DNA of 63,798 bases, filler included, from Pelomyxa schiedti (Eukaryota; Protista; Evosea), in assembly GCA_020536535.1 (NCBI GenBank). It is 10 parts of 10 records of this genome, joined end to end, with 100 filler letters (N's around TTAATTAATTAA, not from the genome) between each part and the next. Parts side by side here need not be neighbours in the genome. Positions count along the whole stretch, not along the records: positions 1 to 19,240 come from JAHLWZ010000523.1; positions 19,341 to 20,492 come from JAHLWZ010002759.1; positions 20,593 to 40,056 come from JAHLWZ010000689.1; 7 more parts are not named here. One strand, 5' to 3'. Within the stretch, counting starts at the first letter, position 1, and each line of letters begins with the position of its first letter. The position numbers were made by a program, and so were the translations under genes. The notes beneath the pieces are model-generated. The model was given only the letters and a program-made list of their open reading frames with translations. It had not been told where the DNA came from and did no database searches. Shown piece after piece: positions 1-63,798 of this stretch.

Positions 1-12
1 ATCTTGGGGAGG

Positions 13-2018
13 ATGGCAGCGACACCGGTAGTACATTGGATGGGACAGGCGACGTTGAAGGTGGGAACGGATCTACACAAACAAAACAGGGTCAAGCTCA
101 TGGGCAGGTTCCGCGACGCGGCCAACCCTTGCCCTGTTAAATCACTTCTTTTCGTGAAGGGTATTTGTTTTTTTTTTTGCATAAAAATTTTTGTAGTTTT
201 TGTTGTGTTGACTTCACAATGCTTGCTGTTCGTTTTTAGCAACTTGTTGTAATCTTTTTGTGTAAATATGACACCGGGTGACAAAGAGAATAATTGCGAT
301 TGCAGGTGGAGATGATACTGCTATAAATGATAGTGATATCGACTACACTTTCAAGCAGGAGAGCACATTCCAATACTTATTTGGCGTTCGCGACCCCGGT
401 TGCATGGGAATCATCGATATGGCCTCCTCAAAGTCCATATTGTTCATGTCCCGCCCAAATCCTGCGTACCAAGCGATTTTGGGAAAGATTCAGGTAACCC
501 TGTGAATTAAAGGAAACTGTCTCAAGTTTCTACAGCCCCCATCATTCTATGTGGCCCGCTATGGAGTCGACGAAGTTAAGTATGTCGACGAAATCCCCGC
601 CTTTGTTGCTGAGTATGACCCTGATATCATCTACACAATGCATGGAGTCAACACTGACAGTGGAATTGTTGTTGCGGAGGCAACCTTTTCTGGAATCGCT
701 AAATACCATGTAACCAATCTAATTCTTAGCAATGAGTGATGACATAAAAAATAGGTGGACAAAGGCCGTCTGTTCCGTGAAGTATATGAGTGCCGCCTCA
801 CCAAGACCCCAGCCGAAATTGAGGTGATGCGCTATGTGGTCAAGGCTTCTGCAGAGGCTCACAAAGCGGTAACTAGGTTTTTTTTTACCACTGTTGGTCT
901 TACCTCCCAATTTTAAAGGTGATGAAAAGCTGTGCCCCTGGAATGATGGAATACCAGTTGGAGTCTTTATTCCTTCACCACATGTACTTCAATAGCGGTT
1001 GCAGGCACAGTGGTTACACACCCATTTGTGGGTCTGGCCCAAATTCTGCTGTTCTCCATTATGGACATGCTGGTGCACCTAATGACCGACAGATGCAAGA
1101 TGGTAAGGAACTCCAGTCTTCTATTCTTTTATTAAAAGCTCATAGGTGATCTGGTTTTGGTTGACATGGGTGCGGAATACCACTGCTATGATGGTGATAT
1201 TACATGCACCTTCCCTGTAAACGGCAGGTTCACAGCCGACCAACGCGATGTCTACGAGGTGAATTTCCTGTGCTCTTTCCAAGCAAAACTTAATGATGCA
1301 CCAGACAGTCCTTGCTGCAAATCGGGCAGTTGAAGAGAATATGAGGCCAGGAGTATCGTGGCCAGATATGCACAAGCTTGCCAATCGTGTTATTTGCGAA
1401 CAGCTCAAGCAACGTGGTTTCCTCAAAGTATTCCTTCTTTACATTCTTTGTGCTTCTTACAGTTATCAGGGAGATGTTGACGAGATGATGAAGGTTCACA
1501 TTGGCGCTCTTTTCATGCCCCATGGACTTGGTCATCTCCTTGGATTGGTTATTACCTTCTAAATTCACCCCTTAACTGACACTCGCTAAGGATACGCATG
1601 ATGTTGGTGGCTACCCAAGGGGGACAACGAGAAGCACGGCGCCAGGAGAGTCCCGGTACTTTTCTTATCTTCTTGTTATGACACCACTGACCGCTTTCCA
1701 GATTGAGGTGCGCTCGTCCCTTGGTTCCCGGTATGATTCTCACTGTAGAGCCTGGTGTATACTTCAACTCTTTCCTGCTCGAACCGGCATTTGAGGTTCC
1801 GCTTCTTCTCCTTCTACCACCGGTTTAAGTTCTAACATTCCCCACAGAACCCGGACCAAGCCAAATTCCTGGTTAAGGAAAAGCTGGTGGCGTTCATGAA
1901 CTTTGGAGGTGTCCGCATTGAGGACGATGTGCTCGTAACTGAAACCGGGTGTGAAATCCTGTCATGCGGCCTTCCTCGCACCCCAGCGGAGATTGAGGCC
2001 TTCATGTCCAAGTCCTAA
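13..2018 (+). CDS. PEPD: Xaa-Pro dipeptidase (prolidase, M24B), multi-exon
   Basis: Hand-spliced exons give [17 protein letters not shown] (like the PEPD N-terminus), [75 protein letters not shown] and [12 protein letters not shown]. Stop TAA at 2016-2018. The first intron boundaries are unresolved. Confidence 0.95.
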
Positions 2019-2204
2019 AATTATTGTGGTAAGCACCAGAGACCACACCGCAGTACCACAACACTGAAACAAATAAAACAAAAAACCAAAAAAAACCTCA
2101 TCTTCAAAATTTTGGACTTCCCTGTTTGGCGGGTGATAATTGGCTGGGAGAAGAGCACACCATAGTCCGTAACAACGTGGTGACTCACTTGCCATTGAAA
2201 GTCT

Positions 2205-3467
2205 TCAACAGTTGTTGCAAGATGGCTTGGTGTGATGAGATGTCGGTTGTGCATTGGCATCAGATTTTGCTGCGCTTTGTTGGCTTTGAGACTTCTGTGT
2301 TGGGTCTTTCAAGGGGACAACCTTGATGTTTTCTTCTATACCACCTATGGTGCTGATGGAGATAAGTGCCTGCCCAGAGAGAATCTCATAAATTGACAGT
2401 GTTTGATCAATTCTGTTGCATACAATTAGACACCCCCTCTCCACTTTGCATTGTGAGACTTCCAGTGGATTCTCTTGGGATAGGCAGAGTGAGTGTACCC
2501 TTCTTGTGGTTTCACGACACTCCCAGATTTCATAGAACATAGTAGAGCAGCTATAAACACAAAACATGGCCTCATTCACCTGAGAAACACCATCACAAAC
2601 GCATGTATGAAGTTCTGTAACTGTGGCTGTGCTCTCCTCCAGTGCAAAAACTTGTGAATGTTCCTCAAACGTTTTCACAATGAAAACATGGGAACCTGCT
2701 TTCCCCATAATGGCTACAGAGTCAGAAGTGATCTCACAAACCGTTGGAAAAGGGAGCTTTGTTCTGCTGGTTACATGCAAGTGCCCTGCAGAGAAGGAAC
2801 CTGCCACATCCACCAGAATGCATATAATGCATCTGCCTAAAGTGGATTCCTCAAACAGCACAACAAGAGCCTCATTTGGAGCCACCCTATTAAAGGACAC
2901 GCTCCTCACAACCAGATTCCGTGAATCCGCCACAGGTCCCTCCACCGGGACCGCCATTCTCTGGTAGTTCCCATAATGGCTCACCGGCGCCACGCGCAGT
3001 CTCACGCCCTCCGTTCCCTCAAAGGAGCTCATCACCCACACGCCGTTGTCTGCGTACCAATCGGTGCAGGCTAGATCATGTGAAGGTAGGTGTTCAGTGA
3101 CACCTCCAGGAGTCAGTCCGCACAATGGGGAGAATCCAAAGAGAACCCACTTGCGCCAACGTACTTGGACTGACAACACAGTCTCGGACAGCAGGAGGGC
3201 AGAAGTGTCCCACAATTGGCAGACGAGAGGCGCGCCGTGCATGGATAACGCACGCGCGGGCGACGCAGACCCGCAGCGCCGGTGGCAGACGCCAACGAGC
3301 AGGGCCATCAGCTGCGACCAAATTGTGGGAAACATAGTCACCATCAACTTGGCCCGGCCTTCGCCGCAAAAGGTGCCTTTTCGTTGCCACGGGAACGAAA
3401 TCGCTACGACCCCGCCGCCTTCGGGGCTCCCGAACAGATTCCAACACGACGTCGCTTGGCTCTCCAT
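2205..3467 (-). CDS. Orphan family A protein, complete and intronless
   Basis: Long ORF with first ATG at 3467. N-terminal motif WSQLMALLVGVCHRRCGSASPARAL and C-terminal IYEILSGQALISI, both shared with other copies in the window. Confidence 0.7.
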   Translation of the reverse strand: MESQATSCWNLFGSPEGGGVVAISFPWQRKGTFCGEGRAKLMVTMFPTIWSQLMALLVGVCHRRCGSASPARALSMHGAPLVCQLWDTSALLLSETVLSVQVRWRKWVLFGFSPLCGLTPGGVTEHLPSHDLACTDWYADNGVWVMSSFEGTEGVRLRVAPVSHYGNYQRMAVPVEGPVADSRNLVVRSVSFNRVAPNEALVVLFEESTLGRCIICILVDVAGSFSAGHLHVTSRTKLPFPTVCEITSDSVAIMGKAGSHVFIVKTFEEHSQVFALEESTATVTELHTCVCDGVSQVNEAMFCVYSCSTMFYEIWECRETTRRVHSLCLSQENPLEVSQCKVERGCLIVCNRIDQTLSIYEILSGQALISISTIGGIEENIKVVPLKDPTQKSQSQQSAAKSDANAQPTSHHTKPSCNNC

Positions 3468-3538
3468 CTTCAGCAGCTTCAGAGAAAAACTTTTTGGTTC
3501 CAACCGAAAAACAAACGGACAGTCCGGAAGGCACTCAA

Positions 3539-6020
3539 ATGTCTACGACGACAACGTCAACGGCGTCCACCGGGCTGGATGCAATGATTATGGGAAATGT
3601 TTTGCTGATGCTCACGCGACCCGCGAGGCTGGACAACAACACCACGAGGGGTGCGGCGCCGATCCCTGCGTGTCTCAAGCCAAATTTGCATGCTGTGTTC
3701 GTGGTCGCTCGTGTTTGTTCCGTACGTTGTGGTTTTTTTTTCCCCCGTGTAAAAAAAAGTAACTGTTATTATGGGACTGTATTTGTTTGTGTTTTTATTT
3801 GTCAAATATATATATATAATAGTTATTATATGAATATATGTATTAACTAAGCTCTCACTTCCGTTTCTAATAAAATGAGTGCAATATTTTCATTGAGTTG
3901 GACTTTGTTAGCGAGATATCTCCCAACGGTAGTAATGAGATGCCCAGGAGTGGAATAGGGCTTGCAGCTCGAACGCACTGTGGCAGATAATGTACCAGCG
4001 TGACTTTGGGCACTTCCCTCTGCCTGGCGCGGAGGAACCTCCTTCTGATTCCAACTGGAAGCAGATTTATAAGGACCGCTTATTCGGGACTTTTGTTGTT
4101 CATCTCACAACTGGAATTCCAGCCGACTCCCCAACGTATGGAACTGAAGATAAATACTGAAGATAAAGTTGGCAACCTCAATTGCACCCACTGACTTTTT
4201 CCATAGAATATCCCGGGAATTTTTCCAGCACTGGATGTTTTCGAAAAATAGATGCCCTGTCCACCTAGAAGTGTTTTCTGGGCTCCCCCCTGNNNNNNNN
4301 NNNNNNNNNNNNNNNNNNNNNNNNNNNNNNNNNNNNNNNNNNNNNNNNNNNNNNNNNNNNNNNNNNNNNNNNNNNNNNNNNNNNNNNNNNNNGCAACCTC
4401 AATTGCACCCACTGACTTTTTCCATAGAATATCCCGGGAATTTTTCCAGCACTGGATGTTTTCGAAAAATAGATGCCCTGTCCACCTAGAAGTGTTTTCT
4501 GGGCTCCCCCCTGCGTTTGGCGTTCGACCTCCAAGACAGCTTCCTGGAATCCAAATGGGGAAGAAAAAACCTGCTGTATGCGTTTCTTTTATATCCCAGT
4601 TTCTTCTTATTGCTGGGTGTCCTTACACCGAGGAAGACTTTGTTGAGGTTTGTCATTGATGTTTATTTGTGTTAGCTGACCCTTGTTTGATATGATAGAT
4701 GGGTCAAAAAATGGCCGAAAAGATATTTTTACCAGCGTTTGATGAGGATGACCCTGATGAAAGTGAAGAGAACAAGACTGTGCGTCATGTCTCTGCTCAC
4801 ATCGAAGATCATACTTTACTCACATTAAGTATTGAGGTTGATAACTAACAGCTACACTCGCTGTATAGCCGTAATTTATTTGTTCTGATCAAAGCTAGGT
4901 GCTTGCCAAGGATCCGATTGCCACTTTGATGAATCGGGCACGCAGCAAGCTTGTTAGTTTCAGTAGTTATGCACTCTCCGAAAGTGTCGGTGTCTTGCTT
5001 CACCCCATGTTCAAGTATGTCTTTCTATCAGATGGAAAAGAAAATCACAATTTGAAAGGACACTGAGGAAATACAATCGGCACCTCAAGAAAGCTATCTC
5101 CGGAAAGGGGAAAGCTACAACAGCCTGCTGGGATGGACAACTCAGCCAACGCTCCCTTTCCCGGCAAATAAAGGGGGAGTACCTGAACGCGTTTGGGTGC
5201 AAAACTGACTGGTACCCACCTCGTCGTCACTTTATCTTTTCACCAACAAGCATTCATTCTCAAAGGTCGAGTTCAGAAGTGTTGGAAGACCCCAGCTGCC
5301 TGAAACTCGCAAAATGTACCCGGGGTTGCACACAATGGAGTGTAGTATCACCAAACGGTTCAACAATCAACTGGGTATTTTCTCCACCGCATCAACTTCT
5401 GCTCTGGTCCATGTGCGTTTTTCCCCACCTTTTTAANNNNNNNNNNNNNNNNNNNNNNNNNNNNNNNNNNNNNNNNNNNNNNNNNNNNNNNNNNNNNNNN
5501 NNNNNNNNNNNNNNNNNNNNNNNNNNNNNNNNNNNNGTACCCGGGGTTGCACACAATGGAGTGTAGTATCACCAAACGGTTCAACAATCAACTGGGTATT
5601 TTCTCCACCGCATCAACTTCTGCTCTGGTCCATGTGCGTTTTTCCCCACCTTTTTAATACTAATAGTATTTCCCAACTCGAATTCTAAACAAATTATCTC
5701 TGCTAGTGTACTTGGTGAGGAGGACACCCTAGAGGACAAGTATGGAGTAAGCGGTTCAGACTTGGACCAACTCGAGGAGGCTTTCAGCAGGTAACAATTT
5801 GTAGTGGGTGGATATTCTTGACTGACCACCAAAACAGGGAACAACAAGCCACTGGCAGAACTGGTGACCACGACACTACTGTGTGTTACCCCCCACCCTA
5901 GGGAATACTATTCAACCTTATATTGAACACTAGGTGGAAGTTCTGCAGAGGGAGTTTGAAATTGACATTAATAAGTATGGTGATTCCGGAGCCTCTATTA
6001 CCGAAACCGACAACTCCTAA
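3539..6020 (+). CDS. F-box protein, multi-exon, C-terminal region unknown
   Basis: Exon 3539-3721 spliced to exon 3948 onward gives ...VFVVARVCS/EWNRACSSNALWQIMYQRDF, an F-box C-terminal consensus. Further GT-AG exons continue in frame (ISREFFQHW..., KSQFERTLRKY..., VEVLQREFEIDINKY...NS*). Two 100-N gaps are crossed. Confidence 0.6.
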
Positions 6021-6140
6021 ATCACTTTTTCTTTGTGTTTCTAATTATCGCCCTGTCTTCCAAGTTGGTTCTTCTCCATCACTGATTTTGATCGTCTTTT
6101 TGGAAGAACGAAAAACAAAAAGAAATTCGGCAGGGGAGTA

Positions 6141-8335
6141 ATGTCAGACACGATGCGGGACGATATTTTACAGAGGTGGTTGGACCAATGGCTAATAACA
6201 GATCCCAACACTGAGATCTGTGGATCGTGCGGATACCCCTCAGTCTCGCCGCCGCCTTCGCCGTCGTCGGCCGCGAAGACCAAGACGAAGTCTAAAAGGA
6301 GTGCCGGACGCGCCCATAATTACCGCACCAGCGAGGAGGATGCCCACAAGGAGCCCGAGGAGGAGCAGACCGTGAGGGTGGTGGGTGTGCGGGGCGTGGG
6401 GAACGCCAGGACCCGGGCGGACGTGTTCGAGAGGATTGTGGGACACTGCTTCGACGACGTGTGCGGGTACCCTACCGCCGCCGCCGCCGGCGGGGCAGCA
6501 GCGCGGACGACTTATGGGAGCGGCAGCAGAGCCTGGAGGTGGCTGGGAAAGTGGGTTGATGCAAGTGAAAAAGTGGCCCTGAGGAAAGGAGGATTCAGGG
6601 GAGATAGTGAAAAAGTGGTTACAATGGATCAACTGAAGAAAGTGGTGTCCCTGTCTTATGAGAGACTTTCTGCATTGGGTATATTTAAGGTTTGCACACT
6701 GAACGCCATGGAACTATTATTACAAATTCTATGGTTATTTTTTTAAAAATTCATCTCAACCAAAAAAGGGTGTGTCTATTTCTTTGGGAATGCCTTCTGA
6801 CTCTGAAAGCGATCGGGTGGAAGTACTTGTTGATGTAATTGAGAAGGGGTCACTTTCTCTTCAGATTGGGACAGGGCTTACCCAATCCGACCAATCTGGA
6901 AGTCTTCTAGACTTCGGGTAGGAATATTTTCCGTTTTTCAATTTACTTACAACTCGTTTAGGCGTGGTTCTTCCCTTATCAAGTCCGAGTTGCTCTACAG
7001 AAACGCCTTTGGTAGAGGTGAGGAGCTATCGTGTGGCGCTTGTTTTGGTGGTAGTACTGACGTTTCATTGCTGGGTGATATATTTGCCTCTCTGAAAAAG
7101 CCTTTTCTACACAACCCCAATGCTCATGCAGCTATTGTAGCCACTCGTTCCAATACAAATAACTCCGCTACTACCGGCACTGCTTTACAGACAAATGGCG
7201 TAGCTATGTCCATAGCTAATGATACTCACCTTCTACAGTAGTCAAATAAATATGTTATTAACTCACTGACAAATACCACAGATATGAACTTTCCCACCGG
7301 TACCTTATGCCGATGACCACAACTCCTCCTTTACCATATTCCACTCGTTTGCTGTGTGGCCATACACTCAAGTCTTGTGTGAGGCATGTCTGCCGTTTAT
7401 TTGACACCCGGGACAACAAGACTTCACCAACAAGTGGAATTGGTGCTATGAGTAATGTGGAGTTTTCTGGCGGCATCCTGGGAGGAAGTGTGAATTGTAT
7501 ACGTTGCAGTGGAGCTGCTCAGTTTGCTCTTCCGCTTGTCCGCATGCCAAGATCAGCCCCTACTCAACCAAGTGAGCCCCACCTCAGCCCTGAACCAGCT
7601 CCAAAGAAACCTGTGCTACTTGGTCTGGTTCTTGGAATGCGAAGTGGATTCCTTTTGCACAAGGGACATGCTGCTCCAATGGAAAAGTTCTTCATTAATG
7701 GTGTTATACTTGTACAAATTAATCCTTTTCTAACCTCTACAACAGGAGGTGGTGATGTGCGGGGATTTGATATTCTTAATCCCATAACTACAACGGCCCC
7801 TGTTGTGCCCATTCCCACCGCACCGCATCTCCCGCAGGATACAGCCGGCGGTTCTACTGCTCCCGGCCTTCTCTCACTTGGCGGGGATGCTTTTGGCTCA
7901 CTGGTTGCTGCCCTCCGCTTACACATTCCTCACCTTGAGCCGCTATGCACACATGTGTTCTTCAACACCGGGAACCTCATTAATCTCCACCACCCAACTC
8001 CTTTGCATCATCCCCTCCACCCCACATCCTCCTCAGCTTCTTCTTCTTCTTCTTCCTCACCCTTGTCATCCATGCCAACAACAGCACTCTCAACAATCAC
8101 AAGTTCACCTCATCATGCTGCTACCGGACTCAACGACAACAGGAATAGTGTGGCCTCAGCAGTGAAGGACCTGGTGCACAACACATGCAGCAGTGTTGGG
8201 ATTGGGCTGCTGTGGCCCATGTCTGAAGGTGCCCTTGAGCTCAACCTGTGCAAAACCCTTGGAGGACCAATGTCTCACCAGTACCGTTCCACAACAAGCA
8301 AACTGCAACTGTGCTTCTCCATGAACCTACTATGA
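6141..8335 (+). CDS. SAM50: Sam50 / Omp85-family outer-membrane beta-barrel assembly protein
   Basis: POTRA-like VRVVGVRGVGNARTR...LSALGIFK, then YRNAFGRGEELS, GHTLKS, FFINGGGDVRGF (after removing intron 7701-7745), LGGDAF, THVFFNTGNL, SVGIGL, LELNLC and terminal QLCFSMNLL. These motifs are collinear with Sam50. Confidence 0.9.
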
Positions 8336-9169
8336 ACTACCCACAATAATTTAAAAAGTTCTGGAAATTTTTTTCTTTTTGTTTTTTATGGGGGAGAATT
8401 CTGAAGAGGCCAAGGAAGCGCGTACGCTACACGACGCTCGGCATAGCGACTTAGCTTTTCCTTCACAAGACCAAATAACTCAAACGCAACGATACTTTCT
8501 TCAACACTCAATTTCTCAACCAATATAGAAACGGAGATCTTAGAAATGCTACGCAGGGGAATGGTGCCAAAGGTGTCAAGCTTAGCTTTGGTGAATCTAT
8601 CTCACTAGCCTCCGAGAACACGCGATTACAGTGTTTTGAAAAGTCGTGAAAAAATGTGGCAACTTTAGCGGCATTTCTTTACTCATCAGAGAACCCGCGA
8701 TTTTTAATTACGCATCGGGTTGCGGGCGTAACGACGATGGTGAAGAGTGACCACCGTGGAACGGTAACAGTGACACTGGAGATCTCACAGAAAAACGTAC
8801 ACATCGGTGCACGATGCACAGCCTCGCTTTGGCCCAATGTAGGCAACAAGCCCCCGGAAAGGCACCCCAACGCCCGCATCACAGACTAGCTGCCTTCCTC
8901 TGACCAGTACAATTGTTTTAGTAATGGTTTGTTTTCCGGTATGAAAAACTGTCCCGAAGCAAAGGAATATTTGCCTGAGACAGCACCACGCTTTGCGGGT
9001 GAAAACCGTTGAAGAGTGAGGTCTTGCGACCACCGAATTGTTCAAACGGGTAATTGGTGAGTTTTTAATTTTCTGTACCAGCGATTAAATAGCGGAAAAT
9101 CCTCCCCGACATTGTGGGAGGCTCTAAGGTGACCGAAGAGAACCATCAACTTAAATTTGTTTCTCCACA

Positions 9170-11327
9170 ATGACACTGGTGCGGGATGGGATTGTGGGTC
9201 TGTTTGGCCCAACTGGTGTTGGCAAAACAGCCCTCAAGGAGACGTAAGTTGTTTGGTTGTTGGGTGCACGTTCCCACAATTTGGTGTCGGCGACGCACCG
9301 TCAGTGCAATTGGTGTCCGGCATTGACAGTAGTTAGGTTTTGCAATGGGCATTGGAGTCCCTATGAGTACCAGGGCTCTTTGGAAATCAGTGTATTACCT
9401 GCGATTTTTTTTCTTTTTCTACTCCGCTATTCTTCTTACCAAAGGCAGTTCCGAAGGAAAGTTTCTTTTGATGGAACCGATGCAAACTTGGAGATTCTGG
9501 ATTGGTGTGCATGTTCTTTTATTGTCATAGAAAATGTAACTCAAACGATCCAAGTTCCATGGGGGACTATGCTGTATTTCGAGATGCACAGTAGAATATC
9601 TTTTTTTTTTTTAAACAGACCGAAATTAACGCTCTTTGTGCCAGTCTTAGAAGAACGAATGTTATTCTACTGTGCTTTTCACTTGCTGATAGAATAAGTT
9701 TTGTCGAAGCTGTGGAAGCGGCTTTCCAGTGTATAAGAAGATGCTGCGAGGTAGTTCTAACCATATTCCGAACTCTGCCTAGCAAAAGTTTTTAGGAGAC
9801 AATTATATTTTTAGTTGGCCTCAAGATGGATCTCGTGACTGAGGCTTGAAGAATTCTTTCACTATTGAGCGCTAATTTTATTGTAGGTTCCAGGCTCTTG
9901 TGTGACTTTTCAAGAAGGTGTTTCGGCAGCAACTGAAATCAAGGCGTATGGTTACTTTCAATGCAGGTTTGCGTTCTTCCAGTCTGGCATTGCTCTCATC
10001 TCTGTTGTTGTTTTGGAAAAAAGTTCCAAAACCTATGTAGGACTGGACAATCTCTTTGAGGAAGTCTGCAGAGCTGGAATATTTTCTGCTCCTGGCTCTA
10101 TTACCATACCCGACACTAAAAAGTCCGGCTTCTTTGGTTGGTTCTCCAAGAAGCCAACGACTAAATCCCCAGAAACGTGAGAATAGTTCCTCTTTTTTTT
10201 TAGCTTATTCACCACAGTCCCCACTGCGTTGTAAAAATATCACTCGCCACAATTATTCAACCAAAGGTTTCTCTGATCCCAAATGACATCTGGCTGCGTG
10301 TGTAATGAACAAATGAACACCAACCGCTAATAAAATACAGTTGTGCTGGAATACCTGGACTTATTAACACTCATCCGGCTTTCCCGCACATGCAAGCAAT
10401 TCTACCACCTTGCAAAAACAACCTTGGCAAGTGCAATGAGCAAGCCACACAATTTTTCTGGTTGTGCCAAGGTGCCCAGCTGGAAGAATACTTCATTCAC
10501 GTGGACACCAAATAAGAGGTTCCATGAATACACCTATTCTCCCGTAAAATACACTCCAACTTCCAGTCGCCGCAGGGTATAGGTTCCATTTTAAACATAT
10601 TAACTGACACTTACACTTACAGTCCGGTTCAAACGACCAATTTGTCTGCTTTGGGCCGGACTGCACAATTTTGATGTCAAATGGAAAACACTGCCTCATG
10701 AGGAACCTTGACGTTGGTGACAGTGTTCTTGCATACTACTATGATGGAGGCCATGGCCACTATACAGCACCGGCATTTGTTAAGTGCATTTGGAAGTGTA
10801 TAACCTGTTTTCTGAAGTATATCTAACTTTTTAAAACAAACAACAGGTGCCCGGTTCGAAAAACAATTCCACTGGTTGTTATTTACCAAAAATCAACCAC
10901 CACAGACACTATTCTCGAACTCACACCCGATCACCCCATACTCCTTCTCCATCATAATCAACTGCAGGAACAACAAAACTCTTCTCACCCCAATCCAAGC
11001 AACAACATTACAACCACAATCAGGAACTGGTGCCTGCCAACCAACCTGTGCCAACCACACATGGTTCACATTGAATATGTATACAACTTGGTCCTGGAAT
11101 CACACCAAGGTGCTGTAATAATACCACTATCACATGAGAACAAAGGATTGACCCGGCACAGCGGCCCCAAGTCCAAACCTGAACCTGAATCTGTTGCATG
11201 TTGCACACTTGGCATGAGTGTACCAGGACACCCTGATGATTGGTGGGGGACACACAGGGTCATAGAGTGGTTGGACTCCAGGCCTGATTTCCCTTATGTC
11301 ACATCACTCCCTCCAGACAACCCCTGA
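9170..11327 (+). CDS. Rho/Rac-like GTPase - F-box - Hint/Vint fusion protein
   Basis: Spliced model: GPTGVGKT (G1), FRRKVSFDGTDANLEILD, TNVILLCFSLADRISF, IFLVGLKMDL (G4), YFQCSSKT. Intron 10177-10217 joins this in frame to LIPNDIWLLVLEYLDLLTLIRLSRTCKQF (F-box). Then CFGPDCTILMSNG...LDVGDSV, LELTPDHPI, YVYNLVLES, CCTLG and WWGTHRVIEWL (Hint + Vint). Confidence 0.8.
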
Positions 11328-11603
11328 CACATCACTGTTTTAATGTAAATAATTACAGTATGGCTGCAGGACAGTGAATAACAAACAACAACAATCACAA
11401 TGACAAGTTAGAAAGGTCCAACAATGCACACACGGCAGAATAACCGCAGTACACACTTCATTGATCGCAGGTGGCGCACTTTGATCATTACCGGGGGGAG
11501 GCTGAGTGTCCAATGGCCGCGTCGTCAGACTTGTGGGTTTTGGGTTGGGCATACATAGCTGACAATACTATACTATCATACTAACTTTAAGTGTGTATGT
11601 AGC

Positions 11604-12415
11604 GACTACGTTATTAGACTCCGCGCGTGATGGTGACCCAGGCGTCGGCAAAAGTGCACTATTTTTTCCCTCTTCTTCCTCCCTCTCTTTTGTGTACTGA
11701 GTGACTTATACACTATTGTGTGTGGTAGGTTGTCTGATAATGCGTTTCGTGGTATTGTGACTCTGTATACAACAATAACTCATACATTCTTCGTACATCG
11801 ATTGCGCAGTGGTATGAACCATTGTTATTAACAAGTTGCAATTGACAAGGACTACGACTTTCCATGTTGCACAAGGACCGTTGGCGTGGATTTCGTGCGT
11901 ATCGTATTCTTCTTTTCTCTTTTACTATTCTTATTTATTTTCTTGTTTTTTTCTAATCTCTAATAATTTGTTCATTGAAAATAGATTCACAATAGTTACA
12001 CGTCCATGTACATTTACTGTAATTAATACAACTGACAAAAAATAACTTACTTTTGATTGGAAGTTCTGAGAACTGAAAGCTTTGAAAATGTTACGCTTTG
12101 GCTACATGAGATAGTGAACAGTTGTACAACAGTCCCTCCGATAATACTTGTTGGCACCAAGGTGAAACCTCCCTCATTTTTTCTTTCTCATTTAAATCAC
12201 TTTCAACCTTGCACTTGTATTTGTTTCAGTTGGACATGGCCACCCATAATTTGTTCTGGTGTGTTTCACCGATTAATCACACAATCAACTAAGCACAACA
12301 CAGGGAGACATCATCCAAGGATGGAACAAATGTGGAGGGGGCCATCATGTCACTCCTCACTTCCATCGAGAGGATGAGGAGTGCACACAACCAAGTTCAC
12401 TGCTGGGCAGACTAA
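11604..12415 (+). pseudogene. Degenerate Rab1-like small GTPase
   Basis: Exon remnants GDPGVGKS, CLIMRFV, TVGVDF, SFENVTLWLHEI, IILVGTK and ETSSKDGTNVE. There is a frameshift/stop just before G1 and no recognisable WDTAGQ exon. Confidence 0.65.
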
Positions 12416-12476
12416 CTCAGTGGTTCTGACAAACAGGAACTTCTTTTTATGAACATTTTCATAACATGTTTTGAAG

Positions 12477-15250
12477 TTAGTGGCTGGTGTTTTTATTGCA
12501 CCCAGGTGTTTTGGTATCACAGTTGTTGACACTCTTGGTTGTGGGAACTGTGCCGTAATTCCTCAGTGGTGTTGATGGATTTACTATGCTATCGTTGCAG
12601 CAGTACTCCTCTGGTCCCATGGGTGTTTTGGGATCGATATGCACATCTGTCAGTTCCTGGGTGTTTACTTTGTTGGAATCTCGATCCCCGAGTGCACTGA
12701 TGCCCTCAAGCAAGCAAATGTTACTTTCACCTTGAAAGATTGCTCCGCAGGTAGTAGTAGTCGTAGTATATGTTGGTGGATGTCGAGTTATGAGATGCTG
12801 GCGTTTGTCGGCACAATAGGTGGTCAGAATTGTCACAATTTCAGTGAATGTGGGTCTGACTTTGGGATCTTGGGCCCAGCAGCGAACAAGCTATAGGATA
12901 AGGAATTAATGTAAAGTAAGATGGAGTTTGTACAAACAGACCAACGTTTCCATCTCCAGGTCTGCCTCGTGTGGAATTGATGGCCGGTACTGCTGTTTTG
13001 CTGCCTCGATAAACCATTGATGGCGTTGTTCCACAGGGATATTCTGCAGCTCTTTGCTGAATGGATGATCACCATGGTTGAGTAGCACCCAAAGCACCAT
13101 AGAAAATGAAAACACATCATATTGTTCTGGGTAACTTCAGCAACAGAATTACAAAAAAAAATTGTTTCTTACGGGTGTATTCTGCACCAGATACAATAAC
13201 CTCTGGGGCCTGTGGTGGAGTGAGCTTTACTGTATCTTCAGTGAAGAAAGTACAAGTAAAATGGTACCGAAAATACAGGAGTTGTGCCGGCAGTAGAATG
13301 ACATGAAGAAGAATGCTTCAAGTCAATTGCACTCCCAAAATCACAAATCTTACAGCAAAAATTTTTATCCACAAGAATATTTTCAGGCTACAATAATGTT
13401 AAGCATGCTGCATCTGAAAGCCGGTATTACCTTGAGATCCCTGTGGATCAAATTCTTTGAGTGAACAAAGGCCATTCCAGTGGCAACATCCAATGCCATT
13501 CTGACCCTTTCACACAATTCCAAAGAGAGTTCTTTCTTATTGCTCAATACTTTCCGCAAGCTGCCCTTCTCTGCAAAATCAAGAACAATTCCAAGTTCAT
13601 TTGTAATTTTTGTCCAACCCCATAAATTGATAATATTGCGGTGCCAAAGTTGTCCAAGACGCTGGAAGGCTGGAAGTACGAAAAGTGGGGTGAAAGGTTT
13701 GTATACCAAAATTTCGTTTTTTTCTTCCCCTCTTGGTTGTGCCTTTAAAATCTTCACAGCTACTTGGTGGTTTCTTCCTTTCTTGTCTTTGAAGGCATTA
13801 AATCGCAAGAGAGAATGAGATGGCTCCCACCAATTGTTGCAGAGTATACAGTCCCATAGCTGCCTGAACCAATTATCTTTAAGTTCTGAAGCCCACGAAC
13901 TTCCTGTAAAATAGATGAATCAACAGGCGGTGTAGTGTAGTGTTAAGGAAAACCTTGAATGCAGGATCCTTTGTAATGTCCTCCTCACAACACTGTGCAA
14001 ATGACAAACCTTTAAAAGAGAAAAAAAAGCAATTAAAGGCACAGACCTCGCATGGCTTTTGTTTGTGCAGGACAAAAACAGCAACCACAATTGCATAACA
14101 AGGCATCACCTCCTTTGCCATTGAGGAATAATTATTCGCCTTCCCCGACATGGGTGACATTGGCCATATAGCTGTGACAAGGTCATTCACTGAAATAAAC
14201 TGTAAGCCAGGGTTCTCAACTGGAGAGTCATACGTGCTCTATAGAGACATCCAATACTTATTAAGACTAAAAGTACTAAGAGAATCTTTGACTTCTTCTC
14301 AACTAGTTCCTGGTAGCATTGCCGGGTTATCTACAGGTGTTAATTTATATATACTCTAGCATGGAGGGATCACCCGATATCCAGCGAATGCCACAATGAG
14401 GAAAGAAATTGTAACTACCAGGAGAAGTGTATCTGTGAAGCAGTTGATCAACAAGGAACCGGGGATACAAAAGTACTGTCTAAGACATCCACGGGATCTG
14501 AGCACTCGCAGTAAAAATTTGAGCTGTCACTGTGGTTGTGTGCTTTCCTCTTAAGGTTTCCAGTGACAAGCGCAATGACCGTGACAAGTACATATGTGAA
14601 GATATTCACACCGAGGCTTGTATATCTCCACTTCCACGGTACTCCTCCTTTGTTCACAGCTCTATCTGAGGGAGAGTAAAACCAAATATACAAATCCAAG
14701 AAAAGGTGGGACAAACCGCTTGGATGAAACTTTACATAAATGGCCAAAAGAATGCACCAAACAGCAGAGCAACAACTGCAGGTGGCCAAGTGACTGACAA
14801 GTCCAAATTCAGAATCCCCTGCATATGACAGCTAAGTGTTGTGAGTGATTGGTAAATTCTGAGAAATTGAAAGTTTTAAGGAAAAAAACCAGTTTAACCA
14901 AAAAAAAAAAAAAAAGCCCAAAGTCACTACACAAAAAACAATAACCACTACAACAGCCATATGGCTACCAAGCGAAGCGAGCAAACGGAAGCCACAAAAA
15001 CCAACGACAGAGCAGGCAGCCCAAGTCCTCTCCGGCCAACCATCTTCCAGCCGTGGGCGAATGCAAGTCCGCAAAGCAGCAACAGCAGGCCATATGTGCC
15101 CATCAAGCAGTAGTTGTAGTACAAGTCCACGAGGTCAATCGCAGCAGAACTCTCTGTGCTGCCTCTCTGGGAGGCATTTGACAACGAAGAAGTGGAAGAA
15201 CGCGAATAATAATAACGCAGCTTCGATTTCATATAATATCCTGCTGCCAC
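12477..15250 (-). CDS. Seven-transmembrane (GPCR-like) domain fused to a TKL protein kinase
   Basis: Kinase motifs IGSGSYGTV, VAVKIL, HRDLK/PENIL, CDFG, APE, DVFSF and CWAQDPKVRPTF. Upstream exons splice to give seven hydrophobic segments, the last being KEVMPCYAIVVAVFVL. Confidence 0.8.
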
Positions 15251-15601
15251 CCCTGATTTTTTTACGATTTGGCGTTCTCTCGCGCGGCCGCATCGCCTTT
15301 AAAAACACCACCACTTTTACAATAACGACACCGAAAAGTGGCAACCAACAGTGCAAAACCGCGAACTCACTTGCTCAACTTGGAGGTGCCACGACGCGCA
15401 CAGGCACAAGGCACCCTCAGGGTCTCAGAGAGAAAAGGCCCCAGGCTTGAACCAAGTTGGAGCAGTCCTTGTTCTGCTAACAGCACTTCGGGATTGATGC
15501 ACGATCAAAGGGAATTTGTGATGATGGTCATGATCACGCTGAATCTTTGAGAATGAAGCGGCTGGAGTACCACTCCAGAATTCGGTTGCCTGCTGATCAT
15601 C

Positions 15602-15953
15602 ATGACAGGTCTTGGTGGCAAGTTCTGGGAAGTCACAATTCCTGAAAACGCACTGTACTCACCTGAAGAGCGTGGCCACAATCCACTTGACAATGACTGT
15701 GATGCACGGGGACCGCGGTGCACGAAGAACTGTGTCGGAATTCACTGGAAATGTCTGGTGTGTTTTTGTTGCCAAGCTTCGACTGGTGAACTTATTCACA
15801 AGTTCAACTAGATTTGTCAATTCTATGACATGTGCAAGGCCTGTGAACAGTACCGAGTTCTCTACTGTAAATACTTCACCCACCATACAGTGATCATTTT
15901 TTAACCTAGTTACCCACAGGGGGCACAACTTGACACACCCTGAAACTATATGA
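15602..15953 (+). CDS. Small ZZ-type zinc-finger protein (5' end uncertain)
   Basis: Splicing gives CDARGPRCTKNCVGIHWKCL/ICQFYDMCKACE...HRGHNLTH, which fits the ZZ finger Cys/His pattern. Confidence 0.45.
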
Positions 15954-16072
15954 TTGCAAGTATGCACACACTTGACATATCACCCAGGTTTACCTCAGAC
16001 AATGGTGTCTCTGATGCTGACAACGATTTTAACTTATCATAATTGAGGATAACCACGAAACGACGTTGCATC

Positions 16073-17291
16073 ATGGCCCTTGTAAGGGACTTGTGAGTTT
16101 TTAGTTAGTTAGCAACTGGTTTGTTGACTGACAATGTGTACCGAAGTGATTGCGTGATTAACGTGCGTCTGCTCGGCGATTACGGCGTGGGAAAAAGTGC
16201 ATTTTTCTTTTTTGATATCACAAAGAAAACTTACTTTGTTTGTAGGTTGCTTGCTCCTCCGTTTTGTGGTGTGTGTATGCATCTTTGTGCACAAACAAAC
16301 TGCAGACTATTTTGCGTTTTCAGGAGGACCAATTCCTATCAACCCACATAGCCACCATTGGCGTGGATTTTGTGCGTATTTTATGCGTTGTGCATTCCAT
16401 TTACCACGAGTCCGTTCTCCCACCCTCTCACCAATCATGTTTTTCAAACACAGCAAGTCAGGACAGTCCTGGTGGAATCGAAGATAATTCGAATACACAT
16501 AGTAAGTCCTTTTTTCCTCCCTATCTCCAGGAATACACTCACCTGATGAGATGAAAGTGGGATCTTCTGAATACAGAAAGGTTATTTTGTTGTTGTTATT
16601 CCATAACAACTCAACATGAAATTAGAACTAGAAACTGTACAGTGCAGATATACTGAAATAATTATCCCAATTAACCCTTTGCATTGGAAGTTTACCAGAG
16701 ATGTGACGGACTCATTGTATTGTAGTGTGTACCCCACCCTGTGAAGTACCCAAACCCACCATCAGTATCAGTGATATCACTGATATTAGCAGCTTCCACG
16801 GCGTTTCCAGTTGGTTGGGCGAAGTAGGGCGCTATTTTACAACAACCCCTCAGATAATTCTTGTTGGAACCAAGGTTGGAACTTCCTTCATTTTGTTCAT
16901 TTAATATGAATATCCGAATCTTTCTCTTGCATTTACATCAATCTCCCTGACCAATACCGCTTTCAAAAAATCAAAATTTTACTTATCCCACTCACATTAC
17001 TTCAGCTGGCTTGGCCACCACAAACCGGCAAGTCGAATTCAGCGACGCCAAACAGTTTGCTGACGAAAAAGGGCTCCAGTTGTGGTGCTTTCCTGTAAAA
17101 ATTACTGATAATCACTCCAACTAACAACACAACACAGGGAGACATCATCCAAGGATGGAACAAATGTGGAGGAGGCCATCATGTCACTCATCACTTCCAT
17201 CAAGAGGACCAAGGACTCTGATGAGGAACCAACCAGCACAACAACCCAACAAAGTTTGCTAGTGAAACTCTCTCATTGGTGTGGGTTGTAG
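16073..17291 (+). pseudogene. Divergent Rab1-like GTPase with an apparent 1-nt frameshift
   Basis: Exons give MALVRDFDCVINVRLLGDYGVGKS, CLLLRFV, ATIGVDF, WDLLNTER, IILVGTK and ETSSKDGTNVEEA. The exon near 17006 reads CTGGCTTGG where CTG GAC TTG is expected. Confidence 0.65.
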
Positions 17292-17329
17292 TTGTAGTTC
17301 CAAGAACAGTAATCAGACTGATTCACAAA

Positions 17330-18050
17330 TTAATCCCTGTTTTTGTTTTTGCTGGGTGTTGTGTTGATGGAACCGTAGTCCAACATCTTTACAGGCACAG
17401 TTGTTTGCCTAACTGATACAGATGGGTCTGTCACAGTTGGGCTTGAGAAACTACAACAGTCTTCATCATCCTCTGCTTTTGGTGCTGGATAAACAGCATC
17501 ATCCCCAAGTTCACAAAGTCCAACAAAAACCAGGTTCCTCTCTGGTTTTTGTGCTTCACAGAGAGTGGTGACAGAGATTCTGACCCTAATGCGCTTTGAA
17601 AGTACCGAACTTACAGTATCCAATACTTTCTGCAAGCTGCCTTTTGCAGCAAGATCAAGAACAATCCCCATCCCATGCTTTGGGGATTCAGTCCACTAAG
17701 AGGGGACCCACACTACAAGGGGAAGTGTATCTGTGAAGTATTGTCTGAGACGGACCCAAGATTGTAAAAGTACCATCTAAAACATCCACCTAAAAATGCT
17801 GCCAGGTGACTCACCACTCCGAACACAGAGTCCCCAAATCCAGAGTTATAAATAGGGGCATAGGACACCTACAGGAAATAAATGATTCACCAGGCAAACA
17901 AAAAAGCACATCAAACAAACAAACAAACAAACAAACAAACAAACAAACAAACAAACAAACAAACAAACAAACAAACAAACAAACAAACAAACAAACAAAC
18001 AAGCAAGCACTCATACCAAGCGAAGAACACAAGGGAAGCCACAAAAAACA
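17330..18050 (-). pseudogene. Internally deleted paralog of the 7TM-TKL kinase
   Basis: GIVLDLAAKGSLQKVL matches GIVLDFAEKGSLRKVL at about 13560. Nucleotide blocks at 17715-17740 and 18010-18050 match 14420-14445 and 14960-15005. Confidence 0.65.
17912..18002. repeat. (AAAC)n microsatellite
   Basis: About 22 tandem AAAC units seen directly. Confidence 0.98.
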
Positions 18051-18115
18051 ACGCGGTCATTTAGTGTTTTTTTCCACCAAGTTGGGGATCGGACCTTTTC
18101 CTCGAAAAAAACATA

Positions 18116-18469
18116 ATGATGGTCACATCGTCACTTGGTGGTATCGGTGTCCCATACTCAATCGGGGAGATGAAAAACCTCAAAAAGATACGTAGTCGTA
18201 CTGGGCAAGCTGTTGTTGTCACACCACCACCACAAGGAACAACAAACGGAACTGAAACGACCGCAACAGCAACAGCAACCGCAACGAGAGTTACAGCAAT
18301 GACAGGGCAATGGACAATGAGGGACCAGGTGATGGGGCTGGTTGCGGGAACACACCCTCGCTGCGGTGCGAACGGGCCGCTGTTGCTGATGCTGCGGAGG
18401 AATTCCTGGTTCGACGGTACGCTTGTGGTGAGGCTCCTGTGGGGGTGGCTTATGGATCACTCGAGGTTC
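18116..18469 (+). CDS. Orphan family A, N-terminal fragment cut by a gap
   Basis: Motif MRDQVMGLVAGTHPRCGANGP...LLWGWLM. Confidence 0.6.
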
Positions 18470-18569
18470 NNNNNNNNNNNNNNNNNNNNNNNNNNNNNNN
18501 NNNNNNNNNNNNNNNNNNNNNNNNNNNNNNNNNNNNNNNNNNNNNNNNNNNNNNNNNNNNNNNNNNNNN

Positions 18570-19240
18570 CCCACCTCAGCCCTGAACCAGCTCCAAAGAA
18601 ACCTGTGCTACTTGGTCTGGTTCTTGGAATGCGAAGTGGATTCCTTTTGCACAAGGGACATGCTGCTCCAATGGAAAAGTTCTTCATTAACGGTTATACT
18701 TGTACAAATTAATCCTTTTCTAACCTCTACAACAGGAGGTGGTGATGTGCGGGGATTTGATATTCTTAATCCCATAACTACAACGGCCCCTGTTATGCCC
18801 ATTCCCACCGCGCCGCATCTCCCGCAGGATACAGCCGGCGGTTCTACTGCTGCTCCCGGCCTTCTCTCACTTGGCGGGGATGCTTTTGGCTCACTGGTTG
18901 CTGCCCTCCGCTTACACATTCCCCACCTTGAGCCGCTATGCACCCATGTGTTCTTCAACACTGGGAACCTCATTAACCTCCACCACCCAACTCCTTTGCA
19001 TCATCCCCTTCACCCCACATCCTCCTCAGCTTCTTCTTCTTCCTCACCCTTGTCATCCATGCCAACAACAGCACTCTCAACAATCACAAGTTCACCTCAT
19101 CATGCTGCTACCGGACTCAACAACAGGAATAGTGTGGCCTCAGCAGTGAAGGACCTGGTGCACAACACATGCAGCAGTGTTGGGATTGGGCTGCTGTGGC
19201 CCATGTCTGAAGGTGCCCTTGAGCTCAACCTGTGCAAAAC
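18570..19240 (+). repeat. SAM50: Near-identical second copy of the Sam50 3' half (allele or recent paralog)
   Basis: Matches 7579-8258 with SNPs, 3-nt-multiple indels in coding sequence and a 2-nt deletion confined to the intron. Confidence 0.9.
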
Positions 19241-19340
19241 NNNNNNNNNNNNNNNNNNNNNNNNNNNNNNNNNNNNNNNNNNNNTTAATTAATTAANNNN
19301 NNNNNNNNNNNNNNNNNNNNNNNNNNNNNNNNNNNNNNNN

Positions 19341-19439
19341 GTTAGGAAGGACATCAGAACTGCTGTGTCATTCTACAAGTGGGCCGCAAACATGAATTAT
19401 GCTGATGCCGTTAACACACTTGCTGTTTTACTCGGGTAG
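19341..19439 (+). CDS. C-terminal Sel1-repeat fragment at a contig start
   Basis: VRKDIRTAVSFYKWAANMNYADAVNTLAVLLG*. Confidence 0.55.
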   Translation, partial: VRKDIRTAVSFYKWAANMNYADAVNTLAVLLG

Positions 19440-20592
19440 TGATGTACACCTAGTTTTTTTTGTGTAAAGATCCAACAAAATGCACCTCTCCAACAACGTG
19501 GACCATCAGAACTCTCTTTGTTGCACTGACCAAGTCCCACACCAGCCTCCCAATCAGATATCCATCCCTCTTCAGTGTCTCACTTGTTGTTGTGGCTGTG
19601 GTTGTTATTTTCGTTGTGGCTATTTCCTTTGTTGCTGCTTTGTTCTTTCTCCTTTTTTGGATATTAATAGTTGTTGGTGTTGTTTGTTTTCGTTTCCAAT
19701 TGTATCATCGGCTGCGGCGGGGCGCGACGCGAGGCCAGATCGGCACCGATGCGATGACGCCAAGTTGTTCCAGTGCGCGCCGGGCCGGGGTAGAAACGAA
19801 CGCCGAAATGCGCTTGTGGCGAGGCTTCGATGCCATTCTCAGAATCTGTTAGGACAGCAGTCATCACGAGAATGCCGAGTAGGCGATGAGCACTGTGGAG
19901 GTACAGCACACAAGTTGGGGTGTGCGTGGTGCTGGTCAGGCACGTGGTGGGTCATAATCAACAAGCCTCCAACATTTTCGCTCTTCAAAAAATGACGACG
20001 ACACAACACCCGCGGTGCAGGATGATGATGACTGCAATTTCCTTTTTGGGGAGGGGAAAAGTCGGAGATGCAATTCTCGAGGTGTCAAAGGCGTTCGAGC
20101 ACTTTGAAAGTTGTTGTTTGTCCCACCTTCACTCTATTTAAATATCTAGTCTATGCAGTCTATGTTTTCTGTTTGTCCGAAGTGATACAACTAATTATTT
20201 TTTAGTTTGTGCCAGCTCAAACAAAAAAGAACCAACAGTTGACGATGATAATGTGGAGATGTGTTACCTGCCTGGTTTAATGTTTCTGTACAGCTTGACT
20301 ATTCTCACTAACGACCATGCTGCACTGCACACGCACATTCCCGCGAGTCTGTCAAATTCATTTTCGCGAATCCTCTCTTATTCCCCGTTGGAAATGAGAG
20401 ACTACTGCCAGAGTGTCTCAGAAAACATCAGCATGGCGAGGTATTCAGAAGAGTGGAGTGACATTGTTTCAAGAGAGGAATGCACTCGAAGTNNNNNNNN
20501 NNNNNNNNNNNNNNNNNNNNNNNNNNNNNNNNNNNNTTAATTAATTAANNNNNNNNNNNNNNNNNNNNNNNNNNNNNNNNNNNNNNNNNNNN

Positions 20593-21377
20593 AACAGGGT
20601 GTGGTAGTGCACTACAACTGGTACTAGTACAACAGGTTGTTGTTGCTGAAGTAGTACTACTACTGGAGTTTGTATTAGTATTTGGACTTGAATTTGAGGC
20701 ACTGGGAGTACCCCGTGTAGTGCAATTGCTTGATGACGCCGTGTTTGTTGGTGGCGTTTCGGCGGGTGGTTTTGCGATTATGGGTGTGGCCGGTTGACTT
20801 GGTTCCCCGGACATTGGAAAGGCTTTTTTTCTCGTCGTTCGCGTTTGTGTTGTTGATGGGTTAGGAGAAGCCTCATCAGTATCATCTTGGCGCAACCAGA
20901 ACGTTCAGTTCTGTTATCCCTTGACTGACGGACTGAGAGTGACACATCACTTTCCTTCTTGAGCATTGACCAGTCCATTCCGGAATAGAGTCGAAAATTT
21001 TTTGTGCAACGCAATTTGCCCGCAAAATTGGAGGAACTTTCTTACAAGTCCGTCCCTTCGCGTCTTTTTAAACGGCAAGAAAATACAAATACAAATCACA
21101 AAACAAAAAAAAAAACAAAGCAAACCCAAGAACAACTCAAGAGTCAAACACAATGGTAACCAACACACACTCAACAACAAATTGGCGTTTGCCACACGTT
21201 TTTGATTGTTTTTTTTTTTATTTTAATGTGCAACACCACAGTAAAAGTATGGCGTATTAACGTACAACGTATAGGGCAAGTGGGCAGCACTCGCAGCACA
21301 GAACCACGGAATCCACCTCATCTCCGTCTCTCACGGCCACAACCTCCGCATCGACCCAGCACACCCAACTGAGGTCA
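20593..21377. repeat. Divergent duplicate of 23857-24637 (5' ends of the RNA ligase and beta-trefoil genes)
   Basis: Collinear sequence with SNPs and small indels, ending at a 100-N gap. Confidence 0.9.
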
Positions 21378-21713
21378 NNNNNNNNNNNNNNNNNNNNNNN
21401 NNNNNNNNNNNNNNNNNNNNNNNNNNNNNNNNNNNNNNNNNNNNNNNNNNNNNNNNNNNNNNNNNNNNNNNNNNNNNGGAGTTTAAAGACCACACAATAG
21501 AGAAACCAGTAACAGAGGTGTCACCGACAGAGAATACAAGTGCCCCCGGGTCTCATCAGTGCGGCCTTCAACTCAAGGTACTTGAGTTTTTAGAGCTGTG
21601 ACGTGCCCTTTCTCCTGCGAAAAACCCGTTTATACTTGATTATGGGAAAATGATTCGAAAACCATGAAGTTTTTGTTTTTTTTTTTTTTTTGTGTTGATT
21701 TTGTTGTTATTGG

Positions 21714-24081
21714 TCAGTCTTGTGCGTTTTGCATGAGCCAGATGACAAACCGGCACTGGTCAGAATCCATGTAAGCAAAGTGCATGAGGGATGGATCGCA
21801 GTGGAGTGCGGATCCAAGCCAGTTCATTCCATCGTCATAGGACCACCCCTTCTTGGATATGTACTTGCGTAGAAGGTCGTGTGCCATCAGCCGGAGCCTC
21901 TTTGTTTGCTTCGCGGCTGGTACTCCAAGTGGTTCCCCTTGTTTGAATACTTTCTGGCTGCCGGGAATTTTCCGGAGTGTATCCACTTGATAGGCTTCCA
22001 TTGTGAGGTCACAGTTGCTGTCAGTGCACATCCAGAGGTAGGTTCCTGGTTGGTACACCTTTTTTCCGGGAAGGAATCAGAGTGATGTAGGGGCAACAAT
22101 TGAGAGTACCTTCACATCTCCGGTTCTAAATCCACAATGACAATCTTTCGCAACTGCAAGAGGAACTCGCATTTTCACACAGGTCATAGGTTTGCCACAG
22201 TAGCAGTGCAGGGGCTCACCCGGAGATCTGTCTGCCGGCAAATGAATTGGTGCCAAAGCTGAAAGTTCCGGAACTGTGTCAGCCTGGCAATATCGGGCAT
22301 AAGTTTAACTGTGTATTTATGGTTTGTTACCTGAATCGGGCAAAATATTGTTCCGGGAACAGTGGGGTGACCTGCTCTACGGAGTTTGTCCTGTTCTACC
22401 AGCCGCTTTTCAATAGCACCGGCTGTGGCATTCTTTTTTGGAGGTCTATCACTCGCAAGTACAGCGTTATATAAGTTCTCCCAATAGGTGACTCTTTCTC
22501 TCAGTTTGTCACGTTCGTGAGGAGGAACTGGCAAACAGGGATGACTTTCTGCAAAAACCAACTCCTTCACAAGGGGAAGGGTTTTGTTCGCAATCACTCC
22601 GGCCATGAAGTGCGCATCCACTGACGACCACCCTTTGTACTTCAGGCGGTGCATGAGGAACCACTGGGAGCTCTTCAGTTTGAGCCGGCAGTTGTTGATG
22701 TCGAGCAGAACGACACCCTCGAATCCTATGTATTTGTCACATTGTTCCTGAACGAATGCTTTGGCTTCTGCCATAGTCGTGCATAGTCTTCTCTCTGGGC
22801 GTCTCATGCCGCCAGCAAGGGCCATGGAATCCAATAGATCTTGTTCAGCAACAGCGTGGGTTGGTCTGTGCCACGCTCCAAGAAGAAATACAATCGGTTC
22901 AGTGTAAGGCCTTATCACCTAATGAATTGGGTTTGAGTTATTGTTAAAAAGTGGAAGAAGGATTTTACCTGATTGAAGGGAGAGCACATTTCGAGGCTGT
23001 ATACCCACTGTGGGTCGAGATTTTCAGCGGGTGGCTTGATAAAGTCAAAGACAAGGTCCTGAAAGGTTTTGGGTGATGAGGGGTGAACCGCTTCCCGGCA
23101 AAACGTGTGGCGGTTGGTTACAAGCCACTTTCCTTGGAATTCGAAAAGAAGCAAGAAGGTCCCGTCTTCCTATTGTTATAAAGTAAGAGCACATCGCATC
23201 GGAACTCTCTCGTTACCTTCACTTGCGCTTCAAATGGTTTGCTGAAACAGAACCGTTCCTTAGTTTTACTCTCAATTTCGTAGAACCTGTCAAAGCCCTT
23301 AGACACCACTTTCACAAACCTCAGGCCTTCTCCACCTCTTATTCCAGCACTTCCTCCTCCCTGGTCTCCCATCACAGCCCTTGCGTCGCATACAGCATCA
23401 CAAATAGCACCATCTGACAACTCTCCATCGTCATCAGCTTGCTCGCCAGTATTCCCATCTGTCTGTAAAGAAGAATCAAAATGATAAAGGACATTTTCAT
23501 AAAAATACAAATTCTTCCGGCTCGTATTATAATTCCAGAGGGGAAATATAAATAGAATTTATATATTTATATTCTAATCCAAAAAAAAGGAGGAATTCGG
23601 ACAAACAAACCACAGCGGGTTTCTTCTCAGTCTGAACCACCAATCCTCTGCATTCATTGACAACAGGGTGATTGAATGGGCTCCTCAGCTGGTGATAATT
23701 AAGCACAGCGAGGGGCACGCTGGTGTCAGGGTGTGACAGGCAGTGCAAGTGGAATTTCTTGACCAGCAACTCCAAGTCGTTGCCATTCTCCTGCAGCCAA
23801 GTCTCAACATTCAACACCCCAATAGACCCACTGTCACCACTACTTGAAACACCAAAAACAGGGTGTGGTAGTGCACTACAACTGGTACTAGTACAACAGG
23901 TTGTTGTTGCTGAAGTAGTACTACTACTGGAGTTTGTATTAGTATTTGGACTTGAATTTGAGGCACTGGGAGTACCCTGTGTAGTGCAATTGCTTGTTGA
24001 TGCCGCCGTGTTTGTTGGTGGCGTTTCGGCGGGTGGTTTTGCGATTATGGGTGTGGCCGGTTGACTTGGTTCCCCGGACAT
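21714..24081 (-). CDS. T4 Rnl1-like ATP-dependent RNA ligase with a C-terminal DUF3268-like zinc finger
   Basis: VNECRGLVV, VSKGFDRFY, motif I K/EDGT (Lys codon just before intron 23170-23216), SLEMCSPFNQ, motif IV FEGVVLLD and motif V RLKLKS. C-terminus HCYCGKPM...LWMC...CD...PLG...AHD...WL...HF...DQCRFVI. Confidence 0.85.
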
Positions 24082-24485
24082 TGGAAAGGCTTTTTTTATC
24101 GTCGTTCGGTTTGTGATGGGTTAGGAGAAGCCTCATCAGGATCATCTTGGCGCAACCAGATCGTTCAGTTCTGTTATCCCTTGACTGATGGACTGAGAGT
24201 GACACATCACTTTCCTTCTTGAGCATTGACCAGTCCATTCCGGAATAGAGTCGAAAATTTTTTGTGTAACGCAATTTGCCCGCAAATTTGGAGGAACTTT
24301 CTTACAAGTCCGTCCCTTCGCGTCTTTTTAAACGGCAAGAAAATACAAACACAAATCACAAAACAAAAAAAAAACAAAGCAAACCCAAGAACAACTCAAG
24401 AGTCAAACACAATGGTAACCAACACACACTCAACAACAAATTGGCGTTTGCCACACGTTTTTGATTGTTTTTTTTTTTTATTTTA

Positions 24486-25145
24486 ATGTGCAACACCACA
24501 GTAAAAGTATGGCGTTTTAACGTACAACGTATAGGGCAAGTGGGCAGCACTCGCAGCACAGAACCACGGAATCCACCTCATCTCCGTCTCTCACGGCCAC
24601 AACCTCCGCATCGACCCAGCACACCCAACTGAGGTCAACGCCGACGGCGCCGAGGGCATCTACGCCACATGGATGGTCGAGAAGGTATATCCCCACTCAT
24701 CTACATGTACATTCAACCTAATGTAAATTGACAACTCAAAATCAACGAATGAAAACAAACGCATTAAACAAATACACTAAAACAAAGTCAAATCCAATCC
24801 AATACAATCCAATCAAATCAAATCAAATAAAATAAGTACTCTTCACAGACTAATTTTGTATAACAGGTCGGAAAGAAGACCAAGGAGTTCCGCTTCAGGA
24901 ACAAGTCATCTGGCAAGTACCTCCGCATTGACCCCGCAAACCACAAGCCAGACTGTGAGGGAGTCGGCGGACCCCTCTGCACATTCAAGCTCCACTGGAT
25001 CAACAAGGAGCACTTCATCTGCTGCCTCGAGAGCGTTCAGTTCCACGGAATGCACTTGGGAGTCTTCCCCGATGGAAGGATGAAGCCAGCCAACCTCACC
25101 GCTGAGGGACCCCATGGCCAATGGAGGATCAAGCTCCACGTTTGA
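24486..25145 (+). CDS. Small beta-trefoil protein (fascin/hisactophilin-like), 3 exons
   Basis: Exons 24486-24500, 24535-24684 and 24867-25145. Three internal repeats: HGHNLRID...ATWMVE, SGKYLRID...CTFKLH, HGMHLGVF...GQWRIK. Confidence 0.7.
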
Positions 25146-25398
25146 GCTCTTTAACTTGTTCTTTCGAATTACTTGATTTTTTTGAAGTAAAAAAAAAAAG
25201 TGAACTTGATGGAAACTACCAGTTTTTCTTTCTGTGTTTGTTTGCTTTGGAATAGAGCCTTGCTTGGTGTTACTACCTATGGTTTCAGTAAAAAAATCAG
25301 AAAGTGAAGCAAAGGTTTTTTCTTTTTTTTATTTGCTCTTACATTCTTGGTGTTATGCTTGGGTTTAATATTTCTTTTTGGGGTAAGTGGAGCTTTGT

Positions 25399-28042
25399 TT
25401 AGTTATATGTGTTAAGGCCTCGGCAGAGCCGGCTTCTGAACCAATTGCTGTATGGTTGGTTCCAGTACCCACGGCCGAACCTGCAAAGGTTAGTTTCCGG
25501 CAGAAAATGAAGTGAAGTGGTACAATATGTCATGTTTTGGCCAGCCGGAAGTCATGCGGTCTCCACAATCCTTGCCTAGGGTTGCTAGAACAAGACCGTT
25601 GATTATAACAGAGTGATCGGTAACCTACAAAATTGTTAGTTCCACTGCACAGAACTCAATTGCATACATTCGGGCCTCCTTCCAGTTCAAAGTTGTACCA
25701 GCCCTCAACATAATGGGTTTCAACCGGCTTGATTTCAAATGGGTGAGTCCATTCACCAGACGCAAATACTGGGTGGCCGGTTGTCAAACCTATCCTTGGA
25801 ATAAGAAAACAATTGTATGGTTGGCTGGAACTTACCCAAACCATTCAAGAAAATAACTTTAGTTTCAGCCATAACTGGATCATAGGAAATACGAGTTATC
25901 CTCCTGGAAGAGCCGGTCTCAGTTGTGATCTCATCTCCAACTGTGATGTCCGCAACTTTTCTTTTTTTTTTTTTTTTAAAGAGGAAATTAGGTTAAATTT
26001 AGGAGACAAGTACAAAGGAGTGTACTTAGTGGAACCATCAGCCATTTGCACAATCCCATCCCCCAGGAAGCAGCTTGGCTGTCCAGGTTCCTCGACCTTC
26101 AGAGAGGTTATTGGAGTGCCAGAAGAAAAGCATAAATCACCTGAGTGATGAGAGAAGCATCTGGTTCTCCCCACCTGCGGATAATTTCGGCCTTGGCTCT
26201 GTCTCGCTCTTCGTCAGAGTTCAAGTAAGGGCCTCTATCGTAACCTCTTGACGGACCAAGTCCGTAGCCAATTCTATGTAAAGATAGCTTTCTGTCTACA
26301 TTGTACCTCTCTAGAAATTGATGAGGGGGTGAGGGCAGAAACAGGTACATACTATTTACTTTGGGGTCAGCAATCAGTAGCTGTTCTCTCCATGATGGCA
26401 AGGAAAGCTTTCGAATAGGGGGGTCACAGAAATATTGGCATAATAGTTTGGCTGCCTCCTCGGGGAGGGTACAATTATTGTAGTCCGGAATTGGAGTTTG
26501 AAAACGCCGGGAAACCAAGGACATTGTACATAGGGAGTGTACTGCCTCGTCAGCAAAAATCTTGCTACAGTGAGAAAGTAGCATTACATGGAAAAGAATA
26601 CAATGTCGCCATGACACTCACAGCGGCAGTGCCGCAGAAGGTGGGTCAGTATGAACAGCAGTAATTCATTTGGCAGCGTTGTTAGCCTATCTCTGGGAGG
26701 ATATTATTATTCTATTACAGGCTGGAATTCATGTGATACTTGGGAGTAGGATCTGATTTCACGAAGAACATTCTGGTATCTGCGGCGTATCCATAGTGGC
26801 AACTGGGTACTGAGGGCCGGCAGAATGAAAGGTCTCCCAACAGTCTGCACAAGGATGTTAGCTATGGAGGTGTATTCGAGTCTCTTACTTGACACGTTTT
26901 TCTATCCCAGTTTTCCTGTATTTCTGACGCAATCTAATGACATCGACGTAAGACACCCATACATCTCCAGAGCCAGGTGGCAAACGAACTAATGAATTGA
27001 CGTCAGATTTCTTATTTCCTTCCTCGCACAGGTTTTTAGCGGTGATGAAAAGATTGCACTCTTTTGTGCTGAATGGGATAAATGCCCCAGGTCCTAGGTA
27101 TTGATATTAACAGCTACGGTCAATCAACTTTTCCATACCAGCTGGATCTATCCAAAACCACGCGGGAGGAGGAGAAGCCAAATAACGTCGGATCATGTTG
27201 AGGAAATTGATGTTCGCCTTGGCATCCCACAGAGTTCCATACGAAACATCCTCTACTTGTATTACAATCCTGTGCGCCATTCGCATAAGCAAGTGAATTT
27301 GGGTGTTGGGTGCAGGGACAGTAAGGGTCGCCGGTTCACTCACCGCTTTGGGAATCAGTTAAAACGGCAGGAAGAGAACAAATAAAAGCATACGTTGCTC
27401 AGCAGTGGTTTCTTGAGCCACAGAAGAGGAGCCAGAAGGTATTCTCTTGTTCAAAGCAGCAGTAGTGAAGACAAAAACACCGCCCAAATAATCGCACAAT
27501 ACGAGTTTATCCAAGGGAACCCCTTCCTCACAATACAACCACTCAGCTGCCTGCTGGACTGCACGCACTCCAACATCGTCAATTCCATGTGGGCTCGCTA
27601 TATACAAACGCTGTTACTGAATAGTGATAATATATCTAAAATAAACACAGCCATAGGCGAAATATTCCGAGTTCACAATGACTTAATTTAATTGTGTAGT
27701 TTTGTTATTTAAATTAAACACATTCTAAATGTATAAAATAAAAATATATATAAACATAAATATTCTCCAAAAACTAAAATAATGGCACTCGTTACCTGCA
27801 GGTTCGCCGGTTCCGCCATCAACGGCAGAAGGAGGAGGAGGAACAAGGTAGAGCTTCGCGGGGGCGGTGGGCGCGGGGCAGGACAGGGACGCGGGGATGG
27901 GGGGCTTGAGGGCGTCGCTGGGCGCGAGCAGGTGCAGGGTGACGAGGTGGCCCGGAGGCGGCGGGTGGAACTCCGCCTGGTGCGACGCCCGCAGCTCCCC
28001 TGGCTGCCGTGTCCCGTATCGGTGACGCCAGAACGCGTACAT
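25399..28042 (-). CDS. WWE - F-box - Hint/Vint fusion protein, multi-exon
   Basis: Phase-consistent GT-AG splicing gives AWFWIDPAG..FIPFSTKEC...YVDVIRLRQKYRKTGIEKRV (WWE), LTTLPNELLLFILTHLLRHCRLHSLCTMSLVSRRF (F-box), SCFLGDGIVQMADGSTKKVADITVGDEI, LTTGHPV, GWYNFEL and HSVIINGLVLATLG (Hint/Vint). The start and the last exon are less certain. Confidence 0.8.
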
Positions 28043-28368
28043 TGCTATGTGCTGTGTATGTGTGTTGGTTAATTAATGGTTGCTTACTTTTTTCGCTTTC
28101 AAACAAGTAACAAAAAAACCGAACGTTTGGTGAGTTCAGGGAACAGATTTGGAATGTTGTCCTCTGGTATTCAGAACGGCCCCTTCGACTTCTCATCAGA
28201 AGTACTGCACCTCATGCCTCATTCCGAATCCTCTTTTCTGAACCCGCAGGAAAGGTCTTGCCTGATCAACAACGTATCAAACGAAATCTTTTTAGTTGCG
28301 GAGGTGGTGAGAGCCTGCGAAACTTGCTTTTTCCCACAAGTGACACACAGCGGGGGTGGTACCCATAA

Positions 28369-30173
28369 ATGTACACAGGTGACGACGAGCGGCCGTTCAG
28401 GGCACCACCTAGGCCTGATGCCGCGCCCCCGACTACGTCGCCGTCCTCACCACAAACGGGAACAGGCACTCACGAGAAAAGATGGTCCATGGGGGGATAC
28501 CGCAGCAGGGGCCCACAACAACAACAACTACAACAGCAACCACCATCTGACACTTGTACTGTTGGTTGTAGTGTTAGGATCTTTCTTTTTTTTCTTTTTT
28601 TCCTTTTTTTTCTTTTTTTTCCTTTTTTTAAATCAAAATGAGTTAAGGCATTGAAACCAGTTGTCGTTTTATTTTTAAGATTAAATGTCAAGCTAACGTT
28701 AAAACAGAATCAGAAGAGCTGAGGCTACTCAAGCAAGAACTGGAGGCAATGAAGAAAAAGGCACTTGAAGGGGAGAGGGCGTCACTTGAAACTCGTCGGA
28801 AGATGCTTATCGCCGCCGGGAAGAACTTCAAGCGCAAATTCTGCCGGTTCCGCAGCGGGGAGATGGCGCTCGTGGACCTCTACCGTCTGAACCTCGAAAC
28901 AGCAATATACCTTGGAGGCGGATCCAATGGGTATGTCAGCAGCGTCGCAGTCCTACCGCAAGTAACCAATGTGGTGACAATTACGCCGCAGCCGGTGGAG
29001 ACTGGGAGGAGGGTGGCTCTCAAGATGATGATCAATTATTCCGCTGGGATGCATACCAAGCAACAAAGGGCCTTTTATGACAGGGAAGCGCAGGTAGGGC
29101 TCATCTATCCGCACTGGTGTTTCTGCAACGTCTTCAGTACGTTCAGAGCTGAAACGAAGCTGTGCCTCATCCAAGCTAAGAAAAATTTCGTTCTCATCAA
29201 TGAGAACCTACAGTGCGTCGATCCTTCGAACTGCTGCAACAGTGAAACGGGAATTCCTGTTTTCAACAGAACGACATACATTACCATGGAGCTTGGGAAA
29301 TACACCTTGGAGTCTGCAGTTGCACTGACGTTCCACAGGTGTGGTACCACCAAACCTGACACAGGAGTACTCCCGCTGAGCTGTGACAAACTCGTCGAGC
29401 TTTCCTTTTGCCTACTGTGTGCCTGCAACCACCTGAACTCCAGAGGCTGGTTCCATTGTGATATCAAACTTGACAACGTTCTGGCAATGGAACGGTCTGG
29501 TGTGACTGGTCAGTTTTGGGCGCTCTGCGATTTCGGAACCTCACTATTCTCCCCCAATGGGGAGTTCCAGTTTGCTCACAACGAAAGCTTTGAAGGAAAT
29601 TCAATGAACCGAGCCCCGGAGTGCTACACTCCAGAGCAGCTGCCTTCAGGAGCCCACAAATACATCCTGAAAAAGAATGACGTTTGGGCCATCGGCTGCG
29701 TTCTCTATGAGGCCGTCTGTGGGCAACATCCGTACTACAGGGTAAATCAAATTGACTATACCTTGCTGGTACCCAGAACATTAGGGCCTTTCACCGTCCC
29801 ATCACCACAGAGAGAGTCCAATCCGGAAGTATCAGCACTCGCCTCATACCTCCTTGAACGAGACCACACCAAAAGACCTTACGCAAAGCAAGCAATGCTA
29901 GTGAGCGGGGCACTCATGTTTATCCCGCGGGAGTCACTCTTACAGTTCGCCGTATATCAAAACAAACCGGCCTTGCACTCTCAGATATGGGCTATACACG
30001 AATCCAACGTTTCGGCAATGGAGGCGTGTGTAGCGACCAACACACCGCCAACTGTCCGGCAGCTGTCATCGCTTGTTTTCACCAACGAGGCTCTCAAGGA
30101 CCTTGAACTCTTCACTTCTTGCTTGCTTCATTTCCTGGAAATATTCCACAGTGCCCTCCGAACTCGCCACTGA
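28369..30173 (+). CDS. Divergent Ser/Thr protein kinase with a short coiled coil
   Basis: LGGGSNGYV, VALKMM, HCDIKLDNV, CDFG, RAPE and DVWAIG in ORF 28749-30173. A probable upstream exon starts at 28369. Confidence 0.85.
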
Positions 30174-30434
30174 AGAGAACCAACGTAACACAACATATTA
30201 TACGAGATTCCCAATTCGCAACTAACCATACATACAAATACAGAATGACTTTTAAATGACCGGCTTTGCAACTTCACACCGGGATCGGATCCTTTCACAC
30301 TGCCGGATGCATATTGCATGGCCCGGAATAATCACGCGCCGGTGTTAGTCACTGGAACTAAATCCCCCCGCCGGCACCATGATCTCACACAACCTCACCA
30401 TCAAGTCGGAACACCAACAAAAACAAAAATTTTC

Positions 30435-30507
30435 TGGAGGTGGAGGGTTTCGATCCCCCTGCCTCTCGTATGCAAAACGAGCGCTCTACCAATTGAGCTA
30501 CACCCCC
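30435..30507 (-). tRNA. trnA-UGC: tRNA-Ala(UGC)
   Basis: 73-nt cloverleaf: acceptor GGGGGTG/CACCTCC with G3:U70, D-arm TAGCTCAATTGGTAGAGC, anticodon loop TTTGCAT, T-loop ATCGAAA. Confidence 0.96.
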
Positions 30508-30553
30508 GGCCATTTCTGAAGAACAAAAAAATCACCCGCCCGCAGCATCTGAG

Positions 30554-33004
30554 CTATGGAAATTGATCTGTTTTAGGGTGGAGCAAAGCCTTTGCCTCGG
30601 TGGTGGTAACCCGTTTGGGTTTTTCTGGGTTCATCATCCCGATGAGCACAGATGACCTGAAGATGACCTCCTGGTCATGCTGTGATGTAGCTATTGTGGG
30701 TTCTGTTGCTGCTGTGCCTGGCGGGAGTGGGAATGATTCCTGAAGTTTCGTGGTATTGAACTGACTCATATCCATGAACAACGGCGTGGTGTTCCCAATG
30801 AACCTGTGTGATTGTGGCAGGAGTGCATTGTAGAATGTGAGAGCGAGGGCAAATGAGTCACACTTGGAGTAGGAAATTGTTGCAGCAGTTCCATCAGAAT
30901 TGCGGAGTGTGCTGAGCTCCGGTGGCATTGTTTCTGTGTTTCCCCAAATGGGTGGTTGTGCAGAAACTGGAAGAATCATCTGCGTGTTGTTCCTGCCACA
31001 GTGCAACGCGTGGCTAAAGCCTCTCAATGTGAGTTTCCTGGTGTCTGGGTGCACCAGGATGTTTTCTTCTTTGATGTCTCTGACTTTTTTGTGAGTGTAA
31101 TTTTTGGCGGGGAAGAAAAGAAGAACCTGTGAACAATACAATGTGACTCAAGGTGGTGGACAGCCTCAAGTGCCTGCAGAAAGAGGTCCACTGCAACTCC
31201 AACCAAAGAGGAAGGTTCAAAGAGGGTGAGGAATGCTGAAAGAGTGATGCCACAATAAGGCATGAGAATCCCAAGTGCCTTGTTGTTGCTGTTGGTTGGT
31301 GAACCCTCAGTGGGAAGAAGTTGTTCCATGAAGGAAGCAGGTAATCTGTACCTATTTAAGACCGTAAGTAGGTGCTAAAACAAGCAATCTTATGTTGCAA
31401 GGTACCTTGGAATCACAATGGCACCAAGTGGGCAAATAACATTGGGATGATGAGGAATCAAAGAAAGATTCATGCACTCTGCAAAGAACTGACGTCGCTG
31501 CCGTGTTGGCGTAGGTGTATTTTCCCAGTTAAAGTGAACCTTCATTACCATTTCTTGCTGCAATTCCTGATCACCACCTGAACTGCTGGAGTTTGGTTGC
31601 CTATTGTATTGCACAATGAATGTAGCTGACTTGTTTGCGTTTTCAACAACAAGTAGCCGCTTCAATATGAAGTTGGAAATATCAGCCGAGATCATTGAAG
31701 TCATAGTTTGAATTAGGCCTTGCATCTAGGTTGAATGGGTCATTGAATAAAATTTATAATTCAATTGAGTTTAATTTAAAATTGTAATACAATTACAGGT
31801 AAACCTGCTCATCATGAACTGTGAGTTCCCCCAACTGTTTGTTCAAGGCCTGAACTTGCTGTCTCAAGAGTTGGACCTGAAGCTGGGCAGTACCTCTGTT
31901 GCCGAGGCAAGCGGCCTTGTCCAATCACTCAAGTGCCTGACTCACGTTCTGTTCAACACCATCACCCTTGCTGAGACAGACGGCAAGGTGAAACATTGCA
32001 ACTGGGTCTCCAGCATCAGCACCCATCTGGAAAAATGAAGCAACAATCCTGTCAGCAGGAGTACCCACGAACTTTTGGTAACACAGCCCCAGCTCGCCGA
32101 ATGCCTCTCTCCCACCACTCTCTTTTGATTCAGCTTCCTGATTTGCCCTGTTGTACAACTCCCTTGCCTTGTTTGGATTTGGCATGAACGCACCCCCGTC
32201 ACCCCTCTCATGGCAGTTCCCAAGGAAAACCATGCACCTCCCATTGCCCGCATTTGCAGGACCACTCAGCATCGAAATGGCCTTCCCCATGTCCCTTTCC
32301 ACGCCGCACCCACACGAATAGCACCACGCCACATAAGCCACTGCATCCCTTGAGCTCGACTGATTGAACGTGATCAAAGCCCTCTCCACGTCCCTCTCCA
32401 CGCCCACCCCCCACAGATAGCACACGCCAAGCCGCACACTCGATTTAGCAGCACCTGCAGCCCTGTTGTACAGTGACACCGCCCTGCTTGGGTCACACCT
32501 CACCCCGATCCCGTTCTGATAGCACCACCCAAGCTCACACATCGCCCTGCTGCTTCCCATATCCACAGCCTCGCCCAGCAACCCCACAAACTCGTCCCAC
32601 ACATCCCCACCACCAACACCAACAGCAACACCACAGCCGCCACCACCACCTGATTCCACAACACATGAACATAAGTTCGTAGGCATGATCATCATCTTCT
32701 TCTTCTTGTGCAGCATGGCCACGGAGTAGACACCGTCGCCGTGGTTTGCGTCGCGGTACAGCTGCAGGGCCTTGGCTGGGTCGGCGCAGTGAGTGGCCAC
32801 TTCGCACATGTAGTAATCGGCCAGAGCCACGCGGGACGGTGAGTGGCCCCAGTGTTCGGAGGCCGAGCCCCAGAGCGCCAGGGCGTGGCCGACGTCGACG
32901 GGGTGGCCACCCCAGCCTCGGTAGAACTTGACAGCGAGGCTGTACATGGCCTCAGGATCCCTGAGTTCCGCTTTGCGATGCAATTCTGCAGTGTTGCCCC
33001 CCAT
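30554..33004 (-). pseudogene. Sel1-repeat - coiled coil - kinase-like gene with one in-frame TGA
   Basis: Many Sel1 repeats, then QALE*LDKAA (TGA at 31925-31927 where Trp is expected). The frame stays open and splices to a kinase domain (VMKV, HHPNVI, HR/DIKEENIL, MPPEL) in which DFG is replaced by RGF. Confidence 0.7.
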
Positions 33005-33181
33005 GACCTGTGTTGCGGGTTAAATCAAAACTTTCCTGGTGATGATTGCGTGACGAGGTGGTCTGGGGTGCTGCAGAGTAAGGTAGTAACTACAATGGTG
33101 ATTAGTAACCTGAATACACCACCATTTGGCCTCAAGCCTGTTGACTCCACTATCTTTGAAGCAAAAACTTGATTAAGAACT

Positions 33182-36100
33182 ATGAGGAGGGCAACAACTT
33201 TGTCACAGTCACGCAAGGGGCCACGCGTGGGACCCCCCCAGGCGTGGTTCCGTGCCGCGGACGATGGCGACACCGACGCACTGCGGCGCCATCTGGCCGG
33301 CGACCGCGACATACTAAACTCTGTCAACCACGAACAACAACGAGTGGTGAGTGCAATGCGTAACAACTCCCTTTTTCTTCCGACACGATAATGACTCGTT
33401 CTCGCCGCCACACACACACACACAGACAGCGTTGCATTTTGCCACGTGTAGCGGGCAACCGAAGTGCGTCGAGTTCCTGCTGTCAATGAATATCGACGTG
33501 AATTCTCAGGTATGAGGGCCCTTATTTTGTAGGCACTCACAAATTTGTATCTCTCACTTCACAGATTGTGTGTAATATCCATCTTGATTATGTTTTCATT
33601 CCCTTTCCTCTAACACATAAATCCAGGGGTACCTTGTACGTACTGCCAACTCTCAATCCTTTCATTGCGTTTATTCATCAATTTCTGACTGGCTTCAATT
33701 TATCTCTCTTTGCTTCACTCTCTGTGGCATGTTTAGGATGTGTGTAACTGCTCCCACCCCTTTTTTATTGCGTTTATTCATCAGTTTCTGACTGGCTTCA
33801 ATTTATATCTCTTTGCTTCACTCTCTGTGGCATGTTTAGTATGTGTGTAACTGCTCTCATCCCTTTTTTATTGCGTTTATTCATCAGTTTCTGACTTGAT
33901 TCAATTTATATCTCTTTGCTTCACTCTCTGTGGCATGTTTAGGATGTGCGTAACTGCTCTCATCCCTTTTTTATTGCGTTTATTCATCAATTTATGACTC
34001 ATCCCTTTTTTATTGCATTTATTCATCAATTTCTGACTGGCTTCAATTTATCTCTCTTTGCTTTGCTCTCTGTGGCATGTTTAGGAGGTGTGTAACTGCT
34101 CTCAACCCTTTTTTATTGCGTTTATTCATCAGTTTCTGACTTGCTCCAATTTCTCTCTCTTTGCTTCACTCTCTGTGGCATGTTTAGGATGTGTGTAACT
34201 GCTCTCATCCCTTTTTTATTGCGTTTATTCATCAATTTATGACTTGATTCAATTTATCTCTCTCTGCTTCACTCTCTGTGGCATGTTTAGATTGTGTGTA
34301 ACTGCTCTCATCCCTTTTTTATTGCGTTTATTCATCAATTTATGACTTGATTCAATTTATCTCTCTTTGCTTCACTCTCTGTGGCATGTTTAGATTGTGT
34401 GTAACTGCTCCCATCCCTTTTTTATTGCATTTATTCATCAATTTCTGATTGGCTTCAATTTATCTCTCTTTGCTTTGCTCTCTGTGGCATGTTTAGATTG
34501 TGTGTAACTGCTCTCATCCCTTTTTTATTGCGTTTATTCATCAGTTTCTGACTTGATTCAATTTATATCTCTTTGCTTCACTCTCTGTGGCATATTTAGG
34601 ATGTGCGTAACTGCTCTCAACCCTTTTTTATTGCATTTATTCATCAATTTATGACGATTCAATTTATCTCTCTCTGCTTCACTCTCTGTGGCATGTTTAG
34701 CTTGTGTGTATCCACTCCCATCCCTTTTTTATTGCATTTATTCATCAATTTCTGACTGGCTTCAATTTATCTCTCTTTGCTCCACTCTCTGTGGCATGTT
34801 TAGGATGTGTGTAACTGCTCTCATCCCTTTTTTATTGCATTTATTCATCAATTTATGACGATTCAATTTATCTCTCTTTGCTTCACTCTCTGTGGCATGT
34901 TTAGTATGTGTGTAACTGCTCTCAACCCTTTTTTATTGCGTTTATTCATCAGTTTCTGACTTTATTCAATTTATCTCTCTTTGATTCACTCTCTGTGGCA
35001 TGTTTAGCTTGTGTGTAACTGCTCCCATCCCTTTTTTATTGTATTTATTCATCAATTTCTGACTGGCTTCAATTTATCTCTCTTTGCTCCACTCTCTGTG
35101 GCATGTTTAGTATGTGTGTAACTGCTCTCATCCCCTTTTTATTGCGTTTATTCATCAATTTATGACTTTATTCAATTTATATCTCTTTGCTTCACTCTCT
35201 GTGGCATGTTTAGATTGTGTGTAACTGCTCTCAACCCTTTTTTGTTGCATTTATTCATCAATTTATGACTTTCTTCAATTTATCTCTCTTTGCTTCACTA
35301 TGTGGCATGTTTAGCTTGTGTGTAACTGCTCTCATCCCTTTTTTATTGCGTTTATTCATCAATTTCTGACTTGAATCAATTTCTCTCTGCAACACTTTCT
35401 CTCATTTTTCTCCCTATCATTGGACAATTGGATCCTTTTATTTGCCATAAGGGAGTAAGTACTCCTGACAGCTTTTTTTTTGTTCTAACTTTCCGCGATT
35501 TTTATGATATTTTGCACTGCTGCAGATTGTATACTCCACTCCTTGAATTTTTCCTGTGCTTACCTTGTTATTTTTCAGGAAGTACAACATTTTTTTTCTT
35601 GTTCTTGTTGTTACTCATATATCTTTTGGGGGGTCTCTTTCAAATTGAAAGGGTGATGTACGGCCACCCCTCCCAATGTCCTTTGTTTTCTTTCCTTTAT
35701 TTTATGCTTGACACAAAACTTAATTTTCGTCTCCCTCTCTCTCAGACCGCGCTTCATCTTGCTTGCAGGCGCGGAAACGTTACAATTGTGAAACGACTTC
35801 TGTCTTGTGTGGGTATTGGCACTCACATCAAGGTTGTTTCACACCCGCCCCGCCCCTTGTTTGATTGATATTGTTGTAATTTTCCTGTCGGAACAGAACA
35901 AGGAGGGAAAAACAGCACTTGAGTGCTCGAAAAATGATCATGTGCGTCAAGTGTTCCAAGCTGTGTGTTCAGCCACAACATCAGCAACAACACAGGCAGT
36001 CACCACTCCCAAAACAGCCCAACAACAGCCATATCTGATACCACCCTCTGCTCCAAACAAGCCATCACCATCATCCACCCCACCAAAACCACAGCCACAA

Positions 36101-39100
36101 CCGACCGCAACTGTGGGAGCAACAGCAAGACCAACCACAACAACCATGGCTCTTGACGAAGAATGTGGTGACATCAACATCAACAGCAACAACGTCAGGA
36201 AACAAGAGAGAGACTGCTGGGAAATCAAGACAAAGCAGCTGAAGAGTTCAGTGAAAACCCCCTTCCCCAGCAAATGAAAATTGTTGCCAATAACGCACTT
36301 TTGTGTTCAAAAGATGAGATCACAAAACTGAAGGGAAGAATCACACAATTGGAGGAAGAAAACACAAAGAACCTGAATCTTCTCCACGAAGAAAGAAAAC
36401 AACATGTGTCCACTCGACAAAGAATTGAAGAAATGAAACGAATCTATGAAGAAAGAGAAAGAGACAACCAACAAAGATTTCGTGAGCTTCAACAACAATG
36501 TTTGTGGTCTCCTTTCCTCCTTCCTTCTCCTTTCAGATCTTCTTTTTTTGCGTTTCTCATCATCTCATTCATGTGGTGCACATAATCAAGGGAAACATAA
36601 TTCAGAGGTGTGTGTATGTGTGTATGTGTGCTTGTGTGCTTGTGTGCTTGTGTGCTTGTGTGCTTGTGTGCGTGTGTGTGTGTGCGTGTTTTGTTGTTTA
36701 ACAACATGCATCCACACACAGATGGAGCTCCAAAGGTTGCAAGAAAAAACCGTGTCCGACATGACTGCAAAGAACAAGGGTTTGAACACACCTCATCATT
36801 GGCTCCCTCCTCACTGAGGGTTTTTTTTCCCCCTTTTTCCAAAAACAGAACTCACGGAACTGGAGGCACACCTAACAACATTGGAGGAAGAAAGTGCAAA
36901 GAACCTGAAAATGTTTTGTGACGAGAGAGCATCTGACCAACAAAGATTTCGTGATCTCCAACACTGTTTGTGCTTGCTGCCCACTCAACACACACTCCAT
37001 CCCCTCCTTTTTTTCTCAACCCCACACACGACATACATGCAGTAATATAACAGCACCACACCAACTCAATTCTAATTCTGTCAATACAGACACAAATCAT
37101 GTGATGTCACATATTGAACAAGGAGAAGGCACGTGGCGCAACATTCTCCTCCCTGAAAACAATAATACCAATACCAACAACGGCTGCAAGCAATCGCAAC
37201 TCAGGATCGCGCTTGAGAACCTTCCCTCTTTTGATGAAATTGTGTGTGGATCCTGTCCCCTTCAAATGGTGGTTTCCTTCCTTTCTTTTCTTTTCTTGTG
37301 CAGCCTTCCCCCCTTTCTTCTTTTATTTCTCTTTCTCCGTTGTTTGCAATGTTTCTTCTAACTGGTTGTTTTGGTCAAAAAAAAGATTGTGAAGCTTATC
37401 GTTTCAAGGAAATTTGGAGTTGAACCAACACAACAAGTGATTTTCACCGTCAGTTCAGAAAACAACAACTCTGAGGAACTGCTGCCGACAGATTCATCCA
37501 TCACCTTGGGTGACATTCAACAACGACAGCAAGAACAACAACCAAACAGCGGCAGCAGAAACGGAGTTGTTGTTCAAATCAAGGTTCGAATCAAATCAAG
37601 CATGTCAATCCAAGAGAAAGACCTGAAAGTTGTTTCCACACTTGGAGTCGGATCCTATGGAACTGTCTTCAAGTGCACCTTCCATGATGATCACAACGCA
37701 ATGACCACTTCCTCCTCATCATCGTCATCTTCATCGGAAAGAACACCAACGTTTGTGGCAATCAAAGCACTTCACGAAGCCATCAAGTCTGAGTTCAACA
37801 TCATGAGATTTCAGCAGGAAGCTCTGGTGTGTGTGAGACGGGGGAGTTTCGTCTCTGATCATCTTGTGTTCTTAAAATTCACGATCCATCAACTCACCAT
37901 CAGCCACCGACACACAAACACAGGTTTCGTCAAGCTTGAGGCACCCAAACATTGTGAGATGCCTTGGAACATGCGTCACGAGCACAGGGTCACTCTGGAT
38001 CGTGTCTGAACTCATGGAAATGAGCCTCAGGCAGCTCCTTCATCATGTTTGTTTTTTGGCTCCCTCTTTTTCCTCTCCCACTTATTTTTGGTTGGACTCA
38101 ACTCCCTCAAATTGTAAATACGAATATACCAACCACACGATTATTAGAAAGATTTGACATTCATGGAAGTTGTGGCTGTTTCTTCCGGAATTGCCAAAGG
38201 AATGACTGCACTTCACAGGTTTCCTTCAATTTCAGTTCTTCTTTGCCACTCTTTTTGAAAATAATATATCAGATCGGCTTGCAAACAAAAAATATTGGCC
38301 AATACAAAAAAAAATAACAAACACACAGGAGGAACTACATGCACCGGGACCTGAGCAGCAACAATGTTCTCCTCGATTCTTGTGGAACTCCAAAAATATC
38401 TGACTTTGGTAATTTCTGCAATTGACACAGACACACGCACACACACACGTGCCTCAAACAATCAACTAACTCTCTCAATCCCAACTGAAAATGAAGGAGT
38501 ATCAAGAGCCCTCCAGCAGCACCAAATCGGCGGCGGGAGCAAAGCTCCTCCGATTGGGAGTTTCACAAACGGGGCCGGAACACCAATTTACTTGCCACCG
38601 CAGATGCACACTGGGCACTACGGAATTCAAGGTATTGCTTTGGATTGTTGTTGTGTTTGTTGATATGGTTTTCACTTAATTCCACACCACACACGAACAA
38701 ACACATTCAAAAGGAGACATGTGGGAGTTTGCAGTTTTGTTGAGTGAACTCCTTCAAGGCGAAGTTCCATCAGTCAAGATGCCCAAGTCCGGAGCCCAAG
38801 TGACAGAATTTATGAGGGTCCAGCGGGCAACACTCTCAGCCCCAGAAAATGCCGGTTGACAACAATAAAAGCCAAAAAACTCTCCCTGCGTCACGTCACG
38901 TCACCTCACGCACACACATACTCACACACGCACACACAGAAGTGGACCGGATTTGTGATGACGTTGGAGAATATCCCGTTGTGGAGTGCCTCAGCCGGAA
39001 GATTGCGATCATTTCCGCGTTGCGTTCTGAGCCCAAGATGAACAACAACGTGCACCGCGCGTGCGTTGGTCTGTTCTCTCTCGTTGTCGAATCCTGCCTC

Positions 39101-39422
39101 TCGATCCTCGGTTCGTTTTTCCTTCCCCGTTCCGTCCCTCCTCGCCACTCACACGGACCCACACACAACAGAAATCGATCGGCCGTCATTCCCGGCGATT
39201 GACAAAGTGTTGATGACGTGTGCCGAGATGGTGTTCACAAATTCCGGACGACCTGATCTCACCAACACCAACACCAACAACAACCACAACACTCCCACAA
39301 GTGAGGACAACGACGACGTTACTGGACACATCAGCAGGTGCCTCGCCAACATCGCGGCGGCAGCGTTCCCTGGCCACAGCAATCGCACAGAAGAACCAAC
39401 AACTGCCTCGTCTTCCTCTTGA
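33182..39422 (+). CDS. Ankyrin repeat - coiled coil - ubiquitin-like - TKL kinase, multi-exon
   Basis: TALHFATCSG, TALHLACRRG and GKTAL ankyrin exons; LIVSRKFGVEPTQQVIF (Ubl-like); LGVGSYGTV, VAIKAL, HPNIV, HRDLSSNNVL, ISDFG, GTPIYLPP and DRPSF. Confidence 0.85.
33652..35390. repeat. Intronic minisatellite, about 100-103 bp unit, about 17 copies
   Basis: Unit TTTTTTATTGCGTTTATTCATCA...CTCTCTGTGGCATGTTTAG...GTAACTGCTCTCATCCC; period 103 measured between 33761 and 33864. It lies between two ankyrin exons. Confidence 0.97.
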
Positions 39423-39505
39423 CCCCTGTGTGGTTCCATCACGTCTCATAATGATCAAAAAAAAAAACCCATCATCGATCGGCACCCGAACGGAGCAGCC
39501 ACGAA

Positions 39506-40056
39506 ATGCAACAACGGAGCAAAAACAACAACAAACAACGTGGGGACCTAAGGCGAAGACTGGCCAATCTCCAACGACAGTCAATACACGGCGGCATCAC
39601 CACAACGGCAACAACAAACGATGATGGCGGCGACGACCGCATCCACACACTCTCAATTGATCCTCTCCGCTATCAGCTTCAACCTCTTCCACCCCTTCCC
39701 CTTCGTCAACAGCAACAACAAACCATGCAACAACAACTCCCTCAGGCAACGAAGTCAGTTGCAGTTACAGTTCCTGGGCCAACACATACATCGACTGCCG
39801 TTGGTACTTCTGCTTCTGTTTCTGCTTCCTCTTTTTCGACTTCTGCTTCCACTTCGGCTTCCACTTCGGCTTCTTCTTCATGTTCCACCACCACTACCAC
39901 AAGTTCATCTTCTGTTGCTTTGGGCGTTGATGGCGCACTCCTGAAGGAGGAGGTTCTGTACCAAAAGCCGTTGCAAACAGGGCAACGGTTCATTGATGCG
40001 AGGTGTCAGATGCTTGCACTGGCTTCGGGATCACACCCCAGGTGTGGTGTCAAGAG
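39506..40056 (+). CDS. Orphan family A, N-terminal fragment
   Basis: A low-complexity N-terminus, then IDARCQMLALASGSHPRCG. Cut by the contig end. Confidence 0.6.
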
Positions 40057-40156
40057 NNNNNNNNNNNNNNNNNNNNNNNNNNNNNNNNNNNNNNNNNNNN
40101 TTAATTAATTAANNNNNNNNNNNNNNNNNNNNNNNNNNNNNNNNNNNNNNNNNNNN

Positions 40157-40508
40157 CGCCGCCGGTGAAGGACACCCCGAAGCACACCGCGCAGTGGGCC
40201 GCGCCCCCTGGCTCGTCGTCGTCCCGGCCGAACTCGGGGAGGCCCCCGCCGTCGCGGTCGTGGCCGGGCAGCCCGCGTCTCTGGGCCACGCGGGCGGCGA
40301 GGGTGACCATCGCGGCGGTGGCCGTGACCCAGCGGCGGCCAATCTCGGCAGACACGAGCACGGGGAGAAGCGAGGCGGGGCAGGGGGGCCTGGGGACCGG
40401 GACAGTGGGTGGGGTGATGCGAGAAGCAGCAGCAATGGCGAGGGCCACGAACTGGTCCCGCGAATCGAGGACCCGGCACGACTGCAGCATCGGCACCACG
40501 GATTCCAT
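40157..40508 (-). CDS. Orphan family A, N-terminal fragment
   Basis: VLDSRDQFVALAIAAA...PASLLPVLVSAEIGRRWV. Confidence 0.6.
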
Positions 40509-40729
40509 TGAGCTGTGTTTGTTTTAGCAAAAATCATCTTCGGTGAACAACAGCTGAACGAAAGATTGGGACTCACAGCTTGCCAGAAAAGGTCCTGGTT
40601 CTCTGTACCACAGATCCGGACAGGGTGACTTTGCACCAGGCACAGGAAATATATGTGCTCCGCTCTGCGTTCTGCAGGTTTGCCTTAGTTTTATGCCCTC
40701 GATATTCACCTCCAATCCAGGTACTTTTT

Positions 40730-42120
40730 CTTCTGCTTTGTGCCGCGGCGGCAGCGCCGCGTGTGTGTTCGTTGAATCGCGGCTGCGCGGCCTTGACATA
40801 AATGGGTTTTGGCGATTGTTCAGTGGCCTGTGTCTTTTCATTATCACAAAAGAAATCGACGAGGGGAGGCCATGCCGCCAGTGGTGAGGAGGAGCAAGCG
40901 GTACTCTCCCATTTGCTTTTTGTCTTCTTCGCCACAACTGTTTGCATTTTATTTATCGGAGTGGTGTTTTTGATTTTATTAAAATACAAATTAAATTTGA
41001 TTTTAAACAATTTATAATGCATTAACCATTATTATTTATTTAATTAAAATGTATTATATAATAAATTAAATTTAATGGTTATATATGTGTATTAATTATA
41101 TAATCTTAATTACGCCTCCAGTTCTTTTTTCCATTCGACCTGTATTAGAAGTCTCCGCATTGTATTTACACCGCTTTCAACCTGTATTAGAAGTCTCTGC
41201 TTTCCGCCAGTATGTGGCTTCTTCTTTCTTCGTTTTTTCACGTAGGATAATTTAGGTGCTGGACGTGGTGGCTGTAATCCCAGCTGGCTAGGTTTTTCCT
41301 ACGGTGGTATGTAGTTTTTTTTTTTTTCAGCTGCGCCAGCTGCCCAGATGGCAACCGCCAACGTACAAAATCGCTGCTACGAGGGGAGGCCATGCCACCA
41401 GTGGCGTGAAGAGGAACAAGCAGTGGACAAGCGGTACTCTCCCATTTGCTTTTTGTTAAAAATAAATAACAAATTATAATGTATTAACTTCTTTATAAAT
41501 AATTTTAATTACGCCTCCAGTTCTTTTTTCCATTCACCTGTATTGGAAGTCTCTGCATGACACCAGTATGTGGCTTCTTCTTTCTTCGTTTTCTCACGTA
41601 GGATAATTTAGGTGCCGGACGTGGTGTCTTGTAATCCCAGCTGGCTAGGTAAGTTCCTTCTGCATTTTTTTATACTGGCACGGTGGTATGTATCTTTTTA
41701 AAATTAATAATAAACAATTAAAAAATAAATTAAATTAATTTAATTGAAACAAACACGTCCAGAAATAAAACAATTAGATACTAGATGGCACGACGTGATG
41801 GAATAGACAACACAAGGCGGGTACCGCTTGTTCCTCTTCACCCCAGGGCGGCATGGTTCCCCTCATAGCAGTGATTTTTTTGATGATAGTGGAGATAAAC
41901 AAAGAGGCAAGTCACTGCACAGTCTCCACAACCCCAAACATGCCATTTATGTCAGTGCCGCGCAGCCGCAGCGAGACCCGATTCAACGAACACACACGCG
42001 GCGCTGCCGCCGCGGCGCCGCGGCAACCGCCCCGCGGCACAAAACATCAACAAATCCCGTAAAATCGGGCCGCTTCACGCTGCCTTGCTCCCTAAAAAAT
42101 TCTGTTTTTCTCATTTTGAC
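40730..42120. repeat. Mosaic cluster of direct and inverted dispersed repeats, including a MITE-family copy
   Basis: 40735-40890 is an inverted copy of 41855-42050. 41110-41290 is repeated at 41510-41650. 41905-42120 matches the MITE at 44474-44726. Confidence 0.75.
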
Positions 42121-42135
42121 TTGCACCCGGTGTAC

Positions 42136-42943
42136 ATGAACGAAGATGCCCTCTGCCATGTGGATGCCGCCGCGGCCATCGACCACATCCTGATGGTGTC
42201 GCGTGTTGTGTGGGACCACATCGTCGCCCCGGTCGTAGCGCCACACGACGTGGCGTGGTTGGGCACCCAGGTGCGCCCCGACGACTGCGTGTGGGTGGTG
42301 GCGGCGGCGGAGGCGCTGTTCCCGCTGGTGCCCAGGGCGTGCCGGGCCCTGCTGGCCGCAACCTTGTTGGAGGAGCGCCACGTGCCCAACGCGACGGCGT
42401 CGCGGTACGCGGTGCTGAGGTGCGGGGGGATGGCGGGGGGCTGCGCCAGGTGCATCGAGTGGATAATAAGGAACAAAGCGACCAGGAACAACGCGAAGGA
42501 GTGCGTCGCGGTGCTCAAGGGCCTGTGTGCTGGTGTGTGTGGAATAACCGAAATTGCCATTTTGGTTTCGTTACACTGTTTTCATACGTATTTAAGGCGA
42601 ATGATGGTTAAATAAATAATACCAGAAACTCATTTACTTAATGAAGGAGGACACATTGAAATTGCAGAAGAGCTTGTTCAAAGCAGAAGAACAATCCCCT
42701 GGAGGGGTGGTTCCTTGCACTGGCCCGTTGACGATCCTGACTTACTTGACCGCATCAGGTACACATTCCTCAGTTCGCACAGCCTTTTGTATGAGGCATG
42801 TTGGGGTGGCAATCTTGAAACAGTGAAGTGGGTGATGTCAAAGTTTGGTGTTGGTGTGTCTGCCTGGGAACTTGTGGAGCCGTTTCAAGCAGCTGTGAGG
42901 AAGGGGAACGTAGAGATTGTGAAGTGGCTGGCATCTTCCACTG
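42136..42943 (+). CDS. Orphan family B (ankyrin-like helical repeats), 3' truncated
   Basis: ILMVSRVVWDHIV...LFPLVPRAC...VAVLKGLCA, an intron, then GGHIEIA, ACWGGNLETVKW and GNVEIVKWL. Confidence 0.7.
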
Positions 42944-44269
42944 NNNNNNNNNNNNNNNNNNNNNNNNNNNNNNNNNNNNNNNNNNNNTTAATTAATTAAN
43001 NNNNNNNNNNNNNNNNNNNNNNNNNNNNNNNNNNNNNNNNNNNGGGCTACTTTTATTTTCCTGGGCTTCTTGCTGTTTGCTTTGCACTTTTTCGAGCTGT
43101 ATGGATGCGTTTCCTTTTATCGAGATACAGACGGGCACGAAGTTGTTTCATTTTAACCGTCCAGTGTGTTTATCGAGGTTTGTTTCCTTTTTCTTCCAAC
43201 CACTCAATTTCATCACAGAGTGGCATTCACTCTTATTGCCTCACCTCATTCTGCTCTCTTGTACTACTTCCTTTCATTCCAAGTTTGTTCTCTTTTGCCG
43301 GCTTATTGTTTGGTACTAATTTTATCCAGAAAACGATTTCCGACTTACTGTGATATGGGAGCTTTTCCACTTCTATTTTATTGCATTTTACAATACCATC
43401 GAGTGGCTTGCATTAACCCGGCACTCCTAGTTTGCATCTCCTTTCTTTCTTTTGTTTGTAGCCAACTGATGAATTTACAGAAACATCTGCCGGTGTTGTT
43501 TCGATGATGGGTGACGAATGCCGGTGGACCTCCACCCCTGTGTGTATTGTACTCCTTCCTACATTATTGTTCTGATTGTCATCAATAAGGCAGCCTAATA
43601 GCACCGAGAAACCGTCTGAATCCTCCCGCAGATCACATTCTATCACAAGTGATTCAGTTCTCAACCATGAGCACCAAGTTAAAAACAGCCACACCACTGC
43701 CACTCACTCCTCATCACAACAACCAACAAAGTCTAAAAGAGCTCCCGAATACAACCACACATATTCCGGAATATTGTGATTGGTTCTAACAATCAATCCA
43801 GTGCCCTGTCCCAATCCCCGCAACAGCAATTCCTTGTAGGCATATGGTTTTTCAGAAAGCCCTGCAGGGAAGTTGGTCCCAAGCCGGCAGTGGTTCCCTG
43901 ACAGATCTGAGCAACAGATAACCAGAACCATCACAAAAACAATTCAAAGTCAGAAGGGTGCTGTACAGCGTAGCGGGGAGCGGGGTGGAACACGAGACCC
44001 AATCAGTTCAAGGGCGGTTGTGTAGTTGTAACAATGATGGACAACGTTGTCGACGCCGTGAAACACTTTCAGAGTTGGTTGACTACTGCGCTTCGCCCGG
44101 TGTACGTAGTGATGCGCTCACACATACTAATAAAGCGTTTTCAAACCGCCACCGACCCCTCTCTCTCTCNNNNNNNNNNNNNNNNNNNNNNNNNNNNNNN
44201 NNNNNNNNNNNNNTTAATTAATTAANNNNNNNNNNNNNNNNNNNNNNNNNNNNNNNNNNNNNNNNNNNN

Positions 44270-44426
44270 GACCGAATTCCGCGAACAGGGTGGGGTTTTC
44301 CCTCACGAAAAAGCGAGCAGCGGGGCTGCGTCGCGAGCACCTTTCCACGCACGCGCATGCGAACGCAACAAACTGCGATCGTGCGTCAACAACCGCCTCG
44401 ATCGTCACGGTCTTGGTTTGAGGCAT
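44270..44426 (-). CDS. Orphan family A, N-terminal fragment
   Basis: VVDARSQFVAFACACVERCSRRSPAARF. Confidence 0.6.
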
Positions 44427-44473
44427 GACTGATTGATTCTCTGAAACTCATTACACTGGGGGGGCGAGTCAAA

Positions 44474-44726
44474 TGAGAAAAACAGAATTTTTTAGTGAGC
44501 AAGGCTGCGTGAAAGAGGCAAGTCACTGCACAGTCTCCACAACCCCAAACATGCCATTTATGTCAAGGCCGCGCAGCCACGGCGAGACCCGATTCAACAA
44601 ACACACACGCCGCGCTGCCGCCGCGGCGCCGCGCCAACCGCCCCACGGCACAAAACAACAACAAATCCCGGCCAAACCGGACCGCTTCACGCAACCTTGC
44701 TCACTAAAAAATTCTGATTTTTCTCA
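44474..44726. mobile_element. MITE-like element with about 40-bp terminal inverted repeats
   Basis: 44474-44513 TGAGAAAAACAGAATTTTTTAGTGAGCAAGGCTGCGTGAA is the near-perfect reverse complement of 44686-44726. A related copy lies at 41905-42120. No TSD is evident. Confidence 0.75.
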
Positions 44727-44769
44727 AGGAAATTTCACGTTTCTGTTGTGGGCACTGTGTTTTTTCCGA

Positions 44770-46047
44770 TTACCTCAGAACAACATGGAGAGTTGCCAGC
44801 ACAACGTCAGTCAGGCCATCTCTGACCACAAACCCTTGTTCAGTTGTTGTGTCTGCAACATTCAATTTGACCTGCTGCATCTTCCACACAATGACACCAT
44901 CACTGGCTCGAACTATCTCCATGTCTGGGTGTTGAATGCGCGTCAATGGAGTTTCCAGGTCTTTGGTGCTGAACACATCGATTATGCTGCTCTGATTCCC
45001 TGGTGTTTTTGGTCTCACTCCAATGTGCTCAGTGCCAAGAGCGTAGATTGGAAGGGCAGCTTGGAACGTGAAGAGCTTACCAGTCATGCTGTTGAAAACA
45101 GTGTTTCTTAGAATTGTGCAAACTGGCTCTGAGGTTGTGGCTGCACTTGGGGCCCTGTCTGTTTCTGGAGCCAAAGCTTGGCCAACCACAACAATGGTGT
45201 TCTGCTCCCAGCTTGCTTCCAGGTCAATGTGCACCAATTGTTGCTCCAGGGTGGGCTCGAATAGAATCACAACTGACCTTATGTTGTTGTTATCCCCACG
45301 GCCGACTTCTTGTCTCAGCCCCAGGACTTTCCACGGCCATTCCATTCGTAATTTGCGTTTATCCCCAAGTGCAGGCTCACCATCCACCACCTTCCACACA
45401 TTCAGGTTCACAGCTGTTTTCACAACAACCCAGTTGCAATTGCAGTGCACACTGTACACAGGCCCCTCGCTCTGTGGGAAAGCTGCTGGAACCCACAGCG
45501 GACTTCCAACCACCTCACCGGCACCATTCACCACCCTCACTGACGACTCCAGTGGGTCATCGTTGTTGATCACGAACCTGTCCCTCCCAATCCACCCACA
45601 GACACCAATTGCGGCGGCCTCAGTGTCAGTGACCCAGCTGCCAACCCTCACAACACCCTCAGTGTGTGATACTGACACCCACACATGCACCTGTGAGTGA
45701 CAGGAGCCACTGGTGGGAGATAGAGTGAGTGCAACGCACCTGCACACGCCAACGACCCAGCGCCGTCCAATCTCTGACACCAATCCCCGGCACCCACACA
45801 TCAGCCCCACACCGTGTAGCCCATAATGAGTGTTGGGGAGCAAGTAGTTCGCTGATTTTGCTGCAGTGGTTGGGACGAGGGCGCCACATGCCAGCGCGAT
45901 GAACTGAGCAACGGCGGAAATGGTGCCGATGTCGGTCGACGTGGCCGCTACCGTTGGCCTCTGCCTGTTGGTGATCACGGACAGTTCGTGCTGCCCTTCC
46001 ATCTGCTTGAATGGAAATGATTGTTTGTGTCCCCCTTCGGTTGTCAT
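44770..46047 (-). CDS. Orphan family A protein, complete and intronless (425 aa)
   Basis: SAVAQFIALACGA...SEIGRRWV, HCNCNWVVVK, DVFSTKDL, VRDGLTDVVLATL. Confidence 0.75.
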   Translation of the reverse strand: MTTEGGHKQSFPFKQMEGQHELSVITNRQRPTVAATSTDIGTISAVAQFIALACGALVPTTAAKSANYLLPNTHYGLHGVGLMCGCRGLVSEIGRRWVVGVCRCVALTLSPTSGSCHSQVHVWVSVSHTEGVVRVGSWVTDTEAAAIGVCGWIGRDRFVINNDDPLESSVRVVNGAGEVVGSPLWVPAAFPQSEGPVYSVHCNCNWVVVKTAVNLNVWKVVDGEPALGDKRKLRMEWPWKVLGLRQEVGRGDNNNIRSVVILFEPTLEQQLVHIDLEASWEQNTIVVVGQALAPETDRAPSAATTSEPVCTILRNTVFNSMTGKLFTFQAALPIYALGTEHIGVRPKTPGNQSSIIDVFSTKDLETPLTRIQHPDMEIVRASDGVIVWKMQQVKLNVADTTTEQGFVVRDGLTDVVLATLHVVLR

Positions 46048-48129
46048 CCCGTGTTGGCGTGTTTTTTTGGGCTGAATACATCAGCTCAGTTTGAAATCAC
46101 AATTTCGAAAATGTGATGGTGCTGGTTTCGTACTAGTACGGTTCGTTTTTGAAACGTGAAGTCGTCGGTAGTGAATGGTTATGGTCCGGTTGTTGGAGAC
46201 GATGTCTGGGATGAATGGAGCATTGGTGTTTGTCGTTTCAGCGAAGAGTTGGAGCAAACACATGTGGCGGCATAAATAATAATAATAATAAATAATCAAC
46301 AGACCGGAACGCTGTAATTTTCGTTCTCGTAGCTCAGGATAGGCGGTCTGGTGTTTTTTTTATTCCCCCCATGTTTTGTTTTTCGTAAGTTACCTTTAAT
46401 GTCTTACGAGCATCACAGGCTGCCCTAGATGGGGTTTTCAGCTGTTTACCAGTTCCATAACACCATTCAATTCTATAGGAGAGAACTGCTAAGGTGTTAT
46501 AGGTATTGCCTTGAGCCAAGTTGAATGCTGATTCATACTTTAACTAGGCTGGTATGCCTTCCAGTGGGCAGAGGTAAATTCACATATATTTCTAGAAATT
46601 CGTACTGATATCTCTCCAGTTTGTGCAACTGCTTGATGTCTTTGACCAAGCAAACAGAGTGCTCAGAAAGTTGGACAAGCCTTTTTCCAGTTGCCAGGTA
46701 ATTATGTACTTCGTTTGTGAATGTTGATGCCATTGCAGTGCGTGAATCAGAACAGTGCAGAATTGATGAAAATCGGTCCAGGATGAGTGCATGAATATTG
46801 GGGTATATGCCATCAGTGTGCCAATTCCTGAATTTTGCAAAATGATGCCAAATGCAGGTTATGGTTGACTTGTGTAGTAATTGGTTGGATTTTGCATGAG
46901 GGCCGAATTTATGTGACTTGCAGGTATGTAGAATTGGTGTTGTGTGAATTAATTGAATGCAGGTATTGGAATTGATGCATGAGTTTGAACTGACGTGGAA
47001 ATGGTGGCCATGATAGAAATGCTTGGAGATCACAGACACTCTCAAATAGGTATGCATTACTCTATACTCCCAAATCCAAAATAACAATTTCCAATCTGTT
47101 AGCTTTGGCTTTGGATTTGATCCAGCGATTTTCAGAGCTTCATATATGGGTTTGTAGCATTGCCGCGCTTAATAGAACGCTTGCCGGGTGTTGTAAGTAT
47201 GATTCTCATGATTTCCACGCTAATCTCATTGTAGAGTGCAAATGACCGCTTCAGTGCCGAAATGTCCACTTCCATGCCGTAAATGTCCGCTTCAGTGCCG
47301 GAAATATCCACTTCAGAATGCCATTCCACAACATCACGATTGCAACATAATCGCAATTCCACCATGCCAGAACACTCCTTGCCACAATGCCATCTCGTCA
47401 GATACACTAAGGATACCTATGCAAGAATGCCATTATAAAGTAATGTGTGGTTTGGGAACAAGCAGAGGAATGAGCCTGCCATTTCCTTCCATGGGTGTCC
47501 ACACGTACGTTGCTGTCCAAAAGAAGAGAACCACTGTGTGAACAATGCCTCCCTCATGGAGAAATCCCACCATCACAGCCTTGGTTGGGTTCTTGTCTCA
47601 CACAACCAACAAAGTTCAAAGCATAAAAAGAGGCCAACAACCCATAAGTACAGATTGCAGAAAAAACCTTGATTCAAAACATAGTCCTGTGTGAGAAAAT
47701 TTGGGAACACAAACCCCCAAAGGTGGTTGCAAGTACCTTGCATTGTGCAGATGTAAGACCCTATAAGGCTTTCTAATCAATGTCTCAATGACACTTGACC
47801 ATATTTGGCTGAAAAAACACTAAAACATAAACACAGTTTTTGCCGAAAGAGTATCAGTCAATCTCCAATACAAATTAGTGCCTGCCAAGGGCAACGGGAA
47901 AGTTGTTTTCCGTAAGGGAACCTAGTGGCAATTTTTTGTTTGTAGGAAACGCTATCACTTCATTGACGAAAACCCAACTGAGGGTCTGCAGCGCGGCCAT
48001 CTGGTCCCGGGGCTGGCTGTGGGTTGCGCACTCACCAGACGTGGGGCTGCCAGCCTGCCACCGTCAACGGCACCAGGGAACAGCTGGGCACAGGCCCACG
48101 CGGCAGCTTCCACCCATTGCTGGACACCA

Positions 48130-48390
48130 TCACAGCCTTGGTTGGGTGATTGTGATAGTGGAAATGTGTAGGCCTGTGGTGGCATCGTGGATGTTTACTG
48201 GCACTGCAGTTGGTGCTGTGGGAGAAGGTATTTGAAGAGCATAGATTCCCTCATCTGTGGGGAAAATCATTTCATCTTCAGAATGTTCAATTTGGCACCC
48301 AAATTGGGTCATGTCAGAGGCACTGTAAATCTCTGTCAAGGTTGTGGATTCCCTTTGATTGGGATCAGCTTGACTGAGAACAACTGCTGC
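48130..48390 (-). CDS. Orphan family A, C-terminal fragment
   Basis: EIYSASDM...IHDATTGLHISTITI* matches the family C-terminus. Confidence 0.55.
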   Translation of the reverse strand, partial: AAVVLSQADPNQRESTTLTEIYSASDMTQFGCQIEHSEDEMIFPTDEGIYALQIPSPTAPTAVPVNIHDATTGLHISTITITQPRL

Positions 48391-49109
48391 NNNNNNNNNN
48401 NNNNNNNNNNNNNNNNNNNNNNNNNNNNNNNNNNTTAATTAATTAANNNNNNNNNNNNNNNNNNNNNNNNNNNNNNNNNNNNNNNNNNNNGCTCCTCAGC
48501 GATGTTCTTGAACATCAATTGAAGCTGTCCCATGCCAATCCCATCAGAAGGAGATGTGGGGAATTTGATTGCTGACCTCAAGGCATTTTGTCCTTGAATG
48601 TCTCCCCCTGGTGGAAGAAGAAGAAATCAATGTTAAAACTATGATGAAATAAATCCAACCACACACATCTCAGGCCGATTGTATGTTTTGGGTTGACATA
48701 GACCTAAATACAACACACGACACACAACAGTGGGGCCATCAATTATATCATACCCAACAAATGAACAACACTGTTTAGTGTCTGCAACGTCTTCCGCCGT
48801 TGAAGACCCTGCTGCAGCGAAAAAGACACTCCTTCACTTGTGTGTGAAAACGTTCCATGTCCGCGCTGTTGTTGCTGTTACGTTCGTTCGATTCGACACC
48901 TCTTATTTCTTTGAATTCGATGTGCACCACACATCACCGATCTAATCGAATCTGTTGTTGGTTAGCAACAAAACTTTAGAAACGCGATGGTCTGGCGTTT
49001 TTTTTATTTACCCATTTGCGGGGTTATTTCCACTACCCGAGCCGATCGGTTGAGTTTTGTCTCATAGGCCTTTTGCAAAAAGAAAGGATCAACCTTTATG
49101 GATAAAAAA

Positions 49110-50150
49110 TTAATCGATACGGGTGATTGTCGTGTGAAATTCCAGGATTGTGGTATGGGAGTCAGTGAATTTGTAAACCCTTTCAGTCTGATGCTCAGAG
49201 ATTTGTGACTCTGAAATAGTTTGCGAGAATCTGGGCTCCACGTTCTTCTCCTCGGAGCTCTGCCGCCATGCGTCATATTCGTCTTCACTCTGGTGGCATA
49301 CCTGATATACGTCATCGCCGTGGCAGGCGAGGATGAATTCTCCTCCACCCAACTTGGTGAAGGCCACAGGGATGCCTTCTGTATCGCAAAGGGCGCCAAC
49401 ATGGAGGTGGAATTCGTCTGAGATAACCAGAACCCCCCTGCTGAAGGACTTTGAAAGATCGATGAGGGTCACCGCTATAACTGTGTCGGAAGAGTCCCTC
49501 CACAGTAATGGAAGGAGGTCTCCAAGGAGTTCTGTGGGTCTGCAAGTCGTCCATTTAAAAGACATTGGAAGCTCATGCAGCCGGAAGTCCTTGCTTGGAT
49601 ACTTGATCACACCATGATCGACGACCGCCCAGATATGCAGGAAATGTGGGGGAAGTCTGTACCCGGTTTGAGTGACTGAAACCAACCACTTATCATTGCA
49701 CTCCACTTCTGTAAATCCGGTGTGTGGTATCAAGTCGGGTGGTGCGTGCTTCGACACGTCGATTACACCGCTCCAGTCGCATAGGACCGCGTGACGCCCG
49801 TCAGAGTTGATGGTAGTGGCCAATAGAACATCTCCACGGCAGTCGAGTTGTCCAACTATCCTGACATTGCCGGTGTCACGAACCAACCGCGGTTCTCTGC
49901 CGTAACACACGCTGCCGATCGGAGAAAGTACACAGGTAATCATACTGCTGAAGGTAGTAAACGAAATCCTCTTCCTGGAGCAGTGACCGTGGCCCATGAC
50001 CCACTGGCACACGTGCCAAGCCAAATCTGGTTGCATGACATTCACTGGGGATTGACCATTGGAGGCAAGCATCCCACAACAGAATGCGAGAGCCTGGGAT
50101 CGTGCGTTCACGGGGCAGATGGTGTGGCATAACACTTCGTCTTCGTACAT
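49110..50150 (-). CDS. Orphan family A protein, intronless (346 aa)
   Basis: NARSQALAFCCGMLASNGQSP...VCQWV, VECNDKWLVSV, VIAVTLIDLSKSF. Confidence 0.7.
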   Translation of the reverse strand: MYEDEVLCHTICPVNARSQALAFCCGMLASNGQSPVNVMQPDLAWHVCQWVMGHGHCSRKRISFTTFSSMITCVLSPIGSVCYGREPRLVRDTGNVRIVGQLDCRGDVLLATTINSDGRHAVLCDWSGVIDVSKHAPPDLIPHTGFTEVECNDKWLVSVTQTGYRLPPHFLHIWAVVDHGVIKYPSKDFRLHELPMSFKWTTCRPTELLGDLLPLLWRDSSDTVIAVTLIDLSKSFSRGVLVISDEFHLHVGALCDTEGIPVAFTKLGGGEFILACHGDDVYQVCHQSEDEYDAWRQSSEEKNVEPRFSQTISESQISEHQTERVYKFTDSHTTILEFHTTITRID

Positions 50151-50608
50151 CTCGTATTTTTTTTTAATTAATAATTAGAAAAATATTGATACTGAAATGG
50201 ATTATTTCTCCTCAGACTTCCTTTCCCTGCCGTTGCTGTGTTTGATTAAGGTGGGCGTCCAAAGAAAGTAGGTAAAGCGAACACCCGTGTTCAAAATGAG
50301 AAAAACATGAATCGAACCGGGTCCCCTGTAGCCTATGAACCAGTCCGCGTTAGTGCTTGCAACAGGTATCGGCAGCGGCTGCTGACACCTCCGCGTTGGC
50401 GGGAGACCCTCTCGCCGACACCTGGGAGGCCTCCCCACGCCACCGACCTCGGCGGGAGACCTCTCGGCAGCGCGGCGATACATGATAGGTCTCCCCGCAC
50501 CGATACGCGGCGATGTGGGACTGGAGTTGAGGTGGAGACATACTTTTTGCCTTTTTGATGTGACATGACAGCGACACTAAAGAAGCCTACATCGATGACG
50601 AAGAGCAG

Positions 50609-52658
50609 GTGGGAGAGGAAAAGGAGGCCACCACCATCGAAGACGTTCACGATGACGAATACAACTCCGTCTGCGTGGAGGACAACATGCACGGGGCTGA
50701 CCCGCTGGTGTACTGGATCGGCGAAGAGGGCCGTGCCTGGAACCGCGAGATGAAGGAGCGCAATGCCCAGGCCAGGACAGCCCACACGACGGCGACAGGC
50801 CGCGGCGGTGCCCAGTGCCAAGTTTCGCAGGCCCCAGTAATGCCTGAGCACCTGGCCGCCGAGCGCGCCAGAATCATGCGCAAGGCGGTGGCTGCGCTCG
50901 AGCCTCGTGATATTGACCTGCCGCGTGGGCCACCTCAGAGGGAGGCGGAAGAAATTGTTCTCGACTTCGGCCTCTTGAGTATGGTTGGCTACGGCCCGGA
51001 AGAGAAGTGGAAACTGTTGAGCGGCAGAAAGGAGATTGTGGGAGTGGGTGTGACTGGCGGAATGGGGGATGCTCTCAGGCGACACTTCGACTTGATTGCT
51101 TGTGGCTGTGCTGATCGGATCACGGAATCACTCACATCGGAGTTTGATGCGCTCAATGACTTGTTGCCTGTGTGCGTGGGGCCATTCATTGGCCGGTTGA
51201 TTGAGATGGCATCGAGGGAGCGTTGCCAGGGCCCAAACTTGACTGCAGTGTATGAATCCACACGGATACTCCTCAAACTGATGTGCCGCGAAAACTGCCG
51301 CCGCTTGTTCGTTCCATTTGAAAGCCAACTGCAATTGATTGCGAGCAGAATGATGATGATGGCGAGCAGAATGGCACCACTTCACAGGAAGGGATGCTCA
51401 CGTGCTGTGTGAACGAACTTGTGGGCAATTCTTCCACAATTCGTTCAGGCCATCTGCGATTCCTTTCTGTCCGGTCTGGCCCGAACCAATGAATCCAGCT
51501 CTTTGAACCCACTTCTCAACTTCATTCATGGATGGGACCTTTTACCTCATTGTGCACCGAAGGACTCTGTTGCGTTTCTCATGCAGAGCAATGTCACAGC
51601 TCGCATCATCAGCGGCCTCCTCCAGTTTTGTTGCAAGTTTTCCCAGCAGGAAGCCAGCTTGGTCAATCTTGTGTGGTTAATTGAGAACGTTCTTTCAGCG
51701 TTGAACATGTTGTGCTCTGTTGATCCTTCGAATGGGGACCAGGCTGTTCTTCAATTCGTGGAGGAAAACATCGAAGGAAGCAACGACATGTTCCAGAGGG
51801 GTGTTTCTTCATTGATGATCATGCCTGTGATTGTGACAGGAGGCACCGTTGGTGAGAACCTCGTGATGAAGTCCCTCATGATTGCTTGTGATGAGGACTC
51901 CTCGAAGTTCTATTCTCAATGAGGAGAGTGTTTGCCATGTTGAGTTCCGCGAGTTCAGTTGAACATCTGTTTGACAAGGCATTGGAGCTTCACAGCAAAG
52001 GAAGTTGCCTCGGCTTCTTCAGTCTTCTCAGCTGGACAGTGGAAGTGAGCAGGAAATCATCCAACAAGTGCTGAAAAGCCCGGAAATTGCTGGGAGCGTG
52101 GAGAGACTGTTGCCGGGTTTGAGCGCCCATGGCATTAGGAATTTAATGGCGAAATTACCTGCTGTGATCACCTTTTGGGGTGTTTGGGTGACGACATTGG
52201 ATGGCGTTTGGGGAAATTTTGGACTTGTTCAGCAATGTCTCCCGTTGTGTGAACCAGGGCACATTCCCTCTAGTCTCATTGTTGATGCCATTACACTTGG
52301 GCACGGACGCATTGCTGAATTGCTGCTGTGCCATGGCGTTTGCTTTCCTGAATCCGCACTGAACGGTAGAACCACGCTGGAACTCAATGGGGAGTTCGTT
52401 GATGCACACCACCCGAGTGTGTGGCGGTTCTTCAACACCACACCAACGTGGGACCCACAGAAACACAAGCTGTTCCCGTGGTGGTTCAAGGTTCTCATCC
52501 TCAACACCATCCTCCTCTGTTGGCTCCGCAACACAAACACATACACAGAATCAGCCAAGTCAACAGCAACACAACCAGGACATTGCAGCATTGGGAGGCT
52601 GTCACGATTCAATGTCCACCTCATCCTTTCCTTCCTTTCCCCTGTCCACTGGTTCTGA
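50609..52658 (+). pseudogene. Frameshifted HEAT/ARM-like plus ankyrin-like gene
   Basis: Three successive ORFs with no AT-rich introns between them. AVLQFVEENI resembles importin-beta HEAT repeats. It also has AITLGHGRIAELLLCHG and C-terminal WDPQKHKLFP...LILSFL. Confidence 0.5.
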
Positions 52659-53030
52659 GATACACACCTAAGCGTAGTGTCCTCGAGTTTGCCAAAAAGG
52701 AAAACAATTGTTGTGATTTTCGTTGACTCGGACTTCTCTGATTTTTTCCAACCAATCAAGCCTCCGACCGTTATGAGAGACAACTCAATTGATCGGCCTG
52801 CGGGGTTCCCGGTTCGATTTCTGCTGTAGGCAAAATTTTTCTTGGTAACCAAACCGTTACAAGAGCGACTGGGATTGTCATTGTGTCCTTCTCCTTTTTG
52901 GTGGGTTGCTATGTGTTGGGTGGGTCTGTTGGGAAGAATGAAGGACAGAGAGAGGTTCTCTTCCTGGTGGGATAGGAAATCCACCATAAGTGGAGAGAGC
53001 ATACTCTGTGATTCGATTGTAGAGTAGAGG

Positions 53031-54649
53031 TCATTTCCCTTGAGTGGAGAGATGAACATGATTCAAGTATGAAGACATTAATGATACAGTCAATCGTGGA
53101 AAGAGAGTGGCAGTATGACCAACTTGAAATAAATAAAATAACATAGATGTATCTGCTTGCGTTTTGGCTGCTTGTGTATGTTTTCTTGCAGTCTCTTGTT
53201 CAAAATGAACTGCTTCTTTCACAACAAGAAGTGGAACAACTTGAAAACACTTCTCAGAAGGTAATTGCTTACAACGCAATATGCCCCCAGTAGGCTTGGA
53301 GGTACTGTGCAAGTGTTCTACTTCACAATGAAACTGAAATTGAAAGTAGGTCTTCACATGATCAACCTCAAATACATCTTTCTTCACATTTTCAATTTGT
53401 TGTTGTGTGAGGAAGACAACCTGACAATTTGGGCAAGACTTGATAGTTGCTGCCACTACTGTAGGAAAGACATCCTTTGAAACAATAGGATTGGCAGCAA
53501 GGGTAATACGCAGCTTCTTCTTTAAAGCTACAAAGTGAGTATCACAAATAGAATGGCCATGATGTGGAGCAAAAAAGAATAAATCCCTTGAAGGTCTAGC
53601 TTCTTCCAAAATTTAAAGAGAGTACCAATATTTTGGTTTGCTTTTAAACCTCCATCTTGCCATAAATACAGCTCTGTGAAACCTTGTTGTTGGATCCACT
53701 CAAGAAACTCAGTATCTTTTGTAAGGTAATCCCAGACTGCCCGAGTGTATTTCCAGTCATGTGAATATGTGGCTAAGAAATCAAAGTGTTTTACTTGCAA
53801 AGCTGGTTTTGTTGTTTCAGAGCTCCTTGCCGTACTAATCCATGCAAATGAAATGCAATAGGAATGTAGCTTCAGAGACTCAACTTCATGAAAACATGTG
53901 TAATCAGCAACACCCAACAATTGATGGCTTTGTAGGTTTTCTCTCATGTCATGATAAGCTTTGGTTAACACTGTTACTTGATTTTTATGATTATCAAGGG
54001 TTGCTTGCTCTTCAACAGACAGATGATCTCTTGTTTTTTGTGTTACACAGTAAGAACACATATACTTATCAAAGTGTCCCCTTTTCAAGGAAAGAGCTCT
54101 GGCAAGAGATTTGAATTTTGTGAGACCAATGTGCACTTCATAATCCTTTTGGTACTCCTTCCAGGCAGCAAACCAAGTTGACCAAGGCAAATAACGAATA
54201 GAGGTTCCAGATTGAACAGGAGCATGGTCAAGTAACCATGTTTTTGTTGCTTGAATAAGTGGATTAAGTTCTTTTGCTACAGAGGGACTAAATTGACAAG
54301 GGGCAGTCAGTTTTGCAGAAGAGGTTATCATTCCTTTTTGTTGGAACTTTGCCCACCAACGATTGATGGTTTGGAGTGGTACATTGGTCAACCTGTGAGC
54401 TTCCTCTGGATTTTTGTCCAAAGTAGCTAAGGCAGCTACTTTATTCAGAGATTCAGGTTCAATGAATTCAAAGATTTCTTCTGGTTCCTGGGAGAAAAAC
54501 TTGTGAATTGAACTTGTTGAGGTTTTTGTGAGAAATTGGCTGAAAAGTGTTTGAACTTGTGTGGCTTGAACAGAGATTTGTGGAGAAGGTGAAATGTCCA
54601 CATGAGAGAATACTTCTCTTTCAATTTGGTGTTGCATGTCATGCAGTAA
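53031..54649 (-). mobile_element. Sola-like DDD DNA transposase with one frameshift, 5' end lost at the contig edge
   Basis: HTH-like VPLQTINRWWAKF, DKYMCSYC...H, acidic triad candidates VADY, WQDG and FFAPHHGHSICD. The frame changes near 53570. Confidence 0.7.
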
Positions 54650-56314
54650 NNNNNNNNNNNNNNNNNNNNNNNNNNNNNNNNNNNNNNNNNNNNTTAATTA
54701 ATTAANNNNNNNNNNNNNNNNNNNNNNNNNNNNNNNNNNNNNNNNNNNNTTCCTCAGGTAAAGATGGTTTTAGATGCTGAAGAAATAGCACGCACAGCGA
54801 CACCAACTTTGCCATGCTGCTTGGATCAGGAAGCGTTTGTTTGTATGCCTTCCAGCAGGCCACTGGGTGGTCAAAGAAGAAGAGCATCTGGAAGTATCCT
54901 CATTGGCTGGAGCTTGAATATGCAGGATTCTCAAAGGTCCATCTTGGGTCTATTCCTGTTCCAGGCGGTCTTGAGCTTCGGGGATACTGTTATTAGTATT
55001 GGGTAGTGGTTGGAAGCACTCACTGGGTTCCCATGTAGTCACTTGAGGACTAGTGTCGCTGAGAGTTGTAACCGCTGGCACGGTCGAGTGTGTAGCAGGT
55101 TCCATTCTGGATGTGTGTTGGAGATTTCGAGTCAACTGTATAAAAGTGCAGGAAAAGGGGGCTTATCAAAGGTAATCTTTTTCCCGCAGGTGTGCTCTGC
55201 ATCGCACCAATAAATAAATGATCTCGGATATCATCTGGGGTTGTGCTTCCTGTCTTCGTCATTGGCACTGTCGAGGGTACAAATACAACCACGCATGATC
55301 CAAGCTTCGCTCACTTTTTAATTCCTATTTATTACTGGGTGAATACCGAGTCAAGGGGGAAAACCTACCTTGATGTTTGCTGTGTAACGGTTCCTGTGGG
55401 TGAACAGAAGCGGAGGGGAATTGGTGAGAGTAAAAAAAAAAAAAAAGTTCGCCCTTTTTATTTTAGGATGGTGGTGGGAAAGCTCTCTCCATAGATTGGC
55501 GAAGTAAAAACTACCAAAAGCCCCTGAGGGGAGGGATGGCATGCAGGAACCAGCAGAGAAACATGAAAGGAAGCTGAACAGCCGAAACGTTTCCCCCCTC
55601 CATCCAAAAATTGAAAAGAGGGCGTTTCTCGCGGCTGTTCGTGATAAAAAAAAAAAACACACGCGCACACTCCCCATGTTTCCCCTTCCAGCGCAGCATG
55701 AACACTCTGAGGAAAGACGATGTCTTCTTCAGAAGAAGATCAGTGGAGAAGGAGACCCACCCAACAACCTGTGTGCGCCATCATCCCAGACTCAAGACTG
55801 ATTGTCTTTCATTTTTGTTTGGAACTTTTTATTTGTTTTCACCCACAAGTACGGTTCGGGAAAGAAATCGGCATGGAATACGGGAGGAATATCACTGAAA
55901 ATCATGTGGGGGTATAAGAGGTGGAGGTAAGTTCCCCACATCCAATGCATCCCCGTGGCAAACGGCCTTCAAATCAATGGAACAAGGTCAGAGGCTCACA
56001 CATGATCTCCATGTCTCCCTCTTTCCACATAGACTTCATGAAGCGGTCTGACCTACTGAGCCTCTGACCTTGTCCCTCATTTACTTGAACAACCCAGTCT
56101 CATTCAAGTCATCATCAGTCACTTTCATGAGTCAGATTCCTGGTCACCAAGGTATGACTTGATGCAGCCCAACAACATTTGACCAAGTAACCTCACTGCT
56201 ATAGTCCACCCACACTTTCACTTATAGAGAGACCCTCCACAATCATAGTTCAAGAAGAACAAGGAGGGAAGTTTTTTATTTTTAGGCATTATTGAAGTCC
56301 CAAACAACAGGTTT

Positions 56315-56620
56315 GTGTCTGTTATGGGTGGAGTCTGCTGTGATGGTTTCTGCTACAATTGGTGGGTGTTGTGCCTGGTACTTTATCTGGAAATCTCAAT
56401 TTTGCTGGTTGGGTATACTGGTGTTTATTGTAATCATCTTTACACCAGTGTGAAGCCTTTAGGGTGGATTGTATTCAAATCTTGGGTGAATGATGGTGGT
56501 TGTTTGGATTTTAGTCATTGACTTTATGAAAATACCTCCACATTCCTCTCACATTCTTCAGCCTTTGGATTTTCAAGCCTTTCAGTGTTTTCAAACACCA
56601 TTTGACAAAGATTTACCAAC
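56315..56620 (+). mobile_element. pogo/Fot1-type DDE_1 transposase remnant
   Basis: KIPPHSSHILQPLD matches the LPPHxSHxxQPLD motif. Surrounding frames are broken. Confidence 0.65.
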
Positions 56621-56987
56621 CCAAGCCTATGTTGAACAGATCGATCTATCAAAACAATCAAATTGTGTGAAAAGAGTTTCATCAAACATCCACCATCCCA
56701 AAACATCCACCATCCCAAAAAGTCACCCCGTCCACTTTTCGAGGCCTCAGACCGATTTGTGCGCGCATGCTCTACCCCAAAGTATCAATTCACAACGCCA
56801 TCCGATGGCGAGGGTAATATTTGGTTTCTGCTTTACAATGATAAAAACAAAGTAACTCCTGTGCGATGCATTATGGGATGCTTCCGCTTTGACGAAGCGT
56901 GTGCCCTGTACCTGGTACAGGTGCACCTGGGCTTCTTTTCCCTTTCTTTTTTGCACTCTTTCAGGTGGAGAGGCAAAAGGAGGGTTT

Positions 56988-57368
56988 CTATAAAGATTTT
57001 AGGCTTAGACTTCGAGGGCAGGTTCTGGGAGGCGTGGGTTGGCGGAGCAGCCAGGCAGCAGTCACAGCATCATAAATATCCACGTATGATTCCCCTTGGA
57101 ATGCAATGAGCCCATTTCCGCACTCCACAGCTGTATCACTCCCAATGTGGAAGACGTGGCATGGTTTGGCAAAATCCTCAGTTGAGAACAAGTTGAGAGT
57201 CATTAGTTCTGTGCTGTTGCCGGCGCCGTTATTGGTGTCATTGCTACTGTTGATGCTGGTGTTATGCATCGGTGGGATTTCAAGGAAGTGGCACGAGTCT
57301 ACCTTCTGGGGCCGGGATTCACAGGTCCTCAGGACTGTTACTGCCTTCCCTTCCCCTTTGGTAGTCAG
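56988..57368 (-). CDS. Orphan family A, C-terminal fragment
   Basis: NLFSTEDFAKP...GNGLIAF...VDIYDAVTAAWL. Confidence 0.55.
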   Translation of the reverse strand: MTTKGEGKAVTVLRTCESRPQKVDSCHFLEIPPMHNTSINSSNDTNNGAGNSTELMTLNLFSTEDFAKPCHVFHIGSDTAVECGNGLIAFQGESYVDIYDAVTAAWLLRQPTPPRTCPRSLSLKSL

Positions 57369-57699
57369 NNNNNNNNNNNNNNNNNNNNNNNNNNNNNNNN
57401 NNNNNNNNNNNNTTAATTAATTAANNNNNNNNNNNNNNNNNNNNNNNNNNNNNNNNNNNNNNNNNNNNAAAAAGAGGTTTAACAGTGTTTTTTATCAAAT
57501 ACTACCTTTTTACCTTATTTCCTCTCAAAAAGCTTCACCCCAGGAAAAGCTTCGCCCCATGGGGCGAGGCTTTTTGAGAGGAAAAACCTAGGGCGAAGGT
57601 TTCCAGAGGGAAGTGACAGCAAAAACCTTCGCCCCTTGGGTTTTTGGGCGAAGACTTCATAGAGGAAAACACTGACACCTTCGCCCCTTCGCCCATGAT

Positions 57700-60600
57700 C
57701 CAGTTATGCAGCTGGGTTAGTGCTGCTCTCTGCCCTTCTGTGAGGTTTTCCCATGTGATGCTGGCGGTTTTCCACTCAGCCTCATCCGTCTGTACTGTGG
57801 TGATGAACAGTTGGGCCACCCTTTCCTCTGGGGCTATTTCGTCGTATGGGTCCCTCAGTTTCAATAGCATAGGGGGAATCGCCTGTGCAGTGTCGGCCTG
57901 TTCCGCGCTTCTCATTCTTTCCTCCTCTACCGTGACTGGCCACGCTGTTGCGACGGGCTGCCCGGCCCTCACCACTAGTGTGGCCGCTCCTTTGTTGAGT
58001 AGACCCACGGTCGCCACTCGCAGGTCGTCGAGCTGGGCAACGCGGGGTCCCCAAATACCATTCCTCGCGGGAGTAGCACCCATCGCAGCCACACCCGCTT
58101 TCCGGCGTGTGATGGACTTACTGACTCCACCGTGAGCCGGCGTGTGGTACCCGGTGGTACGTGCTGGTCCATAGTGGCAATTAGAGTGGCCTTTCCATCG
58201 TCGTTCGTGGGGTCGATAAAGTCCCTCTTCCAGTCCCCACAGCGTACGCGTCCTTTTGCCATTGACAGCTCAGCACCCACCTTCCGCAGTAGGTCTAAGC
58301 CTATAAGGGCTTGGACTGGACACCCTTGGATTATGACGAAGTCGTGTTGTATCTTTTGCCCGCAAATGTGTGCCTTCATCCTTGCACGCCCCATTGCCAG
58401 CACCCGGCCTCCAATGCCTGCAATTCTGCCACACCACGGCTCCCTGGTGATGTCCCCATCGGCCCATTGTATCCAACGGAAGGTGGCCTCATCCAGTATG
58501 GATATCGTCGCGCACGTGTCCAACGTTAGCATAACTCTCTTGCCACCGATTCTTCCCCTGATGGTAGGTAATGCGGCACCTGATCCCCCATCCTTGAATA
58601 TGCACACCCTGCCTTGCACCACGTTCTTCTCCCCCATTGGGTGGGTGTCAGTGTCCATCCTTAGGTCTGCCCATGTAACTGTCTTGCGTGCTGTGGTCAC
58701 TCCGGTCGGTTTCTCAGTGTCCCCAACTGAGCCTGGAAGGCTCCCCCTTTCTCCACCCAGTGGAGTGCCCATGGTGTCATCTGACACTGATGGGTTGGCC
58801 AGTGTAGGGTTAACAACTGCCAATACCACGGTTCCAGGGGTGACGTGGTGCCCCAATATCTCTCCATGACTATAAATATTATGATTGTGCGGTGGGCCCA
58901 ACAATCCAGCCTCACACGTAGGTTTATATTCGAGCAGAGGGCCCAACAATCCAACCTCTCTCGCCGGTTTATTCCTGGTGGGTGCGCTGGCCACCAGTGT
59001 ATTAGAGGGAGGTGTGTTAGAGATATTAGGACTGCAATACCCAACCCGGGTTTGCTTCCAGTTTGTGTGTTTGGGGGAACAACCATCTTGCAATCCATTT
59101 TGCATTCCCAACATGGCCTCCCTCATGGTAGGCGTTAAAACCCCAGGGCTGACTTCCAGAGCCCCTATGTACGCATGAAGAAAAAAACGGTTGAAATTAA
59201 TCATTTATTGGTTTAGGGTTTACTTGGGGTTTTAGGTACAAAACTCTCCATGTCGTCCATCTGCCTCTTCATCTGCTCCCACCTTGCCCAACACTCAATA
59301 GGGTGCTGCTCCCTCCACTTATTGCAGTCGTAGATGCTATGTGCCACTGGGTTGCCACACAGTCGGCATGGGCTGCAGCAATTCCTCCAAGCATGCCCCA
59401 TCACACCACAATTGTTGCATCGCATGGACCCCCATCGGCTAGATCTACCTTGATAGCCCAGCCCTCCCCCAGACCACCGGGGTCGGGGCTGTATGGGTGG
59501 TTGTCGTGTTGTTGGTGGCTGTGGATTTGATCCCGGGTAGGATTCACAGGATGGCGCGCTCCAGCCGATCTGGGGCTCCATGGTCCTGTGGCCATTGGCA
59601 TTGGGCATGCCGTAAATAGGGCTCCCTTGCATCCCTACTGCACCCTGAGGAGCTGATGCTTGAGCCACTGGAAGGTCGGTTTGCACGTAAGCATATTGGG
59701 GGTTTGTCAGGAAGACATTATCCCGTGGTTGCTGCTGTGTACTTTCCCTTTTGAGTAGGGAGTTCTCCAAGACCACCAATCTCCTCTCAGTGTCACTCCT
59801 GTGCCCTTGTGCCCACGTTGAGTGTTGAGTCCCTCTTGTGTGTTCCTCACCCTTGTTCTTCCCTCCCCCTTCCTCACTGCTGGAGCTATCCTGACGGAAT
59901 CTGCCCCTCCCACTCTTCTTGCCCCATTGCCTGTACCCATGCTCCTCCAGCTCTGAGTGTGTCTCTTCACTGTCGGTGCTGGGGTCACTACTATCCTCCT
60001 CGTAACCTTCACCCTTCCTCGCCCAGTGTATCTCTCTTCTCACTGATCCTCGTCGTTCGACCTGCTGCACACCCTGACTCTCACCTCTTCCACTGGTGCG
60101 TCGCCTCTTAGGGGCTGCTACTCGGTGTGATTTCCTGTGGGTACCTGGAGACACCTTCCCCTGTTGTCCCAGGTCATCCTCCTCACTTTCCACAAGGAGA
60201 GCTCTCTCAGTTCGCTGACGCTGTTCAAGCTCCTTCATCAGTGTGTGTGCCTCTTCCTCCCTCCTTGCCTGGTCCACCAGTTCTGGTATGGTGGTGATGT
60301 CACCTGCCCGGAGCAGACCTGCTCATATTTCTTTCACCATCCCTTCCTGTATTTTGAGGATGAGAGGCCGCCCCACCAGCCCAGGCTCGGCACAATGCCA
60401 GCGCTGCACCATCTTCCTGATGTAGGTGGACACTGACTCTGATGGTGATTGCCTAGTTTCAGCCACGTCCTGTTGCAGTCTCTCCATGCCAGCCTCCCCA
60501 ATGAAGTGGTTGCAGCAGCTTTCCAGCACGCTGGGAGGGTAGGCATCATCGGGTATTTCATCGGCCCATGGTGCTGCCACCCCTTTTATCAAGCTACAAA

Positions 60601-60980
60601 ACAGTTGATTGGTCCGCACAGTCGTCAGCCGCTGGTTCCTGGTGAGGTTGTGGAAGTCTTCCAGCCATATGAGCAGGTGCTCAGGCCGCATCAGCGCTGG
60701 GTCCACGGCCTTCAGCTGCCAAGGCTCGACACACTTGGTGCTGGCCAAATCCTCCACGCATCTTGTGTCACACGCGCGTTCTACTTCTGCCTCTTGCTCT
60801 CTGTGGCGTTAGTGCGGGCGTTCCCGCTGTTCTTGGGTGTAATAGGCATAGGGATCGATTTAAGCACTCCACCACGTGTAAGACAAGCCCTTGTGGATGT
60901 CCGAAACGAAAGTCGGCAAGCGAACAAAAGTGTTCTCTATTATATCTATAACTTCTAATCCTTTAGGATAGTTCTAAACA
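57700..60980 (-). mobile_element. Ty3/gypsy LTR retrotransposon 5' half (LTR, PBS, gag, protease); RT/IN not present
   Basis: Gag RQSPSESVSTY, knuckles CNNCGVMGHAWRNC and CRLCGNPVAHSIYDC, protease LDTCATISI, PBS TGGTGGAGTGC. In-frame TGA at 60323-60325. Confidence 0.88.
60864..60980 (-). promoter_or_regulatory. Primer-binding site (60864-60874) and candidate short 5' LTR (60877-60980)
   Basis: The minus strand reads TGTTTAG...TCTTACA-CG-TGGTGGAGTGC. The LTR start is tentative because no second LTR is present. Confidence 0.6.
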
Positions 60981-61084
60981 GTGTGTGTGGTGATGTCACT
61001 GCGACTGCTGATAGAACTATAGCCGATCTGGTCCGGTTTGGGTGAGTGTGATTTAGGTCTGCTGGATGTGGGTTCTGAAACGGC

Positions 61085-62256
61085 CTACACCTCCAACCCT
61101 CGCTGAAGCTTCCACTTGCCATTGTGTTCCCTCTGAAGCTCTGAACATTCTCTCTGTGTGTCCTCGATGGCCTTGTGGAGTGTGCCTCCAATTGAAACCT
61201 GCTCAGACAGCTCCTTTGACAGCACTGTGTGTTTGTCAGCGAGCTTTGTGCACTCTGCAAACTGGCACCTCTGGAGTTGTGCGAGTGTGTCTGAGAGAGT
61301 GCGCAGCAATTGGAATGGTGGTGTGAATGTATTATCACGTTGAAGCTGTAGAAGAGGTTTCATCAGAATGTCATCCACTGTGTCACCATCATCACTCTCT
61401 GTGTTGTTTTATTTTGTTTGTCAAGTCAACAGATAATGAGTGTTTTTTTACCTTCTTCTTTCGGAACAGTGTACGTTGAAGTGGCAGAGGACTTGATTCC
61501 CAAAACCTTTTTTGTGAGTGTTGAGATGTTCCTGGCACACTCCTGGATCTCAGGCTCACTGTTATGCACCGTCAGTGTCTGCCCAAGGAGCTTCTTGCAT
61601 GAAGAATCTGATTCGTTCAGTTTCATCACCAGTGCGCCTTTCCGTTCAGTGAGTTTCGTCAGGTGCGATGCCAGTTCCTTGTTGGATTCTGTTGCTCTCT
61701 GGAGACTGTCATTCAGCTTTTTCACTGATTCATCAAGCAGGACAAACTCTGATGCGAAAGTCACCAACTGAGACTGGAGCAACTTCCTTCACCATGCTCC
61801 TTCCCCTGCACCCACTGGCCATCATACCTGTCACCGTTTGCCCACAGCCTCACACCCCGACCATGGAACACCTCACCAACGTAACTCCCTCCTCCAGCAC
61901 CAAACAGGATACTCCCTGTTCCACATTTCATGCCGTGGTCAAACTGACCATGGTAGATGTCACCTGAGCCATCAGGTGACATCCACGTTCCCACACTGTG
62001 CCACTTGTGACTGTCCCACTCACCCTCATACACCATCGCCATTGCTCCTGTGGCCCCCCCTTGGTTGTCATCCTCCTTTGCACACCCCACCCCTGCATCT
62101 CATTACAATTTGCAGTTGCATTCCACACCCACTCGCCATCCCTCACATCCACACCGTTGCTGTCGTGCCACGTTCCCCTTTTCCTGTGGTTGTCCCTCCA
62201 CAGCCCCTCAAACCAGCTGCCACCAACCAGAAGGAGGTCACAAAGTGCCAGAAATG
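61085..62256 (-). pseudogene. MORN-repeat plus coiled-coil gene, degenerate and frameshifted
   Basis: YEGEW, YHGQFDHG, YDGQWVQGKEHG repeats. A frame change leads into the coiled-coil exons 61426-61782 and 61085-61378. Confidence 0.6.
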
Positions 62257-62356
62257 NNNNNNNNNNNNNNNNNNNNNNNNNNNNNNNNNNNNNNNNNNNN
62301 TTAATTAATTAANNNNNNNNNNNNNNNNNNNNNNNNNNNNNNNNNNNNNNNNNNNN

Positions 62357-62475
62357 ACAACACAACACAACACAACACAACACAACACAACACAACACAA
62401 CACAACACAACACAACACAACACAACACAACACAACACAACACAACACAACACAACACAACACAACACAACACAA
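62357..62475. repeat. (CACAA)n microsatellite
   Basis: Seen directly. Intronic position, at a contig edge. Confidence 0.98.
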
Positions 62476-62898
62476 CAGACCTTCACATAGACCCCTGAGC
62501 ACAGCGACGCATTCCTTCCTGTTGTTCCTTGTTTTCCTGGTCTTGATGATCCAGTCGATGCACCTGGCGCTCCCTGCCGCGGCCGCCATCTGCAACGCGA
62601 AGTACCGCGACGTCTTGCGCATCCCGCAGCCCAGGTACGCGTCGTCGACCTCCTCGCCTCGGTCCGCGAGCAGCGCGCAGGCCCTGGGCACCAGGGGGAA
62701 CAGCGCGTCCGCGAGGCGCGCGACCGTCAGGCACTGCTTGGGCACAAGGGGCACCCCGCGGTTGTGGGACCGCTGCACGACGGCGGGCTCGACGACTTGC
62801 TCCCACACGACGCGCGACACCGTCATCGTCCACGAGATCGCCCGCCGGCGTTCCTCGTCGATCTCAAACTTGGAGGAGGTGGTGCATGGTTGGGTCAT
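62476..62898 (-). CDS. Orphan family B, first exon
   Basis: MTVSRVVWEQVV...LFPLVPRAC...CIDWII...NNRKECVAVLRGLCE is clearly paralogous to 42136-42530. Confidence 0.7.
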
Positions 62899-62954
62899 TT
62901 CGTTTGGCAACGTAAAACGATTTTTAATTTTGTTCTGATAACGGAAAGGCCTTG

Positions 62955-63798
62955 TCATGTATTGGTATTTGGAAGTGGCGGTGTTGGTTGCTTTCCCGAC
63001 AGTACGGCTGTAAGTAGTAATGAGGTATTTACAATAAATAGAATGAATAGGAAGATTACCTCCTGGCACTTGTGTTGGTTCAACAACAGCTCCTTGTGGT
63101 TCGTTGTTGCTATTAGAGTATTGCTGTTGTTGTTGTTGTCCGTGTTCTGGTTCCTGTTTGCTGCGCCTACTTGATGCAGCTGTGATTGTAGAAGACAACG
63201 GTGTTGCCACGGCTCTCCTGAATACTATCTTCTTTGTGGTGTGCCCAAAGTAGTTGGCGTCTGGGTCATTTGTTATTCCTGCTGATGCCACCTGTGACTG
63301 TGATTGAGACTGTGATTGTGGTTGCTGTGTATGCAATTGTGTTGCTGAGGCACCACCATCCAATCCAAGTGATGAACCCTCATCGTTGCTGTTGCTGTTG
63401 GCGCCAATGGCGCCCACGCCTCCTGGTGGCTGGGGTGATGACACCGACGACGAAGACGGAATGTGGCCACTGTTTGTGGTGTGATTGTGGTGGTTGTGTG
63501 AGAACAGCACGTTGGTTCCGACAGTGTCCTCGTAGTGTCCAACAAACACCATGTCGTCCAGCTTGAGCACTGGTCGCTCTGTCTCCAGTCCCTGTATGTG
63601 TGTTGTGTGTTGTGTGTTGTGTGTTGTGTGTTGTGTGTTGTGTGTTGTGTGTTGTGTGTTGTGTGTTGTGTGTTGTGTGTTGTTTGTTGTTTGTTGTTTG
63701 TTGTTTGTGCCAAACTGAAACGCGGGGTTGTTTGGGCATAGAGGTTGGTGGCACACACAACACAAAGCACACACAACAACGGCGTCATCGTCGTCGTG
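62955..63798 (-). CDS. TFIIIC subunit 6-like protein, 5' truncated
   Basis: GLETERPVLKLDDMVFVGHYEDTVGTNVLF...YFGHTTKKIVFRR resembles the TFIIIC_sub6 domain. Exon 63060-63591, last exon ending at TGA 62955-62957. Confidence 0.7.
63597..63710. repeat. (TGTGTTG)n grading into (TGTTTGT)n intronic microsatellite
   Basis: Seen directly. Confidence 0.95.

Follow-up and report, generated by a model that had tools for sequence, protein, structure and literature searches.

Hint domains of the Vint type are described from VWA-Vwaint-Vint proteins, some of which carry a U-box (Burglin 2008, PMC2362128; Pfam PF14623; PDB 8R2C), and the U-box-Vint proteins represent an older link between Vint and ubiquitin ligases. 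The Hedgehog autoprocessing domain (1AT0; PMC12054796) shares the Hint fold, Cys1, block B and a predicted N-terminal cleavage with the proteins reported here, but belongs to a secreted ligand, whereas the heads described below are of cytosolic type. A Hint fold is also tied to the ubiquitin system in BIL2 of the Tetrahymena BUBL1 locus (6TMM). BIL2 is reported to form isopeptide bonds and to conjugate ubl4 to ubl5 and to a Ras GTPase (PMC8616854), a precedent for the ATP-free transfer of an upstream domain to lysine. Unlike BIL2, which lies between ubiquitin-like domains and has a terminal Asn, the Hint domains reported here have an F-box protein upstream and nothing downstream.

The two genes in question belong to the anaerobic amoeba Pelomyxa schiedti; both are annotated and rich in introns, and both lie within a window of 63,798 nucleotides (the whole stretch of DNA analysed, spacers included). 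Gene 1 (Pelo_6648, 9170..11327, plus strand, 12 exons, 525 amino acids) encodes a Rho-like G domain, an F-box and a Vint domain. Gene 2 (Pelo_8755, 25399..28042, minus strand, 13 exons, 645 amino acids) encodes a low-confidence N-terminus, a WWE domain, an interrupted F-box, a helical linker and a Vint domain. In both proteins a head of variable type precedes an F-box, likely but not certain in gene 2, and the C-terminus is a Vint whose catalytic residues are intact. We lean towards interpreting them as SCF ubiquitin-ligase adaptors that would cut themselves before Cys1, the cut perhaps acting as a maturation switch. Genomic clustering of the genes was rejected: they only look close, since the window strings together separate scaffolds (1-19240 and 20593-40056) with artificial spacers of N44, 12 bases and N44 (19241..19340 and 20493-20592).

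The exons of gene 1, separated by ten GT-AG introns and one GC-AG intron, form one open frame, whose product equals the GenBank Pelo_6648 protein (P0008) minus a 19-residue retained intron. RNA contigs from one sample are spliced at three joints (10297/10341, 10576/10623 and 10795/10847). One RNA contig of 920 nt begins within the F-box and reaches the stop, but codes for Pelo_18504, a 97%-identical paralogue or allele, and not for gene 1 proper. This contig joins F-box and Hint exons, speaking against their separation onto different transcripts, which an earlier note on this DNA had named as grounds for rejecting the pairing. The gene 1-paralogue pair has a pN/pS of 0.46 over 26 differences, a modest constraint. 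In gene 2, 12 GT-AG introns separate exons that reproduce Pelo_8755 (P0010) exactly in a single open frame, a splice structure resting on annotation and homologues. F-box and Vint also share transcripts in the transcriptome proteins P0011, P0016, P0040 and P0164.

The Vint of gene 1 spans 10647..11327 on the plus strand, with Cys1 at 10647-10649, the block B motif TPDH at 10923-10934 and CTLG at 11202-11213, and contains two long polar inserts. That of gene 2 spans 25402..26072 on the minus strand, with Cys1 at 26070-26072, TTGH at 25773-25784 and Thr600 at 25580-25582. Cys1 and the TxxH motif thus lie in both genes where they had been read before. The profile evidence is uneven. Gene 2 matches Pfam Vint (PF14623) at 1.1e-17 and 64.8 bits, while P0008 reaches 24.8 bits (2.2e-5), under the cut-off of 27, next to a Hint match of 5.5e-5; its RNA-derived paralogue P0009 scores 28.7 bits, and P0001 33.4. 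The gene 2 model superimposes best on the Tetrahymena Vint 8R2C (Z 15.9, rmsd 2.9, 138 aligned), followed by BIL2 (Z 11.4), inteins and Hedgehog (Z 10.8). Gene 2 by profile and fold, and gene 1 with the help of these higher-scoring proteins, belong to Vint (PF14623). The helical C-terminal extension of the gene 2 model (25402-25576, minus strand) aligns with that of 8R2C, while the Hedgehog match ends at residue 601, 1AT0 being a fragment; the extensions of genes 1 and 2 differ strongly. Measured against the known Vint proteins (PMC2362128), both genes share the C-terminal Vint-type Hint, Cys1, TxxH, the lack of His-Asn, the TLG motif and the C-terminal extension, and some known members likewise carry a ubiquitin-ligase module. 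They differ in having no VWA or Vwaint (an E-value limit of 10 gave no match in either P0008 or P0010), in an F-box adaptor close ahead of the Vint in place of an N-terminal U-box, and in the heads of their family, which are Rho-like, Kelch, WWE, WD40 and ankyrin.

Catalytic residues are nearly invariant: Cys1 is kept in 42/43 and the block B His in 43/43 F-box-labelled Vints (108/109 and 109/109 in the full alignment), values inflated, as is the F-box share, by a family search seeded with F-box-Vint proteins and intact Vints. Intein C-termini, whose last residue we take to be Asn, align with gene 2 residue 600 within Ala-Thr-Leu-Gly. Of the 109 aligned Vints, 107 have a residue at this position, which in 103 is Thr, Ser or Cys, and Leu comes next in 40/41 F-box Vints with a residue there. 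Neither gene has a terminal His-Asn, as the earlier note had claimed, and there is no C-extein Cys, Ser or Thr after it. The conserved Thr also occupies the place of the second Cys of Hedgehog (C143), gene 2 Thr600 aligning with Hedgehog 400 as judged from the alignment range ends. F-box Vints keep a hydroxyl residue at the C143 position, and differ from Hedgehog in having Thr for Cys, in lacking a fixed Gly at -1 and in the absence of motifs J-L. Many different residues precede Cys1 (V, G, S, A, E, T, P and others), and a ubiquitin-mimicking Gly-Gly ahead of Cys1, considered as a candidate, is absent from the alignment.

The head of gene 1 is a Rho/Rac-like G domain (9170..10084; Pfam Ras 2e-17), whose model has Rac1 and RhoA as its top Foldseek matches (E about 1e-13; Z 21); a VIA search returned a match list filled by GTPases. 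Motif reading locates an intact P-loop (9206-9229) and G4-like and G5-like motifs (9817-9831 and 9962-10030). The G3 box of Rho proteins reads DxxG-Q; in gene 1 (9500-9564) it is degenerate, split by an intron and reads DCSMG. A basic-aromatic motif behind the G domain (10118..10153), alike in paralogues, is a possible membrane anchor. The Rho-like members have no C-terminal CAAX, and gene 1 ends in its Vint. The canonical F-box (10270..10417) is split by the intron 10298-10340, at RNA joint 10297/10341, and is well recognised by profile (Pfam F-box 2.7e-8; PF00646 33.8 bits, cut-off 20.5), the structure model being of low confidence across it (pLDDT about 40-55). F-box proteins usually have the F-box first and the binding domain after it. 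Genes 1 and 2 share with canonical F-box proteins (FBXW, Kelch-F-box, FBXO) the F-box motif and a substrate-binding domain, but reverse this order, and the F-box of gene 2 has a Cys/His insert. With RhoBTB and Dictyostelium RacA (PMC8305917), gene 1 has in common an atypical Rho domain, the lack of CAAX and a fused cullin-adaptor domain; there it is BTB with cullin 3, here an F-box (cullin 1 type) with a Vint tail.

Gene 2 carries a WWE domain at residues 210-293 (26829..27169, minus strand), identified by a VIA fold search with matches to the WWE domains of TRIP12 (Z 9.0, rmsd 2.4, 70 aligned), HUWE1 (Z 8.8) and DTX1 (Z 8.7). The Pfam scan of P0010 returned no WWE match, while homologues match Pfam WWE, P0164 at 3.8e-10. 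The contrasting Rho and WWE heads noted earlier are upheld, Rho by profile and fold and WWE by fold. The modelled WWE has the fold of the ADP-ribose-binding ligases RNF146, Deltex, HUWE1 and TRIP12, but is paired with an F-box and not with a RING or HECT domain. A ubiquitin-like reading of the second exon was discarded (no Pfam match, pLDDT <50).

The F-box of gene 2 (residues 325-376; 26492..26688, minus strand) is interrupted by a Cys/His-rich insert (C-x-C-x(0-2)-H, 26611-26628), a possible metal site. It falls below the Pfam cut-offs (E=0.025; PF12937 14.8 bits against 24.3), and a single-sequence F-box profile on the subfamily gives 1.3 bits, not above shuffles (best 6.7). A profile-profile comparison scores 23.5 against 18.3 for the best of 59 shuffles, and the related Trimastix protein P0040 passes the F-box cut-off (26.2). 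The fold of model residues 322-421 resembles three Skp1-bound F-box proteins (Fbs2, FBXO3 and FBXO31) at Z 5.0-5.2; common helical arrangements also reach scores of about 5. We consider it likely that gene 2 carries an interrupted F-box. The earlier description of an F-box ahead of a C-terminal Vint stands for both genes, qualified by the interrupted, sub-threshold F-box of gene 2. An alternative splice skipping the insert was rejected: it breaks the frame, and the insert is kept in 12 of the 17 subfamily proteins checked. The helical linker that follows (residues 377-487; 26073..26491, minus strand), defined by subfamily alignment and model, is conserved within the gene 2 subfamily.

A search for further members returned 27 proteins with an F-box passing the Pfam cut-off and a Vint tail, 15 from named P. 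schiedti and one from Trimastix marina, a tally among retrieved proteins and not a whole-genome census. Gene 2 relatives are present in Mastigella and Pelomyxa sp. transcriptomes. The modular family envisaged in the earlier note is reflected in the many heads (Rho-like, Kelch, WWE, WD40, ankyrin) and proves far larger than two genes. The F-box starts 80-98 residues ahead of Cys1 in 19 of 21 Rho and Kelch members measured (two were not parsed). The Vints of genes 1 and 2 fall in separate clades (branch 100/99; AU p=9e-6, with groups picked after viewing the tree; a quick tree and a careful tree of 40 rows were built), in agreement with the separate origins proposed before, and the F-box-Vint pairing sits on two separate Vint lineages. 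In the 40-row tree, Mastigella P0164 is the sister of gene 2 with the same layout (99/87), and Trimastix and proteins of another clade show the pairing too. Among 92 other Vint proteins scanned, 79 pass no F-box cut-off and six contain Vwaint; many of those without a detectable F-box lie in the same clades, so that the tail also serves non-ligase heads. P0002, with an ankyrin head and no detected F-box, has a Vint nested inside the gene 1 clade. P0007 resembles a mis-fusion, its Vint cut short and followed by DUF4403. P0125 ends just ahead of Cys1 and was not counted as support for a cut, and the tail-less P0117, rejected as such support, is merely an isoform of the full-length P0164. The ESM Atlas gave no usable match for P0010 or P0019 192-443. 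Insensitive pattern scans of viral contigs turned up nothing related to P0158 or to alignment A7 and one weak partial Vint match for alignment A2; in prokaryote genomes, 0/27 pattern matches were confirmed by scans that are likewise insensitive. The novelty suspected earlier holds in that no F-box-Vint description was found in the literature searched, whose scope excluded the Burglin 2008 supplementary alignments and the 8R2C paper, but Pfam matches for both domains already stand on many records. F-box-Vint proteins are a large protist family, apparently undescribed so far.

In the mechanism we propose, the Vint would adopt the strongly predicted Hint fold, and Cys1 with the block B Thr and His would form a thioester from the peptide bond ahead of it, by analogy with Hedgehog and intein chemistry. 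Cleavage at Cys1 is, on this analogy, probable; it would yield products of 35.4 and 23.5 kDa from gene 1 and of 54.2 and 17.6 kDa from gene 2. Water or a small nucleophile would then resolve the thioester, perhaps by way of the conserved Thr at the Hedgehog second-Cys place. Protein splicing is excluded because there is neither His-Asn nor a downstream extein. The freed head-and-F-box piece (316 residues in gene 1, 487 in gene 2) would bind Skp1 via its F-box, which we expect with high confidence for gene 1 and with somewhat better than even confidence for gene 2. The head would recruit targets, and the cut would be a one-way maturation switch. This last step is the weakest, and we propose only tentatively that cleavage governs ligase function.

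Other explanations start from the pairing itself. The many short introns in the models, and a protein such as P0007, would suit a merging of adjoining F-box and Vint genes, but this reading is already largely refuted and very improbable, since an RNA contig links the two sets of exons, transcriptome proteins of three other taxa have the same order and the exons form single open frames. In another reading, the Vint is a shuffled, promiscuous module with a cut, should there be one, that has no bearing on SCF; its frequency behind F-boxes would reflect only F-box gene expansion in pelobionts, and some F-boxes of the gene 2 type may then be decoys or degenerate. Near-identical Vints behind the ankyrin head of P0002 and behind other heads agree with this, as do the weak gene 2 F-box and the modest gene 1 constraint; we nevertheless consider it unlikely, given the narrow F-box-to-Cys1 spacing, the shared layout of P0164 and gene 2, and the recurrence in Trimastix and another clade.

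The fate of the thioester separates two further readings from simple release. In one, the proteins would be suicide SCF adaptors, their heads locating a target (such as an ADP-ribosylated protein via WWE); a lysine or other nucleophile of the bound protein would attack the thioester, and the target, left covalently carrying the F-box piece, would be dragged to SCF without ATP, a degradation tag that would have arisen repeatedly among anaerobic protists. BIL2, as second-best fold match and isopeptide-forming precedent (PMC8616854), lends this some weight; the order head-F-box-Vint would put the reactive C-terminus on the target-binding piece, and Thr corresponds in position to Hedgehog C143, at which a branched intermediate arises (PMC12054796). 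The variable residue before Cys1, unlike a fixed Gly-type donor, and the terminal Asn143 that BIL2 keeps (mutated in the crystal) and F-box Vints lack make such tagging rather improbable. Slightly more doubtful still is a Hedgehog-like lipidation, in which a sterol or another lipid, bound by the C-terminal extension, would be joined to the new C-terminus as a membrane anchor replacing CAAX. The Hedgehog fold match, the helical extension behind the Hint core and the CAAX-less Rho-like members are in its favour, set against the lack of Hedgehog motifs J, K and L in Vints (PMC2362128), a basic-aromatic motif that may already anchor the Rho-like members and the strong difference between the two extensions.

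Maturation of an SCF adaptor by its own Hint domain, or tagging by it, would regulate SCF in a new way; covalent tagging, if it occurs, could be useful as a tool too. The dozens of F-box adaptors with a Vint tail have heads of recognisable kinds (Rho-like, Kelch, WWE) and lend themselves to simple tests. With U-box-Vint proteins known and a second ligase class on at least two Vint lineages, the family suggests that self-cleavage may be a recurring control on protist ubiquitin ligases.

The two genes lie on separate scaffolds (window positions 1–19240 for gene 1 and 20593–40056 for gene 2), and GenBank already contains both products as Pelomyxa schiedti Pelo_6648 (P0008) and Pelo_8755 (P0010). 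The ten scaffolds are joined by N44-12-N44 spacers at 19241–19340 and at eight more places up to 62356; neighbourhood across spacers therefore carries no information, and the 14-kb distance between the two genes means nothing. Elsewhere, two near-identical ORF stretches on one scaffold (7262–8335 and 18432–19240) represent a local duplication or an assembly repeat, and two genes (42169–42942 and 62479–62829) are akin to P0002, an ankyrin-Vint protein, over its N-terminal portion. Further ORFs were read by eye: RNA ligase/nucleotidyltransferase-like (22184–24120, minus strand, gene start repeated at 20593–20904), one Sel1-like repeat and several protein kinase-like (31925–33019 on the minus strand, 28647–31725, and 12477–13919), DNA transposase-like (53031–54697, minus strand), and the gag-like (zinc knuckle) and aspartic protease-like ORFs of an LTR retrotransposon (57975–60808, minus strand).

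Gene 1 (9170–11327, plus strand) consists of 12 exons encoding 525 amino acids, equal to P0008 minus a 19-residue retained intron that is missing from the paralogues. For the intron at 9844–9886, the annotation implies GC-AG borders, and the frame would also be kept by using a GT donor located 9 bases further upstream. Pfam bears out the F-box ahead of a C-terminal Vint domain that the earlier note had described (Ras 2e-17, F-box 2.7e-8, Vint 2.2e-5, Hint 5.5e-5). The structure model (mean pLDDT 61, low across the F-box) matches the folds of Rac1 and RhoA. The Rho-like domain has an intact P-loop and a degenerate G3, and motif inspection of the sequence revealed no CAAX. Like RhoBTB/RacA (PMC8305917), gene 1 couples a cullin adaptor with a Rho domain that lacks a CAAX. 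RNA contigs from three runs of one sample in one study display three splice joints, and a 920-nt contig begins within the F-box and reaches the stop. The first 172 residues of its product, P0009, are identical to Pelo_18504, so the contig stems from a close paralogue or allele of gene 1. Between gene 1 and the paralogue or allele, 16 of 26 tested differences are amino-acid-changing (pN/pS 0.46). No contig from the three runs of this sample links the F-box with the Rho part. Upstream, window 8800–9060 contains a repeated element with raised contig depth and many loose ends.

P0010 is exactly reproduced from gene 2 (25399–28042, minus strand) by 13 exons with 12 GT-AG introns. Its Vint domain is matched by Pfam (1.1e-17), and the model (mean pLDDT 66, about 90 across Vint, below 50 at residues 1–190) resembles the Tetrahymena Vint structure 8R2C (Z 15.9, rmsd 2.9, 138 aligned), followed by BIL2, the Hint domain of Tetrahymena BUBL1 (Z 11.4), inteins, and Hedgehog (10.8). 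Pfam finds no WWE match in P0010; by fold, residues 210–293 resemble the WWE domains of TRIP12 (Z 9.0), HUWE1 (8.8), and DTX1 (8.7). The Vint half of the F-box and Vint claim for gene 2 stands, and the F-box half is likely: Pfam reports F-box-like at 0.025, and residues 322–421 match Fbs2 (Z 5.2), FBXO3 (5.2), and FBXO31 (5.0) at middling scores. An insert interrupts this region, with C-x-C-x(0-2)-H kept in 12 of the 17 subfamily proteins checked (two being isoforms of one gene). Against canonical F-boxes of the family, a five-sequence profile of the interrupted type scored 23.5, the best of 59 column shuffles reaching 18.3; in the single-sequence test, the score did not exceed the shuffles.

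With the gene 1 Vint exon as query, 7 proteins were found among 120 candidates, all from P. schiedti, six with Ras and F-box and one with ankyrins (Pfam). Querying with the gene 2 Vint brought up 13 proteins from 349 candidates; the heads among them are WWE, ankyrin, WD40, Ras-Kelch, and Fic-Ras-Kelch. When a profile was run against 1.84 billion representatives, 9396 matches reached E ≤0.001; 150 were listed, 136 of them new. Of these, 92 were scanned, and the 44 passed over were for the most part multi-intein proteins and short fragments. Among the matches listed, 13 of the 92 scanned passed the F-box cut-off and six contained Vwaint, shares that are no unbiased census, since the profile used as query had been derived from F-box-Vint proteins. 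The suggestion of a modular family is supported: at least 27 proteins combine an F-box above cut-off with a Vint tail (truncated in P0003 and P0007), including 15 from P. schiedti and one from Trimastix marina. Gene 2 subfamily members are present in the transcriptomes of Mastigella eilhardi and Pelomyxa sp. JSP. Headed members follow the order head, F-box, Vint, with 80–98 residues from F-box start to Cys1 in 19 of 21 Rho/Kelch members (two not parsed) and 140–161 in four interrupted-type members. P0015 of P. schiedti has a Fic domain ahead of Ras-Kelch-F-box-Vint and could be a merged gene model. The gene 2-type protein P0125 has a glycogen-binding domain match and ends just before the Cys1 place. 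A Vint subfamily of eight proteins (P0013, P0028, P0030–P0032, P0035, P0037, P0047) has a conserved helical head and mostly Lys before Cys1; its scanned members gave no Pfam F-box match.

In a Vint tree of 40 of the 109 rows, picked to span the groups, a 100/99 branch parts gene 1, on the side of the VWA-Vints, from gene 2. An ankyrin protein is nested within the gene 1 clade, and the sister of gene 2 is the Mastigella protein P0164 (99/87), sharing the layout WWE-F-box-linker-Vint. Joining both pelobiont Vint groups was rejected (AU p=9e-6 under LG+G4), the groups having been defined once a tree had been seen. The Vint domains of the two genes are two Vint lineages, in keeping with the earlier impression of unrelated genes; two fusions, or one old fusion with later swaps, are both compatible with the tree and AU test.

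Conservation of Cys1 and block B, noted earlier for the two genes, extends across the 43 Vints labelled F-box-linked by Pfam or alignment (two are fragments): Cys1 is found in 42, the lone gap being a gene model without that stretch, and block B has Thr/Ser and His in all 43. The residue preceding Cys1 is variable. Judged by where the structural alignments end, Thr600 of the gene 2 TLG motif takes the place of Hedgehog residue 400 and of the final residue in several inteins; the terminal His-Asn is therefore absent, as had been stated, and splicing is excluded. Residue 400 is C143 when counted from the 258 start of the Hedgehog fragment 1AT0, and C143 forms a branched intermediate (PMC12054796). 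Because Thr/Ser/Cys fills the Thr600 position in 103 of 107 aligned Vints, this residue may be a second nucleophile.

Both genes possess the catalytic residues and the domain architecture described here, the F-box of gene 2 being a likely one. We postulate, leaning modestly towards this reading, that their products are SCF adaptors that would bind Skp1 and cut themselves in front of Cys1; the cut would set free the head and F-box piece and may constitute a one-way switch on the adaptor. That Vint is a shuffled module unrelated to SCF seems unlikely to us. Covalent transfer of the upstream part to a target lysine, for which BIL2 provides a reported precedent (passages in PMC8616854), is quite improbable, and a Hedgehog-style lipid adduct on the released piece is just as improbable, if not a little more so. 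Merged gene models are scarcely credible as an explanation.

By the definition in Burglin 2008 (PMC2362128), Vint genes have the layout VWA-Vwaint-Vint, and four of them add a U-box; genes 1 and 2 share the Vint domain but differ in architecture. Among the openly accessible papers searched, we found no description of F-box-Vint; two papers in which both terms occur (PMC3417536 and PMC3113570) treat them separately. Database records already bear both Pfam matches. As a whole, the F-box-Vint pairing is real, broader than the earlier note had it, and of the Vint kind, with a mechanism that is predicted.

Follow-up and report, generated by a model that had tools for sequence, protein, structure and literature searches.

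A twelve-exon gene of the amoeba Pelomyxa schiedti encodes a decayed, probably Rac-derived GTPase, an F-box and a Vint-type Hint domain in one protein

The anaerobic amoeba Pelomyxa schiedti possesses a real 12-exon gene in which a decayed, probably Rac-derived GTPase, an F-box and a Vint-type Hint (HINT) domain are combined in one protein. The gene occupies positions 9170–11327, on the plus strand, of the window, which is the whole stretch of DNA analysed here (63,798 nucleotides, filler included; ten parts of ten records of assembly GCA_020536535.1, the first being JAHLWZ010000523.1 at positions 1–19,240). Its coding region specifies 525 aa in our corrected model and translation is open throughout. 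The architecture is new, its modules themselves being known, and a literature search found no paper describing an arrangement of GTPase, SCF adaptor and HINT domain. A GenBank entry annotated as “hypothetical protein”, KAH3761524.1 (P0029 below), already spans 9170–11327 with the joint between GTPase and F-box included.

The exon model (Table 1) was obtained by threading P0029 on the window and then correcting the result against paralogs, with the ATG at 9170 and the stop codon at 11325–11327. Exons 4 and 5 were tried as 9555–9573 and 9619–9750 and this was dropped in favour of the public 9555–9590 and 9645–9750, because the latter give the same spacing between switch II and beta-4 as the paralogs and Rho. 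For exon 6, an end at 9834 was rejected, and the end at 9843 (VTE, with a GC donor) agrees with the paralog P0001. The public model retains 9392–9448 as coding, which was rejected because its 19 aa occur in no paralog; the present analysis thereby corrects the public gene model of KAH3761524.1. In database searches the spliced protein was represented by P0029, P0001 and single exons. An Rfam search of the window gave no matches.

Table 1. Positions, in the window, of the exons and of the features described in the text
Feature	Position	Strand	Basis or remark
Exons 1–6	9170–9243, 9337–9391, 9449–9504, 9555–9590, 9645–9750, 9796–9843	+	P0029 threading, paralog-corrected
Exons 7–12	9887–9966, 10024–10176, 10218–10297, 10341–10576, 10623–10795, 10847–11327	+	P0029 threading, paralog-corrected
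Degenerate, probably Rac-derived small GTPase (aa 1 to about 172) and tail	9170–10176	+	Exons 1–8; Pfam PF00071
P-loop GPTGVGKT (G1)	9206–9229	+	Fits GxxxxGK[ST]; conserved in full-length paralogs
Switch I ...GSLE, Ser for Thr	9368–9391	+	
G3 DCSMG	9500–9564	+	Interrupted by the 9505–9554 intron; context LEILDCSMGDY
G4 LKMD	9820–9831	+	K and D kept, Leu for Asn/Thr
G5 CSSK	9962–10030	+	Interrupted by an intron
Conserved basic-aromatic motif KKSGFFGWFSKKP	10118–10156	+	At the site expected for a Rho hypervariable region and CAAX
Disputed intron	10177–10217	+	41 nt, GTGAGA...CACAG, phase 2, pyrimidine-rich, 34% GC
F-box IPNDIWLLVLEYLDLLTLIRLSRTCKQFYHLA	10276–10414	+	Pfam; split by intron 10298–10340, joint 10297/10341 seen in RNA
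Linker of about 60 aa (W.YPG..KG.SWKN.SF.W.P) and basic stretch SSRRRSGSNDQF	10415–10643	+	Family alignment
Vint-type HINT domain	10644–11324	+	Pfam Vint/Hint, fold match, invariant motifs
VCFGP, predicted scissile bond Val316–Cys317	10644–10658	+	
TPDH motif	10923–10934	+	
CCTLGM..PG..D..WG motif	11199–11249	+	

If the disputed intron is retained, the GTPase frame reads ...SPET and then a TGA at 10178–10180, whereas the spliced product reads ...KSPET/PHCVVKIS...IPNDIWLLVLEYLDLL, in frame into the F-box. The original prediction had joined the two parts in frame through a GTGAGA donor (10177–10182) and a CAG acceptor (10215–10217). The letters at both sites hold in a base-by-base check, and an identical joint appears in the public annotation. 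It had also noted that the F-box exon lacks an ATG of its own after the in-frame TAG at 10201–10203, and indeed the open frame of exon 9 starts no earlier than 10204 and has no Met, the earliest Met of exon 10 lying downstream of the F-box. The length of the intron is in keeping with the other ten introns of the gene (43–93 nt; nine GT-AG, one GC-AG). Furthermore, homologous phase-2 introns of 39–45 nt are located at the same position in P0001, P0007, P0008 and P0037 (33–68% identical) and a start codon precedes the F-box in none of the five genes, the paralog models sharing one prediction pipeline and hence not being fully independent. In comparison with a second copy of the gene the intron is 7.3% diverged and its flanking exons 2.6% and 5.0%. 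From these sequence features we infer that 10177–10217 is removed, with GTPase and F-box forming one polypeptide.

Contigs from three single-cell RNA runs cover 10218–11366 only. Downstream they support the joints 10297/10341, approximately 10576/10623 and 10795/10847, and they end near 11366, where a plausible poly(A) signal is found. One contig starts precisely at 10218, as a de Bruijn contig should if spliced and unspliced forms converge at that point. Spliced-leader trans-splicing was also weighed for position 10218 and dropped, the contig carrying no extra letters there; we know of no such trans-splicing in Amoebozoa. The 10176/10218 joint was not seen in the RNA contigs, which leave 9170–10217 uncovered, and a query with residues 150–330 of P0029 found no junction-spanning ORFs among transcript assemblies. 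The P. schiedti libraries are Smart-seq2 libraries of single cells (PMC8887013), for which missing 5′ coverage is expected. A single gene for GTPase, F-box and Hint, as originally proposed, is supported by sequence and paralogs.

RNA confined to the 3′ part, together with a TGA placed directly on the intron donor, would also suit two genes, namely a CAAX-less Rho-like GTPase ending at 10178–10180 and a separate F-box-Vint gene. However, only 37 nt lie between the TGA and the next exon, neither this gene nor any of four paralogs has a Met before the F-box, and the position and phase of the intron are conserved among paralogs down to 33% identity. Moreover, neither an A-tail nor a loose end occurs near 10200, the poly(A) signal and contig end being near 11366, and the absent 5′ coverage is what the library type leads one to expect; to two genes we assign the slightest chance of all the readings discussed here. 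Regulated retention of the intron could alternatively produce a GTPase-only protein (...SPET) beside the fusion from one gene, which would be compatible with the cleavage model described below. The stop is formed at the donor itself in this gene and in P0001, and contig X1 (10218–10500) keeps the intron 10298–10340, so that unspliced forms are present in the libraries. Since three other paralogs read through for 8–36 codons before a stop, a stop directly at the donor is not conserved in the family, and retained introns in single-cell libraries may equally be pre-mRNA or DNA; regulated retention appears quite unlikely.

The Pfam Ras profile (PF00071) scores 63.7 bits against P0029, with a cut-off of 21.6, and 53–128 bits against the paralogs. 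The canonical G2 Thr, G3 DxxGQ and G4 [NT]KxD are all three missing, DCSMG being without the Gly and Gln of its motif, and DTMGQ at G3 is kept only in the paralog P0037. Reading across the 9505–9554 intron bears out the earlier observation of DCSM in place of DTAGQ, and the degenerate switch II supports the accompanying view that the GTPase is probably hydrolysis-deficient. With Leu for Asn at G4 and switch II broken, nucleotide binding might even be lost altogether. There is no Rho insert helix between G4 and G5, where about 26 residues run from LKMD to CSS, as in Ras, and 159 residues of the query align with 168 of Rac1, a shortfall of 9. In a comparison with the PDB, Rap1b (68.9 bits), KRas (65.9 bits) and Rac1 (63.6 bits) scored about equally. 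The top BLASTP match from outside the subfamily, at 97 bits, was the Rac domain of KAH3744275.1 (P0036), other Rac/Cdc42 fusions reaching 79 bits at most. The term “Rho-like” is right only in the sense of probable descent, the domain having no Rho insert and scoring about as well against Rap and Ras as against Rac. On sequence comparison it is probably a degenerate Rac derivative, whose nearest kin appear to be the true Rac domains of Rac-Kelch-F-box-Vint paralogs.

As had been predicted, no CAAX box is found, either at the end of the GTPase part, whose tail (IFSAPGS...KSPET) contains no Cys, or at the C-terminus of the whole protein (...SLPPDNP). The basic-aromatic motif near the end of the GTPase part takes the form KK(S/P)G(F/L)F(G/S)(W/F)FSK in the paralogs, according to the family alignment, and might conceivably serve in membrane binding.

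The F-box was recognized by two profiles, PF00646 (33.8 bits, cut-off 20.5) and PF12937 (31.3 bits, cut-off 24.3), and contains the pattern LP..IW...L..L....L...VCK.(W/F), which is conserved in all paralogs. Beyond the linker, the basic stretch terminates at the predicted cleavage site.

Ras, F-box and Vint domains were found in P0029 and 11 paralogs, and on present sequences this family of at least a dozen copies is found only in P. schiedti. Rac-Kelch-F-box-Vint paralogs are represented in this species by P0036, P0040 and P0041. In P0036 the GTPase scores 197 bits to Rac1, with DTAGQ and the Rho insert present, and the derived motifs VGL.xDL and AYGYFQCS are common to P0036 and the protein described here. 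In the Kelch paralogs, Kelch, F-box and Vint lie in a single ORF on one RNA contig; P0040 is the shortest member, with 158 aa from Cys1 to the C-terminus. The gene probably descends from a Rac-Kelch-F-box(-Vint) ancestor whose Kelch propeller was lost and whose GTPase decayed. The second copy of the gene is 94% identical, with exons 3.3% and introns 9.0% diverged, and all its indels are intronic except for one in-frame indel of 3 nt. Between the two copies, dN/dS is 0.18 in the F-box, 0.25 in the GTPase and, from small counts, 0.53 in the Vint part, so that purifying selection acts on each of the three.

The Pfam Vint profile (PF14623) scores 24.8 bits against P0029, under its cut-off of 27, and 31–54 bits against the paralogs. 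A profile of the family matched the Tetrahymena Vint chain 8R2C with an E-value of 3.2e-12. An AF2 model of the domain (pLDDT 79.2, pTM 0.74) also gave 8R2C as the best Foldseek match (E 3.4e-7, TM 0.72 by target), followed by BIL domains, Hedgehog and inteins. A model of full-length P0001, built from a 10-sequence alignment, was excluded from the fold search because of its pLDDT of 54. The C, T, D, H and P of the Cys1 and TPDH motifs are invariant in 20/20 sequences from Pelomyxa and cryptophytes (Rhodomonas), which represent two eukaryotic supergroups, as are the Gly and Pro flanking the catalytic residues. Invariant Cys1, Thr, His, Gly and Pro are what a HINT domain that is still active should show, and low-complexity loops lie between the motifs. 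No VWA or Vwaint domain was detected at E ≤ 0.01 in any family member, and an intein-type C-extein is absent, the protein stopping 20–30 residues past the last conserved Vint motif. By profile and modelled fold, the domain is Vint-type and not Hog-type.

We consider it fairly probable, if well short of assured, that the intron is spliced and that the resulting 525-aa precursor, of an ancestry that included Kelch, frees, by Vint self-cleavage, a Rac-like F-box fragment that serves an SCF ligase as its receptor. The precursor would be cytosolic and consist of the GTPase-like domain, the basic-aromatic tail, the F-box, the linker and the C-terminal Vint. An N-to-S acyl shift by Vint at Val316–Cys317, aided by Thr392 and His395, would form a thioester, which water or a small nucleophile would then resolve into a 316-aa Rac-like-F-box fragment and a 209-aa Vint. 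Through its F-box the 316-aa fragment would dock on Skp1/Cul1. The GTPase-like domain would probably be nucleotide-bound and non-hydrolysing, because the P-loop and the Lys and Asp of G4 are kept while the Gly-Gln of switch II and the Asn of G4 are lost and switch I carries Ser. It may act as the receptor or as a regulatory module of the ligase, a role modelled on RhoBTB (Cul3), Rab40 (Cul5) and FBXO4 (Cul1).

A Vint without working catalysis would leave the protein uncleaved and could instead bind substrates, with the GTPase-like domain as regulator. Its place C-terminal to the F-box is that of WD40, LRR or Kelch in ordinary F-box proteins, its score in this protein is sub-threshold and dN/dS is highest in this part. 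Against this, the 20 sequences agree without exception at Cys1, at the Thr and His of TxxH and at the flanking Gly and Pro, and in the Kelch paralogs a propeller for substrate binding is already present on the opposite side of the F-box; we regard an uncleaved protein as unlikely. The original prediction had speculated that the Rac-like-F-box fragment might acquire a sterol or lipid in a Hedgehog-like reaction, as a membrane anchor replacing prenylation. The absence of a CAAX box would agree with such a transfer, HINT thioester chemistry permits an alcohol or amine acceptor, and extra C-terminal elements of Vint are evident from the title and the fold of entry 8R2C; part of that structure is reportedly called an adduct recognition region by its authors. 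However, the domain is Vint-type rather than Hog-type, and everything downstream of Cys1 can be aligned to the Vint structure from Tetrahymena, so that no separate sterol-recognition region is present and nothing extends beyond the Vint fold, as the short P0040 also illustrates. Lys/Arg is aligned to Asp46/Asp303 of Hedgehog (D46 in 1AT0; a profile alignment of moderate reliability), the residue before Cys1 is Val and not Gly, and the basic-aromatic motif could bind membranes lipid-free. These features speak against the proposed attachment, to which we give a very slight chance.

A slight chance may be granted to ligation in a wider sense, whereby the Vint thioester would join the Rac-like-F-box fragment via Val316 to a specific nucleophile, be it the head-group of a membrane lipid or a lysine or hydroxyl on a partner protein. 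In that case an SCF receptor would be anchored or conjugated by a covalent bond with no need for E1/E2 or prenyl transferases. The reaction would be the cytosolic equivalent of cholesterol attachment in Hedgehog and of the ubiquitin-like conjugation through BIL domains that has been proposed for BUBL loci of ciliates. This would also account for HINT being repeatedly kept behind CAAX-less Rac domains in the Pelomyxa lineage.

Among known systems, the Rac-Kelch-F-box-Vint paralogs share the order of GTPase, F-box and Vint with the present gene at 31% identity, but keep a canonical Rac and a Kelch propeller, whereas the present gene has neither propeller nor catalytic switch II. Rac-Kelch-F-box proteins outside Pelomyxa (P0049, P0051, P0055) carry no Vint. 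The parallel drawn earlier with RhoBTB and RacA is apt. In Amoebozoa, Rac is often fused to a module of the cullin or E3 type (BTB, BTB+U-box, RING, Kelch+F-box). RhoBTB, Dictyostelium RacA and the amoebozoan Rac-BTB-U-box proteins likewise combine a Rho-family domain that has neither a working GTPase cycle nor a CAAX box with a cullin-adaptor or E3 module. RhoBTB and RacA use BTB, a Cul3 adaptor, whereas the present gene has an F-box (Cul1/Skp1) and an extra HINT, homology being limited to the GTPase. The nearest feature clusters in the atlas were FBXO4-like and Ras+SOCS-box proteins. The substrate domain of FBXO4 has an atypical small-GTPase fold; FBXO4 and Rab40 (Rab and SOCS box) thus resemble the present protein in placing a GTPase fold within a cullin-RING substrate receptor. 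The likeness is one of features; the F-box of FBXO4 lies N-terminal to its GTPase-like domain, and neither protein has a HINT.

For the HINT domain, Vint proteins are expected to be processed intracellularly, and U-box-VWA-Vint proteins exist (Burglin 2008, PMC2362128). VWA-Vwaint-Vint proteins (PMC2362128) and 8R2C have the same HINT type by Pfam, profile and fold and are also cytosolic, some with a U-box, but their cargo is VWA and Vwaint in place of Rac-like and F-box, and identity to 8R2C is about 16%. The Hog domain of Hedgehog (1AT0) shares the HINT fold, Cys1, TP.H, the GD.V strand and presumably the N-to-S acyl shift. In contrast to Hog, the present Vint has no sterol-recognition region, carries Lys/Arg at Asp46 and Val before Cys1, and is not secreted. 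The BIL domains of ciliate BUBL loci (6TMM, 6Y75), second-best but weak fold matches (TM 0.4–0.5), are HINT domains that act on ubiquitin-system cargo; they differ in flanking ubiquitin-like domains and in a C-terminal Asn.

Everything past the domain architecture is inference on our part, and no long-standing question is opened by the finding. If these steps hold, Rho-family domains would operate in a third cullin system, Cul1, beside Cul3 (RhoBTB), with Rab in Cul5 (Rab40), and a natural ubiquitin-ligase receptor would be matured by HINT autoprocessing. The family would moreover offer a tractable Vint cargo in a dozen natural variants, ranging from canonical Rac to decayed pseudo-GTPase. Vint domains are still poorly understood, and the family would then bear on the purpose of their cleavage. 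Two observations reach beyond the original prediction, namely the existence of a dozen or more paralogs and the public annotation that was already in place.

For 9170-11327, on contig JAHLWZ010000523.1 of the anaerobic, free-living archamoeba Pelomyxa schiedti (assembly GCA_020536535.1), GenBank already lists a gene, whose model wrongly keeps one intron and whose product is named only as hypothetical (KAH3761524.1, "hypothetical protein Pelo_6648", 544 aa). The genome paper gives the species 7.4 introns per gene (GT-AG 98.4%, GC-AG 1.6%), draws on single-cell transcriptomes made by Smart-seq2, uses PASA/EVM to refine Augustus models, and mentions neither F-box nor GTPase (PMC8887013). Exons were placed by threading the public protein on the window DNA, followed by comparison with paralogs, and the corrected model has 12 exons and 11 introns of 41–93 nt (10 GT-AG and one GC-AG). 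The kept intron, in frame and of GT-AG type, is read as coding in the public protein (VLPAIFFLFLLRYSSYQRQ); because its 19 residues are absent from all paralogs, the product is most likely of 525 aa. The apparent GC donor of exon 6 retains VTE; paralog P0001 has these residues too, there ahead of an ordinary GT donor, and the RNA contigs of three single-cell runs gave no coverage at this site. A hand-built first model of exons 4–6 was dropped, as it compared worse with the paralogs than the public model did.

Coordinates of the gene, its joints and its neighbourhood
Feature	Position	Strand	Detail
Segmental repeat candidate, copy 1	7262-8332		Ser/Pro-rich reading frame and antisense frame
Gene annotated with Omp85 domain	6141-8335		contains copy 1
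Matches to second gene copy	8217-8388; 8928-11312		JAHLWZ010001902.1
Short abundant RNA	8946-9058	-	113 nt
Probable fusion gene	9170-11327	+	start codon ATG at 9170
Intron kept in public model	9392-9448	+	57 nt
Exon 6	9796-9843	+	GC donor GAG/GCTTGA at 9844
Alternative exon 6 donor	9835	+	GT, 9 nt upstream; would remove VTE
Proposed intron at GTPase/F-box joint	10177-10217	+	41 nt; GTGAGA from 10177, CAG 10215-10217
Stop of GTPase frame	10178-10180	+	TGA
Stop ahead of F-box exon	10201-10203	+	TAG
RNA contig coverage	10218-11366		
Joints in RNA contigs	10297/10341; about 10576/10623; 10795/10847		
RNA contig ends	near 11340-11366		with TAAATAAT element
Small Ras-family genes	11864-12415; 16073-17262	+	
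Protein kinase gene	12477-15232	-	
Kinase-like frames	17333-17695	-	second stretch
Tandem repeat	17880-18010		12 nt; (TNKQ)n in one frame
Segmental repeat candidate, copy 2	18611-19146		near contig end

The original prediction joined the GTPase frame to an F-box exon lacking a start codon of its own, and all of its base-level statements hold on re-reading of the sequence. The GTPase frame ends ...KKPTTKSPET; excision of the pyrimidine-rich, phase 2 intron yields ...SPET/PHCVVKISLATIIQPKVSLIPNDIWL, continuing across a 43-nt intron into the remaining F-box. In exon 9 the frame does not open until 10204 and contains no Met; exon 10 has its first Met only past the F-box. RNA contigs from the three single-cell runs, all of one study, reveal that the 3′ half of the gene is expressed and spliced; none covers 9170-10217, hence the joint 10176/10218 is unseen in RNA, and this missing 5′ coverage is what 3′-biased Smart-seq2 would give. 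One contig starts exactly at 10218, the first base past the proposed acceptor, with no extra letters. A de Bruijn contig would break at this base if a spliced and an unspliced upstream sequence converged on it.

Introns of 39–45 nt occupy the homologous position, with unchanged phase, in four paralogs that are 33–68% identical to the window protein. Each of the five genes has 11–13 exons with matching phases, and in none of the five does a Met lie upstream of the F-box in the open frame. Only 37 nt separate the TGA from the next exon, and no A-tail was seen near 10200. The whole gene recurs at 94% identity, as a haplotype or a recent duplicate, on the 2749-nt contig JAHLWZ010001902.1; the annotation of this second copy begins only at 'MLRVGLKMDL' (P0003, 336 aa), yet the GTPase exons are present in its DNA, and several RNA contigs fit it better than the window copy. 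All indels between the copies fall within predicted introns, except one in-frame 3-nt indel. Divergence is 3.3% in exons and 9.0% in introns; the 41-nt intron is 7.3% diverged, its flanking exons 2.6% and 5.0%. Between the two copies, dN/dS is 0.18 in the F-box plus linker, 0.25 in the GTPase and 0.53 in the Vint part, each value resting on small counts. Together, the RNA contig start, the paralog introns, the lack of a Met, the spacing, the copy divergence and dN/dS constitute strong indirect evidence that GTPase and F-box are, very probably, fused in one gene product.

Within the GTPase domain the G1 P-loop GPTGVGKT is intact and G5 reads CSSK, switch I has Ser in place of Thr, and G4 is LKMD, with Leu invariable in the family at the Asn/Thr position and Lys and Asp kept. 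As predicted, G3 departs from DTAGQ: it reads LEILDCSMGDY, both the Gly and the Gln of DxxGQ being missing from DCSMG. Neither a Rho insert nor a CAAX box is present. Taken alone, the domain does not justify the label "Rho-like", because the PDB scores are about equal for Rap1b (68.9 bits), KRas (65.9 bits) and Rac1 (63.6 bits); the label gains support from kinship to a true Rac, the Kelch-type paralog P0036 (KAH3744275.1; 197 bits to Rac1, WDTAGQEDYDRLRPLSYP, insert present). P0036 is the top match outside the window protein's own subfamily (97 bits, 35% identity; other Rac/Cdc42 domains ≤79 bits), and the two share the derived motifs VGL.xDL and AYGYFQCS. Paralog P0037 still keeps DTMGQ. The simplest reading of these sequences is a Rac that decayed after incorporation into an F-box protein. 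The conserved P-loop and G4 Lys and Asp, with the dN/dS of 0.25, suggest that the domain still binds nucleotide without cycling; possibly, nucleotide binding has instead been lost altogether. Directly behind the GTPase domain, at the position of the Rho polybasic region and CAAX box, the family conserves a KKSGFFGWFSKKP-like motif, for which a membrane-binding role is only a guess.

Single exons and whole paralogs match Pfam Vint and, more weakly, Hint; the window protein scores 24.8 bits for Vint, just below the cut-off of 27, and paralogs up to 54 bits. When 20 such domains of Pelomyxa and Rhodomonas are aligned, the invariant positions are Cys1 and the Gly of VCFGP, T-P-D-H-P, the Trp of CIW(K/R)C, W..P, the Asn of the YN motif, one Cys and a Pro of CCTLGM..PG..D..WG, W186 and P202. 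The AF2 model of the window protein's domain built on this alignment (pLDDT 79.2, pTM 0.74) is closest in fold to the Tetrahymena Vint crystal structure 8R2C (E 3.4e-7, TM 0.72 by target), followed by BIL domains, the Hedgehog autoprocessing domain 1AT0 and inteins. The family profile likewise matches 8R2C (E 3.2e-12, CCTLG-like C-terminal motif included) and Hedgehog (2e-4, Cys1 and TP.H aligned). These comparisons are evidence for a C-terminal domain of predicted Vint-type HINT fold. Vint was defined in VWA-Vwaint-Vint proteins, some with a U-box, and the same work expects these proteins to be processed inside the cell (Burglin, PMC2362128). An intein is ruled out, since there is no C-extein. 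Hedgehog-style lipid attachment had been raised as speculation; compared with Hedgehog, the window protein has nothing beyond the Vint fold, Lys/Arg aligns with the cholesterol-activating Asp46, and Val rather than Gly precedes Cys1.

With the last exon as query, exhaustive phmmer gave 28 proteins, and a word-based search with the public protein (P0029) gave 12; among these results, every protein with all three domains is from P. schiedti, in which the architecture is conserved. The order Ras(PF00071)-F-box-Vint(PF14623) is found in P0029 and its near-copy P0003, P0001, P0004, P0005, P0007, P0008, P0010, P0013, P0037 and P0038. P0018 (KAH3756351.1, 844 aa) has Ras-F-box, a partial Vint with VCFGP and then DUF4403 (122 bits), which may reflect either fusion in the gene model or yet another architecture; P0039 is Ras-F-box only. 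In P0036, P0040 and P0041 a Kelch propeller lies between GTPase and F-box (Rac-Kelch-F-box-Vint), and for P0036 a single ORF of a 1,761-nt RNA contig spans Kelch-F-box-Vint (SRR23919877). Rac-Kelch-F-box without Vint occurs in P0049 (Pelomyxa), P0051 (complete Trinity ORF, EukProt) and P0055 (JGI contig). Many Rac-BTB, Rac-BTB-U-box, Rac-RING and Rac-Kelch-BTB proteins exist in Amoebozoa and other protists, and the Vint subtype of the window gene also occurs behind ankyrin repeats (P0002) or N-termini of no assigned domain, in Pelomyxa and the cryptophyte Rhodomonas. No paper bringing GTPase, F-box and Hint together in the present sense came up in full-text literature searches, which on Vint returned nothing past Burglin 2008 and plant Vwaint annotations. 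The new part is the domain architecture and its lineage-specific expansion; the parts are of known kinds, with no new kind of element.

We propose that a 525-aa precursor would be made in the cytosol, where Cys317 would attack the Val316 carbonyl, assisted by Thr392 and His395. Resolution of the thioester, with water as the simplest agent, would release a Rac-like-F-box fragment of 316 aa. Its F-box would bind Skp1/Cul1, with the locked GTPase-like domain as the module that recruits substrate or regulates; the propeller of the Kelch paralogs would act beside this domain. RhoBTB places a GTPase domain on Cul3, which the window protein would parallel on Cul1, and Rab40 (Cul5) and FBXO4 (Cul1) are proposed as further parallels; the nearest atlas clusters are FBXO4-like and Ras+SOCS-box proteins, at low scores. 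Cleavage could activate the protein, free it from inhibition by the Vint domain or transfer it to a nucleophile.

In the neighbourhood, the short RNA lies 112 nt from the gene's ATG, in divergent orientation, at a contig depth of 172–185 vs about 10 for the gene. Template-switch-oligo letters place its 5′ ends at 9058 and 9040, an A-tail absent from the genome comes after 8946, and a TATTTAAT box lies ~30 nt upstream. It folds with −36.5 kcal/mol (z −3.84), with a long terminal hairpin and then genomic T5; Rfam gave no match even at E ≤ 1, and the transcript is possibly a small structured RNA of no assigned class. The recurring Ser/Pro-rich frames resemble a segmental repeat with its copies spaced about 11.5 kb. 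Downstream, the two small Ras-family genes, the kinase gene and the second kinase-like stretch suggest a duplicated GTPase-kinase pair.

Follow-up and report, generated by a model that had tools for sequence, protein, structure and literature searches.

An Rnl1-type RNA ligase joined to a DUF3268 module in an intron-bearing gene of Pelomyxa schiedti

Gene structure, transcripts and genomic surroundings

The window analysed here, a stretch of 63,798 nucleotides joined from 10 parts of the Pelomyxa schiedti genome, carries on its minus strand a ligase-DUF3268 gene of six exons (24081..21714) that encodes 674 amino acids. Translations of the six exons tile exactly the deposited protein KAH3759428.1 (674 aa; P0001), which GenBank names 'RNA ligase [Pelomyxa schiedti]'; it was found by exhaustive search, and all full-length protein analyses were run on it. 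The five introns are all GT-AG and phase 0, with lengths of 148, 47, 50, 47 and 51 nt and a GC of 0.27-0.45 (Table 1). The Lys codon of the KEDGT motif (23217-23219) is the final codon of exon 2, and the donor GTAACG follows it immediately. Two stretches set the Pelomyxa protein apart in the alignment: the N-terminal extension of codons 1-85 is missing from every relative, and an acidic, Gly-rich insert found only in Pelomyxa, about 45 aa long, precedes DRFYE in exon 2.

Table 1. Features of the ligase-DUF3268 gene and its second copy (positions count along the window)
Feature	Position	Strand	Basis or remark
Second copy of 23857-24640, 97% identical	20593..21377		At contig edge
Whole coding region	21714..24081	-	674 codons + stop; six exons; stop 21714-21716
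N-terminal extension, codons 1-85, Ser/Thr/Asn/Pro-rich low complexity	23827..24081	-	Alignment
Exon 1 (aa 1-157), Rnl1 N-terminal segment incl. ECRGLVV	23611..24081	-	Alignment
Intron 1, 148 nt, GTTTGT..ACAG, GC 0.27	23463..23610	-	Predicted; agrees with deposited protein
Exon 2 (aa 158-239), DRFYE (R216, F217), last codon Lys239	23217..23462	-	Alignment
Intron 2, 47 nt, AAG|GTAACG..AATAG|GAA	23170..23216	-	Predicted; directly after catalytic Lys codon
Exon 3 (aa 240-306), EDGT of motif I, R260, E299 (motif III)	22969..23169	-	Alignment
Intron 3, 50 nt	22919..22968	-	Predicted; Paratrimastix counterpart between L153 and I154
Exon 4 (aa 307-502), motif IV, motif V, helical region	22331..22918	-	Alignment and model
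Intron 4, 47 nt	22284..22330	-	Spliced out in contigs of two RNA runs; joint 22282/22330 (cut +1)
Exon 5 (aa 503-560), linker and start of predicted Zn-binding beta region	22110..22283	-	Alignment and model
Intron 5, 51 nt, within DUF3268 domain	22059..22109	-	Spliced out in RNA contigs; joint 22056/22108 (cut +2)
Exon 6 (aa 561-674), C571-x4-C576 and helical half of DUF3268	21717..22058	-	Pfam PF11672, phrog_1934

RNA evidence covers exons 4-6 and introns 4-5 only. A 1003-nt RNA contig runs through exons 6 and 5 and into exon 4 up to position 22817, and exactly 22059-22109 and 22284-22330 are absent from it, whereas a contig from a DNA run retains both introns. Because this one RNA contig joins exons 4, 5 and 6 with both introns removed, ligase and zinc finger sit on one transcript and are not separate genes. 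The possibility, raised in the earlier note, that the C-terminal exons form a gene of their own is thereby ruled out, and its description of a resident, intron-bearing nuclear gene, interrupted directly after the catalytic Lys codon, holds.

The second copy covers the first 74 ligase codons, a common upstream region and the start of a divergent neighbour gene. An N gap (21378-21477) comes next, just downstream of the 3' end of the ligase gene. The copy arose by tandem duplication, or else an allele was scaffolded in here.

The catalytic domain and the C-terminal module

On the full protein, the Pfam models for both domains reach their cut-offs, as the earlier note had expected, and no others were found: RNA_lig_T4_1 (PF09511) lies just above threshold (30.1 bits against 28.3, residues 208-399), and DUF3268 (PF11672) scores 28.4 bits, exactly at its cut-off of 28.4. 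Relatives score 42-68 bits with RNA_lig_T4_1. Taken one at a time, the ligase exons are too short for a match in Pfam or NCBIfam; they do match PHROG 562 (T4 Rnl1), in collinear order. Searched against the PDB, the family profile retrieved T4 Rnl1 at an E value of 3.9e-26 and Trl1 at 2.8e-9. No RtcB match to the protein or its family appeared in the Pfam or PDB searches.

The AF2 model of P0001 (mean pLDDT 79.4) has a catalytic core above 90, while residues 1-83 fall below 50 and the insert at residues 164-200 is disordered. In the VIA fold comparison, residues 88-398 of the model were matched to residues 0-252 of the T4 Rnl1 chain (2c5u) with a Z score of 22.4 and an rmsd of 2.9 A over 239 residues. 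Trl1 followed at about 18.5 (~18-18.6), Rnl2, Rnl3 and Rnl5 at ~15-16, and DNA ligases at ~12-13. Profile and fold thus agree with the earlier view that the enzyme stands closer to T4 Rnl1 than to fungal Trl1 or RtcB.

The ligase motifs KEDGT, EGVV (motif IV, 22709-22720) and KLK (within RLKLKS, motif V, 22670-22687) had been called intact, and indeed all were located in exons, with the catalytic residues kept. Across 42 family sequences, K239, D241, G242, E299, E373, G374, K386, K388 and F217 are invariant, and R145 and R216 are conserved in at least 90%. The motif residues align with those of T4 Rnl1 when the family profile is compared with the PDB: R145 corresponds to T4 R54 and E299 to T4 E159, and counterparts exist for T4 R54, K75/F77, K99-x-D-G, K119, E159, E227-G228 and K240-x-K242, with Arg in place of K119. 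We take the conserved residues to be those already known as essential in T4 Rnl1, reportedly from the mutagenesis work of Wang, Ho and Shuman in 2003.

T4 Rnl1 (RnlA/gp63; PF09511; PDB 2c5u, 5tt6, 9do4) therefore shares with P0001 the nucleotidyltransferase domain and the Rnl1-type N-terminal segment, and it is the best match by profile and by fold at an identity of only ~13-16%. The Pelomyxa protein differs in its disordered 85-aa N-terminus and 45-aa insert, and in being encoded by a eukaryotic nuclear gene with introns. The two also part company beyond motif V, where the helical tRNA-binding C-terminus of T4 Rnl1 is not recognisable in P0001, which instead adds the DUF3268 Zn module. The model contains helices at residues 390-487, in a region shorter than in the relatives. 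The family profile, built mostly from ligase-only members, aligns through T4 residue 366; the best superposition of P0001 on 2c5u stops at T4 residue 252, and PF20819, the T4 Rnl1 C-terminal tRNA-binding domain, gave no match in P0001 at an E value of 0.01 or better. An Rnl1-like tRNA specificity is for these last two reasons not to be assumed.

The LIG domain of fungal and plant Trl1/RNL (PDB 6n67, 6n0v, 9qw7, 8rbj) is the eukaryotic form of the Rnl1-like adenylyltransferase fold and has the same motif set as P0001, but the similarity is lower (E 2.8e-9 or worse), no KIN or CPD domain is fused to the Pelomyxa ligase, and the C-terminal extension is another one. Judged by its sequence, P0001 does not have the Trl1-type architecture, in which a kinase and a 2H cyclic phosphodiesterase are fused to the ligase; its C-terminus is DUF3268. 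Neither PNK nor CPD domains were found on it with Pfam, in keeping with the earlier remark that no PNK domain is visible. Rnl2, Rnl3 and Rnl5 follow the same design of a common nucleotidyltransferase core with a family-specific, substrate-binding flanking domain, but none has DUF3268 or any Zn-ribbon module.

The identity of the C-terminal module, which the earlier note had likened to DUF3268, is secured by several comparisons. Exon 6 alone scores 32.5 bits with PF11672 (cut-off 28.4) and matches phrog_1934 at an E value of 3.9e-10, and fusion relatives reach up to 48 bits. The model of the domain (pLDDT 89.4) superposes on a DUF3268 cluster of the ESM Atlas with TM scores of 0.68/0.79 and an rmsd of 2.5 A over 124 residues, and matches phage proteins in BFVD at E values down to 6.5e-6. 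P0001 thus carries a true DUF3268 domain fused to the ligase. As in standalone DUF3268 proteins (PF11672; phrog_1934), a helical half with PLG..R..H and H motifs follows a Zn-ribbon-like beta part; G605, P607, R616, H620 and H653 are invariant in the fusion clade alignment, and in the conserved T-H-E element P0001 has Met for His. The phage proteins are ~130-170 aa long and those inspected display CxxC...CxxC, whereas the ligase-attached modules lack that canonical pattern and have, as their predicted zinc site, CxC...C(H)C...Cx3-4C (in P0001, C529-x-C531 and C550-H-C552 in exon 5 and C571-x4-C576 in exon 6). Foldseek returned nothing significant for the domain in the PDB. DUF3268 is common in phages and, to our knowledge, entirely uncharacterised in function. 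A literature search on it found no ligase fusion, and one on the Pelomyxa gene found no publication.

Several other searches contributed little. With phmmer, exon 4 and exon 6 gave only noise against the PDB; a tblastn search of phage genomes with exon 4 ranked T4-like Rnl1 at the top at E ~1, a lead only. Word-index protein searches with the exon-4 ORF, exon 6 or the fusion alignment yielded nothing useful, the last returning only P0001, and back-translated pattern scans with exon 4 found no relatives in viral and metagenome contigs.

Relatives, shared introns and the origin of the gene

An exhaustive search of 1.84 billion representatives gave 47 matches, with only two named eukaryotes among them. 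The ligase+DUF3268 architecture occurs in 14 full-length relatives from Myxococcota MAGs, giant-virus-like contigs and Paratrimastix pyriformis, and in 13 sequences besides the Pelomyxa gene it is a single uninterrupted ORF. In the tree, a single clade with support of 99/97 unites the 14 full-length fusion proteins with one truncated entry. It is nested within ligase-only proteins, among them one from a phage-like contig. In our reading the conserved ligase+DUF3268 subfamily arose once, inside the phage-type Rnl1 ligases, and is now spread over Myxococcota, giant-virus-like genomes and at least two anaerobic protists. By sequence comparison the fusion is no novelty of Pelomyxa: since 14 full-length relatives have the same architecture, the module was inherited or acquired ready-made, and the earlier suggestion of a novel substrate-binding module is not supported in that form.

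Myxococcota sequences form a clade of their own (98/95) apart from Pelomyxa, whose terminal branch is long (1.3). The nearest relative and sister of P0001 is P0028, an intronless gene on a compact contig (L010) that may be viral. A cap methyltransferase on the same contig is ambiguous between a virus and a compact eukaryote. The free tree does not fix the placement of Paratrimastix. With Pelomyxa, P0028 and Paratrimastix constrained to one clade, the tree is not rejected (p-AU 0.60) and scores a little above the unconstrained one.

Of three Pelomyxa introns open to comparison, two (introns 2 and 3) fall exactly where Paratrimastix has introns, and in the same phase (P ~0.001). This coincidence points to a single eukaryotic gene, already interrupted by introns, as the source of both the Pelomyxa and the Paratrimastix copy; it argues for a common intron-bearing eukaryotic ancestor or a eukaryote-to-eukaryote transfer, and against the gene having entered Pelomyxa straight from a phage or bacterium. 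In principle, protosplice sites (AAG|G) could also have received the two introns by parallel insertion. Given its patchy distribution, the family has very likely spread laterally at some point. Of the earlier proposal of a laterally acquired enzyme, this part stays very likely, and direct acquisition from a phage or bacterium is what the shared introns speak against.

Two other accounts of the gene's presence in Pelomyxa have to be weighed. The notion that it is an artefact, whether through contaminant DNA that entered a single-cell assembly, a chimeric model or the merging of two neighbour genes, is largely refuted, and we give it next to no credence. Single-cell data do lie behind the genome, the contig begins with the 97% duplicate and has the N gap just beyond the gene, and the joined RNA contigs do not reach exons 1-3. 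Yet spliceosomal introns have been removed in contigs of two RNA runs and kept in the DNA contig, the kinase and Sel1 genes around it on the contig are of eukaryotic type and similar in GC, and the same two domains are joined in those 13 uninterrupted ORFs. More substantial, though unlikely in our judgement, is a direct gain by Pelomyxa from a Myxococcota-like bacterium, a phage or a giant virus, with a separate transfer and parallel intron gain in Paratrimastix. Such a history would suit the patchy spread with its two named eukaryotes, the intronless closest relative on a possibly viral contig and the free tree; moreover, the two intron sites in common are both of phase 0, and the surroundings of one are those of a classic protosplice site. 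It sits poorly with the exact coincidence of two of three introns, with the strongly supported Myxococcota clade away from Pelomyxa, and with the constraint that unites the eukaryotes with P0028, which is not rejected and scores slightly better.

Proposed function and meaning

This resident, expressed nuclear gene probably encodes an ATP-dependent polynucleotide ligase, most likely an RNA ligase, of the T4 Rnl1 family with a DUF3268 module. Lys239 would attack ATP to form ligase-AMP, the AMP would be handed on to a 5'-phosphate end, and a 3'-OH would then attack and seal the break. The predicted layout comprises a nucleotidyltransferase domain (aa ~88-400), a short helical region and DUF3268 (aa ~525-674), in the last of which a three-helix part is paired with a putative Zn-ribbon, rich in Cys and of beta structure. 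Substrate choice or tethering is the task of separate domains at the C- or N-terminus in other RNA ligase families, and by analogy the DUF3268 module may bind nucleic acid for either purpose. RNA as the substrate, a role in repair and the job of DUF3268 are what we infer.

Gene neighbourhoods bear on these points. Neither the 19-kb Pelomyxa contig nor the surroundings of the Myxococcota genes contain a kinase or phosphoesterase partner; the unannotated genes flanking the Myxococcota ligases gave no Pfam assignment, and no bacterial partner enzyme was identified among them. On one mimivirus-like contig the fusion gene has, as its immediate downstream neighbour, a gene for a 2H phosphoesterase (PF13563, E 1e-21); Trl1 likewise belongs to heal-and-seal pathways with a 2H phosphoesterase. 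A ligase-only sister member on a phage contig has another RNA ligase and a gene with an HD domain for neighbours. For P0001, unlike T4 Rnl1, no Pnkp partner is known, and a role in tail-fibre attachment is not expected.

Standalone phage DUF3268 genes lie between SSB or Sak4 genes and Cas4-type exonuclease or helicase genes, a replication and recombination setting that hints, by analogy, at DNA rather than RNA. The enzyme might accordingly be thought to handle DNA, or to serve replication and recombination, by sealing or circularising ssDNA for instance, with DUF3268 as a DNA-binding module. Some matching DUF3268 clusters also have Zn_ribbon_Top1, a topoisomerase C4 Zn-ribbon, or integrase SAM-like DNA-binding domains, and a VIA wide search with the domain gave generic three-helix matches (Z up to 6.8), among them XRE-type HTH domains and lambda NinB, a weak lead and no fold assignment. 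We nevertheless regard a DNA role as distinctly unlikely: the catalytic domain is nearest to RNA ligases, T4 Rnl1 and then Trl1, with DNA ligases well behind at the Z scores given above, and the 2H phosphoesterase, of RNA end-healing type, and the second RNA ligase with its HD-domain neighbour adjoin members of the family. Very improbable is an inactive or repurposed relic, such as an RNA-binding scaffold. The long terminal branch, the disordered Pelomyxa-specific inserts, the shortened region after motif V and the Met in the T-H-E element would fit one, but all family-invariant residues that match essential residues of T4 Rnl1 are intact, the gene is transcribed and correctly spliced over exons 4-6, and the catalytic core is modelled with a pLDDT above 90.

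The gene was already deposited as an RNA ligase; what is new is its architecture, its family and the evolutionary pattern. We read ligase+DUF3268 as an undescribed Rnl1 subfamily, an ATP-dependent RNA-repair ligase with a putative nucleic-acid-binding Zn-ribbon/helical module. More tentatively, it is possible that in this distinct subfamily the Zn-ribbon/helical module selects the substrate in place of the tRNA-binding domain of Rnl1, and that the enzyme serves as a counter-ribotoxin device for RNA repair, passed around among Myxococcota, giant viruses and anaerobic protists. Within eukaryotes the gene would then have travelled with its introns, either through transfer between Archamoebae and Preaxostyla or as an old eukaryotic gene captured by viruses.

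RNA ligase families are distinguished by the accessory domain that selects the substrate. A conserved Rnl1 core with a zinc-finger DUF3268 tail would be a new class of RNA ligase, and the fusion would give the first functional handle on DUF3268. The family occurs in predatory Myxococcota, in giant-virus-like genomes and in two anaerobic protists that are unrelated but have intron positions in common. This distribution bears on eukaryote-to-eukaryote gene transfer, and it provides a compact case in which to follow the movement of repair and conflict genes among viruses, bacteria and protists of anoxic habitats.

Structure and transcript of the ligase gene

When 21600-24200 was translated in the three minus-strand frames, six coding blocks emerged, separated by GT..AG introns that are all in phase 0. 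From first to fifth, the introns measure 148, 47, 50, 47 and 51 nt, with a GC content of 0.27-0.45. The catalytic Lys codon, AAG at 23217-23219, is the final codon of exon 2 and is abutted by the donor GTAACG, placing an intron right behind it as the earlier note had described. An exhaustive protein search with exon 4 retrieved P0001, a 674-aa protein that the translations of all six exons tile exactly; the gene is thus already deposited as an RNA ligase (GenBank KAH3759428.1, 'RNA ligase [Pelomyxa schiedti]'). All full-length analyses were run on P0001.

Contigs from two single-cell RNA-seq runs of the same study precisely lack 22059-22109 and 22284-22330, whereas a contig from a DNA run, collinear with the genome, retains both introns. 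One RNA contig of 1003 nt starts at 21717, crosses exons 6 and 5 and reaches 22817 in exon 4. Because this contig spans exons 4, 5 and 6, the ligase exon with motifs IV/V and the DUF3268 exons belong to one spliced transcript, which removes the earlier reservation that the C-terminal exons might form a separate gene. The RNA contigs cover introns 4 and 5; introns 1-3 match the deposited gene model. The surrounding genes, of similar GC content, encode eukaryote-type protein kinases and one Sel1-repeat protein. The splicing and these neighbours agree with the proposal of a resident nuclear gene.

Elsewhere on the contig, its opening segment is a second copy of 23857-24640, 97% identical and followed by a 100-N gap. 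Within it are the first 74 ligase codons, cut off by the end of the contig, together with the shared region upstream and the beginning of the divergent neighbour. Either the ligase/neighbour unit has been duplicated in tandem, or an allele has been scaffolded in. That neighbour is small and contains one or more introns (one at about 24684-24866); its first exon lies inside the duplicated block, and its last exon matched no Pfam family. An intronless tRNA gene sits just downstream of a kinase-like ORF on the minus strand. In a satellite array, a T-rich unit of 103 bp recurs about 17 times (90-94% matches), higher-order periods measure 245-348 bp, GC content falls to 0.35-0.37 and the AT skew is strong.

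Coordinates of the ligase gene and of other features on its contig
Feature	Position	Strand	Length
Ligase exon E1	24081..23611	-	157 aa
Ligase exon E2	23462..23217	-	82 aa
Ligase exon E3	23169..22969	-	67 aa
Ligase exon E4	22918..22331	-	196 aa
Ligase exon E5	22283..22110	-	58 aa
Ligase exon E6	22058..21717	-	114 aa
Ligase stop codon	21714-21716	-	
Second copy and following N gap	20593-21477		
Small divergent gene	24640-25145	+	
tRNA-Ala(UGC)	30435-30507	-	
Kinase-like ORF	30554-31141	-	
Satellite array	33660-35388		

Catalytic domain and DUF3268 tail

Among the individual exons, only exon 6 reaches Pfam family level (DUF3268, 32.5 bits); in PHROGs, exons 1 and 4 match T4 Rnl1 (phrog_562) in collinear order. 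Full-length P0001 attains the Pfam cut-offs for both domains that had been proposed, RNA_lig_T4_1 (30.1 bits; cut-off 28.3) and DUF3268 (28.4 bits; cut-off 28.4). Across 42 aligned family members, F217, K239, D241, G242, E299, E373, G374, K386 and K388 are invariant, and R145 and R216 are conserved in at least 90%. Their T4 Rnl1 counterparts in a profile alignment are R54, K75/F76, K99/D101/G102, E159, E227/G228 and K240/K242, residues that Wang, Ho and Shuman reportedly found essential in 2003.

In a PDB search the family profile gave E 3.9e-26 for T4 Rnl1, compared with 2.8e-9 or worse for the ligase domains of fungal Trl1. The AlphaFold2 model of P0001 (mean pLDDT 79.4, disorder confined to residues 1-83 and 164-200) superposed on T4 Rnl1 (2c5u) with Z 22.4 and an rmsd of 2.9 A over 239 residues, on the Trl1 ligase domain with Z about 18.5, on Rnl3 with about 16, on Rnl5 and Rnl2 with about 15, and on DNA ligases with about 12-13. 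Since profile and fold both match T4 Rnl1 best, the catalytic domain is of the Rnl1 type rather than Trl1 or RtcB, as had been claimed. The C-terminal tRNA-binding domain specific to the T4 enzyme could not be demonstrated in P0001. Peculiar to Pelomyxa are a Ser/Thr/Asn-rich N-terminus of 85 aa and an acidic/Gly insert of 45 aa that separates the ECRG strand from the DRF element, the model showing disorder in both; in addition, the helical region that links motif V to the zinc finger is shortened.

Modelled as a separate domain (residues about 525-674, pLDDT 89.4), the tail has seven short strands preceding three helices. It superposes on ESM Atlas clusters of DUF3268 proteins with TM 0.68/0.79 and an rmsd of 2.5 A across 124 residues, and in BFVD it matches phage proteins and one Orpheovirus protein; no convincing match was found among solved structures. 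The Cys pattern of the fusion clade, CxC ... C(H)C ... Cx3-4C, differs from the CxxC ... CxxC of the phage DUF3268 proteins examined. In phages, standalone DUF3268 genes have SSB/Sak4 genes on one side and Cas4-type exonuclease/helicase genes on the other, and some DUF3268 clusters also bear topoisomerase-type Zn-ribbons or integrase SAM-like domains. Most economically, the tail is a putative nucleic-acid-binding module, for RNA or DNA. In Vibrio phage K251 g3 (L003), a DUF3268 ORF at about 3870-4340 (+) occupies a frame without annotation in the record. This ORF lies immediately upstream of the Cas4-domain exonuclease and overlaps a hypothetical gene annotated on the opposite strand.

The fusion family and its shared introns

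The observation of a ligase-DUF3268 protein is correct and well beyond chance, but the fusion is no Pelomyxa novelty. The exhaustive search returned 47 proteins at E 1e-3 or better, including a repetitive false positive (P0016) that was excluded, and 14 of the 14 matches above 500 aa without inteins share the architecture. They derive from Myxococcota MAGs (one on a 732-kb contig); from a third GC-rich contig of bacterial type (L012, P0006 cluster), P0006 grouping with the Myxococcota proteins in the tree; from a nuclear gene of Paratrimastix pyriformis (5.6 kb, about 13 introns, on a 556-kb scaffold); and from compact AT-rich contigs with giant-virus traits. Among the latter, L008 (30% GC, with the mimivirus-type AAAATTGA motif in 14 copies) also encodes a tRNA synthetase and DnaJ, and L014 has DUF5906 and an mRNA triphosphatase; L009 and L013 carry ORFans for the most part. 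The subfamily, its distribution and its shared introns were not found in the searchable literature. In the Myxococcota MAG L005 (6030-8807), the ligase gene overlaps a 184-aa ORF upstream and a 165-aa ORF downstream by a few bases each, and the three may form an operon; no Pfam family was found for either flanking ORF.

In a maximum-likelihood tree (42 rows, 370 columns, LG+C20 PMSF; P0016, the fragments P0040/P0044/P0047 and the intein-bearing P0008/P0011 left out), one clade (support 99/97) unites all fusion proteins and is embedded among ligase-only proteins, which are about 365-380 aa long. The nearest of these, P0033, is encoded on a phage-like contig, where an Rnl2-type ligase, HNH genes and an HD-domain gene accompany it. 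The Myxococcota proteins form their own subclade (98/95), and the Pelomyxa protein is sister to P0028 (98/94), the product of an intronless gene on a compact 13.6-kb contig (L010) that is either viral or from a compact eukaryote.

Paratrimastix exons were located by tblastn and their splice sites read from the sequence. An intron after K82 (ACA AAG|GTAGGT ... TTAG|GAA GAC GGC) shares position and phase with Pelomyxa intron 2 (AAG|GTAACG ... ATAG|GAA GAC GGG), and another, between L153 and I154, has the exact position of Pelomyxa intron 3 (Q306|V307); Pelomyxa intron 5 lies two to three codons from a further Paratrimastix intron, in a gapped region. Over the 460 columns common to both, with 3 Pelomyxa introns that can be compared and 9 introns in Paratrimastix, at least two coincidences would arise by chance with P about 0.001, even when phase-0 sites alone are permitted. 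Parallel gain at protosplice sites is a possible explanation. Constraining Pelomyxa, P0028 and Paratrimastix to one clade gave a likelihood slightly above that of the free tree (p-AU 0.60). Together, the shared introns and this slightly better tree lead us to favour one intron-bearing eukaryotic lineage behind both protist genes; they do not favour a separate transfer from a phage or bacterium into Pelomyxa alone. This eukaryotic gene lineage could be either old and mostly lost or handed between anaerobic eukaryotes. The earlier interpretation was partly right.

Two metagenomic Rnl1-like ligases, P0008 (737 aa) and P0011 (594 aa), carry a LAGLIDADG homing-endonuclease insert directly after motif I (KEDG|C...HN|S), the intron site of both protist genes. 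Judged from its flanking residues, the insert is probably an intein; no Hint or splicing-domain match was obtained in it.

Probable function

In keeping with the earlier remark that no PNK domain is visible, P0001 contains neither a kinase nor a phosphoesterase domain, and the suggested search for a partner PNK found no such domain on its contig or beside the Myxococcota genes. The only contextual pointer to RNA repair comes from one relative, the mimivirus-like L008 (GCA_040384425.1), in which 43 bp separate the ligase-DUF3268 gene from a LigT/CPDase-like 2H phosphoesterase gene (PF13563, E 1e-21) downstream of it (10001-12283). Heal-and-seal RNA repair uses 2H enzymes to open ends that carry a 2',3'-cyclic phosphate (reviewed in PMC7824862). 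A few kb upstream of the L008 ligase are genes for a HAD_SAK_2 protein and an ADP-ribosylglycohydrolase. The tail might bind either nucleic acid. That the enzyme acts on DNA seems unlikely to us. With no healing domain in the protein and a 2H gene adjoining the ligase in L008, P0001 is probably an ATP-dependent RNA ligase partnered by separately encoded healing enzymes, and DUF3268 would serve as its substrate-binding module.

Follow-up and report, generated by a model that had tools for sequence, protein, structure and literature searches.

How does a retroelement make its enzymes when gag and pro are separated by a segment that is closed in every reading frame? Textbooks give two solutions to the need for abundant Gag and scarce Pol, ribosomal frameshifting and stop-codon readthrough, and very few exceptions are known. 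We analyzed a 63,798-nucleotide stretch of DNA (the window) from Pelomyxa schiedti (assembly GCA_020536535.1), a free-living anaerobic amoeba (amoebozoan), in which a Ty3/gypsy element on the minus strand raises this question. The answer that we favor, with a probability of roughly 0.7, is that a U2-type GT-AG intron lies exactly at the gag/pro boundary, such that unspliced RNA would provide Gag and the genome and spliced RNA would encode Gag-Pro-Pol. The element thus probably uses RNA splicing in place of ribosomal frameshifting to obtain its enzymes.

The element and its surroundings comprise the following parts, given in window coordinates.

62256-61090, minus strand: partial MORN-repeat gene (Pfam MORN)
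60830-61089, minus strand: 5' LTR, starting with TG at 61089 and matching both LTRs of the sibling copy L001 (2250-2514 and 7394-7591)
59213-60808, minus strand: gag reading frame, interrupted by an in-frame TGA (60325-60323) and ending at the stop codon TAA (59215-59213)
59324-59419, minus strand: pair of zinc knuckles of the CCHC type, CNNCGVMGHAWRNC and CRLCGNPVAHSIYDC, at the C-terminal end of Gag, read from the sequence
59165-59223, minus strand: putative spliceosomal intron of 59 nt, GTAAAC...ACATAG, phase 1, GC 0.31, defined by its sequence and by homologous segments
59175-59182, minus strand: TTCTTCAT, core of a motif that is invariant in an alignment of four copies; candidate branch site and pyrimidine tract
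57975-59164, minus strand: putative exon 2 (linker and protease), an ORF open from the acceptor to TAG 57977-57975
58266-58568, minus strand: retropepsin domain (aspartic protease), matched by Pfam RVP (E=6.7e-7) at residues 213-313 of an ORF that begins at 59204
57699-58092, minus strand: pol, continuing in a shifted frame as far as the first residues of RT (...WENLTEGQRAALTQL); similarity to the sibling ends at 57699
57469-57698, no strand assigned: foreign GGCGAAG-rich palindromic high-copy repeat outside the element, recognized by inverted repeats and read depth

The insertion site of the element lies in a member of a MORN-repeat gene family, and contigs of this high-copy host family diverge from the window exactly at 61090. 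At the opposite end, RT is cut off by the GGCGAAG-rich repeat, which includes two inverted repeats (I1 and I3) and has a read depth of 200-430 versus 25-50 for the element, and everything past the RT start is missing. The TGA in gag is also present in the sibling. Its siblings carry an extra G behind 58043, and the absence of one G near 58043 from the window copy disrupts the pro-RT frame and is the only reason that the ORF of exon 2 stops at TAG 57977-57975. The window copy is therefore dead and truncated, yet its architecture is preserved. Some defect is present in each copy examined. Because the window copy is dead, the nature of its junction was assessed on relatives.

At the junction, the minus strand carries GT at 59223-59222 and AG at 59166-59165, bounding a segment with a GC content of 0.31 versus ∼0.53 in its flanks. 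A 60-nt interval centered here has a GC content of 0.30, the minimum for the coding part of the element, which elsewhere ranges from 0.45 to 0.67. The motifs AATAAA/ATTAAA are present inside the segment. Gag terminates within it as ...FVPKTPSKP*, at TAA 59215-59213, and beyond this stop TGA, TAG and TAA follow one another in the gag frame. In the pro frame, TAA codons lie at 59207-59205, 59222-59220 and 59234-59232, and the third frame has TAA at 59199-59197. With stops in all three frames, the segment is fully closed and gag and pro do not overlap. Excision of 59223..59165 joins a split Arg codon, A/GG (phase 1; slashes mark splice boundaries), to give ...KTP-R-ALEVSPGVL... in frame with the retropepsin ORF. 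This anatomy had been proposed by a first-pass annotation of the locus and is upheld at each point: the AT-rich GT..AG segment of 59 nt, the in-frame fusion KTP-R-ALEVSPG upon its removal (verified by translation), the termination of Gag at TAA 59213 upon its retention, the TGA met by readthrough, and the closure of the pro frame just before 59204.

GT..AG pairs that fit the frame arise often by chance: 64 pairs spanning 20-300 nt around the junction yield a stop-free fusion, and the frame fit alone is therefore not significant. Since this fit is weak, the weight of the evidence rests on comparison with relatives. To find these, the pro ORF was compared by HMMER with 1.84 billion representative sequences, yielding 17 matches. 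The close matches are all P. schiedti gene models, whose contigs were used for the comparison. A word-index protein search with the C-terminal part of Gag (369 aa) gave no match. IMG/VR and JGI metagenomes searched with the pro ORF and with a three-sequence protease alignment yielded no relatives, and a phage DNA collection contained no match to the element, as expected. A search with the P0006 region for long Gag-Pol relatives recovered generic distant Ty3/gypsy proteins only and provided no additional junctions.

The sibling copy, L001, is 93% identical to the window element and retains both LTRs. Its domains are ordered RVP, RT_RNaseH, Integrase_H2C2, rve and Chromo, followed by the 3' LTR, and one ORF (3777-5441) spans pro and the start of RT without interruption. 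The core of RT is matched by RVT_1 in P0006. Given the protease-RNaseH-integrase-chromodomain-LTR order of the sibling, the family is assigned by sequence to the chromodomain-bearing, chromovirus-type Ty3/gypsy (Metaviridae) LTR retrotransposons. Two further lineages in the same genome, L002 and L003, have proteases with 41% and 54% amino acid identity, respectively, to that of the window element. Gag regions homologous to that of the window copy are present in P0002, P0003 and P0006. A zinc knuckle homologous to those of the window copy is recognized in L003 (Pfam zf-CCHC, E=7.5e-5), and tblastn matches to this region are found in L002, L003 and L006, the last being a relative described below. 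Two other loci, L004 and L005, fall outside the junction comparison, as one is deleted there and the other reaches its contig end.

The three relatives that could be compared with the window carry the following segments at the gag/pro junction.

L001, 3546-3607: 62 nt, GTAACC...ACATAG followed by G, with 3 nt more than the window copy in a T run
L002, 4938-5010: 73 nt, GTACCG...TGTGTAG, GC 0.37 versus 0.61-0.66 in the flanks, phase 1, G/GT
L003, 1271-1346: 76 nt, A/GTAGTC...GTGTAG/GA, GC 0.33, phase 1, split Arg codon

In L002, Gag reads ...AEPEPG up to the segment and stops six codons into it; in L003, Gag reads ...LSTP up to the segment, and the frame is open once the segment is removed. For both lineages, the gag stop lies in the segment, the downstream frame is closed in the segment, and removal restores the downstream frame. 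The gag stop falls 3-6 codons past the donor in all lineages, and the phase is 1 in four of four copies. Removal leaves the downstream frame open in every copy but L001, whose frame is broken upstream of the donor by a 1-nt deletion found in this copy alone. Across three diverged lineages, alignment thus shows conservation of position, phase, GT, AG and a 3' motif. Comparison of other copies had been recommended by the first-pass annotation, and it shows that GT and AG are kept, that length varies only within the segment (59, 62, 73 and 76 nt) and that the differences between lineages are not divisible by three.

These lengths bear on whether the window junction was once an ordinary −1 frameshift or readthrough site in which 59 nt accumulated as mutational debris or a private insertion. 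Such decay would be in keeping with the defects of the window copy (the TGA in gag, the 1-nt deletion near 58043 and the truncated RT) and with the placement of pro in the −1 frame relative to gag. However, every copy of the family has the segment, and homologs of it occur in both diverged lineages, where the genomic offset of pro is +1 instead of −1. There is also no ORF overlap, slippery heptamer or structure at the junction, and the segment has no second copy as a dispersed mini-repeat or introner-like element in ∼45 kb of loci, a small sample. The gag/pro junction of this dead copy is, by this comparison, not a product of decay, a reading that is largely refuted and to which we assign only a very small probability.

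The same data exclude translational recoding. Segment lengths correspond to 2, 2, 1 and 1 modulo 3, and hence the splice-restored frame is conserved and the genomic gag/pro offset is not. The variable offset, together with the lack of ORF overlap, rules out both frameshifting and readthrough, in agreement with the original proposal that frameshifting cannot make Gag-Pol at this site. Programmed −1 or +1 frameshifting is further contradicted by the stops that close the pro frame, and folding revealed no stimulatory RNA structure at the junction (z = +0.78). No slippery heptamer is found at the gag/pro junction of the window copy or of the relatives compared, and no sibling or diverged copy has an overlapping junction; a slippery junction in intact sibling copies had been named beforehand as evidence against an intron. 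Stop-codon readthrough would have to pass TAA, TGA, TAG and TAA in the gag frame and would end in a frame different from that of pro. Bypass at gag/pro is ruled out on the anatomy of the junction.

Near its 3' end, the segment carries TTCTTCA in all four copies, located 9-12 nt before YAG in both the alignment and pairwise comparisons. The extended form TTCTTCAY resembles yUnAy, and its spacing resembles the short branch-to-AG distances of the few host introns seen. A plausible function for this motif is that of a combined pyrimidine tract and branch site. Identity between lineages within the segment is 0.55-0.61, not below that of the coding flanks (0.46-0.59). The three lineages do not constitute independent tests of frame, because an ancestral ORF that was continuous passed its frame on to all of them. 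Instead, the evidence from these sequences is that the boundaries are, and remain, GT and AG, that the 3' motif is conserved, and that size and composition are host-like.

This inheritance of frame is equally expected if the segment is an unspliced intercistronic spacer, an AT-rich insertion that split a single gag-pol ORF and left Pro-Pol to be translated separately from an AUG near the spacer end by termination-reinitiation, leaky scanning or internal entry. Initiation codons for such translation can be found. ATG 59204, which had been put forward as a fallback for reinitiation, lies 8 nt past the gag stop; it is kept in the sibling, although the other lineages have no ATG at that position. 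In L003, an in-frame ATG precedes AG by 12 nt; in L002, one follows AG by five codons. Every lineage therefore offers an in-frame ATG no more than ∼40 nt from the acceptor, but its position is not conserved and the L002 spacer itself contains no such codon. Moreover, a spacer would have no reason to keep GT, AG, a pyrimidine/branch-like motif and the size and composition of host introns where flanks are only ∼50% identical. Separate translation would also deprive Pol of its connection to Gag, which LTR elements normally need for packaging. In Metaviridae and Retroviridae, Pol is normally packaged as a Gag fusion, spumaviruses being the exception. We therefore regard an unspliced spacer as unlikely, and an intron at the junction as the better account of these features.

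The resemblance to host introns in size and signals, also noted in the first-pass annotation, holds among the gene models in the same loci. The P. schiedti genome has 7.43 introns per gene, 98.4% of which are GT-AG (PMC8887013). Host introns in the loci examined, a small sample, are 40-104 nt long, mostly 61-64 nt, with a GC content of 0.36-0.45; they include introns in the metallophosphatase part of L002 (61-104 nt, GC 0.36-0.44) and a 40-nt intron in a MORN gene (GC 0.45). Two introns of a host gene in L001 measure 47 and 54 nt (GC 0.34-0.37). One host intron begins with GTAAAC, the same donor as that of the window segment, and the intron in the MORN gene of the window itself begins with GTAAAAA and is 53 or 74 nt long. 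The junction segments, at 59-76 nt and a GC content of 0.31-0.37, match the host introns of this small sample in length and composition. The NCBI gene model of L002 annotates exactly the junction segment as an intron. However, the genome annotation, which was made with Augustus, PASA and EVM (PMC8887013), also places spurious introns of normal GC content over stops in transposable element copies, such as a 73-nt intron across the TGA of L001 gag. Because it invents introns that hop over stops in this way, we give the annotated L002 intron no weight.

One relative, L006, lacks the segment. This sequence is a Logan contig from another run, SRR23919873. The C-terminus of its Gag aligns up to ...PG, and the BLASTP alignment ends at the junction. 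Where the L002 codon is split as G/GT (CCTG/intron/GT), L006 reads CCCG GTAATG in frame with no AT-rich segment and continues without a stop for ∼80 more codons. Protein similarity fades right after the junction, such that the 3' boundary of this comparison is less firmly anchored than the 5' boundary. The RT sequences of L006 and the L002 element look roughly two-thirds identical by eye. Presence in L002 and absence in L006 at the same codon looks like intron gain or loss, and L006 may either never have had the intron or have lost it by way of a spliced RNA. In L007, an outgroup contig at a greater distance, the gag and pro frames overlap in the ordinary way.

Six contigs assembled from sequencing runs span 59165-59223, and none of the six skips it, in runs that behave like DNA. 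Among these contigs are at least three copies, with identities of 99%, 98.8% and ∼90%. The element was found in four runs from one sample, none of which is recorded as RNA, and a contig from these also retains a host intron, as amplified DNA would.

We infer from these comparisons that the spliceosome removes the segment, that removal is partial, and that splicing sets the ratio of Gag to Pol. Unspliced RNA would yield only Gag, as its gag frame ends 3-6 codons past the donor, and would also serve as the template for reverse transcription. The intron is retained in every genomic copy seen, and unspliced RNA must therefore be the form that is reverse transcribed. Splicing would fuse gag to pro-pol in frame through the split Arg codon A/GG, generating a Gag-Pro-Pol polyprotein. 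The spliced fraction would then determine the Gag:Pol ratio in place of a ribosomal frameshift or readthrough of a stop codon. If spliced RNA were reverse transcribed, the intron would be lost, yet it is kept; such an element would have to engage the host spliceosome and at the same time escape it in part. The AATAAA/ATTAAA motifs inside the intron might in addition permit a short gag-only mRNA.

A real intron need not act as a switch. It could be efficiently removed from all translated RNA, or could aid expression or export through intron-mediated enhancement, with unspliced RNA serving as genome only and the excess of Gag arising by other means, such as Pol degradation. The structural evidence is the same for this arrangement as for regulated splicing, and chromoviruses with a single gag-pol ORF exist, L006 seemingly among them. 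Against it, the nearness of the gag stop to the donor in all lineages means that unspliced RNA would encode a complete Gag. This argument is weak, because AT-rich sequence likely holds stops by chance. We nonetheless consider an intron without a role in the ratio improbable, and we favor splicing as the determinant of the Gag:Pol ratio.

On a broader scale, it seems somewhat probable that an old amoebozoan chromovirus lineage exchanged translational recoding for a regulated intron and kept it through at least three families, as a second, independent invention, in another eukaryotic supergroup and at the canonical site of recoding, of the strategy used by Ogre elements of legumes. If the proposed mechanism is correct, it would be a second independent case, beside Ogre and in a distant host, in which splicing is needed to make the polyprotein, and it would indicate that a splicing solution to the Gag/Pol problem is evolutionarily accessible. 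It would also raise the questions of how intron-containing genomic RNA is exported and packaged, how splicing is kept partial, and how a retroelement retains an intron. Pipelines for annotating transposable elements would misinterpret elements of this kind if they assume a single ORF or overlapping ones; chimeric models from gene predictors were seen here.

Several known systems share parts of this proposed strategy. Spumaretroviruses express Pol from a separate spliced mRNA, without Gag. The level of Pol is thus splice-dependent there as well, but no fusion is formed, whereas the Pelomyxa splice would create Gag-Pro-Pol. Among Ty1/copia elements, splicing adjusts the Gag:Pol ratio through a gag-only subgenomic RNA in Drosophila copia, BARE and Arabidopsis EVADE (PMC3735527, PMC5580714). 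As proposed for Pelomyxa, splicing and not recoding tunes the ratio in these elements. However, the direction is opposite: their splicing removes pol to give extra Gag and their unspliced RNA encodes Gag-Pol, whereas unspliced RNA of the Pelomyxa element would give Gag.

Standard recoding between gag and pol of LTR elements, as outlined in PMC6317226 (citing Gao et al. 2003), involves −1 or +1 frameshifting or stop readthrough. It occupies the same position in the element as the Pelomyxa junction and presumably serves the same purpose, the production of less Pol than Gag. The Pelomyxa junction differs in having no overlap, slippery site or structure, and in having stops in all frames and a variable offset.

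The closest precedent is Ogre, a group of Ty3/gypsy elements of the Tat lineage in legumes. As summarized in PMC6317226 (citing Neumann 2003 and Steinbauerova 2008) and PMC12786077, the polyprotein coding sequence of Ogre is interrupted by a stop-bearing intron and is restored by partial splicing. In these accounts, unspliced RNA yields the upstream product, and the intron separates GAG-PROT from RT-RH-INT (PMC6317226, PMC12786077). The Pelomyxa element is similar in that the polyprotein coding sequence of an LTR retrotransposon is interrupted by a stop-containing, here putative, intron. Unlike in Ogre, the position of this intron is the GAG-PROT boundary, where recoding classically occurs, and its length is 59-76 nt; the host is an amoebozoan and the lineage is chromovirus-like. 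In addition, splicing of Ogre has been demonstrated experimentally, whereas that of the Pelomyxa element is deduced from sequence. Membership in the Ogre type is rejected, as the intron is at gag/pro instead of PROT/RT, pro and the start of RT form one ORF in the sibling copy, and the host is an amoebozoan. The different host and lineage indicate an origin independent of Ogre. By analogy, therefore, the Pelomyxa element probably works like Ogre without being a member of that group.

Each version of the segment (the putative intron at the gag/pro junction of the window copy, and its homologs in the diverged P. schiedti lineages L002 and L003) carries AATAAA or ATTAAA soon past the gag stop, at these positions:

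window 59203–59208, minus strand: AATAAA/ATTAAA
L002 ~4975–4985: AATAAA/ATTAAA
L003 ~1308–1316: AATAAA/ATTAAA

The hexamers are likely a chance product of AT-rich sequence. Alternatively, they could act as poly(A) signals that yield a short, gag-only mRNA, in which case splicing would remove the signal. In the predicted RNA fold, CUAAAACCCC, the final 10 nucleotides of exon 1, base-pairs with GGGGUUUUAA near the start of exon 2, such that the segment is looped out:

window 59226–59235 with 59134–59143, minus strand: predicted pairing

Overall, the predicted fold of the junction RNA is no better than those of shuffled sequences.

Between junction and protease, every lineage carries repeats of a short motif, which has a single occurrence in L006, a Logan contig (run SRR23919873) of a related element:

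window 58879–58968: 45-nucleotide tandem repeat, motif GLLGP, two copies
L002 ~5070–5250: motif ALGGA, four copies
L003 ~1530–1620: motif CLLGDS, two copies
L006 ~390–410: motif CLLDSD, one copy

These repeats could serve as sites of cleavage by the protease or as a docking motif. Unlike the P. schiedti elements, L006 lacks the junction segment, and inspection by eye of translations and of alignment A4 indicates that it also lacks three short stretches (~15–17 amino acids) in PR and RT. The L006 contig contains several frameshifts.

The pol region of the window copy is damaged. One G near ~58043 (minus strand), present in siblings (run contigs and the related protein model P0001), is missing; its absence causes a frame change on the way from protease to RT and gives rise to the apparent pro stop at 57977–57975. 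The remaining RT is replaced as follows:

window 57469–57698: palindromic GGCGAAG-rich repeat

This repeat contains inverted repeats (57518–57542/57560–57584), has a run depth of 200–430, and is probably another P. schiedti mobile element or a satellite-like repeat.

An in-frame gag TGA at window 60323–60325 (minus strand) also occurs in the sibling copy L001 (~3133–3135), and the homologous residue of the related model P0002 is Gln. Because the two copies share the TGA and have different flanks, they derive from a master that already carried it. Either the family has been spreading non-autonomously, or this stop is tolerated.

NCBI gene models over the element copies are chimeric (L001 2973–3285, L002 3323–9283 and L004, a further copy of the window element's family, 2253–5701). 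The P0003 model joins MORN to gag, and P0006 joins Gag-PR-RT to a metallophosphatase gene; GC-normal 'introns' in such models simply hop over stops and frameshifts. These chimeras are annotation artefacts, of which users of the P. schiedti proteome should be warned.

The gene that hosts the window element (61090–62256) belongs to a MORN-repeat family of very high copy number, with a run depth of ~2000 versus 25–50 for the element. L004 likewise adjoins a MORN gene (L004 2204–3367), at a different point, and the MORN adjacency of both copies could point to a preferred type of insertion site. Integrases with a chromodomain are known to target chromatin states.
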